A DNA stretch of 64,000 nt, taken from Azolla caroliniana. Lineage: Eukaryota > Plantae > Polypodiophyta. The notes beneath the pieces were generated by a model. That model saw only the letters and a program-made list of their open reading frames with translations, did not search any database and was not told the origin of the DNA. A program made the translations under genes and the position numbers. Shown here piece after piece: positions 1-64,000 of the stretch (positions are counted from its first letter, which is position 1; each line of letters begins with the position of its first letter). The DNA lies in assembly GCA_043228905.1 (NCBI GenBank), contig JBHGNT010000013.1, positions 12,276,001 to 12,340,000 of the forward strand, read 5' to 3'.

Positions 1-996
1 GAAAAGTAAAAGAAGAAAAAAGCGAGCCACCAAAACACAGTCTGAAACGAACGCTTATAACTCTTTCGTTTGGAAGCCAAATATCATGTTCAAATATGGG
101 TTAGAAAGCTTGTGAAGAGAGCTATCCGTAGCTTTTTAAAGCTCTAAATTTGGAGGTTAGACGAGGGAGATAAGACTATTAGAATATCGATGTGTCATAG
201 ATAAGAATAGGAGATGAAAAACTCTAAAAAAAGCATAAAAAAGAAAGCAAAGGAAACTTATCTAGTGGAAGAAAACTTTATATAAAGCAAGAAGAGTAAG
301 GTGGTAGGAGAGTCTCTTTCTTGTGGTGTTTTTCTTGTCTATTCATGTAGTGCGTTTTTCTAGTGATCAATTTATCCTTATAGGCTTGAGTTTATGTATC
401 TTCTTTCTCTCTTACTTATACCATAATAATTCATTATCAATAAATCTTTGTTGTTTTGGATCTATATATCTTATTTATCCCTCCATGGAGCGCCAAAATG
501 ATGAGAGAGAGATGATAGAAAAGAGAGATAAATAAGATATATAGATCCAAAACAACAAAGATTTATTGATAATGAATTATTATGGTATAAGTAAGAGAGA
601 AAGAAGATACATAAACTCAAGCCTACAAGGATAAATTGATCACTAGAAAAACGCATTACATGAATAGGCAAGAAAAACACCACAAGAAAGAGACTCCCCT
701 ACACCACTTACTCTTCTTGCTTTATATAAAGTTCTCTTCCACTAGATAAGTTTCCCTTGCTTTCTTTTTTATGCTTTTTTTAGAGTTTTTCATCTCCTAT
801 TCTTATCTGTGACACAACAATCTTCAAATCGTCATATCTCCCTCGTCCGAGCTCCAAATTTAGAGCTTTAAAAATCTATGGATATCTCTCTTCACAAGCT
901 TTCTAACCCATTATATTTGGATTCCAAACGAATGAGTTATGAGCGTTCGTTGTAGATTGTGTTTTGGTGGCCCGCTTTTTTCTGCTTTTACTTTTC
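1..996. repeat. Long inverted repeat (foldback): arms 1-479 and 527-996, 47-bp spacer; left arm probably continues beyond the window
   Basis: 1-40 is the near-exact reverse complement of ~957-996. The inner ends GGATCTATATATCTTATTTATC / GATAAATAAGATATATAGATCC match. Mirrored ORFs 323-535(+) and 471-683(-) translate almost identically. Confidence 0.95.
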
Positions 997-1130
997 TCCA
1001 TCTTTCTTGCTTTTAGTTTGACTTATCCTTGAGACCTTGGTTCGTGATCTTGCCCTCCAGATGTAAACGCACCATACCTTATATTCTTGTAGACTTCAAT
1101 ACCTTGAATTCTAAAAACACTTTCACAACA
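499..1130 (+). mobile_element. Probable solo LTR (TG...CA) forming the right arm of the foldback
   Basis: Starts TGATGAGAGAGAG, has a TATATAAA box at ~723, ends TTTCACAACA and abuts a LINE remnant. No clean TSD seen. Confidence 0.45.
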
Positions 1131-3650
1131 TCCAACCACAACATAAAATTCATGGCATGCTCTAATTACCTCATTGTCATAAACAATTGTGGGTCAATCA
1201 ACTCCTTAAAATAATGAACACATATTGTAATCATTGTAGTCGAGTCCACTGCAACGTCATCCCCTTGCTTAACATCTACCATATTAGATCGAGCATAGGT
1301 AGGATATAATGTTTGGAAAAACAAATGAGGTTGATGTTGATTATCTATATGTCCATCCCCTAAGTTGTCACATCTTAGCATAATGATAACTTTGACATTG
1401 CAAGCAATAAATAATGAATTGCAATTGACTTTGTATATCAAAAAGCTCATGATCTAATGGTACATGTATTAATAATGCATTACAACTAGAGCGAACTTGT
1501 GAGAATTGTTAAAGAAGGCCTTGTCGTCATTGCGCATTGCTTAACCCATACATACAAATAATGATCCCACGTCTTTACTCCTTTACTATTCACTTTTTGT
1601 GAAAAGTTCACCAATTTTTGCTCCATGAGAGAATCAACGTGAAGTTGAAGCAAAAGAGAAGAATTAAAGTGTAATGAAGGCAATCCAAGTATGAATTTAT
1701 GCATGTAAATTGAATTGCTCCAAACAAATAAGGAAATGCTCTAAACACCCCTAAAACTCCTAGAACTTTCATATTGGTAAAAAAGAATCAACATATATTC
1801 TATTTATTTGACTTCATGTCTATCTATGATGTGAGATTGGAAGGTAAAATTGCTCAAATCATTCCCATGCAACCATGTCCTACATCTAACTTACAACCAA
1901 TGAAACTTAAAACAATTTGTTTAGGATTATCCATGATCGAATGTTGTGGCGTAGATTGAGATGCATCAACACACATGTTAAAATCACGCATAAGTAATCT
2001 TGGGTAGTCCACAGATAGGGTCTTAAGAAGTGGGCCCCACAATGTAGTACTTTGAGTAGTTTGGTTAGGGGCATAAATCATACCAACTATACAACCTCAC
2101 CAAAATAAGTGATCTCTATAACAAAAACTGACCATACGAATAATTATACACAACTTAAGAATAATATTTATCTTGCACGATTAATACCACACTTGAATAA
2201 TGATTAGTACGATGTCAAGCATAGAATGATGAATATGTACATAGATGAATTGTGGATCCGTATAACTCGAGCCACTTATACTCATTCTCTACTTAATAAA
2301 GTTCCCATAATATATACTTCTTATGAGGAAAACATGTCCCTCTCGCATTGCATGTTAGCACTTTTATTCAATCAATGATGTTATGGGTGCACTTGATCCG
2401 TCAAAGCAACCAATGCCATGAAATTAGTCAAAGCATGTTCCAATGTTGCATATGGGTTTTCATACATCACATCCTTAGGGTTATCTAGAAAAACATTTTG
2501 TTTAGGTCCTCCAATCTAAGGAAAACCTCGAGGATTCAAAAGATTTACATGATGTTCAAATGAGTCAAATTGAGATTGAAGGGGTGATCCCTTATCTTTA
2601 AATTATTATTCCAATGAGCTTTTTGAGGCCCCTCCCTTGTTCTTGAACTAGCTTGCCAAGTAATATCATGAGTAGTGGACAAATTATTACGTTACATATT
2701 CATTCATTTCCCCTTTGACTTGCCTTTCACACAATGCCAATCTTTATCAACAATAACATCGATACTCGGCCTTTCAATTAATTTATTTGTCCTTATCCAT
2801 AAGAACTTCACTTTGATCTAGTAAATCTATATATTGATGTCCCTTATTCTTAGGCCCAAACTTTGAAGTTGGGCATCTTTGCCATATCTTCTAGATGATG
2901 TTCCTTCGTAACAACCAGAATATTCGACACAACATCTCTCCCAGCTCCTTCCTTACCATTCCTTTCATTAGGAATCTCTATAATCAAATGACAATGATGT
3001 TGGTATTTCGCCATAAAGTGGCCCCATTCACCACATCCAAAGCAACGACCTACAAATGCCTCCCACTTCAATTTAAAACAAATTATTTTCATACTAGGTG
3101 TGTTCATACACACCCATCCTAGCCTCTTATGACTTGTATCCCATAACACAAAATCTGCTCTTATTTGTAGCATTTTCCATGTGGAAATGCCAACACTTTA
3201 CTCATTTTCCTCATTAACTCTAGTAAAAGGGGCCATAAAAATGCAAACTTACAATCCACTATCACCCAAACAGGGCACTCTTGTTTCAACAAAGTGTGAT
3301 CGTCCACTACAAGGGGCCATTACATTCCTTGACCCAATTGTGAAACAAAGAACACTATGACTTTATCCAACAATGCACTTCGATGTTTAGAGGAATGAGA
3401 TATGACATCATAAAGCCCTCCACAATATTATACAACAAGGTATTTGCACCCCCCATAAATGGTCCCAATTATAATCATCCTTGTGGCCCTCATCTGCGTG
3501 TATTGCCTCCACATATGTCAATTTCTTTCCACTAATTACAACCTTAACAAATGGAGATAACATTAGTGTCAAACTTTTGCAAAACTTTAATATCGTGCTC
3601 GTAAGTTGCAATATTCGAGTGGTTTGGGCATGATAAGGACCTCATTGTCA
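1131..3650 (-). mobile_element. Degenerate L1-type LINE (ORF1 zinc knuckle and ORF2 endonuclease remnants)
   Basis: CFGCGEWGHFMAK knuckle remnant in 2850-3173; IYAPN...RDFN endonuclease motifs in 1854-2081; many stops. Confidence 0.75.
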
Positions 3651-4025
3651 AGGTCGTAGCCAAGGACAAGTTTAAAGTGAAGAAGAGAATGTGAACGGGA
3701 AAATGAGAGAGAAATCATAAGAAATTGACAATGTATTAACAATGAGAATAAGGGTTACAAGAATATATCGAAGATTGGTGTTGAACCATAAAGGTTCATC
3801 AATACTCGAATACATGCTTATATAGCATGGTTTGGACATATGCATACTTACCACCTCGTAGACACACACGATTGCCACTTAGCATTCATTCCAACATGCC
3901 ACTTTTCATTAATGGAAACATGCCACTTGGTGATCATGTGTTAGTCTATGCAAGGTGGTGACATATTATTATATTCCCAAATAATGTAATGAAAGTTTGA
4001 TAATAATACCATATATAATATAATT

Positions 4026-4082
4026 TATCCTAGTGGTTGAGGTTACACATCCTCCTTGAAGAGGTCATGGGTTCAAGTCTCT
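4026..4082 (+). other. Degenerate tRNA-like / SINE-head fragment
   Basis: A-box-like TCCTAGTGG and GAGGTCATGGGTTCAAGTCT B-box at tRNA spacing; no intact cloverleaf. Confidence 0.4.
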
Positions 4083-7000
4083 GTTACAAGTTTGGAGTTT
4101 TGGTATATGTTCATAACACTCATACGGGAAGAAGCTATCTTCAACACACCTTTAACTTGCAACGTTTAACAGTGATAATTTTTAGTTTGGATCAATTTTC
4201 AATTTTCATCTCACGTACATGAAGTGAGACAATACAGATGGTGGGCTCAACTATGCGAGTGCACTTATAAGGTTATAATGTGTTTATTTTGTCTGAATAA
4301 GCCACAAATATTGTTAAGAGTCTATTACTAATCAATAGACCAAATTAAAACAAAAGATAAGTGAATAGATTGGATAGAAGAACCTATTCTTCCTAACCAC
4401 CCCCAAGCTTATGATTAAAACATAGCCAATCTACCACCGACATCCCATATTGACAAATATTAGGATGACTAGTACCTTAAAATAATAGCATGATTGTTGC
4501 AATGAAAGCCTAGCCCGCACCACCGATGCTGAAGACTTTAACGATCGGACATAATGTGCTTGAGCCTCATATTTATACATCTCCCTAGGCCCCTTGAGTA
4601 GATGTGCTTTTCTAAAAGACTCTCCATTCATTGGTCGTGAAGCTCATGATAGTGCATGCACCTATCATTCCTTCTATCCAATCACATGAGCTCCTTTCCA
4701 ACATTAGTGAATATACCCTTCACTTATGTTTTATAAATATTAGTGACAAATCCTCACCTACGTTATATGTGCATCACTTGACGTCTCCATTCAAAATACA
4801 ATTGACCAACTTGTCTTTGTAACTGGACAATAGAATACATTCATCAAGAGCATACATCAATGAAACAATATCCACGAGGCAAAGATCGTGGGGCATTATG
4901 TCCCTTGGGGATAATACAATCCATCCATCAAATTGATGATAACTAGTTTCCAAATTTGACCAAGCTATAACCACACATCTCTTTGAGAGTATGATCAGCC
5001 TTACTCAAAATACAAACTAGAGTAGGCGCCAAGTGATACCTTCAAACGCATCCACCAAAAGACAACATCAATATATGATGATGATAGAAAGAGGAGCAAA
5101 GAGTGCATTGGAGATGAGGATGTCATTCTCCCATTGAAGTACTTGTATCCAGCGGTTCGTGCATTAGTGGACCGCAAACACAGATTAACTACATGGCCTA
5201 GCGTTGGCAGGGACCCCTTCAAGTCGATAGCTTTTTGGCAGCAAGCTAGCAAGCAGGGTATATTACGAATACAGAGACGGAAATGGCAATAGGAGCGGAG
5301 AACGCTATTGCAGCATTGTCGGAACTACAACATTGTACACAAGTTCGAATTGACAAAATCAAAGCCTAGCATGGTTTTTTGTCGAGGCTATGCTTCGTAT
5401 CCTGAAACCCAAGAATCAGCGAAGAGAATCTTGAATTTCTCAGGCAGGATTTCATTTCTAGCGCGAACTGATCAGAAGCCCGCTACGGATAGACCATCAT
5501 TGGGGCCGAAGATAATGGTGGTTCCATCGAGGCCGACGATGGTGGTCCCGGGCCAAAGGTGGTGGTGGTGCTGCACTGAGGCTTCTTTCATTTCCCGAGG
5601 AAGAGTTGTGGCCCTTCTTGCTGATTCGCTGGGGTTCGCGTCCTTATTATACCACTGCACGCGGCTGCGCATTGACTGTGAGTTCATTAGCCGGCAGCTA
5701 AGCAGCAATCACACATGGAGAAGATGTGCCAGACCCAGAGATACCAAGGGGTGCGTGCCCGCTTCTTCCGCCGTGCCGGCCGCAGAGAAGAGATACACCA
5801 GACCTTGCTTGAAAGTTGCAGCCAGTTAGAAAATATGCTAGAACCGGCCGGCAGAAAGCTGACAACAGCAAGCAGGCAGGGATGCATCCAGCAACAAAAA
5901 TGCGCCAGACCTAGAAACCAAAGACGAGCAAAAGAAAAGAAAAGGACAAACGAGGGGATATGAATGCAGCCAACAGAGGGTATACCAGAAGCCGCCAGAA
6001 GCAGCAGATGACCTGTTACTACAAAAAAAACAGCTGCACATAGCAGAAGCCACTTCCAGGAAGATGAGGTGTAGAGCTGAACTGCGGACAGAGCGTGAAG
6101 AATTATGAAATTCGAGAAGAATCTGTTACACCAACTATCAGAATTACGAACACAAAAAGCAGCCAGCCGGACTGCAGCCATGCTGCGCACCTTTGGTGGA
6201 GCTGCGAGACAAACGTAAAGCGGCAGCTAACAGACTACAGTGAAGCTAGACTACAAGCCATTAGTAAACCCTGATGATTAGGTTCAGCTGTTGGCTGTGC
6301 CCGCGTATATCAATCCATTTTTTCTGTTTGCTGTGATGCGGCATGAAACAATGAACCACAGAGACGATTTGCCAGCCAACCGGGAAGTTAAACTACGAAC
6401 CAAGACCGTGCTCATCCCTGCTCGTTGCTGAAGCTAACATGCACTGATGAGGAGTTGAACCTTATGCAAGGAGCTCTGTTAGCTCTTAGTACATCAAAAG
6501 AAATCAGTAAAGTAAGTAGAGCTCTTGCCTAAAACACAAAAAACAAGGTAAACTTTAATATTGGAAATTATTCATGTTATCTTTTACGATTAATATCCTA
6601 CCTTACTGATTCAATTCTTCTCTTTCCATTTCTTTCACTTTAGAAGCACCCGGTAGGGTCTTGTATCTACTAGAGCTAGACCTTTGACTTCTATAAGGTT
6701 CTTCCTCTTTCTTCTACTTTGCTTTATTTTAGAAGCACCCACCTGCTACTTCCTCTTTTTTATTTTTCACATGGTACTATTATCTGTTTTTCAAGATGAT
6801 CGCCTGCCACACAATAATTTTCTATTAAAATGTTTCAATCATTCAATACCTCCTTTTGACAGCATAGTACATTCTTTTCTAACTTTGCATTGTACTTATG
6901 TATCAAACTCATGGCCTTGGGTGTCCTAGGAATAAGTTTTGATATGTCATACAACCAACTGGACTACACATTTTATATGCCAACAATGGCCCAATCGACT

Positions 7001-7142
7001 CTCTAGAGCATGTTGCAAGGGTGCAATGTTTCATGCCCACACTTTAGTTGAGGACCTTGGTTCCACTGAAATACCCCAAATGCAAGATCTCAAAATGATT
7101 ACCTAGCCTCCTGTCCATGAATGTTTTGCATTGGCATAGTCT

Positions 7143-9593
7143 CTAGCTTTTTTGAACCTCTCGTACATTAGCAAAAGCATAAATGTTAGACAGACAAATA
7201 TATGCTATTTGGTCTTCTTCTCTCAGTTGGACTGCACATTCAAAAGCAAGTGTTCCAACCTCTAGATTGCCCCACTTTTGGCAGGCACCAAGGACAATAT
7301 GCCACACTGCAAGATCAGGAGAAAATGGCATCTTATTAGTCATTGCTATTGCATTATCAATTTGGCCTGCACGACTATATAGATCAATCATACAAGTATA
7401 ATGCTCTAGAGTAGGCAAGATGTTATAATTTCTTAGCATATCCGCAAAATAACTTTCCCCTGTATCTATGAGACCTGAATGGCTGCAGACATTGAGAACA
7501 GAAAAGAAGGTGATCAAGTTTGGCACCACACCATCCATAATCATTCTATCAAAGGTATGACAAACAGATCTACAATCCCCAAGCTGTGCATACCCAGTAA
7601 TCAGTGAAGTCCATGATACAATATCACGCAATGGAAGTCTCTCAAAAACTTCTTGTGCTTCTGCAATAGAGCCACATTTGACATACATTTCAACTAATGT
7701 TTTGCCGACAAGTTCTTTATCCAATAATCCTTTTTTAGCAATCTCAACATGTAATACCTTGCCTTTTTCTGAGCATCCTATATTGCCACAAGCTCTAAGA
7801 ATAATACTATATGTTATGACATCCGGGGACAGATGCTCGATTTGCATTTGTTCATAATACTCGAAGACTTCTGCATTATCACCTAATTCAACATATGCCC
7901 AAATTAATACATTCCAGGAGACCACATCTCTATTTGGCATTCTATTAAACACTTCCTTTGCTTCTGCAAATAAGCCACATTTTCCATATGCATCAACTAC
8001 TGCATTTCCAATAAGAAGGTCATCCTCAAAAAATCCTTTTCTTATTATATCAATATGTAGTTCTTGACATTTTTCAGTGAGCTTTATGCTGCTGCAAGCC
8101 TTCAAAATGCAGGCTAGTGTTGTGGCATCCGGAGAGAAACCCTGTGTCTGCATCTGTTTAAAATGCACTAGTGCTTCATTGCTATATCCATATTCCACAT
8201 ATCCGGAAAGTAATGCATTCCAGGAAACTATGTCTCGAGCAAAAAGATTGTTGAACACTGCTTGCATTTCTGAAAGAAAACCACACTTTGCATACATATC
8301 AACTAGCGCATTTCCAATAACAAGATCTCCTTCTATTAAACCTCTCTTTGAAATAATAATGTGAACTTCTTGTCCCTGCTTCACATCACTAATACTACCG
8401 CAAGCTTTCACAATACAAAGAAACGTGACATTGTCCGGAAAAACTTGCTCCTCTTGCATCTCTTTGAAGCATTTCAAAGCTTCATTTCCATTCCCATCTT
8501 CTACATATCCCGAGATTAGGGCAGTCCAAGCTACCAAGTCTCGGTGCAGAAGTCCATCAAATTCTTCCTTTGCTTTTGCTAACAAACCACATTTCGCATA
8601 CATACCAACCAATGCATTATTAATGGAGAGTTCTTTCTGATACATCTTGTTCTTTTCAATTTCTCCATGTATTTCTTCGCCTCTCTCTGCAGCTTTAATG
8701 GCACCACAAGCTCTCAAGGTGCAAACATAAGTAGCAGCCGTAGGTGAGAAACCTTGTATTTTCATCTGATCAAAACAACGTAAAGCGTCTTCACCATATC
8801 CATGTTCAGCATACCCTGAGATCATTGCATTCCATGAAACAGAATCTCGTATCGGAAGCCTCAAAAAGACATCTTGAGCTGTCGAAATTAAGCCGAGCTT
8901 GGCATACATGTGGACCAAAGTATTACCAACAAATAGATCTATATCTAGAAATCCGAGTTTTACAACCTCGGCATGAATAGAATGACCACATTGTACATCT
9001 CTTGTGTTAGTGCATGCCTTGAGAATAGCAACAAAGATAAATCCGTCAGGAGATACAAATTTATCTTCTTTCATGGCATGGTACAGGGCTATAGCTCTCT
9101 GAGGTTTACCACACCTAATATACCCTGAGATAAGCGAAGTCCAAGAAGCTTCATTGCGATAGTCTAGCTTATCAAATATTTTCTGAGCTTCGTTAACGTT
9201 TCCAGATTCAGCCAACAAAGGGATTAGACCATTGCCAATGGAAACCTGGTTTTCCAGACCATTTTTCTGTATGCAAGAATACAAGCGCGGAACATACCCT
9301 CGTTTATCTCTGCATTTACTCAGCAAAGAGATGAATTCTTGCACGGAGGGCCGGAGATGGGAGTCTGATTCTAAAGCTCTGAGGGCATGTTCGGGGTCAT
9401 GAGGGCTCCGAGCATTCTGTGGTGTCGGGGAGGAGGCGATGGTGTTAGGTAGCTTCAGGCAGGGGAGAGGATAATCGGATTGCACCTGTCTGCGAAGAAG
9501 AAGAAACGATGGCGGTCCTTCGGTGGCTGGGAATGGGGAGACCCCTCCTGTTGCTGCTGTGTGAGCCATGGAGCTTTCCATTGAAGCTAGCAT
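7143..9593 (-). CDS. Intronless PLS-class pentatricopeptide repeat protein with C-terminal E domain, no DYW; likely organellar RNA-editing specificity factor
   Basis: 816-aa ORF of repeated P-L-S motifs (RDSVSWNAMISGYAEHG, GNALVDMYAKCG) ending in E-domain text MPFSPDLAVWHIVLGACQKWGN...AYICLSNIYA; N-terminus resembles a transit peptide. Confidence 0.95.
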   Translation of the reverse strand: MLASMESSMAHTAATGGVSPFPATEGPPSFLLLRRQVQSDYPLPCLKLPNTIASSPTPQNARSPHDPEHALRALESDSHLRPSVQEFISLLSKCRDKRGYVPRLYSCIQKNGLENQVSIGNGLIPLLAESGNVNEAQKIFDKLDYRNEASWTSLISGYIRCGKPQRAIALYHAMKEDKFVSPDGFIFVAILKACTNTRDVQCGHSIHAEVVKLGFLDIDLFVGNTLVHMYAKLGLISTAQDVFLRLPIRDSVSWNAMISGYAEHGYGEDALRCFDQMKIQGFSPTAATYVCTLRACGAIKAAERGEEIHGEIEKNKMYQKELSINNALVGMYAKCGLLAKAKEEFDGLLHRDLVAWTALISGYVEDGNGNEALKCFKEMQEEQVFPDNVTFLCIVKACGSISDVKQGQEVHIIISKRGLIEGDLVIGNALVDMYAKCGFLSEMQAVFNNLFARDIVSWNALLSGYVEYGYSNEALVHFKQMQTQGFSPDATTLACILKACSSIKLTEKCQELHIDIIRKGFFEDDLLIGNAVVDAYGKCGLFAEAKEVFNRMPNRDVVSWNVLIWAYVELGDNAEVFEYYEQMQIEHLSPDVITYSIILRACGNIGCSEKGKVLHVEIAKKGLLDKELVGKTLVEMYVKCGSIAEAQEVFERLPLRDIVSWTSLITGYAQLGDCRSVCHTFDRMIMDGVVPNLITFFSVLNVCSHSGLIDTGESYFADMLRNYNILPTLEHYTCMIDLYSRAGQIDNAIAMTNKMPFSPDLAVWHIVLGACQKWGNLEVGTLAFECAVQLREEDQIAYICLSNIYAFANVREVQKS

Positions 9594-11410
9594 CTTCTTC
9601 TTCTTCTTCTTTTAAATAAATAAATAATAATAGCTCTGCATAAGAACTCATATGTTGGTGATGGCGAAGGATCTCATCTCCGTGTGTTTCCGGAAACTTC
9701 TCGGTCGGTCGATCCAACGTTCGGGTTCGTGTCCGCATGTTCGTGTTCGTGCTCGTGCTCGTGTTCATCCACTATATGACCTGCCCAGCTCGTGACCTAT
9801 CCGGTACAACCCACCTCTCGTAGCTTTGTTACCCACCTGTAAGAGACCGACCCCGTCTGTCATGGATCATCATCTGATCACCACCTGTTTGTTTCGTGCC
9901 ACGACCTCACAAAGTGGTGGGTCGAAGATTTTTAACTCCTTCGTGGACTCGGGAGGCTACACTACACACCCCTTCTCGATGATGGTTATCGCTTTGGACA
10001 TGATCATACGATCGTTGCAATCCACATTGCCCAACCTTGGACAAGTTATTGTCGGTCTCAACTCGAGATACTGAATTATGCATGTTCTCTTCATAACATA
10101 GTGCATTGTTTATTATGTGGCGCATTAGAGAGAGATGCCAGAAAGCAATGTAAAATAGTTGTGATTGATCAATGTAAGTTGAACAACACTGTGCTCGTAT
10201 CAATTCACCACCTTCCCTCCCACCCACTTCATGCATGAGAAGTCGGAGAGAGTGCGCTAATATATGGAAAAGGCTAGGTATATTTAAGTAAAAAAGTGAA
10301 ATAAATTGTGATGTACATATAAAAATGTCTCTATATGTAACCCATACTAGCATGTTGTGAAGTCTCTTTATGGTGATTCCATGTGGTTGAAATGCCATTT
10401 ATTATTCAAGCTATGGTGTTGGTTTTCTCAACTCTCACTTTTTTTTTTAGGGAGCACCTTGCAAAGGTCATGATTTTAAGAGAAGTTATCAATGTGCATG
10501 ATCTTAATAAATGTACAAATGCAAGATTTCACATAGTGAACACACCATTGGTACTTTATGTTCAAAACATGGATCCCATTACGACTCGGGGATTACAAAG
10601 CATAACGTTTACCCCCGTTACACCACAAAACCAAGTTTTTGCATTCATATATATATATATATATTTGAAGAATAAAGAATAAGGATTAATGTTGTGAATA
10701 GATAGAGATCGTATAAGCAAGGGATATATAAAAAGGACATTGTGCAAACAAAACACATGGCCTTGATGTTAGTGAGATCATGCATACCACACACTTGAGA
10801 CGTCAATTCTTTCATGTATTATCTATCTTATGGTTTTGCACGAGATGAGAAACATGTAGAGTCAGAGAAATCGAAATGAGGCGCGGCCATGAATGTGTGT
10901 GTACACGCAATGCAATTGGACCATAGATTCGTTGGACGGCAAAAGACCGTGCATGCGTGTGGTAATGGTGGCCTATCCATCTAACTAACCTCAATTAAGG
11001 TTTAATTAGGGACCGTCTTTTTAATCCAATGTCAAATGTCAATAAGTTGAAACAAACTTCACAAACAAATAGTAGAGACAAACAACATGGTATGTAATTG
11101 CAAATTTTATACTAAGCTAATTATAACAGATACATACTCATAAAATAATGTGTTAAACTATGTATTATAAGCTATATAACCACAAAAAACCCTAAATATG
11201 ATGGATTAAAACAGACACAGACACCCGTCTTCGTAAGGTGATTCCTGTAATCTTTGCATTCCAAATTCAGCTTGTCATACCCTCAAACCTGGTTCAGGTT
11301 CAAGTGTTTTTAGGTGTATGGATATTTGTTTTGCAGTTTATTTGGCTTATTCATTCATATATGTGCATGATTGTAGCTACATGTAATCATGTCATTCAAT
11401 GATTGCAGTC

Positions 11411-14400
11411 ATGGAGGAGCCTGTCAAAGGTGAAGTCAGGCGTTTGGCAGATATTTTCTCCACAGATGATACAGAGAGGGCCTCCCTTCATGTTAAGACT
11501 GCTATTGATTCTCAGAAACACACTCTTCGCACTCTTCAAGGTTTTGCTCACGAGAATGAGGAGCTCATAAAGCTTGTTGAGAATCTTCCAAATAAAGTAT
11601 CGCATAGCATAATGGTTAGTAAACAGCTCGCTCCTACACAACAGTATATGCGAATTAAGACATTTGGGTAGTACAGTAACCAATGAATCAAATTGATAAC
11701 CTATATACTCTACCTCTGTGATTTGGGATGTAGCCAACATGTGATTTAACAAAAGGCACTGGCATTTGACTATTTCAGTTTCTACATATCAGAGGTTAAT
11801 TGTACTAATTTGTGGGTGCTTCTTGTGGATGCATTGATTTGATAGTGTGGAATTTGGAATTGATGTGTGATGGGGAATAACAAATATTGTGGCCAGTGAC
11901 TGCATGACATGGATATTGAAACTCTTTTAACACACTAACTTAGCATACAAACACCAAGTAAACAGAAATTATTTTGAGGGCATTCTTCCCATTTATCGTA
12001 TCAAAACATAATTTTCCTGCCCTCCCTCTCATGTTTCTGGTGATTTGTAATGTTAACGAGGAAATCTATTTTGCTGTGAGTTGTAAATGCAATGGGAGTT
12101 TGTGACTGCTGAAAGCCCTTCACAAACAAAGATATTTTTCTATTAAAATTATTGATGTCCGCGAGGAAAACAGAAATGATTAGTCTTTCTATCTTGACAT
12201 GTTTTCAGGTTCCTTTTGGGAAATCGGCATTTTTTCCGGGCCGATTGGTGCATACAAACGAATTTTTGGTACTGATTTACCCTACATGTACCCAGTTTTA
12301 GTAACTTGAAAGGTTGATGAGCATCACTTTTGCTTCATTTATGCAGGTCCTCTTGGGTGAAAGCTATTATGCTGAGTGCTCTGCTAAACAAACAGTAGAA
12401 ATTTTGGACAGACGAGGAAATCTTTTGAATTCTAGAATTGATGCTGTCAAATCACAGCTTGCAGATCTTGATATGGAGTCTCGTTTCTTTAGTGAAACCA
12501 TTGCTGAAGCTTCTGTGAGTATGCTAGTTTGTATTTTTTTTTGGTCTTTTGGCTTGAAACTCACTTAATTTGTCCCTAATAGTTAAGATGCTGTAAGAGA
12601 AGTGAAATAATCAGATTTATAATAGTCTTTTATGGTAAGTGTGCAATTTTCTTCCATATATATTGAAATCCATGAAATTATTCTTGAAATTGTTTCTCTA
12701 CATATAATGTGCTGTTTAGATTAAGAGAGAGGACATCTGATGTGCTAGTTTGCATTTGGGGTGGCTTACGCTTTCTCCAATGTTCCATCAACATCAGAGG
12801 TCACAAAGAGTGTTACCCCTAAGGCAGGAAAGCTGCCACAGGATTGGATAATGATGATGGGCATTTCTGGACAGCTATACTGATAACTCTGATGCTGTTA
12901 TGACATGGACATGGACAATATGCTTTATCCCAATCTACCTCTGTAGATTTATCAAGGCTCAAAGTTCTATAAAAGGTTTGGTAGGATAGTTACTCTATGA
13001 AATACATAATTAACCTAGTGAACATAATAATAACCACATGGACAAGGCTTGAGACTTCTTTCTATCAATCATAAATCTTCCAAGCTAAGGTCCATTAGCT
13101 GGCTAGAGAAATGGGCAAAAGATGGAAGAGGTGCAGTAACAAAAGAGAAGAAAAGAGGAAAAAACCAACTACATTTCATTCTCGATCTTGCTGCCATTGT
13201 CAAGGAGAGCATGAGCAGCACAGCACTGAACCATTGACAAAGGTTTATACCCTTTAAAACAGCAATATAGATTAAGAAATGCAATTAGATAATCTCATGG
13301 TGACCAAGTCTTCTGCCAAGTTAAAATATAGGAAATTATGATCATCTTGTCAAGAATGTTTCATGTACCTTAGGGTACCAACGAATTTACCACAGCCTCA
13401 TGTCTTGATCTCTACTAGTTTTCTTAGGAATGTCCTAAGAATGATATTCTATAATCATATTTCTCTGGTTTAGGGTTCTCGTTTGTGTCAGTAAAAGTGC
13501 CATTCGTGCATTTCATATGGGAGAATTATATTCTCAATCATGTTTTATCACAGGGTGTTTCGTTGTGTGCTACAAGTACAGTTATTTTTATATCTGTAAC
13601 TTATGGGCCATTCATTAACATAAAATGAATTCCCCCTACCACCGTAACTAAATGATTACTTCCCCTATCTGCACAATGCAAGTTGCAAATGATGTGGAAT
13701 GCATAAAAACCTCATTTATCTTTTCAGCTATGTAAAACTCTGGCATCTTTGAATAATTCATGCTTGATTATTCAAGATCCTTTCACATTTTTCCTTAGAA
13801 ATTTGTTTTCTTCAGTGTATTGATCACTTGCTTCAGGAATTATGATAGCCATATATCAGATTATCGCTACTTCACTCTTAACCAAATTAATTTTCACTAA
13901 ACATGCAACATGGTGTCATACTAAAATGATTGGTCTTTGTGAACATTTTTTATGTCAACAGGCTGGTGTTGTAGACATCAGAGAGGAGTTTGTGGAGTCG
14001 GGCTCAATGGCAAAGTCAAGTCCTGTAGTCCTAGGTCAGCTTGATCAATATTGATAGAAATTAGAACATTTTATAACACATGTTCAAATCTTATATGGCT
14101 TAAAAACTCCAGAAAAGCATGGTGAAAGATCATTGCCAGTGTTAAGTGAAAATGTGATGGAAACGAACATTGTTGATTTAAAGGATGAAGACAAAGAGCA
14201 TGAACTCCTGATGGCACGTTTGGAGGAACTGGAAGCAGCAGAGGCTGCTGCAGAAGCATTGGAAAATGAGGATGAAGATAGATTTGAAGAGTTCATTTCT
14301 GAAACTAAAGATCGTGGTAGGAGGGAAATAAAAGATCTTCATGATAATAAAAAGATCTCTGATCAATCAAAAGATATAACTAAACTTAACAGTGAAGTAT

Positions 14401-27331: not shown

Positions 27332-30300
27332 GGTCAAGTATTAGAGATCTAGGTACTAAAGTAAGCTTAAGATAAGGATAAACTAATGATAGATAGAAAG
27401 GAGAAAGAGAAAGAAGGGTGCCGATCCACCCGACCACCCCCGAGCGAAGGGATCGAGACGGACTCGAGCCTCGATCAGCGTCCCATACCACCGCCGTGGC
27501 GTTGAGTCGTACCTGGTGCTGGCGCGCTCGCTACAAGAGTTGACCCACCACAAGAGCAGAGTCTCGATGTAGTAAAAAAGATGATCAAATGAGGGTAGCT
27601 AGGCCTCTTATTTATAGCGATACCCAAGGCCCCCAGGCAAGTTCACACTTGACCTAATGGGTTGTCTCAATCCCGAGGATTAAAAGTAATCCTCCCCTTC
27701 TTTACACTCTCGTTTAACCCTCACACTTATCCACGTGTATAGAATACTACGGTAATTTCTCACCACGGGATATTAAATGGTCATGCCTGTAACATCCTCC
27801 CCTTCTTTAAAACATTGCACCCTTGCAATGGAAAGTTAGGGAAGTTTGTTCTTAGAGTATTCTCGCGTTCCCATGTGGCATCTTTGATAGATTTGTCCAT
27901 CCATTTAATTTTAAATTCTCGGATTTCTTTAGTACGTAACTTTTTTGTTTTAACATCGAGAATTCTTTTTGGTACATGTGGTTTCGAAGATAAATCTTCA
28001 GAAGTAACCAGACTTTCAGTTGTGACTGTGTTGTCGCTAGAACCTAGAAGTTCTTTTAGACGACTCACATGGAAGACTGGATGAATTCCAACACCATCGT
28101 GAAGAGCGAGACGATAGGCTGATGACCCAATGCGTTTGAGGACTGTAAAAGGCCCACAAAACTGTGGGTCTAACTTAGCGCACTTACCCGTAGACAATGT
28201 CTTAGAATTGTGAGGTACCCGTAAAAATACCTTCCGTCCAGGGTTGAATACACAAGGTTGCCTATGATGGTCGGCATAAAAACACGCTCTATCTTGAGCT
28301 GTTTTTATATTATTTTGTGCAATATGCAACATATCTTGCATATCCCGAAGAAAGTTTTGCGTACTTCGTAACTCATCATGATGTATATTAACATCAATCG
28401 GGGCTCGTGGCTGAAAACCATACATCAACATAAAAGGACTATATCCCGTCGACGTATGCTTGGAGCTGTTATAAGCAAACTCCAAAATTGGGAGATAATG
28501 TTCCCATTTTGTTGGTTTTGCACCAACGTATGCTCGAAGCATGTCCTCAATAATTTGATTTACTCGTTCTGTCTGTCCATCGGATTGAGGATGATCCGTG
28601 GAGCTCATGCTCAATGTAGTTTCTAACTTCTTAAAGACTTGCGTCTAGAAGTCACTAGTAAACTTTGGATCTCGATCACTCACGATATCCATCGGTAACC
28701 CATAAAAACGAAATAATTCGTCAACGAATTGGTAAGCCAATTCAGGAGTTGTTACCGTGGTTTTAGTAGCAATAAATCTGGCCATTTTAGTTAGTCGATC
28801 AACGACAACCCAGATGGCATCATAACCTTTTTGGGTGCGAGGAAGGCTAACAATAAAATCCATGGATATACTTTCTCACTTATTATTGGGAATGTCCAAG
28901 GGATGTAAAAGTCTTGCGGCTTTAAGTCGCTCGGCTTTGTTAACCTGACACTGGTGACATTTAGTCACATAGCTATGTATGTCAGGACGCATCTTAGGCC
29001 AATAAAATTGAGTGGAGATGAGAACAAGTGTACGATGTATTCTAGGGTGCCCGGACGAGGGTGCATCATGGCATTAAAAAAGAATCCTCTTTTTGACCTC
29101 GAGTAAATCTGGAACACAAACCTTCCCATTACGGTAGAGCAAACCGTTAGCAATGTGGAAGTATTCCTTCGAGGATGTGGTGGTGTCTATTCCAGACTCA
29201 ACTCTTGCCCTGTATTTTGCAAAATAACTGTCATCAGGATACTTTCCTCGAAGGTGATCATAAAGATCTGATGTTAGTTTAGTGAAGCTAAGCATGTTAA
29301 CTTCACGGATGCGACTTAGTGCATTAGTGACAATGTTCATGGAACCTTTACGTTATCGTATGGAAAAATCAAAGTCCTGGATGAGATCAGCCCATCGTGC
29401 CTTACGACCTTTTAGGTCTTGTTGGTCACAAAAATATTTCAAGGACTCGTGGTCCGTAGTTACCACAAAGCGATTTCCATAAAGATAATGGCGCCATGTT
29501 TTGAGCGCATGTATAACTGCAAATAATTCCTTTTCTTGAATGGTATACCGACATTGAGCAGAATCAAGTTTCTTACTCTCGAATGCTATTGGTTTACCAT
29601 CTTGATATAAGATAGCACCTATAGCATAATCGCTTGCATCGGTTTTAACCTCAAAAGGTTTTGAAGGATCAGGTAAAAGACGTGAAGGAGCCTTGCAAAC
29701 CAGGTCCTTGAGTTCCTTAAAGGCGAGGTCTAGTGTAGCATTCCACACAATAGGTTTTGTAGACTTACGTGTTTGACCTTTTAAAAGATCAGTAAACGGC
29801 GTCGTCACTTGGGAGTAATTACGAAGAGATTTTCGCAAAAACCCGACAAAACCAAGGAATGATCGAACTTCTCAAATATTCTGAAGAGTGGGCCAAAGCT
29901 TGATTTTCTCGATGCGAGAAGGATCAATTTCAACTCCTCGTTCGGTTATGAGATGTCCAAGATAAGTAATTGATTTCTTGAAGAACTCACATTTTGAGAT
30001 CTTCGCGTAAAACTGTTTATCCCGCAATGTTTATAAAACAAAGCGGACATGTTTAGCATGTTCTTGTAATGTACAACTATAAACTAAAATATCATCCAAG
30101 AAAATAACGACAAATTTTCCAAGTTGTTCTCGGAAAATGTCATTCATTTCTTGTTGAAATGTAGCCAGAGCATTGGTCAAACCAAAAGGCATAACCAAAA
30201 ACTCATAATGGCCATAACGCGTACAAAATACCGTTTTAGGAACATCGTCCTCACTTATACGTATTTGATGGTAGCCAGTACGGAGATCAAGTTTCGTAAA

Positions 30301-32270
30301 ATACCGAGCTCCCTGGAGACGGTCAATTAGATCGTCAGCCCGGGGCAATGGATACGAATTCTTGATCGTCACTTTATTCAAGCGTCGGTAATTAATACAC
30401 ATACGCCATGTGCCCTCTTTCTTTTTAACCAAGAGAACTGGTGCACCCCATGGAGATTTACTATAACGTATATAACCCATTCGTAAATAGTCCTTGAGTT
30501 GCTTAGATACCTCATCCTCTTCGGATCGACTTAAGTGATAAGGAGGTATACTTATTGGTGCAACACCAGGTACAATATCTATACGATGGTCTATATTACG
30601 TTAGGAGGTAAGCCATCTGGTAGTTCACTCGGAAAAACATCACGAAAATCATTTAAGATTTCATCAAGTTGTTGTTATTCAAAATATGTTAATTGAACCG
30701 AGACATTATCGATATTATAAACGTGAATGTCCGGATCAAGTACACAATAAAATAGAGTAGAACAAGACAACTCGGATATTGATGGACACGAGGAAACAAT
30801 CGAGAGGGATTGTTTTTTTACACATTGAATAAAATGAGTACAATTGTTCAGCACAAATGTAATTGAATGATGAACCCAATCAATAGATAAAGAAGAGTTT
30901 TTATTATAAAACCAAGGATAACCCAGTATTACATCAGTGGTACAAAGATTCATTACATGGAAGTCTACTTCCTCTATATAAGTATCAATAGAAATTCCTA
31001 ATGAATGAATCGCCCCGTTGATGTATTGTACTCTTTCATCAGCCAAGTGCACCGTGTAGGTGTGATCACTTACGGTGGGTTGGATTCCCCATATCTGAAC
31101 CAAATGATCATTCACAAAATTGTGTGAGCTTCCCGAATCAAATAAAAATTGCACGGGAGATCCATTGATATACCCGTTTGCACGTTGTAAATCATTGGGA
31201 CCCAATACATAGTGAGGGAAAGAACATTGACAATTACTTAAATGATGTGTATAGACCTGAAGGACATTAGGAATTTGACCTTTATGGTCTGCAGCTTTAG
31301 CTTTGTTGTCGTGCTCTTTCCGTTGGAGCTTTCGACGTTGATCTTTTGTATGACCCTTCTTTTTGAAGAATACGCAAAAGGGATGTTGTCGCTTACAATC
31401 GTGATCCATGAATTCATTGGGTGTCTTGCGTTTCCCAACGAATTGCGACTGCTTAGTCCCGTGCGCTTCGTTGGGTTTGTTGTGGTCCTTCTTCGAAGTG
31501 CGTTGATAGTGAAGAACTATTTCAATGGCCTCTTCGAAGGATTTTGGATCCTTATCGTGCACTATCCAGTGATAGTCCGAATTGGGGATGCCATTGACAA
31601 AGCAAGCTATCAACCAATTGTCCCCTTCTAGACCCGATTTTTGGATTTGGGTTCTAGCATGGTGAACATAGTCTTCTAGCGAGGAAAATTTCTTGCTAGA
31701 GAGGTTCATTAAAGCTTGTGCTGCCTTGGTTCGAGAGGGAGGTTGTAGAAATTGGCACTTAAAAACCGTGACAAAATCTGTCCAAGTATCGAGCAATTTC
31801 CCCATTGTACGGAGCCCACGCCACCAGGCGGAGGCCTTACCCTCGAGTTCTCGGCCGACATATGCAATCTTCGTACTATCTAGCGTGGGATAGAGCTCAA
31901 AATGAGACTCCCATCGTCCCAGCCATGTGCAGATTGCTTATTCGGTTCTTTCCTTTTTGTCTCCCGTAAATGGCTTAACAACAAATGATGGTTCACCTTG
32001 TCGCTCATCAAGTCTATTAGTCTCACGTTGTAGACTAATGACACGTGCCTCAAGAGCACTCTGAGATTGCCGAAGTTCGGTCATCTGTTGAGCGGTGAAA
32101 CTAAGGTATTGGGTTATTTGTGCCAAATACATCCCAGTGGACATTTGTCCAGGAGGATTCCCTTGAGTTCCTTCTGCTTGAGCGGATGACATCGGGTCGT
32201 TAATTTGAGCCATTAAAGATTATTTCTGGAAAAGAAATAGGATAAGGTTAGAGAGATAGTCATAACATCA
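27332..32270 (-). mobile_element. Degenerate Ty3/Gypsy chromovirus (gag-PR-RT-RH-IN-chromodomain). 3' LTR approx 27332-27794; 5' LTR missing
   Basis: [25 protein letters not shown]...VIFLDD, RH TDASDYAIG, IN SDRDPKF/HPQSDGQTER, chromodomain KWMDKSIKDATWE; PPT AAGAAGGGGAGGA before TGTTACAGG; many stops and frameshifts. Confidence 0.9.
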
Positions 32271-34386
32271 TGTCGTGATGTAAACATATCATGGGCAAAC
32301 ATTAATCGATATCATGATCTCACGTCAATACCCCTCTAGACGTATGAGATGAGGTTCAAGATCAGGTTACTATGGTAACACAAAGGTGTTTTAAAAACCA
32401 TGGGGGCGACAATTTAATGTCTTTCCTTGATCTCTATATCGATTTTTTCATGGCGGCTCCCCGAGGCTCAACCATGTATGTTCGCGTCATGAGTAGTTTA
32501 TACACGAAAAAAATGTTAACAATAAATTACGTTTCTTTGCCCACATATGTGGTTTTGGCTCTTTAAGTCCTATTACGAGGACCCCGAGGTGCACTTAGAC
32601 CTTAAGTCTAAACATGTGTTATAGTCATATGTATCAAGGATGTTGTATGGTCTTGGTCATATTTGAACTCGAGACCTCGAGAACAAATATATTAAACACT
32701 TGAGCCAACCAAGTAAGTTGCTCTTCTCGAATGCTTAATGTTTGATGCGTATAAGAGATATGCGAGGCATTTGATCATATATGTTTTTTTATAAGAACAT
32801 ATATGTCAAGGGTCCTTATTTCGCCCTCATTTACCAAAACTATGTTGGTATGTTACCTAACCTCAAGTCTCGTAATTACGATGGCATACGCCAAAGTGCA
32901 ACCTAATGGTCAAGCCAAATGAGCCCTCGTTTTGTAGTAGGCCCACGTGGCCCATCACATGGTCACGTCATTACAAATGCCTCTCGTAAGAACGAGCTCA
33001 TGGTGGCATTGTATCCATGTAATGAGGGAGGGATGTTGGATACGTGTGTCATTGGAGCGACCTCACTTTAAGTGGGTCAAGCCCTATGTACTCAACATAA
33101 TTATGGCTATAGGCGTTTCTTTACGTAACGAAATTGAGGTCATCATAGTGTGTGATGGCAAAAAATCGTGAGGGAATCTCTGACAGAAACAGCTATCTTA
33201 ACTATTGATGTAACTGACCCTCCTTGAGGTATGAAAGGAGGGGAAGAAAGTTGTTTTGGGTATTGGTCATTTTGGAGGGGAAAGTGATGTCAGATTGGGG
33301 AGCAAAGCGCATTGGGTTTTTACTCCGTGTATTCACTTAGGTGGGTGAGGCCTTTACTCGCGTAGGAAGCCCCTGTGCTCCCGACTAGAGGCTCACTGGT
33401 GTGTGTGGGTTCCGAGCTCGAAGCTTTGTTGTTAGGTCTGAGGGCTAACATTGTATTCTTTTCAACATTTAATCGATTATTGATAGTTCTTGTGTCTGTT
33501 CCGATGTGTGTGTGAGTTAGATCGGTCCATCTGATTGTGTTCAGAATCATCTCTTCTGTCTTCTATGTTTGGGAAGGGGCTGTCTCTTCCCTCTTCTGTT
33601 TTGCGCATACTTGGTTGAGTTTGTGAGCCCATCAACTCATCTTCCAGAATTCGATAACAAAGCCGGATCAGATACGGTTCCGTGAGCCCGCTGTCGAGGT
33701 TTTCCTCGCGGATACGTGGAATGAGGCGGGACCTCGGGGGTCCTGTACCAAAGAGCAAGAGAGAAAGGAGAAGATGCCCACTACGGGCGAGAGTAGATTC
33801 ACAGGGACACGACCCTTCGACGCAAGGACGTGAGTGGGACAGCGACACAGGAAGACACAAACGTATGTATGTGTTAACAAACGACAAACGACACAACACA
33901 GAGTCGGTTACAACCGAACAGGCCGGCGAACAGATGCCGATACCTGTTCGTAAACGCACAGAAAGGCAGGAGCAGGCTGAAGGTGCTGCCGGGAGCACTC
34001 GGGCATTCCTCAGAGTAGCGCGAGCCTCCCGAAACCTGCACAGAAGGAAGCTATGGAGTTTGCGAACCAGAGAGAGAGAGAGAGAAGCCTTTGCACGCAA
34101 ACCGACAGCACTTCGTCCTCGACTCTCCGCGATCCCTCTACCCTCCTCGTCTCCCTCCTTTTATAGGCAAGGAAGGAGCCGTTTCCCCTTTACTCCCTAC
34201 CTACTGAATCTACCTAGGATCTCCTATGTACAACTTAAGGCGCACGTGCATGAAGAGTCGGTTTCTACGCTCCGGTGCACAGATTCCGCTTGTGGACGGT
34301 TTTCTTCACGACATCCGGCCCCACCTAACCGCGCATCCACCGGCATGTGCCAAATTGTGTTGGGACGGAGAAAACCGGTCCAGCCT

Positions 34387-37300
34387 TCATTCCCCGCCCG
34401 TCGGTTCTTCCTCGGTTTCGGATCGTTCGTCGTCCCGGTCCAGGTTCACCGGATCCGGCTCGTTGTCGTGACGCTTCTTGAACGCTTTGATCCGCTTCCC
34501 AGCTACCGGTATCGCTATTCTTGTGCCGTCGAGTTCCGCCAGATGGTACGTCCCGTTGTCGTTGGCGCTTTGTACCACGTAAGGCCCGAACCACCTTCTT
34601 GCGAACTTCCGTGTCGCTCGGTGCTGGTTGTCGAGGCTGCTGTCGTAGACTAGCACCCAGTCGCCTTCCTCGATCCTCTTCGGTCTTCGCTCGAGCTGTC
34701 GTATGCGCGCCGCCAACAGTTCCTCCCGGCTCATCTCGTCTCTCCAGTCCACGGTTGCCGAAGAGGAGATCGTGCGTTCCATCGGCATGATCGGCTTCTG
34801 CCCAAACATCAGCTCTGCCGGCATGAATCCGGTTACCGAACTGTGCATAGTTCGGTCCGCCCACAACGCGTAAGGCAACAACCGTGGCCAGTTCCCGACT
34901 TGACCTCCGCATGCTCGAACTAACGCCTTGACGATCGGTCCGTGTCCGCGCTCCACCTTTCCATTCGCCTCCGGATTGTACGCAGTGGTAAGAGAGAGCT
35001 TGACTCCTAGCCGGTCGAGCAGCTCCTCGGCCTCTTCAGCGTCCAGCTCCCCGCGATCGGCCACGATCTTCCCGACACACCCGTACCGGCATATCACGTC
35101 CTCGATCAGGAACCGACATACGACCACAGTCGTTTTGTTCTGAAGGGCTCGGCCTTCCACTTGGTTCGTCAGATCTTCCCGAGCCAGGACAAGATACCGC
35201 ATCTGTCCGACTCCCATTGGCATGGTCACCAGATCTACCATCCATTTGAAGTGGATGGTCGGAGGGTACGTAGGGTGAAGTTCGTCCCGATGTCGGACTA
35301 TGGAGTGCATCTGACAGCTCTCGCAAGTTGTCACGAACCGATGCACGTCCCGGTACAGTCCCGACCACCAGTACTTCCCCTTTATCTTCTCGAACGTGGC
35401 CCACGTTCCACGGTGTCCAGCCCAAGGGCTGTCGTGGTAGGCCGTCAGCAGTTCTTCCTGTTCTTCCTTCATCGCCACCACCCGGAGCGGGACGCCGTTC
35501 CTCTTCTTCGGGTGCTTCCATAAGTATCCGTCCTGGAGAAAGAATCGATATGCTTTCTTCCGGATCCGGTTGGCCTCGTCCTTCGTCCATGACGCATCCG
35601 GCGTCATTGTCCTAAAAAATCCACCGATCTGTAGCCACTCGCCGTTGTACTTGCTCTCGTCGAAGCCGTTAAGTGCCGGAGTGCTCGCCCCGTCGGTCGT
35701 CACGTACGCCGCCTCGAAGAAGTCCACGCCGACTTCTTCGCCCTCTGAAACCATGCTGCCCTCGTCATCAAACCTCGCCCTCGAAAGCATGTCGGCCATG
35801 GCGTTGTCTTTTCCGGAAATGTGTCGTATTTCCGGGTCCAGGGACTTGATGTACGCTATCCACCTGAGCATCGCCAGGTCCGGTGTCGCGCATCCAGAAA
35901 CCATGCCGAGAATCGGCAGGCAATCCGTCTCGATAACCACTTCCGTCCCGATCAGGTAATCTTTGTCGGCCTTTACTGCCGAAACGATACCCCAGAGTTC
36001 GCGTTTAACCTGGGCGTACCCTCGCTGTCGTTCACTGAGGACCTTCGTGCCGAATCGGATCGGGAACCGAATGCCGTTCTTGTCCTCTTGGTTGACGACC
36101 CATCCGATCCCGGTCGGACTCGTATCCACTGTTATGTATACCGGGGTACCCTTCCCGTAGACAGCCTTCTGGAGCGCCGGTGCTGCCGCAAGAGCTTCCT
36201 TCAGGTTCCGGACCGACTCCGTGTGCTCGTCTCGCCATTCGAATTTTCGCCCTTTCTTCAACAACCCGTATAGCGGCTCCGCAACGTGGGCGTAATGCGG
36301 GATCCATATGTGGTAGAATGTGCATGCCCCCAGGAACCTCCGAACTTCCATAACCGAGCTACAGTCGGTCTTCATCACGGAGATGGCTTCTACCTTTGCC
36401 GGAGACGGCTTCCGGCCATATGGTCCACATAGGTGTCCGACCACCAGGATTTCCGATTGCCGGAAGGCCGATTTCTCCCCGGAGAAGGTGAGCCTCACAT
36501 CCTCTAGCCTTTGTAGTACCTTCTCGCAGTCGTCGATGTGTGTCGCCACGAATCGCCGGCATCCGTCCGGCCCGACTGTCTCATCCTTCTCCTCCACCGG
36601 GCACCCCTTTATCGGGATGTCGTCTAGAAATGGCATGGTGATGTCCGGGATGCAATCCCTCAGTACCTTGTTCATTGCATTCACCATGTGGGCCACCGAG
36701 TTGGTTCCTCCTTGTGGCAGGGTACACATTCGCACTAGGCCGAGGGGAGTTCGCATCATCATAATATCTCTGCTCTCCACGGCTAGCTGGAACTGGTCGT
36801 ACCCCGAGTACAGATCACCGACCGAGTAAATCGACCTTCCGGCGAAGGCCTCCGCGAACTCGTCTATGGTCGGTCCTATTCCTGCGTTCCGAATGGTCAC
36901 TCTGTTGACCGGCTGCAGGTCTTGAATGAAGCGCATCGTTCCGTTTTTCTTTGGTACGGTAAACCATCGGTTCGAGTATGGGGCACTCGACGATTCGAGA
37001 ATGCCCATATCTACTTTCTGCCTCAATAGCTCCATCAACTTCGGGATGTGAGCTCTCAGTACCGGGATCGGCTTGAGATTCCACGGCACATGCGGTACCG
37101 TGAATATCACCATCGGCTCCACGATCGTCGGGTCTACGCACCCGATCTCTTCCGGTGAGAATGCGAAGGCTTTCCTGTGCCTTCCGAGCATCCTCCGAAA
37201 CCGGTCTTCCTCCGCCGGCAGTAGGAACCCGCCCCCACCGATTTTGAGCTCCCGGAGCGTCCCGTCGGTGAAGGTGTGTCCTATGCAGGCCGGATCTCGT

Positions 37301-37797
37301 AAACTGGGGTCCGACGCAACCCCTCTGATCCGGGACTCGCTGCCCTCCGGTAAGGGTGCCGCGACTGGCCTTACCTTCCGGTCCACAACCTTGTACTTTG
37401 TGCTAACTCGGGCCGTCCGATCCGACCCAAGCCCCCGACTGAAGTTCGCGATGACTTCGTACATCTCTTCGGAACATACCGGTATCGTCCGGTCTTCGTT
37501 AAGGTCTTCTCTGGCAACCTTCCTCAGCATCCCCAAGGTGTCGTCGAAGTAGACCGCCTCAACGGCTCCGCTGATTTCCTCGTTCGGGCCGAGAACTCCG
37601 CACGCTCGAAGTCGCACTTCCGCCCTTGTCTTTTCTCGCCCAACGATGCCGACTATCATGCACCCTCCGTTGTCGGAGAAGCAGAATTTTCTACCTATCG
37701 TACAAGGTTTCTTCGGTTTCTGTTCTATCGTACAGCTGTGGGGTCTTTCCCGAGTGTCCGGACTGTCTCGGCCCCACGCCTTGGCAGCCCTCTCTAA
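34387..37797 (-). CDS. pol: Element 1 RT-RNaseH-integrase ORF, in the -1 frame relative to gag-PR
   Basis: DLYSGYDQF, LPQGGTNS, PFLDD; RH VDTSPTGIG; IN HHCC and D-D-E core; frame is open from the slippery site. Confidence 0.92.
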   Translation of the reverse strand, partial: LERAAKAWGRDSPDTRERPHSCTIEQKPKKPCTIGRKFCFSDNGGCMIVGIVGREKTRAEVRLRACGVLGPNEEISGAVEAVYFDDTLGMLRKVAREDLNEDRTIPVCSEEMYEVIANFSRGLGSDRTARVSTKYKVVDRKVRPVAAPLPEGSESRIRGVASDPSLRDPACIGHTFTDGTLRELKIGGGGFLLPAEEDRFRRMLGRHRKAFAFSPEEIGCVDPTIVEPMVIFTVPHVPWNLKPIPVLRAHIPKLMELLRQKVDMGILESSSAPYSNRWFTVPKKNGTMRFIQDLQPVNRVTIRNAGIGPTIDEFAEAFAGRSIYSVGDLYSGYDQFQLAVESRDIMMMRTPLGLVRMCTLPQGGTNSVAHMVNAMNKVLRDCIPDITMPFLDDIPIKGCPVEEKDETVGPDGCRRFVATHIDDCEKVLQRLEDVRLTFSGEKSAFRQSEILVVGHLCGPYGRKPSPAKVEAISVMKTDCSSVMEVRRFLGACTFYHIWIPHYAHVAEPLYGLLKKGRKFEWRDEHTESVRNLKEALAAAPALQKAVYGKGTPVYITVDTSPTGIGWVVNQEDKNGIRFPIRFGTKVLSERQRGYAQVKRELWGIVSAVKADKDYLIGTEVVIETDCLPILGMVSGCATPDLAMLRWIAYIKSLDPEIRHISGKDNAMADMLSRARFDDEGSMVSEGEEVGVDFFEAAYVTTDGASTPALNGFDESKYNGEWLQIGGFFRTMTPDASWTKDEANRIRKKAYRFFLQDGYLWKHPKKRNGVPLRVVAMKEEQEELLTAYHDSPWAGHRGTWATFEKIKGKYWWSGLYRDVHRFVTTCESCQMHSIVRHRDELHPTYPPTIHFKWMVDLVTMPMGVGQMRYLVLAREDLTNQVEGRALQNKTTVVVCRFLIEDVICRYGCVGKIVADRGELDAEEAEELLDRLGVKLSLTTAYNPEANGKVERGHGPIVKALVRACGGQVGNWPRLLPYALWADRTMHSSVTGFMPAELMFGQKPIMPMERTISSSATVDWRDEMSREELLAARIRQLERRPKRIEEGDWVLVYDSSLDNQHRATRKFARRWFGPYVVQSANDNGTYHLAELDGTRIAIPVAGKRIKAFKKRHDNEPDPVNLDRDDERSETEEEPTGGE

Positions 37798-37803
37798 AAA
37801 TCC
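37738..37803 (-). promoter_or_regulatory. Putative -1 ribosomal frameshift signal (G GAU UUU, 6-nt spacer, pseudoknot)
   Basis: Slippery site 37803-37797; stem GGGCUG/CAGUCC; loop GUGGGG complementary to downstream CCCCAC. Confidence 0.75.
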
Positions 37804-39920
37804 TCCTGGTTCTCGCCACCGAGGGATTCGCGGTTCCTCTCGTTGTTCGGTCTCACGGTCAGAAATTGGACCGAATGGCGCCCGTCCTGGCTTTTGACCC
37901 TTGCGTAGGCTGAACCGTTGTCTAGCACCTTGGTCTCCATTCGAGCCACCGTGATGTATGGTTCCCCTAATATGACCGGGTGCGAGGACGTCTCCTGTAC
38001 GAAGAAGTGCTGGTCAATCTCGACGTCGCCGATCTTGACTCGCACGTTCGGGCAGGCCCCATGTAGTTCCTCGGTGGCGCGCGTCGCCGCCCGTATCTTC
38101 CACCCATGCTTGGTGTTGATCGGCCACTTCCCCTTCTTATAGAAGTCCATGGACATCAGGTTTATTTTCGAACCGTGGTCCACCAGTGCCACCACCGGTT
38201 CCTGAACCTCTCCGATCTTTACCGGGGTCTCCGTGGTCGCTCGAGCCCAGTGTGGCCTCGAATAGTGGCTCTCCGCCCACTCATCTGCCAGCGCCGAGTC
38301 GTCGATGTGCGTCGTCCGCACCTCTACCGGTCTTTCCGGATCCATCTCCGTCGACAGCCTCTTCCGTTTCACCAAGTCTACAATGGAGTCGTGGAACTCC
38401 TTCTTGGCAATCCCTAACACCTCTCGCAATGTCAGCTCTACTTTGCTGTCGAGGATCCGTTCTTCTAGGACCTTTCGTAGGTCTGTAGTCCTTTCTATCT
38501 CCGTCCCCAGTCGGTATCCGCCCTTCCTGGGGTTATCTTGCGAGCTGGACCCGCCGGCATCGTTCCGTCGTTGCCCGAATCGGGTCTCGTATCGTTGTGA
38601 GGGCCCGACCGCTCCGGCTTTCCCCACTCGCTTGTCTTCTACCAGAGCCTCGTAGTTCTGGCAGGCGGCTTCTACGAAGCCCGTCTTCTCCTCGACCGGA
38701 TCGCTCCACCCGGTTATTTCCCGGACCCGTCTTTGAGCGCGGTCCGTTTCATCCTTCTTCAACCGTGCGCCGGCAAGACCTTCCAGCATTGCCGACCAGA
38801 ATCCGTCTTTGCCCTCCTTTCGGGCCTTGCTGCCCCCGACCCGAATGTCGGCCGACGCCGAGTAGTGGATTGCCTCCACGTGCCGGGCCGCTGCCTCTTC
38901 CATCAGTCTCTTCATACCTCCTCGTCCGTCGTTTCGGTTTAGGGCCCTTCTAGTGTCGCCGGCGTGCACCCGGCCTTCCCACAGGTACACCACCCGGTTC
39001 CTCAACGCTTCTGCGAAATCGCCGCAGTCCTTCCGGATGTGGCCGACCTCGTCGCACCACATGCACCTATTCCCTACTGCCGGCCGTCGGTCACGAGCTG
39101 GTTCGCCGCCTTCCCTTCGAGTCTGGGCGATCTGGAGATCCTTTATCGCCCGCGTCAACTCCTCCAGTGCTGCTCCTCCGGACGAGCCATTGACCATGCC
39201 GGTCGAAGCCGGACCGGTTTCGAGCCATTCCCGGGTCTCTTCCCTTCGCACTTGCGGTGCCGGTTCAAGCCTCCTTGCTGTGACAGAGCCCGCACCTGCC
39301 GCCCCGTTGTCAGCCCATTCTCGCCGTTTATCGAAACGGCCACAGACTCTCTTAACCGCAGCCCAGTCGGTTGTCAGCCCGTCCTCGGTTTCCAGCAAGG
39401 AGCCGACTTGGTCCCGGTCCCGCTCGTCCACCGACTTGACGAACAGTAGGACCCGGCTCGTATCCAGAACGGTTCGGTCAAGCGTCGAAAGGCGCGCAAA
39501 GCGTTCTTCGAACTCCCGGAGGAGTGCCGTTGCGTTTCTTCCCTTGCCGGGGAACTCCACCCATTCCATGAAGTCCCTTTTCGAAAGCCGGAGCGCGTCG
39601 TCCAACTCGTATTTTTCTAGGAGTCGGCCTTCGAACTCCTCCCAGGTACGGCTCTCCGCCCGCACCTCGAGCACCTCCGCATGGATGCTCGGCATCGCCA
39701 CTCGAGGAAACCCGGCAAGACGCCTCTCTTCCGGAATGTCCCGCATCAGCATTTCTGCCCCGTAGGACGCCAAATACTTCGTGGCATCCTTTCCGCTGAA
39801 CCGGCCGATCGTACCGACGACCGCCTCAATGGCTCTATCAAGGGCGCCGAAGCCCTCGCGTGCACTCAGTATCCGATCCACGGCCGAAGCCATGGCCTCT
39901 GCAAGATCCGACCCTTTCAT
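37794..39920 (-). CDS. gag-pro: Element 1 Gag-protease ORF
   Basis: ATG about 22 nt after the PBS; CCHC knuckle CMWCDEVGHIRKDC; aspartic protease LVDHGSKINLM...ILGEPY; ends GAT TTT TAG. Confidence 0.9.
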   Translation of the reverse strand: MKGSDLAEAMASAVDRILSAREGFGALDRAIEAVVGTIGRFSGKDATKYLASYGAEMLMRDIPEERRLAGFPRVAMPSIHAEVLEVRAESRTWEEFEGRLLEKYELDDALRLSKRDFMEWVEFPGKGRNATALLREFEERFARLSTLDRTVLDTSRVLLFVKSVDERDRDQVGSLLETEDGLTTDWAAVKRVCGRFDKRREWADNGAAGAGSVTARRLEPAPQVRREETREWLETGPASTGMVNGSSGGAALEELTRAIKDLQIAQTRREGGEPARDRRPAVGNRCMWCDEVGHIRKDCGDFAEALRNRVVYLWEGRVHAGDTRRALNRNDGRGGMKRLMEEAAARHVEAIHYSASADIRVGGSKARKEGKDGFWSAMLEGLAGARLKKDETDRAQRRVREITGWSDPVEEKTGFVEAACQNYEALVEDKRVGKAGAVGPSQRYETRFGQRRNDAGGSSSQDNPRKGGYRLGTEIERTTDLRKVLEERILDSKVELTLREVLGIAKKEFHDSIVDLVKRKRLSTEMDPERPVEVRTTHIDDSALADEWAESHYSRPHWARATTETPVKIGEVQEPVVALVDHGSKINLMSMDFYKKGKWPINTKHGWKIRAATRATEELHGACPNVRVKIGDVEIDQHFFVQETSSHPVILGEPYITVARMETKVLDNGSAYARVKSQDGRHSVQFLTVRPNNERNRESLGGENQEDF

Positions 39921-39942
39921 CTTCTGCTCTTCTGCCGCCTCC

Positions 39943-39960
39943 TTCACGTCGGGTTCACCA
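39943..39960 (-). promoter_or_regulatory. Primer-binding site complementary to tRNA-Trp 3' end
   Basis: TGGTGAACCCGACGTGAA 3 nt from the 5' LTR; complements plant tRNA-Trp ...TTCACGTCGGGTTCACCA. Confidence 0.85.
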
Positions 39961-41119
39961 AGATGTCGAGGTTTTCCTCGCGGATACGTGGAATGAGGCG
40001 GAACCTCGGGGGTCCTGTACCAAAGAGCAAGAGAGAAAGGAGAAGATGCCCACTACGGGCGAGAGTAGATTCACAGGGACACGACCCTTCGACGCAAGGA
40101 CGCGAGTGGGACAGCGACACAGGAAGACACAAACGTATGTATGTGTTAACAAACGACAAACGACACAACACAGAGTCGGTTACAACCGAACAGGCCGGCG
40201 AACAGATGCCGATACCTGTTCGTAAACGCACAGAAAGGCAGGAGCAGGCTGGAGGTGCTGCCGGAAGCACTCGGGCATTCCTCAGAGTAGCGCGAGCCTC
40301 CCGAAACCTGCACAGAAGGAAGCTATGGAGTTTGCGAACCAGAGAGAGAGAGAGAGATTCAAGCCTTCGCACGCAAACCGACAGCACTTCGTCCTCGACT
40401 CTCCGCGATCCCTCTACCCTCCTCGTCTCCCTCCTTTTATAGGCAAGGAAGGAGCCGTTTCCCCTTTACTCCCTACCTACTGAATCTACCTAGGATCTCC
40501 TATGTACAACTTAAGGCGCACGTGCATGAAGAGTCGGTTTCTACGCTCCGGTGCACGGATTCCGCTTGTGGACGGTTTTCTTCACGACACCGCGTGCTTG
40601 GTATCCGGTATCAGGTAACTAGGTCGGATAGGCCACTACAAGCCTAGTAGCCTCTCGTCCTTAGGCTTCTTGGTTTGAGACTCCCCTGGTCCCGCCTGAT
40701 CCGACTTGCAAGCCGCGGATATCCGTGACAACATGTGTTTTAAATTTAATGGTGGAAGTTATATATATTTCAAACTCTAAGGTTTTGATGTCATAAATTT
40801 TTTTAGTCTTGGAATTTTTTGAAGTTTTTAATGTCTGAATCTGAGTCAGACGCCCACCTAGGAGTTGGTCGCGATCTTGATTTGAGTCGGGTGCTTGCCC
40901 TGAGACGATCGAGCTCTTGCAATTCGAAGAGTAGGGCTCTTGGTGACAAATGCGAGCACTTAGTGACAGAGGCTATTAGCTTTTTTTTAATGGCGCGCTT
41001 TCTATGGATAAAGATCGGACGGTGCAGATTGCAAGCGCCCTCAGCTAAGCACCCTGCACCGTCCATGCCCGCGATTCCCTCTCATGCCTCTTTATGATTT
41101 GGTAGCATATAGACACGAG

Positions 41120-41230
41120 CATACATACATACATGATATACATACATACATATGTACATATATACAATACATACATTCTACACATACATACATACATATG
41201 TATTATGTATACATAGGATACATACAGAAC
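41120..41230. repeat. Degenerate (TACA)n microsatellite upstream of OM47
   Basis: ATAC/TACA-rich tract. Confidence 0.8.
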
Positions 41231-41450
41231 AGAGATGATGATCTGATGATGCAGAGCATATGTACGTACGTATATATGTACATTGATCGAGACAGAAAGA
41301 GAGAGAACAGAGATGATGATGCAGACATAGAGATGGACAGAGTGGATATGTGTATATATACGTGAAACGAGAAAAAGCTTCCATATGCCAGGATAAGAGT
41401 GGAATTGGATTGGATTGGATTCGTGTAGTTGCGAGAGAGCATCATCATCC

Positions 41451-43374
41451 ATGGGAGTTCTGTTCTCCATCCAGGCGCCTCCACCTGTTGTCCTTGTCCC
41501 CCCTGCCTTCGATGGGCCCGAGCTCCTGGCACGTTCTCGGTATACATACATATTCGCACTCATCTCATTCTTTCATGTACGTCAAACAATCATCATTGAC
41601 TTGGTTTGGTGACAACCACTGCGATGAATGAATAGTAATGATGATAATAACGAAGAAGAAGAAGAAGAAGATCATGATGAGGAAGAGAAAGAGGATTAAG
41701 TAGAAGATTATGACCGTGAAAGACGCGGATTGTTCTCAATACTTGTTCTTTTTGTTTTTTTTTGTTTTTTTGGGGGATTTTTTGCACAGTATGGTAGAGT
41801 CTTCTTACGATGTGCTATTTGGAAAAGTCGCAAGAAAGGTGCTGTTTGAAGAATACTATGCCTCGGCTCATGAGTTTATGGCATCTCTCATGTTGAGGCC
41901 ACCTGAAGATCCGAATGTTGACTTTGCTGTCAGGGTATAGAAAATATTTCTTTTCATTTTAGAGAATATGCGATGTCTCTCTACAATTTCTCTTTTTTGT
42001 TTCTAAAAATTCATATTTACGTCATAATGGTTTTTTGGTTCTCTTTTAAGGTTTCAACTGATACATTCACCGGTAAAGAACTCAAAGGTGATGCTGTATT
42101 TCGTTGGCAGAGGTGGTTGTCATGCTCTATTCTTTACATATGATTGTCTGATGCGGTATTTGATTTTGCTTGCATTTACATTAAAAAATGCATGTTTGTT
42201 TGTCATATCTCATTTACTGAACATTTTTTTATATGTTTCACACACATATAGATAGATGGTTATATACATGGCTGCATACAAATGTGTATGTGCTCATTCA
42301 TGTGTATGTGGATGATTTTGTATACATATTTTTATATGCACATTGACATGTATTTGTTTAGCATACATACTTCTGTTAAACATGCGCACACGCACATGTT
42401 TACCATTGATATATTTTTATTGTTGTACATCAATGCATACATGTTTATCCTATCTATACCTGTGCGTTGCAATAATCCTACACAGGCAGCCACACATGGA
42501 ACTGCAATGCGGTTTAATCATTTACTTGCTTTTGGTTTTCTTATGATGTGCAGAGATTTGGAAGATCCCAACACCTTTTTGGAATTGAAGATGGATACCT
42601 CAACAAAGTATAGTCATGTCCAAGATAGCTTTTGGTGAAATTCAAATATGTTTCACAAATAATGTCCAATTACATGATGCATTCTACAGAGATGTGAGAG
42701 TTCAAGCATGCACTTTCCATACTACAACTGGACTTGGGGCATTTATGACACATCCAATTCTCACAAAAAACAGGTGCTTAATAAGACTGTCAATTTTTGT
42801 TTGCTATACAGAATGTAGGTGGCATAATTAAATATTCTGGTGGATTAACTGTGGTACAGATTGGCATTCGAGAACCAGAACATCATTGGATTCCGATATG
42901 GATCACCCAACTTATCTGTTGGCACTACTATGGATTGGTTTAGTAAAGGTTATAATTCTATGATGATTCGTTAGGAGTGCTTTTGAGTTTTTACTCTGAA
43001 TTCTTTTATGATTTATCAATTGCTTGAAGTTATAATCTTCACAATTGTGCATTTATCATGGCATGAAGTATTTACCATTGTGAGCTTTAAATCTCATACA
43101 GGTCCTTCACGAGTATGGATGGTTGGAAAGATGGGGAAAGTAACTGCTGGTTGTCAATACAAGCCACATCAATGTAAGGTGTTGTTTTTTCCAGATAACT
43201 TCTTGGTTTGTTGCAAATCTAGTTCTCAAACACCTTATAATCACCTCTTGGTATGGAAATTGAAAATGTACACAAATAGAGTATGCCTATATATATATAG
43301 ATAGATAGATAGATAGATATATATATAGATAGACAGACAGATAGATAGATAGATATATATATAGACAGACAGAC

Positions 43375-43435
<61 letters not shown>

Positions 43436-46400
43436 TAGATATATATAGAGAGAGATGCATTCGTCACATTCTTGTAATCTTACTTATTTAATCAATTTGC
43501 TTTGAAAAAAAAGAGAAATTTCTAGATGTGTTATAATGGATCTTATCTCCCTTATTGCGTCCTCTCTACTTGTTGATGTCTACTTGAAGGTACACTACTT
43601 TGAATTGAAGACAGATTTTTATAAATATAGGATTGTAATTGGAAAACACTTGAATTTTATGTAGAAGAGCCGATGGAAGTCATTATTTATGTCCTAGTTC
43701 ATGGATTCAATGAACTCAAATGGCGTCATGACAGTCTCTCCCGTCTAATGAGCTTTTGTTACTCTGATGAATTTTTGTTGCCTACCCATTGTGACAACTT
43801 GTTGGGTATGAGAGAAAAAGAAGATTGTATCAATATTACTGAGGAAGGGCTTATTTGGGGAGGGGGGGGGGGGGGAGGGCTATGTAGGAAATAGAATAAG
43901 CTGAAGCACAATTATGAGGATCGACTGCACACAAAAAACAAACAGATTTAGATCAAGGCAATGTGACAGAAAAGAAAAATATATTGTTGAATGCATATGG
44001 CATTTATAGAGAGATTAATTATGAGGAGAGCAACAGATCATGTGCTCCTAAATGAGCAGATATAGATACAATCAGAGGATAAGTAATGATTCTAGGATAT
44101 TCTCTCGATGCTCTCAAATTGACTATGCTTGGCTAACCTTGGACACTTCTCCAAATCACAGGAAATTGCTAACCCAATGGTTAACCTGTCTACCTACTGT
44201 TAATGCACCTGGTATTCCGTATATGCACATGTGAGGTGGTTGGCACTAGTCCACATCCAACATTCCACATGGAGTTCTTTTTTCCAATTACGTCATCCAA
44301 TTCAATTCGGAATTCACATCTTCTTTTATATAGCTATCTTCCGCATTGTTGGTTGCCCTAGACTCCTGCATCATCCGCTGCACACTTCATCTGCTGCAAA
44401 CTCCTGCATCATTCGTCAATTTGAATTAATTTGACTGTCCTTTTCTTCAGTTTCCAGCTGATATTCTCTGATCCAAATAATCCACAGCATTTTCTTAATC
44501 TTTTCAGATCCCAGGGCCTTTTAAAGAGATTCCTTGATTATCCTTGGTTGGAAAATAATCCAACTTCATGTTCTCATCCGAAATGATGAAGTGGTATTGG
44601 GATTCTTAGTGGAACATGGGATTCTTAGTGATAATGATGGGATTCTTAGTGATAATGATGCAACTCTGGCTGTTACATCCTATTTGCATCAGCTTTCCCC
44701 TGACATTCTTATTTCTGCTGGGAGCCTTCTTATCAATATTGCTTCACGTCATGCCACCTTATACTAAGCTTACACTGAGGAAAGTGAGATGCTTGGTTGC
44801 TTCAAACTCAGCTAAAACAAAATCCTGAGGTTCTGTCTACTGCATCTGCAGTCCAGTTGGAGTTGCAATATCGCGCTAGCGTCATCCCTTGCCTAAGTTT
44901 GATGCCATACCTGATCATACCTTTCAAGGAAGTAAGTATATGCATCCTAGCTTGCCAATGACTTGCATTCGGAATTTGTTGTGAACTTTGTTAGCACTCC
45001 CACCGAACAGGCTATGTCTGGTCTTGTGTTGCATGAATATGGGTGACTCACTGAGTCTGATATTTGTCTGCTCTCTTCAATCTTCTGCCTCCATTCTTGA
45101 ATAACTTCAAATTTACTTCTGTCCGCATCCTTGCTCTTTGCCTGTTTTCCATGCTGAAGACTTTCAAAATTAGGTGGGTCTGCGCTAGAAATATTCCTCT
45201 GTTTCTTTGATACACTTCTAGCCCTAGACAGAAATGTTGTAGACCTAGTCAACTATCCATTAAGGTTGATGTGGATTAACTTTAGAGGAGACTTCACTTT
45301 CTCAGCCTTCTATAGGAAAGATTCCCGTCTTTGCTTTCCTTGCATGCGAACTCCACTCTTCCCTGGGACTTCAGTCTGTTTGCAAGTTTTCCACTAGCTT
45401 GTTTGTTTGCATTTTTTGCAATGTTGAGAGCTCGAGTGCCTGAAGTGCCGATGCTATAGCTTTGTATTCAATACGCTTTTGCACTCTTTTGCAACTAGTG
45501 TGGTCAGCTTAAACAGGTTGCCTCTACACTCTGTGGATCCCACTATTGTTTTGTTTGCTCCTGTAGATCTCCACATCTGACTCACAGAAGGCCACCATTG
45601 CCTGCATTCACTAACCTAGCCATTGAACGTTGTCGCGGATTTCCGCGAGTATGTATCGAAACGGGGCGGGATCACCGGGGTCTCGAACTAAGGAGCTGAT
45701 AAGAGAAGCGAGAGAGAGATTATCCAGATCGTTTCCGGATAACTTCACCGGAGCGCGGCACAGACATGTATCCGATCTGGACCATTCTCCGGATGCCAGA
45801 TGATAAGCACACAGGCTCGGACGTGCACACTGTTCCGGAACTGCTGCCGGATAACAAACAATGAGCCCATGGGCTAGCACAGTCGGGTATGCACACACAG
45901 ATGAGAGGGAGCGAAGACGAGAATGCAGGCAGAAATCGATTCCGAAAGAAACAAAATAGTCGAATAACTTATAATAGGAGAAGTACAACTGGGCTCGGCC
46001 GGCAACAGAGCTTCGAGCTCTACATACACACACACACAGAATCTAATGAGCCTCTGATCGGGAGCACTCGGGCTTCCAGCGCGAAACAGAGGCCTCACAG
46101 CACGACAAGAAGCAACCTAGGAACATGAAATGAGCAGACCGCCCTGAAATCTGGCAGCACTTCGTTCTCCCAAACGTGATCCGTTCTAACGGTTTTCCCC
46201 TCCCCTTTTATAGGTCCAAGGAGAGAGGATCAATGTTACATGAGCAGTTAAGGACAGCCGATTCTTTCAGTGATCCCCCCCCCCCCCCCCCCCCCTCGTG
46301 TTCTTCCTTACACACGCTTATTCCTCTCATTTTGTGGGACATTAAAGTACCCATCTAAATCACACTGCCTAGTACTTATTAGTGCCATGTTATTTACAAT

Positions 46401-49400
46401 GTTTATGTACTGGAAGCTTAGTTCATGTGCATCCTTGCACACCCCCGTTCCCCTTATGGCCGGAAATCTCCACAACAACGTAATTAGCAAAGTCTTTTAA
46501 AAAGGCACATCCATTCAAGGGGCCTAGGAAGAGGTATAAATATGAGGCATAACTACCCTCGTAAGACGCATCATGAGGAAGGTTGCCGTCTTAAGACACC
46601 GGTGGTGCGAGCTAGGCTTTTGTCACTTCGATCGTGTTATCTCTTCCAAGGTATTAGTCATCCTAAAATCCGTCGGTATGGGACGTCAATGGTAGGTTGG
46701 CTATGGCTTGATCATAGCTCAGGGGTGTTCGGGTGGAAGGGGTGCTTCTATGAAATCTATTTACCTTTATTTTACTTTAATCGGTTTATTGTTTAGTAAT
46801 AGACTCTTAACATCCTCCTCAGCCATATTCATGGAAGCCTTGTTGACTGACCTTGAGCTAGAGATTTTGAACTCTTGTCTCTTGATGCTACAATCTTTTG
46901 CCATAGGTCTCCCCTACTACAGGTGTGGCACTTTTCCAATAAAGCCTTCTTGCTCGAGTTTCTGCGTATCATACCGCATTGTGGCAGTGAACGTGGAACC
47001 CTCTTTTTCTCTGAAGTCCTATCCACATCTCTTCCTCCAGCAGTAATGTGGAGCGCTCTTTAGAGTGTGGGGAGTTCTTTCTTGAAGATGGTCATCATTG
47101 TTTGGCTGGCAATGCATGGATGGATACTCTTCCATGCAAGCTTGACTTATGTCTTCACCACCACGACAACTGATGTTCCATGATGTAGATCCTGGTCTCA
47201 CTTGTTCTTTGTTTCATAATGGTCCTGAAGAACTATCCAAGCATTCAGCATCTCGTACTTTCATCTCGTAATGTGGATTTGTTGTTCCCAATGGTGCGAA
47301 ATCAGCACCTAGTATGATGTCTAGTAGCTCGTATGTATCCAATGTAGCAGTCATTTTGAACTTGCACAACATGTAGCTCAACCTGTCAAGTTGCCTCCAA
47401 ATATTGTTGGCGATTGTGGCTTCATGCTGCTAAGAACTATGCTGCTAATTCTACTTCCTGCCATCTGCTAGACTGACTGAGCTACTCTCTAATCGAGAAT
47501 AATCACCTGAGCTCACTAGTACAAAACAGTCACTTCTAGATTTAATCAAATATTGGGTGTAGGACCTCAAAGCTCTGATATAATGTAGGAAATAGAATAA
47601 GCTCAAACACGATTAAGAGGATCAAGTATACACTAACAATGAACAGATTTAGATCAAGACAGAGTTAATGAAAACAAAATTTTATTATTGAATGCGCAAG
47701 GCATGATTATAAGGAGATTTGTTAAAATGGAGAGCAATAGCTCATATGCTTCTAAGTGAGTAGATTCAAATACAACTTACAGAGCAAGGAAGTATTAAAA
47801 GTTATTCTCTCAATCCTCTCAACTAGACAATGCTCAGCTAACCTTCAACTATTCTCGATAGGAGGTTGTTAGTCCATCTAGATATTTTTCAATGCAACTG
47901 TATTCTGTTGTTTGCATGGGTGAGGTGGTTGGTGGTTGTCACATCCAACGGTCTATCCCTTCCCTCCCCTCCCCTCCTCCAAAAAAAAACTAACTAATAA
48001 ATAAATAAGGAACAAAAATTAATTGTTTCAATGTAGCTCACTTCAATGTGTTTGCAGCTGCAAGGAATTCCTGGAAGGAATATCCACTAGATGCATTCAG
48101 TAATGCTGGAAACTGGAGTTTTGCAGTGGATTATGGAACAGGAAAAAGAAGTATGCTAACACCTAATTTCAATTTCTGTCTGGAACTTCAGGAAAATACA
48201 AAGGTATACTTCTATTCTCATTTGGTGTTGCTATTGTTTGCATTGCCAAGTGGGTCAATGCTGGTCTTTGGTTTACAGGTGATAGCATCATATTATCATC
48301 ACTTAATAGTACAAAGACAGGTTTGTTTCTAGTATGATACGAGAGACTATTATTATATTGTATATAATGTCCTTTGCGTAATTGTAGTTTCAAGGACTAA
48401 TTATGATGTACCACTCTATAGGTTAGGAACCCATTTGCAGGATCTGAAGTTGTGGCTATTACTAACTATATAGATGTGGGTTTTGAATTTCACCAAAGGT
48501 ATGTCCAAATTCGTTCCAAGTGTGCTCATGTCCGTAATCTTTAGGATTTGAATAATTCTTTCTCCATGATTCATTCCTGAGGACAGCATTGAAAATTACT
48601 CAAGAAAATCAAACTTTTCGACTATGCAAATCGGGGCATCTTGGCAAGCCAACAAGAACATTTTCTTAAAGGTTTTACTCTCTAGTATCACATGATGTAA
48701 CATTTTAAGTCTGGAAGTGTCTAGCTCTAACTTTTTATTTGTAGGCAAAGCTAGGGGTGCTGAACTCTGGAGCAGCTCTGATGCTGAAGTCATGGTGGCA
48801 TCCCAGTTTTACCTTCTCTTGTTCATGTAAACACTTACACGCTCCCTTTTTGTCATAATAGGAATTTATGCTAGTGGTAAGCCTAGTTTTTACTATCCCA
48901 TGCCATTCTAGAGGCCATTTAGAATGTAGGGGTTAAACCATGACATCTGGTTCTGCTGAACAACCTTATGAGCTACAACTGTGGGGGCTCTCTCTATTTT
49001 TGAGGAAAACAATGGTTCTATTATTGTAAAAATATCGTACACATCATCCACAGGTCATGCATAATGTGCTTGGCTCAATACAGAGTAGATATCTTTTTAA
49101 TATCCATGGGAGATTGATGGCGATCTATGGGATGGTGTTGATATGGGTGGGGTACATAATGAAGAAGTGATTAGCTTGTTAAAAGTGGCAACATAAGTGG
49201 TATTTAGTGACAATACAACATTCAAGCAAAGCTGACTTTTAAGAAACTCTAGAAACGGATGTTTATGTTTTTTCTCTCTTGATTAACATGTTTATCTTTT
49301 CCTCCCCTTGCAATGAGACAGGTGTAAGAGATCATGACCTAGGGCAGACAAATATTGGGTTTGGAGTTCGGGTAGAGAATTTGGGTGATGCCAGGTGTGA

Positions 49401-49664
49401 TGTCTTATCTATGTTTCAAGTTCTTTGTGATGAGTGCTGGTAAATTTTCAAGAGAACTGAGTTTTTCTGACCATATGTTCATATATCTATGGTAGGTATG
49501 AAAGGGCAGATCCTAACTATGTCATGATCACTCCAACCCAGAAACATCTTGCCGAAGGACTTTTAAAGGATCCGAAGGCCTATCCAATGCTTAACACAGA
49601 CATTACGTCTGAAAATGAAGCGGCAATTCCCCTAGAATTCCGAACGAGAAGCAAAATCCTGTGA
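41451..49664 (+). CDS. OM47: OM47-like plant mitochondrial outer-membrane beta-barrel protein. 14 exons approx 41451-41539, 41790-41934, 42051-42112, 42554-42607, 42690-42773, 42860-42948, 43102-43173, 48058-48203, 48279-48320, 48422-48498, 48587-48671, 48745-48826, 49322-49394, 49496-49664
   Basis: [12 protein letters not shown]...[59 protein letters not shown] and [10 protein letters not shown] match my recollection of the At3g27930 family; all introns GT-AG and frame-preserving. Confidence 0.85.
43288..43455. repeat. (ATAG)n/(ACAG)n/(AT)n compound microsatellite in OM47 intron 7
   Basis: Seen directly. Confidence 0.95.
43883..47950 (-). mobile_element. Old, internally deleted Copia element in OM47 intron 7. 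LTRs 43883-44262 and 47584-47950
   Basis: Both LTRs start TGTAGGAAATAGAATAAGCT and end CACATCCAAC(A/G); TSD GGCTA/GTCTA; decayed iMet PBS TATCAGAGC; RT remnant [13 protein letters not shown]. Confidence 0.8.
45631..46477 (-). mobile_element. Solo LTR of the TGTCG Gypsy lineage nested in the intronic Copia, TSD ACGT
   Basis: ACGT|TGTCGCGG...CTCCACAACA|ACGT; minus-strand start TGTTGTGGAGA resembles TGTCGTGAAGA. Confidence 0.85.
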
Positions 49665-50059
49665 AACTAGGAGAGGATTCATTGGTTACATTCAACTTTT
49701 TTGATAAGTTACAGCAAAAATATAGATTCATTTATGTTCCTATAAGATCTAGGGGTTGGCTTTATGCACTCGAGTTAAACATACCTTGGCATTTGATCAA
49801 TCTTGTTTTGTTTTCATCTTTTGCGTACAAGTCAAAATTAGTAATCTTAGCACTTGTGTTTAAAGCATCCTTGACATTGTTGTAAATGAATATTTTCAAT
49901 ATTATGGTCAATGGGTTTTATGCTATAAATTTGGTGTATGTATCTAGGAGGTATTCCTATGACCACTTGTGTTTAACTGGTCGAAGTTGTTTCACCTTAC
50001 AGAGGTCATATTTGGGGTAATTGCATTGCCTACCAGCTTGTACATGAGACAATTAGAGG

Positions 50060-50960
50060 TTGTTAGGTTTCCTCAACCTTAATATGTTGGGATTCAATAA
50101 TAAATTCTCCTAATATTATCCTTACAAATGACTCGAAGAGGATTTTTGGTTGGCCGTTTTGGATGCCTCCATAAATGCCTTTCATGTAAAAAAAACTTGA
50201 ATGGGTTGGATTCTTGACCTTCATATGTGTCTTTGAACATTATGCTTACATTAAACTTATCTTGAGGCTTAATGGATACTTGATGAGCAACTTGATGGCT
50301 TGTAGTTGTCCAATTCTTATCTTTAGTTTGCATCACCTTTTCATTTATGCACCTTGCTCTTGACAACATATTTGCAACTAGGTTTTATTTGCCATTTATA
50401 TGCCATAATTTTGGGTTCACGGTTTTGATGTACATAATCCACCGAAGCATTGCAATACCATGTATCTTGCAACTTGCTATCATTCTGATGAGTGGTTTCA
50501 ACCACTACATTTGCTCCAATCAAGTAATCTCTATATGTTTTTAATGCAGTAAGGAAACCCCACAATTCTCATTTAACTTGTGCATAATTTCTTTGTTTTT
50601 CATTCAATATATTTGCTCCAAACCAGATAGCATATCGATGTTGCTCTTCATCTTATTGGTTTATAACCCAACCGATCCCAATCGGGCTAGTATCAACTAT
50701 CACTATAATTGGTCTTTCACCTTTGTAGTCTGGTTGATGGAGATCTAGAGCTTTCAATAATGCTTCTTTCAACTGTTGAACAACTTATGTATGTTCATCA
50801 ATCCAAACAAACTTCTTCCCTTTTCTTAAAAGTTGGTACAGAGGATCTGAGACATGTGCAAAGTGTAGTAACCAAATATGATAAAACACCCATGCACCTA
50901 AAAATCTTCCCACCTTTGTTACCGATTCACAAACCTCCTTCACATTTTGTATTGCGTTAA
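50060..50960 (-). pseudogene. Degenerate RNase H/linker remnant of the same Gypsy lineage
   Basis: VDTSPIGIGWV..., ELWGFLTALKTYRDYLIGANVVVET and HLWRHPKR, homologous to elements 1-3. Confidence 0.8.
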
Positions 50961-51631
50961 TTTTGATCAGTGAAGGCTTTCAAGAGAACAACACAGAATA
51001 TTGCTCGGCCACAACCGAGTAATGAATCACTTCAATGAGAATGAAACACAAAAATGGGAAGTAGAGAGTACACAGAATGTTTACGTGGAAAACCCTAATG
51101 GAGAAAAACCACGGGAGCCCACAAACTCCAAACTATCACTATATGAGAAGGGTACAATCAGAGACTCGGAGGCAACGACCTTGAGCTTTGTATCTTCACC
51201 AACTAGTGGTTACAACAGAGTATCACTTTGTATCTCCTCTCTCGCTATACAACGATTATACACACACAACAATATGACCACGTACACTCCCTCAACAAAG
51301 TGATTGCCCTAAGTCATATTTATACTTATATGAACTTAGGGCTATTTACAAATATAGCCTCAATAGGCTTACTCAAAACATATTTACAAGTATGTCTTCT
51401 CTTTCGGTTCTCACCGGATCCATCCGATCTGGTTTCCGGATCTCTTTCGGTTCTCACCGGGTCCTCTCCATTCATAACCAGATCCCATCCAAAGGGACCG
51501 ATTTCCCAACAATCTCCCCCTTCACTCTAGAATGGGATGTCTCACCAGCCCCATCCGTTTTCGACACGCTGTCGTGAAGAATGTGCTTCACGATATAAAA
51601 ATGAGCTTAAATGTTATATTTAATAATATTT

Positions 51632-51825
51632 GAGAGACTTGAACCCACATCCTTATATACGATGTACAATGTACATACCACTAGGCTAGGCTATTTATTT
51701 GTAAAAGTGTGTAATAAATGTGCTTCATGATATAAGAATGAAGCTATATATTGTATTAAGTAAAATTGAGGGACTTGAACCCTCAACCTTGTATACCAAG
51801 CACCAAGCATACACCACTAAGCTAG
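51632..51825 (-). other. Two tandem antisense tRNA-like A/B-box modules in U3 of the element 2 LTR (copies near 55871-56064)
   Basis: TAGCCTAGTGG...GTGGGTTCAAGTCTCTC and TAGCTTAGTGG...GAGGGTTCAAGTCCCTC (perfect T-arm in the second). Confidence 0.7.
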
Positions 51826-52063
51826 GTTAGTTATTTTAGAATGCATTTTCATCATTATACTTATCCCATATCTATTTTCATACATAGCCATCATTCATCA
51901 CATGCAATGCATGTGCGCCAAATGGCGATCATGCATTACATGTAACTCATGCATGCCATGCTCCCATACATTACCATATGCATGGCAACACTTATATAAA
52001 GGGGGGGAAGGGAAAACAAGGGAGGGAATCAAGAGAGAGTGAGAAAATAATACAATTAACTAA

Positions 52064-52135
52064 AGAAGACTAGCTCGTTGGGTGGAGAACCTCTCGTTTC
52101 GAAGTTGAGGTCGTGGGTTCAAATCAAGGGTCGGT
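52064..52135 (+). other. Sense tRNA-like module downstream of the TATA box in the element 2 LTR (copy near 56303-56374)
   Basis: TAGCTCGTTGG...TTTCGAA loop...GAGGTCGTGGGTTCAAATC. Confidence 0.6.
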
Positions 52136-52522
52136 AGAGAATGTGTTCAATTTGCGATCAAGGATTGTAAAGTTGGTAAAATATTGTCTTTCTAATATAC
52201 ATCATGTTTATATCAAATACTCTTGCTTCTTGATTCATACTTTGTCTCAATCTTCCTTATTAAATCATATTTTGTCTCTATCTTGCTTCTTGAATCATAT
52301 ATTGTCTCTATCTTCTATCTATTCTCATCTCTCTCACACACACACATTACTCGTAACTCTTCTTCTTGCTACTCTTAACCTTTCTAACATCACCATACAA
52401 GCCTTATTAAAATTTAAGTTCCTTCAACTCCCCTTAACCTTCGTCCCTGCGACTTCGCCGCACGAACCACAACTACCCCGACACATTTGGTGAACCCGAC
52501 GTGAAGGCGGCGACGAGGAGAA

Positions 52523-55500
52523 ATGGAGGAGCAAATGAGGCTTATGTGTACGATGATGGAACGAGTGATGCGGGAACAAGGGATTTAGGATACAATAACT
52601 TATTTGGAAGCAATTGAAGAAGACAACGAAATCCAAGTTCCTGTCCATTCAATCAAGATGTATGAGGTCATTGAAGAAGTTGCTCGAAAGGATCATGAAG
52701 CACATGTACTAACAAAATACAAGACAGTGGAGAAGAAGGTTCGTCCTATTGCTGCTCCACTTCCAGGGGATAGTGAAAAGGCAATCAAAGAAGCAGCCAC
52801 AGAGCCAATGATCAGAGACCCACAAAAGGTAGGACATGTGTTTACTCCGGAAACAATACAAGGGATGAAAATAGGAGGGGGTGACTTCCTATTACCCGCT
52901 GAAGAAAAGCAGTTCAGGGAGATGTTAAAAAGGCATGGAAAGGCATTCGCATTCCAACCGGAGGAAATAGGGTGTGTGGATCCAGAAATTGCGGAGCCCA
53001 TGGTTATATTCACTATCCCTCATATTCCATGGAACTTTAAGCCAATACCCATGCCTAGGGCTAGAATCCCTCAACTATTAGAACTTTTGAAAGAAAAGAT
53101 AAGGATGGGTATCTTGGAACCATCGAATGCTCCTTACTCGAGTCGATGGTTCACTGTGTTAAAGAAAGATGGGCGACTCCGATTTATCCAAGATATGCAA
53201 CCCGTGAATAAGGTAACAGTCCGAATCTCGGGAGTAGGGCCAATTGTGGATGAGTTTGCTGAGATGTTTGTAGGAAGAGTTATATATTCAATGGGAGACC
53301 TTTATTCCGGGTATGATCAATTTCAACTTGCTATCAAAAGTCGAGATATAACTTCTATCAAGACACCTATAGGGTTAGTACGGATGTGCACCTTGCCGCA
53401 AGGAGCGACCAACTCAGTGGCGCATATGATGAATGGAATGAACAAGGTACTTCGTGATTTTATTCCTCATATTACAATGCCTTTTCTAGATGATGTTCCA
53501 ATTAAGGGATGCAAGGAGGAAGAGAAGATCGAGGAATTGGACGAAAGTGGTTGCCGTCAATTTGTTGCTGATCATATCAAGGATTGTGAGAAGGTGTTAT
53601 CAAGGATGGAAGAGGTGCATTTGACTTTATCAGGTGTGAAGTCAATATTTGGGGCAAAAGAGATATTAATAGTTGGTCATTTGTGTGGCCCATACGGAAG
53701 AAAGCCATCCCCAACCAAGGTCAATGCAATTCAAAATATGCAAGAGGAATGTACATCCGTCTCAGAAGTATGAAGGTTTCTGGGGGTATGTGTTTTTTAC
53801 TGTAAATGGATTCCGCATTATGCCCATTTATCTGAACCTTTATATAGACTCCTAAGAAAAGGAGAGATATTTGAATGGAGTGAAGAGCATTCAGAGGCAA
53901 TGAAGAAATTGAAGTACTACTTAGCACAAGCTCCACCATTAAAGCAACCTGACTACACCCGACCCATATATCTCACAGTAGACTCTAGTCCCATTGGAAT
54001 TGGATGGGTGATAAGCCAACAAGATGGGGAAGAAAGGTATCCAGTCCGATTCGGAGCAAAGGTTCTTAGTGGTCGACAAAGAAAATATGCACAGGTGAAA
54101 AGAGAGCTATGGGGGTTAGTAACAACAGTAAAGACAGACAGAAATTACTTAATTGGCGCTGAAGTAATAATAGAAACAGATTGTTTGCCTATTCTTGGTA
54201 TCATAGCTAATTGTGATATTCCAGATCAAGCCATGTTAAGATGGTGTATCTATATTAGATCAGTCAACCCTGAAGTTCGACATATCTTTGGGAATAGAAA
54301 TGCAGTAGCAGATATGTTATCAAGAGCAAGGTATGAGGAAGAGGAGATTCCAGACTCAGACGATGAGGACAAAGAACAAACAGTCCTTACCACAAGCATT
54401 ACCCGGGAAGGAGGAATGCAGTTTCTAGAAGAGGAGTATGAAGAAGAATTCAAGGAAATAGGGAAATACCTACAAACCCCTGACAAGTACAAAGGTCAAT
54501 CTGGAAAAGAGTTCGCACAGTTTCGTAAGAAAGCCCATAAGTTCTTCCTGCATGAAGGATATCTATGGCGACATCCGAAAACCAAGACTGGAAACCCGCA
54601 AAGAGTAATAGGTTCCGAAGGGCAAAGAAAGGAGATAATCAGAGAGCTGCATGACAAAGAATGGGCTGGTCATCGAGGAGTGTGGGCCACTTTCAGTAAG
54701 ATTAAAGAACGATTTTGGTGGCCTCGATACTATGAGCAAATAAAAAAGTATGTGGAAACTTGTCCCACTTGTCAATATTATTCAAACGTAAAATTTTGTG
54801 ATGAATTACACCCAACATACTCACCGGGGGTGCATTACAAGTGGATGATAGATTTGGTAACAATGCCACTTGGAGTAGGACAAAAGAGATACTTGGTTCT
54901 TGCTAGAGAAGATCTAACAAATCAAGTGGAAGGTCGTTCATTGCGAACAAAAGGGACATTAGGAGTATGTCAATTCATCTTGGAGGACATTGTTTGTAGA
55001 TATGGATGTATCGGGAAGATAGTGGCAGATAGGGGAGAACTCAATTCTGCGGAAGCTCAAGATTTTTTCGACAAAATAGGAATTCGGCTTTCTTTGACAA
55101 CGACGTACAATCCAGAAGCTAATGGAAAGGTAGAAAGGGGACATGGGCCAATAGTCAAAGCTTTGGCAAAGGCATGTAGAGGACGGGTCAGTGATTGGCC
55201 AAAAACCTTACCCTATGCACTATGGGCTGATAGGACAACTCACAACACTGTTACTGGATATATGCCTGCAGAATTAATCACAGGACAGAAGCCAATAATG
55301 CCAATTGAAGAAAAGATAACTACATGGGCTGTGTTGCCTTGGGAATCAGAAATGAGTAGGGAAGATTTACTTGCGGTTCGAATACGACAACTTCAATCAA
55401 GGACAGAAGACATAGAAAAAGCAGCTACTAGATTGAAAGAGGCAAGAATCAAGAATAAGGACAGATTTGACAAGATGAAAAGAATACGACCAAGAAAGGT

Positions 55501-55816
55501 GCAAGAGGGAGATTGGGTATTAGTATATGATAATAGCCTAGATAATCAATACAGTACTATTCGGAAGTTTGCAAAAATATGGTTTGGACCTTATGAAGTT
55601 AGGAAAATAACAGATAAAGCCACATATTTCCTCAATGAATTAGATGGGACAGAAATTCTTATCCCAATTGCAAGAAAAAGGATTAAAATATTTAAAAGGA
55701 GGGAGTCATTAGAGCCTGAATTTTATGAAGAAGTAGAAGAACTAAAAGAATCGGAAGAAGTGTTGGATGAACTTTGCACAACCAATGTGCAAGTTCAAAG
55801 GGGGTGGGTGTCGTGA
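52523..55816 (+). pseudogene. pol: Element 2 RT-RH-IN reading frame with its own ATG; two in-frame stops (52586-52588 TAG, 53771-53773 TGA)
   Basis: Single frame from ATG 52523 through PFLDD, VDSSPIGIG and the IN core; the TGA replaces a conserved Arg (SEV*RFLG). Confidence 0.88.
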
Positions 55817-58800
55817 AGAATGTGCTTCATGATATAAAAATGAGCTTAAATGTTGTATTTAATAATATTTGAGAGACTTGAACCCACATCCTTATATACG
55901 ATGTACAATGTACATACCACTAGGCTAGGCTATTTATTTGTAAAAGTGTGTAATAAATGTGCTTCATGATATAAGAATGAAGCTATATATTGTATTAAGT
56001 AAAATTGAGGGACTTGAACCCTCAACCTTGTATACCAAGCACCAAGCATACACCACTAAGCTAGGTTAGTTATTTTAGAATGCATTTTCATCATTATACT
56101 TATCCCATATCTATTTTCATACATAGCCATCATTCATCACATGCAATGCATGTGCGCCAAATGGCGATCATGCATTACATGTAACTCATGCATGCCATGC
56201 TCCCATACATTACCATATGCATGGCAACACTTATATAAAGGGGGGGAAGGGAAAACAAGGGAGGGAATCAAGAGAGAGTGAGAAAATAATACAATTAACT
56301 AAAGAAGACTAGCTCGTTGGGTGGAGAACCTCTCGTTTCGAAGTTGAGGTCGTGGGTTCAAATCAAGGGTCGGTAGAGAATGTGTTCAATTTGCGATCAA
56401 GGATTGTAAAGTTGGTAAAATATTGTCTTTCTAATATACATCATGTTTATATCAAATACTCTTGCTTCTTGATTCATACTTTGTCTCAATCTTCCTTATT
56501 AAATCATATTTTGTCTCTATCTTGCTTCTTGAATCATATATTGTCTCTATCTTCTATCTATTCTCATCTCTCTCACACACACACATTACTCGTAACTCTT
56601 CTTCTTGCTACTCTTAACCTTTCTAACATCACCATACAAGCCTTATTAAAATTTAAGTTCCTTCAACTCCCCTTAACCTTCGTCCCTGCGACTTCGCCAC
56701 ACGAACCACAACTACCCCGACAACGCGTCCAGCTTGTCGGTTGTCAACACCTTGGTCAGCATATCCGACCCGTTCTCCTCTATGTGGATCTTCGTCAGGA
56801 CAAACTCTTGATCTTCTACTCTCTCCTAGATCCAGTGGTACCTCCGTTGGATATGTTTCGTCCGGGAATGGTAGGCTGCATAATTCGCAAGGTGGATGGC
56901 ATTTTGACCGTCGCAGTAGAGCCGATATTCCTCATGTTGAATCCCTAGCTCTCAGATGAAGTCCTTCATCCAGATTATCTCCTTATCGGCTTCTACAGCT
57001 GCCATGTACTCCGCTTCCGTTGTCGATAGTGCAACAGACTTCTGCAGCCTCGATTGCCATTATATAGCTCCCCCTACATAAGTCACGACAAATCCGAATG
57101 TAGACCGACTGGTATCTGCATCAACCGACATATCCAAATCAATGAATGCGTCAAATTGGGGATTACCGAAGTTGAACCAGAGGCACATACTCGAGGTGTC
57201 TTTCAGATACCGGAGTATCCAGTGCTCTCTTCTGGGATTGCTCATGAACCGGCTCACCACTCTTATTGCATATCCGATATACAATTGGGTACATACCATT
57301 GCGTACATCAAGCTCCCGACGACATAGGCATATGGTATCTTCATCATATCCGTCTTCTCCACCTTTGTTCTTGGGCTTTGTTTCCAAGAAGTTTTGGGCT
57401 GAGGCACTCTCGACGGCGACATATGTGATAAACAGATCACCCTCAATACCCTTGGACGAAGACACGCCACAGAGAGTCTGGACCGGTAAGGAAGTGTCCC
57501 ACTGGCATCTGAAGGTTTTCGAGTGTCTTGCGTATGTGCATGTAGCTAAGGACCGGAGAGGAAAACTAGATCCAAAGACCCGGCCATGCATATTCCTCGG
57601 TTACGGCGACGATGAGTTCGGCTACCGAGTGTGGGACCTGATCGACAAGAAGGTATTCCGGAGTCCAGATATTATCTTCATGGAGGACAAGACGCTCACT
57701 AACTGGGAGTCGGAGAAGAAGATAATGAACTCCGAGTCGACTAGTAAGGATCGATTCTACGATGAGCAGACCCAACCGGCAAGAGACCCGTTAGCACTCG
57801 AGGAACCAGCCGGTTACGGTGAGGATACCGAACCGGCAGAAGAAGAAGTAGAGGAAGCTGAAACCGGAACCGGCCAAGACCCCGAATCGGATTCGGATGA
57901 AGAGCAAATGGAGGAGCCGGTTACCGAAGCCCAAAGACGGAGATATCTTCTCATAGAGAGAAGGGCCCCCCGAAGATTTCCGGATTCAGAGCATGTGCTG
58001 CTGACCGATGAGGGAGAGCCGGAAAGCTTCGAAGAAGCGAAGGATGACACCCACAACCACAAATGGTTAAGTGCCATGCAGGATGAGATGGATTCCCTGC
58101 ATGAGAACCATACGTACAAATTGGTGGAGTTGCTGAAAGGAAAGCGGGCACTCCGAAACAAGTGGGTGTACAAGTTGAAATCGGGAGATGCTGGCAACCC
58201 CCCGAGATACAAAGCCAGGATCGTGGTGAAGGGGTTCCAGCAAAAGAAGGGCGTGGACTTCGACGAGATATTTGCCCCAGTAGTAAAGATGACCTCCATT
58301 CGGACGGTGCTGAGTATAGCGGCAAGCATGGACCTCGAGGTAGAGTAGCTAGACGTTAAGACGACATTCCTTCACGGTGACCTCGAAGAGGAGATCTACA
58401 TGCAGCAACCGGAAGGATTCGTGGAGAAAGGGAAGGAGCACCTGGTATGCTAGTTGAAGAAGAGCCTGTACGGACTGAAGCAGGTTCCCCGACAATGGTA
58501 CCGGAAGTTCGACTCCTTCATGACCGATCAAGGGTACCACAAGACGCAAGCCGATCACTGCGTGTTTGTGAAGAAGTTCGAAGGAGGCGACTTCCTGATA
58601 CTCCTTCTGTACGTGGACGACATGTTGATCGTCAGACGGGACCAAGCCAAAATACGGATGCTGAAGAAGGCTCTAAACCGGACCTTCTCAATGAAAGACT
58701 TGGGTCCGACAAGACAGATGTTGGGGATGCATATCATCCGGAACCGGCCAACGAAGCAACTGTGGCTGTCACAAGAGAAGTACGTGACAAATGTGCTTCA

Positions 58801-59937
58801 ACGGTGTTGTGCCTTTCGGCTCCGGATCGTTGCGTGAGTCGGGTGGGAACCGCTGGGGTCTTGGACTAGGAGAAAGAAGTTCGTGAGATAGAGATTAATT
58901 ATGAGTAAATAGCAAAGAGAAAGATAAGAAACTCGTGAATCACACGAGTATACTATATTAATTGGTACTTAGGGTGTTAAGAGAGAAGTAGACGTATAAA
59001 TCGTGAATCCCACGAATAATTTTTGTATTGATTAATCCTTAATCCAAATAATCAACAACTCTTTACATATTTCTCTCCTCCTTATATAAGGAAGGAAGAG
59101 CTAAGCATGGCTTCATGCTTTTTTTTTTACAAAAAGTGTTCATGTCCACTAAATGTGCATGTGATGCTTTTTTATTTCCTAAGTATAGGGCTCATGCACG
59201 CTAGATGTGCATGAGTTATTTTTAGTGTCTCGTGTTTTTTCTTTTTCATATATTAAAGAATACACGATTTACCTTTTAATAAAGGTATGCATAAATAAAG
59301 GTCTTATATATATTAAATCTATATTTAAAGCACTTAAGATAAGTTAATGTAATGGTAAGGTTGGGGTTTGTCAACGTGGAGGTGCAGAGTTTGAATCACG
59401 CCTTGCGCAGTAGTGAGTATTTCCTTTCTTTTTACATTTATGTCTCTTTATCCGGCTCTTCCTTGCCGGTATGCCGTTTTCTTCCTTGCCGGTATGCCGT
59501 TTTCCTCCTTGCCGTATGCCGTTTTCTTCCGGTTCTCCCCGAGCACTCCATTCTCTATCCGGAGGGACAAAAATATAATTTCCACATAGTGTGCAACCTA
59601 CACTACGACAACGCAAGACGAGGTACGACGACAAGCCCAATCCTGGGTGGAAAAAGCAAACGTGACCAATACGGGAACGTATGCGGCAGGAGTCCGGGAA
59701 CACAATGGAGCAAACAGAGAACAAAAGACTGGGGCCGGACCCTATTTGGCAGGTGTTAGCAGGCTGTGAAATCACATTAACCATGGAAAAACTGCTACAG
59801 CTAATTCCACGTTTCCGCCAGACCATAGAAGCACAGGTGGTAGACATACCTAGGGCGAGCGTTTTCTTCCGGTTCTCCCCGAGCACTCCATTCTCTATCC
59901 GGAGGGACAAAAATATAATTTTCACATAGTGTGCAAC

Positions 59938-62900
59938 CTACACTACGACACTCGCCCCCTCCAAACCCGCACATCCTCCGGTATGTGCCGAAGTTCTTGA
60001 TTCTTCGTATCCGTCTTCATCCGAAGCTTCCTCCGATTCTCCCCTTATGTCGACTATGAGTTGTAATCCACTTTCTTCGCTTCCCGCATCATTGTGGTCT
60101 TCGTCCGATTGCTCCTCGTTGTCGGCCTCGACTTGGATCACATAAGGTTTGTCGTCGGTCCGCTTCTTGAAAATCTTCACCCGCTTCCCGGCTATAGGCA
60201 CTCGTAGTATTGTTCCATCCAACTCGGACAGTCGGTACGTCCCGTTGTCGAAGACCTTCCGAACCTCGTACGGCCCGAACCACCTTTTCGCGAATTTCCG
60301 CATCGTTGTATGTTGATGGTCCAAGCTACTATCATAGACGATCACCCAATCTCCTTCTTCAATCCTCCTCGGTCGTAGTCGATGCTTTGTGTCGAACCGG
60401 CTTTTGTTCCGGAACCGTGCTTCGTGTTGTCGGCGTGACGCTTCCGCTACATCTTTCGGTCTTCCCTCCAGTTGTCGTATCCGGACCGCTAGTAGTTCTT
60501 CCCGGCTCATCTCTTCCTTCCACGGTAGTATTGTCCATGTCGCGATTGCGGTTTCCGTTGGCATTACCGGTGCTTGTCCGGTCATGAGTTCTGCCGGCAT
60601 GTAACCGGTCACGGAGCTATGCGTCGTCCGATCCGCCCATAGTGCATACGGAAGCATTTGTGGCCAATCCTTCACCCTTCCGTCGCATGCCTTCGCAAGT
60701 GCTTTCACGATCGGACTATGTCCTCGTTCGATCTTCCCGTTGGCCTCCGGATTGTAGGCCGTTGTCAACGTTAACCGAACTCCATGTTTGGCGAAGAATC
60801 CCCTAGCTTTGTCCGAGTCGAGTTCTCCCCGGTCCGCAATCACTTGTCCTACGCAGCCGTACCTACAAAACACTTCTTCCAAAAGAAATTGGCACACCAC
60901 GGCACACGTTTTCCTCCGAAGCGCTCGACCTTCAACTTGGTTTGTGAGATCTTCTCGAGCTAACACCAAGTATTTCTTTTGTCCAATCCCGGTCGGCATA
61001 GCTACAATGTCGACCATCCACTTGAAGTTGATTGTCGGTGAGAATGTCGGATGTAGCTCATCTCGGTGTCGGACCCCGGAGTAGACTTGACATTTCTCGC
61101 AGCTTTCTGTGAACTCCGCGACATCTTTATACATGTTCTTCCACCAATATCTTTGCTTGATTTTCACAAAAGTTGCCCATGTTCCTCGATGTCCAGCCCA
61201 ATCGGATTCGTGGAACTCAGACATTATCCGGTTTCGTTGCTCTTTCGTCCCGACTACTCGAAGTGGTATCCCATCCGGTCTTTTCGGCGTCCTCCATATT
61301 AAACCGTTTTCCAAGAAGAACTTTTGGACTTGCCTCTTCTTCCTTCGGATCTCGGCTCTCCTTTCTTTATCATTGGTTGAATCCTCGACCTCTTGTAGCA
61401 TCTTCCCGATCATCAAGGTTTCCCCCTCGTATTCTTCTTCCCGGAATTCTCGGATCACGTTCACTCGGCATATGTGTTCTGACGTGAAGTAGTCTTCGGA
61501 AACTTCTTCATTATCTGATTCGGTTATGTCGTCTTCAAACCGCGCCCTCGATAACATGTCCGCTACCGCGTTGTCCTTCCCCGAGATGTGTCGAACCTCC
61601 GGATTAAGTGACTTGACATATGCAATCCACCTTAGCATAGCCACATCCGGTATCGTACAACACCGCATCATCCCGAGTATCGGAAGACAATCCGTCTCGA
61701 TCACCACTTCAGCTCCGATCAAATAATCCCGATCCGATTTTATCGCCGACACGACTCCCCACAATTCTCTTTTGACTTGTGCATATCCGCGTTGCCTTTC
61801 GTTGAGGACCTTTGCTCCAAATCGGATCGGATACCGCGAACCATCCGAGTCGGCTTGATTGATGACCCACCCGATACCGGTTGGACTTGTATCAACCGTT
61901 ACTATGATTGGCCGCTCGTAGCTTGGCTTCTTAAGTGATTCCGCCCTCCATAGTGTCTTCTTGAGCTTCCTCATGGCTTTAGTGTGTTCCGGTTTCCACT
62001 CGAATTTCTTACCTTTCCGCAACAAGTGATAGAGCGGGTCCGCTATATGTGCATAGTGCGGAATCCATATGTGATAGAATGCACATGCACCCAGAAACCT
62101 TCGGACTTCCGATGTTGACTCACATACTTCCTTCATAGCTTGAATCGCATCGATCTTTGTTGGTGACGGTCTTCGGCCGTAGGGTCCACATAGATGTCCG
62201 ACCACCAATATTTCTTCTTGCCCGAATGCCGATTTCTCCCCGGAAAGTGTTAGGTGCACATCTTCTAGCTTTCGCAACACTTTCTCGCAATCATGAATAT
62301 GGTCGACCACGAACTTTCGGCATCCCCGATCATCCATAGTCTCATCTTTTTCTTCCACCGCGCATCCTTTCATCGGAATGTCATCTAGAAACGGCATCGT
62401 TATCTCCGGGATGCAATCTCGAAGCACCTTGTTCATCGCGTTCATCATATGTGCAACCGAGTTTGTCGCTCCTTGTGGTAGTGTGCACATTCGAACTAGT
62501 CCTATCGGTGTCCGCATGGTAGTGATGTCTCGGCTCTCCACGGCTAGTTGGAATTGGTCATACCCCGAGTATAGGTCCCCGATGGAGTATATCGCACGTC
62601 CGGCAAAAGCTTCCGCGAATTCGTCCACTATCGGACCGACTCCCGAGTTCCGGATCGTGACCTTGTTCACCGGTTGCAAGTCTTGGATGAATCGGAGTGA
62701 CCCATTCTTCTTCGGAACCGTAAACCATCGATTTGAGTACGGAGCACTCGATGGCTCTAGAATCCCCATCGCCACCTTCTCTTTGAGTAAGTCGATGACT
62801 TTCGGAATATGCGCCCGTGGCACCGGAATCGGCTTCAGGTTCCACGGTACATGATCAATCGTGAAAATCACCATCGGCTCCACTATCTTTGGATCAATGC

Positions 62901-63543
62901 ATCCGATCTCCCTCGATGTGAACGCGAATGCTTTGCCATGTTGCTCCAACATCTCTCGAAACCGTTTTTCTTCTTCTTGTAAGAGGAACCCACCTCCACC
63001 GATCCGAAGTTTCTTCCGGGTCTCATCTGTGAAGGCATGTCCGATATCCACGGACTTCCGAAGTGTCGGATCTCCCGAGACTTCTTTCTTCTTTTGTTCG
63101 CTATCAGCGGGTAGTGGTCCCGCGGCCGGTTTCACCTTCTTCTCCACGGTCTTGTATTTCGTACTTACCATTGCTTCTTCTTTGCGGAGCGCATCCGGCC
63201 CCATTTTCGCAACGATCTCGTACATCTCGACCGATTCCACCGGGACTACCCGGTTCCCTTGGCTTTTATCTTCCGCAAGCTCTTCAAGCCGTTGTAGTGT
63301 ATTCCCATAGAACACTTCCTCGATCACTCCCACGATTTCTTCGTCTTCTTTTATTATTGATGCCGACCGTAACTTATCCTCCACTTGTCGGTATTGTTTC
63401 TTCATTCCTCCGGTTACGGCCGTGTACGTAGATGCCCCATCCGGGCCGATTCGTACTTGTTTTGCTCCGAGAGTTTTCTTCCTGTGTGGGGTATCAGGGC
63501 TTCTCGGACTATCACTTCCCCACTCCGCAACAGTCCGCTTTAA
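59938..63543 (-). CDS. pol: Element 3 RT-RNaseH-integrase ORF (-1 frame to gag-PR)
   Basis: 1155-aa ORF extendable without stops to the slippery site; PFLDD, VDTSPTGIG, IN core. Confidence 0.93.
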   Translation of the reverse strand, partial: LKRTVAEWGSDSPRSPDTPHRKKTLGAKQVRIGPDGASTYTAVTGGMKKQYRQVEDKLRSASIIKEDEEIVGVIEEVFYGNTLQRLEELAEDKSQGNRVVPVESVEMYEIVAKMGPDALRKEEAMVSTKYKTVEKKVKPAAGPLPADSEQKKKEVSGDPTLRKSVDIGHAFTDETRKKLRIGGGGFLLQEEEKRFREMLEQHGKAFAFTSREIGCIDPKIVEPMVIFTIDHVPWNLKPIPVPRAHIPKVIDLLKEKVAMGILEPSSAPYSNRWFTVPKKNGSLRFIQDLQPVNKVTIRNSGVGPIVDEFAEAFAGRAIYSIGDLYSGYDQFQLAVESRDITTMRTPIGLVRMCTLPQGATNSVAHMMNAMNKVLRDCIPEITMPFLDDIPMKGCAVEEKDETMDDRGCRKFVVDHIHDCEKVLRKLEDVHLTLSGEKSAFGQEEILVVGHLCGPYGRRPSPTKIDAIQAMKEVCESTSEVRRFLGACAFYHIWIPHYAHIADPLYHLLRKGKKFEWKPEHTKAMRKLKKTLWRAESLKKPSYERPIIVTVDTSPTGIGWVINQADSDGSRYPIRFGAKVLNERQRGYAQVKRELWGVVSAIKSDRDYLIGAEVVIETDCLPILGMMRCCTIPDVAMLRWIAYVKSLNPEVRHISGKDNAVADMLSRARFEDDITESDNEEVSEDYFTSEHICRVNVIREFREEEYEGETLMIGKMLQEVEDSTNDKERRAEIRRKKRQVQKFFLENGLIWRTPKRPDGIPLRVVGTKEQRNRIMSEFHESDWAGHRGTWATFVKIKQRYWWKNMYKDVAEFTESCEKCQVYSGVRHRDELHPTFSPTINFKWMVDIVAMPTGIGQKKYLVLAREDLTNQVEGRALRRKTCAVVCQFLLEEVFCRYGCVGQVIADRGELDSDKARGFFAKHGVRLTLTTAYNPEANGKIERGHSPIVKALAKACDGRVKDWPQMLPYALWADRTTHSSVTGYMPAELMTGQAPVMPTETAIATWTILPWKEEMSREELLAVRIRQLEGRPKDVAEASRRQHEARFRNKSRFDTKHRLRPRRIEEGDWVIVYDSSLDHQHTTMRKFAKRWFGPYEVRKVFDNGTYRLSELDGTILRVPIAGKRVKIFKKRTDDKPYVIQVEADNEEQSDEDHNDAGSEESGLQLIVDIRGESEEASDEDGYEESRTSAHTGGCAGLEGASVVV

Positions 63544-63549
63544 AAATCC
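63486..63549 (-). promoter_or_regulatory. Putative -1 frameshift signal (G GAU UUU, 5-nt spacer, pseudoknot)
   Basis: Slippery site 63549-63543; 11-bp stem CGGACUGUUGC/GUGAUAGUCCG; loop GUGGGG pairs with CCCCAC at 63491-63486. Confidence 0.78.
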
Positions 63550-64000
63550 ATTCTCACTTGGGACAAGAGTTCCCTCTTGTTCCTTTCGTGATTTGCCGGC
63601 ACCGTTAGGAATTGGACGGATTTCCCTCCGTTTTGGCTCCGAATTCGCGCAAAAGCCGCACCACTATCGAGCACCTTCGTCTCCATCCGTGAAGCCGTGA
63701 TAAAGGGTTGGCCGAGGATGACAGAATGTGAAACCTCATCCTGCACAAAGAAATTTTGGTCAATTTCGACATCCCCGATCTTTACCGTCACATCCGGACA
63801 AGCCGCAAATAGGTCTTCTGTCGTTTTCGTGGCTGCCCGAATCTTCCATCCATGGTTGGTGTTTATAGGCCACTTCCCCTTTCGGTAGAACTCCTTGGAC
63901 ATCAAGTTGATCTCCGATCCGTGATCAATCAATGCTAGCACGGGTTCTTTGATGTTGCCGATTCGGACCGGAGTCTCCGTAGTCGCACGTGCCCAGTGTG
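63540..64000 (-). CDS. gag-pro: Element 3 Gag-protease C-terminal part (partial)
   Basis: HWARATTETP...LIDHGSEINLM...ILGQPF; ends GAT TTT TAA. Confidence 0.9.
   Translation of the reverse strand, partial: HWARATTETPVRIGNIKEPVLALIDHGSEINLMSKEFYRKGKWPINTNHGWKIRAATKTTEDLFAACPDVTVKIGDVEIDQNFFVQDEVSHSVILGQPFITASRMETKVLDSGAAFARIRSQNGGKSVQFLTVPANHERNKRELLSQVRMDF

Follow-up and report, generated by a model that had tools for sequence, protein, structure and literature searches.

Split gag/pol families of LTR retrotransposons, such as Cinful-Zeon and BARE-2, are already known. BARE-2 of barley is reportedly a conserved and abundant subfamily whose defect is located at the start of gag. In Cinful/Zeon and other maize families, GAG and POL occur in separate copies (Sanz-Alferez 2003, cited in Stitzer et al. 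2021, PMC8547701). The split state in these maize families is family-wide: copies of either kind are numerous, and less than 1% carry both (PMC8547701). Among Arabidopsis retrotransposons, the non-autonomous Athila elements lack pol and retain gag, with env present in some of them (Marco and Marin 2008, PMC2410132). Their ORFs are under purifying selection, as was shown over several copies (PMC2410132).

Also relevant to the present work is Phygy, a non-chromovirus lineage of Ty3/gypsy elements that has a 4-bp TSD with NCGN preference and has been described from Physcomitrella only (Neumann et al. 2019, PMC6317226).

In this study, we analyzed an LTR retrotransposon copy, designated element 2, at positions 51570-56722 (plus strand) of the window, i.e., the whole 64,000-nucleotide stretch of DNA under analysis. 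A first-pass annotation of this DNA had described a recently transposed element with reverse transcriptase (RT), RNase H (RH) and integrase (IN), but with neither Gag nor protease, and had proposed that it is either an enzyme-only partner that borrows Gag and protease in trans or a reverse-transcribed spliced pol mRNA. Our best reading is that element 2 is a young, defective, non-autonomous internal-deletion derivative of a canonical Phygy-like Ty3/gypsy family.

Results

Structure and insertion site of element 2

Element 2 is bounded by direct LTRs of 914 bp with TG..CA termini (5' LTR, 51570-52483; 3' LTR, 55809-56722). The two LTRs differ by three transitions (51591, 51616 and 52460; two of the three at CpG) and no indels. 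The PBS block, TGGTGAACCCGACGTGAAGG, is located at 52488-52507, and the PPT, AAAGGGGGTGGG, at 55797-55808. Copies of the TSD, ACGC, which fits NCGN, are found at 51566-51569 and 56723-56726 (all on the plus strand); the duplication is perfect at 4 bp, and extending it to 5 bp (CACGC vs ACGCG) makes it imperfect. Element 2 thus has the direct LTRs, PBS, PPT and TSD of a Ty3/gypsy element. These features, as well as the recent transposition of what is indeed a young copy, agree with the first-pass annotation.

The U3 region of the 5' LTR contains a tandem duplication of ~145 bp, a TATA-like sequence, TATATAAAG, is found near 51995, and 30-bp repeats occupy 52221-52344. The U3 repeats are tRNA-like in look.

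On the minus strand, the flanks of element 2 (51489-51569 and 56723-56951) encode a single copia-type pol C-terminus, whose frame resumes past the insertion and is unbroken across it. This continuity indicates a genuine insertion, and the presence of a 4-bp TSD within the interrupted copia frame shows that the event was integrase-mediated.

The window also contains a full-length element of a sister family, element 1 (33693-40589, minus strand), which served for comparison. It has LTRs of 625 bp with 10 differences and a 4-bp TSD, GCGG. On the same strand, its gag-protease ORF (37797-39947) is followed by a GAT TTT TAG slip site (37794-37802) and by pol in the -1 frame (34390-37800). The PBS block of element 2 is common to element 1 and many related families, and its 20 nt are identical to positions 39943-39962 (minus strand) of element 1. 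Sharing of an 18-nt PBS by the two elements had been proposed before; the 18-mer chosen at that time matches at 17 of 18 positions, and it is the 20-nt block that is identical. Two matches to this PBS were observed, and no shuffle gave more than one. The first 12 nt of the LTR are also common to both elements, as previously noted, with an observed match count not reached by any shuffle.

A search for the primer tRNA with ARAGORN over the whole window yielded no tRNA. Rfam models gave nothing at the gathering score in the window, where the single chance-level match was to tmRNA within an LTR. Self-priming was considered as well and rejected, since the window has no complement of the PBS elsewhere.

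Coding capacity

As originally described, ATG 52523 is in frame with pol and opens a 21-codon leader (MEEQMRLMCTMMERVMREQGI), which is followed by TAG 52586-52588. Its distance from the PBS had been given as 17 nt; the correct values are 19 nt from the original 18-mer and 15 nt from the conserved 20-nt block. The frame runs on to TGA 55814-55816, 8 nt within the 3' LTR, and is interrupted by one further internal stop, TGA 53771-53773.

This frame consists of two parts (both on the plus strand). The gag remnant (MEEQMRLMCTMMERVMREQG..; 52523-52584), i.e., the ATG with 20 codons and 2 nt, is homologous to the Gag N-terminus of a related contig described below. The pol remnant (52589-55816) starts ~77 codons past the position of the family slip site and is collinear with intact relatives. 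Its Pfam matches are, in order, RVT_1, RT_RNaseH_2/RT_RNaseH, Integrase_H2C2 and rve, which corresponds to a pre-RT linker, RT (~53162-53680), RNase H (~53876-54256), the integrase zinc finger (~54623-54781) and the integrase core (~54833-55114). In all protein searches with element 2, the pieces on each side of the stops were run separately and were never joined or read through.

No gag- or protease-like Pfam match was found in element 2, where only 62 nt of gag are left, and the claim that it encodes RT-RH-IN only is therefore upheld. Element 1 and five full-length relatives have the slip-site motif GATTTTTAGANAGGG, which is missing from element 2, consistent with the earlier report of an absent frameshift cassette. 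An autonomous element encodes Gag and an aspartic protease together with RT, RH and IN, and element 2 does not. It also differs from LARD and TRIM elements, whose internal regions have no recognizable coding domains. No Chromo match was detected in 53774-55813, and an exact look-up of the 638-aa ORF at 53900-55813 returned no record. A Chromo match was obtained for a chromovirus remnant located elsewhere in the window.

Full-length relatives

Five metagenome contigs (L001, L002, L003, L032 and L033) are 93-98% identical to element 2 in pol, and all five have a gag-protease ORF that is followed by a conserved GAT-TTT-TAG slip site and by a pol ORF in the -1 frame. The 5' end of the family is represented by L002, in which the PBS, the ATG and MEEQMRLMCTMMERMMREQG- lead into a gag-protease ORF of 700 aa; positions 1-158 of this contig are 95.6% identical to 52427-52584. 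Comparison with L002 shows that the leader of element 2, MEEQMRLMCTMMER.MREQG, corresponds to the first 20 codons of the family Gag. ATG 52523, which had been noted for a position like that of a Gag N-terminus, is by comparison with L002 the real Gag start codon of the family. The presence of a protease in the first ORF of the relatives is weakly suggested by sub-threshold Pfam matches to retropepsin and a D-H/S-G motif at its C-terminus; a PDB sequence search with this C-terminus gave no meaningful match.

The pol of element 2 has no indels relative to the intact 1083-aa relatives (L001/L002). It is 97.8% identical at the nucleotide level to that of L003, which, unlike element 2, has a 67-nt deletion. 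Members of a bryophyte gypsy clade have in common the 20-nt PBS, the LTR termini, target duplications of 4 bp at NCGN and the conserved slip site GAU-UUU-UAR.

The deletion junction

Homology between L002 and the 5' part of element 2 ends at 52584, and in all five related contigs homology starts precisely at 52589. The intervening 4-nt filler, TTAG (52585-52588, plus strand), is unlike both parental flanks. Compared with its relatives, element 2 has lost 2,280 internal nt, with the frame kept; the missing segment starts at gag codon 21 and ends near pol codon 77. The parental 5' breakpoint, CAAGGGAT/GATTGC (GGGAT/GATTGC, with the slash at the break), comes from L002 only, the nearest relative at this site (~92-96% identical), and the true parent may differ from it by 1-2 bases. 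The 3' breakpoint, AAGTTTTGAA/GATACA (TTTTGAA/GATACA), is found in 5/5 of the related contigs. Derivation of the filler from the slip site (GGATTTTTAG vs GGGATTTAG) was considered and dropped, as the likeness requires additional indels.

A reverse-transcribed spliced pol RNA, as the first-pass annotation suggested, would have had a donor just past gag codon 20 and an acceptor before the pre-RT linker; in its favor, the loss is clean and frame-keeping and covers exactly the gag-protease-slip block. However, the missing segment has no initial GT (5' break, L002) and no final AG (3' break, five relatives), GT..AG is absent from its ends in the relatives under any assignment of ambiguous bases, and the four nucleotides TTAG are part of neither "exon". 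We consider this origin highly improbable.

The first in-frame stop, TAG 52586-52588, lies within the filler, and the fused gag-ATG/pol frame was therefore probably never open but closed from birth. This argument supposes random filler, in which the chance of a stop is 3/64 per triplet; for a mutation at a later time, the observed 1 stop in ~1075 codons suggests a chance of ~0.001 per codon. Both stops had been read as possible single C>T changes; this is correct for the second, which is an Arg codon in the relatives and arose by a CpG transition private to element 2, and does not apply to the first.

An exact-match search of the metagenome collection, in which the family is represented, gave no hit for the junction 26-mer (GARCAAGGGATTNAGGATACAATAAC); a copy with a single substitution would escape such a search. 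Full-length relatives together with a unique junction, named by the first-pass annotation as the outcome that would speak against its own proposals, are thus what the searched collection contains. The same outcome, with all relatives full-length and the junction unique among everything searched, speaks for deletion in place, whereby an autonomous full-length insertion later lost 2.28 kb by illegitimate recombination or end-joining with 4 nt of filler. The structural facts (breakpoints and filler) are equally compatible with this origin, and filler sequence is a typical trace of end-joining in plants. Illegitimate recombination is also a recognized source of truncation of plant LTR elements (PMC13570524). 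On the other hand, with 3 differences over 914 bp between its two LTRs this is a very young copy, and no other indel is found in 5.1 kb, which makes a lone large deletion an unusual pattern of decay, although neither point is decisive. Since the 2.3-kb loss is the sole length change across 5.1 kb of element 2 (pol and LTRs being free of indels), a single replication-linked event fits better than gradual erosion in place. A single copy does not directly distinguish an element born deleted from one deleted in place, and we tentatively regard deletion in place as a realistic possibility.

Substitution pattern and the question of a pol-only sublineage

Changes private to element 2 include 18 synonymous and 17 non-synonymous substitutions and 1 stop, compared with a 99:45 ratio of synonymous to non-synonymous changes on the older branch (Fisher p=0.05). 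A dead full-length copy, L003, shows a ratio of 8:11, similar to element 2. Transitions outnumber transversions in element 2 (33 vs 9), with 8 of the transitions at CpG, and post-insertion decay may have proceeded via CpG transitions.

These data bear on the possible membership of element 2 in a maintained pol-only sublineage, expressed independently of frameshifting, that would propagate within a bryophyte Phygy-type family by supplying RT-RH-IN and borrowing Gag-protease in trans from full-length or gag-protease-only partners, in a Cinful/Zeon-like split. Expression might then start at the gag ATG in TAG-free copies, or by re-initiation after the 21-codon uORF at ATG 52658, which is in frame and the first ATG past the junction TAG. 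Consistent with such a role, pol has an intact and collinear frame apart from its stops, the deletion preserves frame, synonymous changes make up 18/36 of the private branch vs a neutral expectation of ~21-30%, and split families are known in maize (PMC8547701). However, constraint on the private branch does not exceed that in the dead L003, and a large part of it dates from before the deletion. The stop in the filler probably closed the fusion from the start, and the exact-match search of the metagenome collection gave no second copy of the junction and hence no support for a spreading deleted lineage. All five related contigs that cover the region hold gag-protease and the slip site together with pol, compared with <1% of copies in split families. 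A Gag-protease partner that frameshifts would already make Pol, and a separate source would bring no obvious gain. We found nothing that points to element 2 as a purpose-built enzyme-only element, and consider its membership in such a sublineage unlikely.

Discussion

The reading that we favor, with a probability of about one half, takes element 2 as a non-autonomous deletion derivative that was born deleted and mobilized in trans. In the normal plan of its family, the LTR and PBS are followed by the gag-protease ORF, a site for a -1 slip (GAU-UUU-UAG), an RT-RH-IN ORF that continues across the PPT, and the second LTR. A single event removed the 2,280 nt with Gag, protease and the slip site, leaving the four untemplated nucleotides TTAG at the join; its source may have been a template switch by reverse transcriptase or a master copy that was already deleted. 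The deleted RNA would retain R-U5, PBS and PPT together with the LTR ends and 62 nt from the start of gag. Full-length siblings could have provided the Gag, protease and Pol for its packaging, copying and integration. The pol of element 2 would then be a passenger, as translation from the gag ATG should halt after 21 codons at the junction TAG. Even a free Pol would be without the Gag fusion and the protease on which Pol loading and maturation normally depend in LTR elements.

The described Phygy traits and the named relatives suggest that the family of element 2 is of the moss Phygy type. Similar to Phygy, element 2 has no chromodomain, the elements are short, coding sequence spans nearly the whole internal region, and the named relatives at the protein level come from Riccia, a bryophyte. 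The 4-bp TSDs at NCGN (ACGC in element 2 and GCGG in element 1) agree as well, albeit in two insertions only. In contrast to Phygy, element 2 has no gag and protease.

Cinful/Zeon resembles element 2 in that polyprotein enzyme domains occur without gag, beside gag-bearing relatives with related LTRs. However, element 2 alone is split, and every other relative recovered carries both parts; in addition, Cinful is described as coding for "polyprotein domains" (PMC8547701), and element 2 also lacks protease. If a pol-only sublineage did exist, it would extend a Cinful/Zeon-like split "mutualism" from maize to mosses. Many independent host copies with the same junction would provide a bryophyte case of split gag/pol families and a test of whether a Ty3/gypsy element can make use of Pol that is produced without fusion to Gag.

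BARE-2 is likewise a pol-bearing, Gag-less LTR element, thought to use the Gag of an autonomous partner. In element 2, by contrast, the gag and protease sequences themselves are gone, and a single copy rather than a subfamily is seen. Non-autonomous Athila elements are, like element 2, of a deletion type that retains some ORFs, but the arrangement is reversed, as element 2 keeps pol and loses gag. Beside these systems, element 2 documents the making of a non-autonomous LTR element, i.e., by one deletion and a short filler, with all cis signals spared.

Structure and insertion of element 2

The window is land-plant DNA dense in retroelements, with no human-looking sequence. Element 2, an LTR element at 51570-56722 on the plus strand, is bounded by two 914-bp direct repeats that start with TG and end with CA; compared with each other, they show three transition differences and no indels. 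The element is flanked on either side by ACGC, a 4-bp target-site duplication (TSD). On the minus strand, its flanks read as one copia-type pol C-terminus (...HSRTKHIQRRYHWI, a stop and ERVEDQEFVLTKIHIEENGSDMLTKVLTTDKLDA on one side, ACRKRMGLVRHPILE and a stop on the other), whose frame remains in register across the insertion when one TSD copy is discounted. Because the frame carries on in this way, element 2 is a genuine insertion of the integrase type that duplicated 4 bp. The 5' LTR is followed by a primer binding site (PBS) block of 20 nt, TGGTGAACCCGACGTGAAGG (52488-52507), and AAAGGGGGTGGG lies just before the 3' LTR. These data bear out the LTR, TSD and PBS anatomy in the first-pass annotation, which had described a perfect TSD; the detail to correct is its length, 4 bp.

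A single frame of 1,097 codons runs from ATG 52523 to a TGA located 8 nt inside the 3' LTR and is interrupted solely by TAG 52586-52588 and TGA 53771-53773. This ATG does lie downstream of the PBS, 19 nt after the 18-mer originally defined rather than 17. We ran searches with the pieces on the two sides of each stop individually. Among these, the two long ones gave Pfam matches to reverse transcriptase, RNase H (RH), an integrase (IN) zinc finger and the integrase core, and no gag- or protease-like domain.

The U3 part of the LTR (51576-51850 and 52085-52135, with the same places in the 3' LTR) carries a tandem duplication of about 145 bp and a further tRNA-like piece containing GGTCGTGGGTTCAAATC. 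On the opposite strand, each unit of the duplication has a stretch that resembles a tRNA or SINE (GGGACTTGAACCC...CCACTAAGCTAGG). ARAGORN found no tRNA, and Rfam gave only a chance-level tmRNA match. In the U5 part, a 30-bp unit is repeated in tandem three to four times ahead of a short (CA)n run (52221-52344 and 56460-56583).

The region around element 2 is a nest of oppositely oriented elements. Element 2 interrupts a degenerate Ty1/copia pol within its C-terminal end (51489-51569 and 56723-57470, minus strand), and a second copia fragment with an integrase SH3-like domain and RVT_2 adjoins it (57266-58840, plus strand). Just upstream (50094-50565, minus strand), a further member of the clade of element 2 has left short ORFs with decayed gypsy RH/IN motifs (YRDYLIGANVVVET; FKFFLHERHLWRHPKRPTKNPLRVI). 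Elsewhere, the window contains a tandem array (24016-24795) in which spacings of 165 and 150 bp alternate and copies are 61-93% alike, as well as a chromovirus remnant near 27.7-31.8 kb. We saw a single clear host gene, which has no introns and encodes an 816-aa pentatricopeptide-repeat protein (7143-9593, minus strand).

Full-length relatives and the deletion junction

With the RH-IN piece of element 2 as query, a word-index search of proteins identified cluster P0001 (94% identity, 53 members), and five metagenome contigs were fetched for its members (L001, L002, L003, L032 and L033). Their pol is 93.4-97.8% identical to that of element 2. All five have a gag-protease ORF upstream of pol as well as the slip motif GATTTTTAGANAGGG (L001:1209-1223, L002:2203-2217, L003:916-930, L032:1180-1194 and L033:1348-1362), which a motif search did not find in element 2.

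The 5' end of the family, present in L002, reads ...CCCCGACA CAT TGGTGAACCCGACGTGAAGG CGGCGACAAGGAGAA ATG GAG GAG CAA ATG AGG ... GAG CAA GGG ATG ATT GCA..., and its ATG opens a 700-aa gag-protease ORF with a DUF4100 match and weak retropepsin matches at the C-terminus. ATG 52523 is therefore the real Gag start codon of the family, in frame with pol as had been proposed. L002:1-158 aligns with 52427-52584 at 95.6% identity and the alignment ends there, so the 'helix-like leader' of the first-pass annotation corresponds to Gag residues 1-20. In all five relatives, homology to element 2 resumes exactly at 52589, where they read ...GAATTAAGTTTTGAA before and GATACAATAAC after this point. Element 2 lacks the equivalent of L002:159-2438; these 2,280 nt contain the remaining gag, protease and the slip site and extend ~77 codons into the pol frame. 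Gag and protease are indeed missing, except for the Gag remnant, as is the frameshift motif.

Four bases, TTAG, separate the last gag-derived base (52584) from the first pol-derived base (52589). They match neither parental flank: in the relatives, GGGAT on the gag side is followed by G, and GATACA on the pol side is preceded by GAA. One suggested origin was reverse transcription of a spliced pol mRNA. In the relatives, however, the missing segment starts with GA or TG and ends with AA or TT; with no GT..AG and an imprecise join carrying a 4-nt filler, a canonical splice is not supported.

The filler places the gag and pol frames in register, and the codon derived from it is TAG. Both stops had been suggested to be possible single C>T hits. 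This holds for TGA 53771-53773, an Arg codon in all relatives and a CpG transition private to element 2, but not for TAG 52586-52588. If the filler is random, a stop in a random triplet has odds of 3/64, against one stop per ~1,075 codons elsewhere in the element, and it is far more likely that TAG formed together with the junction than later. If so, the frame joining the gag ATG to pol has never been open.

Selection on pol

Relative to the intact 1083-aa relatives, element 2 pol has no indels, and its translation shows the usual catalytic motifs. Substitutions private to element 2 include 18 synonymous, 17 non-synonymous and one stop, compared with 99, 45 and none on the older branch separating element 2 and L003 from L001 and L002 (Fisher p=0.05). 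They do not differ (p=0.78) from those private to L003, which has a 67-nt deletion (8 synonymous, 11 non-synonymous, no stop). The private base changes of element 2 comprise 33 transitions, 8 of them at CpG, and 9 transversions. Such figures are typical of a lineage that remained under constraint until a short time ago and has since begun to decay; this pattern does not isolate the post-deletion period and therefore cannot show selection on the pol-only form.

Shared ends, slip site and clade

Element 1 (33693-40589, minus strand) is a full-length element of a sister family, with 625-bp LTRs and a 717-codon gag-protease ORF. The first-pass annotation correctly noted that elements 1 and 2 share their first 12 LTR bases and the PBS; the shared PBS block is 20 nt long (39943-39962 in element 1). 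Their RH-IN proteins are only 55% identical. These shared ends do not tie the two elements to each other in particular: 28 metagenome contigs representing many families contain the PBS 20-mer, several of them with the 12-mer at LTR starts. In moss-like metagenome assemblies (ERZ10343xx-ERZ10344xx, loci L004-L031), many families that have otherwise diverged carry this block without change. No tRNA 3' end matching it was identified, and its last 4 nt (AAGG) go further than a tRNA acceptor and T-stem could account for.

In three families, the gag-protease ORF terminates with GAT TTT TAG (TAA in element 3, a third element of the clade), and from TTT onwards pol is open in the -1 frame. The site lies at 37794-37802 in element 1 and 63550-63560 in element 3 (both minus strand), and AGANAGGG follows it in element 1 and the five relatives of element 2. 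Rather than a classical X XXY YYZ heptamer, it resembles a conserved site at which a single tRNA slips at a stop codon.

The TSDs of elements 1 and 2 are both 4 bp long and fit NCGN. Such TSDs are described as a special feature of the moss 'Phygy' lineage, whose non-chromovirus gypsy elements are short and almost entirely coding (Neumann et al. 2019, PMC6317226). The named protein relatives are from the liverwort Riccia (~57% identity). Interior G+C content separates the two sister families sharply: it is 57-60% in element 1 and ~39-41% in element 2, the latter near the 34-37% of much of the remaining window. The element 1 integrase C-terminal region (34390-37659, minus strand) is without 29 residues found in element 2 and its relatives, an in-frame BLASTP alignment gap near pol ORF residue 990. 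Element 3 (59938-64000, minus strand), ~73% identical in nucleotides to the element 2 family, has an intact 1155-aa pol ORF; its gag-protease region runs past the window end.

Origin of element 2 and comparison with known elements

Element 2 is a non-autonomous copy of an ordinary kind, derived by deletion within a Phygy-like gypsy family; its features fit a single deletion in a canonical element. The original observation is confirmed, and its interpretation is partly supported: element 2 encodes only pol enzymes behind the in-frame Gag start codon of its family, but neither a dedicated bipartite partner nor a spliced retro-copy is supported. We lean towards a loss that took place while the RNA was reverse-transcribed, or in a master copy already deleted (probability about one half), because element 2 is very young and nothing but the 2.3-kb loss has changed its length over 5.1 kb. 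The same two features count, though not decisively, against a deletion in the chromosome after insertion, which we regard as a serious but somewhat less likely candidate; gradual in-place erosion usually leaves small indels too.

If the loss preceded insertion, the deleted RNA would keep all known cis signals (R-U5, PBS, gag start, polypurine tract and LTR ends), and full-length siblings, which clearly exist, could mobilise it via Gag, protease and Gag-Pol. Its pol would then be cargo rather than a contribution, since a helper giving Gag-protease by frameshifting also gives Pol.

The alternative of a divided retrotransposon, in which element 2 would be a dedicated partner borrowing Gag and protease in trans, would be possible only if the host genome had many same-junction copies. 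Against it, the gag-protease ORF and slip motif are present in all five relatives, and an exact-match search of metagenome contigs did not find the junction. An exact-protein look-up for element 2 returned no record. Near-identical copies are masked in the clustered protein databases.

The concept of a divided retrotransposon is not new. BARE-2 is said to be the classic Gag-less rider. In maize, Cinful (polyprotein), Zeon (GAG) and 25 further families have GAG and POL in separate copies (Stitzer et al. 2021, PMC8547701). Athila elements that lack pol and are under purifying selection (PMC2410132) represent the mirror case of the gag-less element 2.
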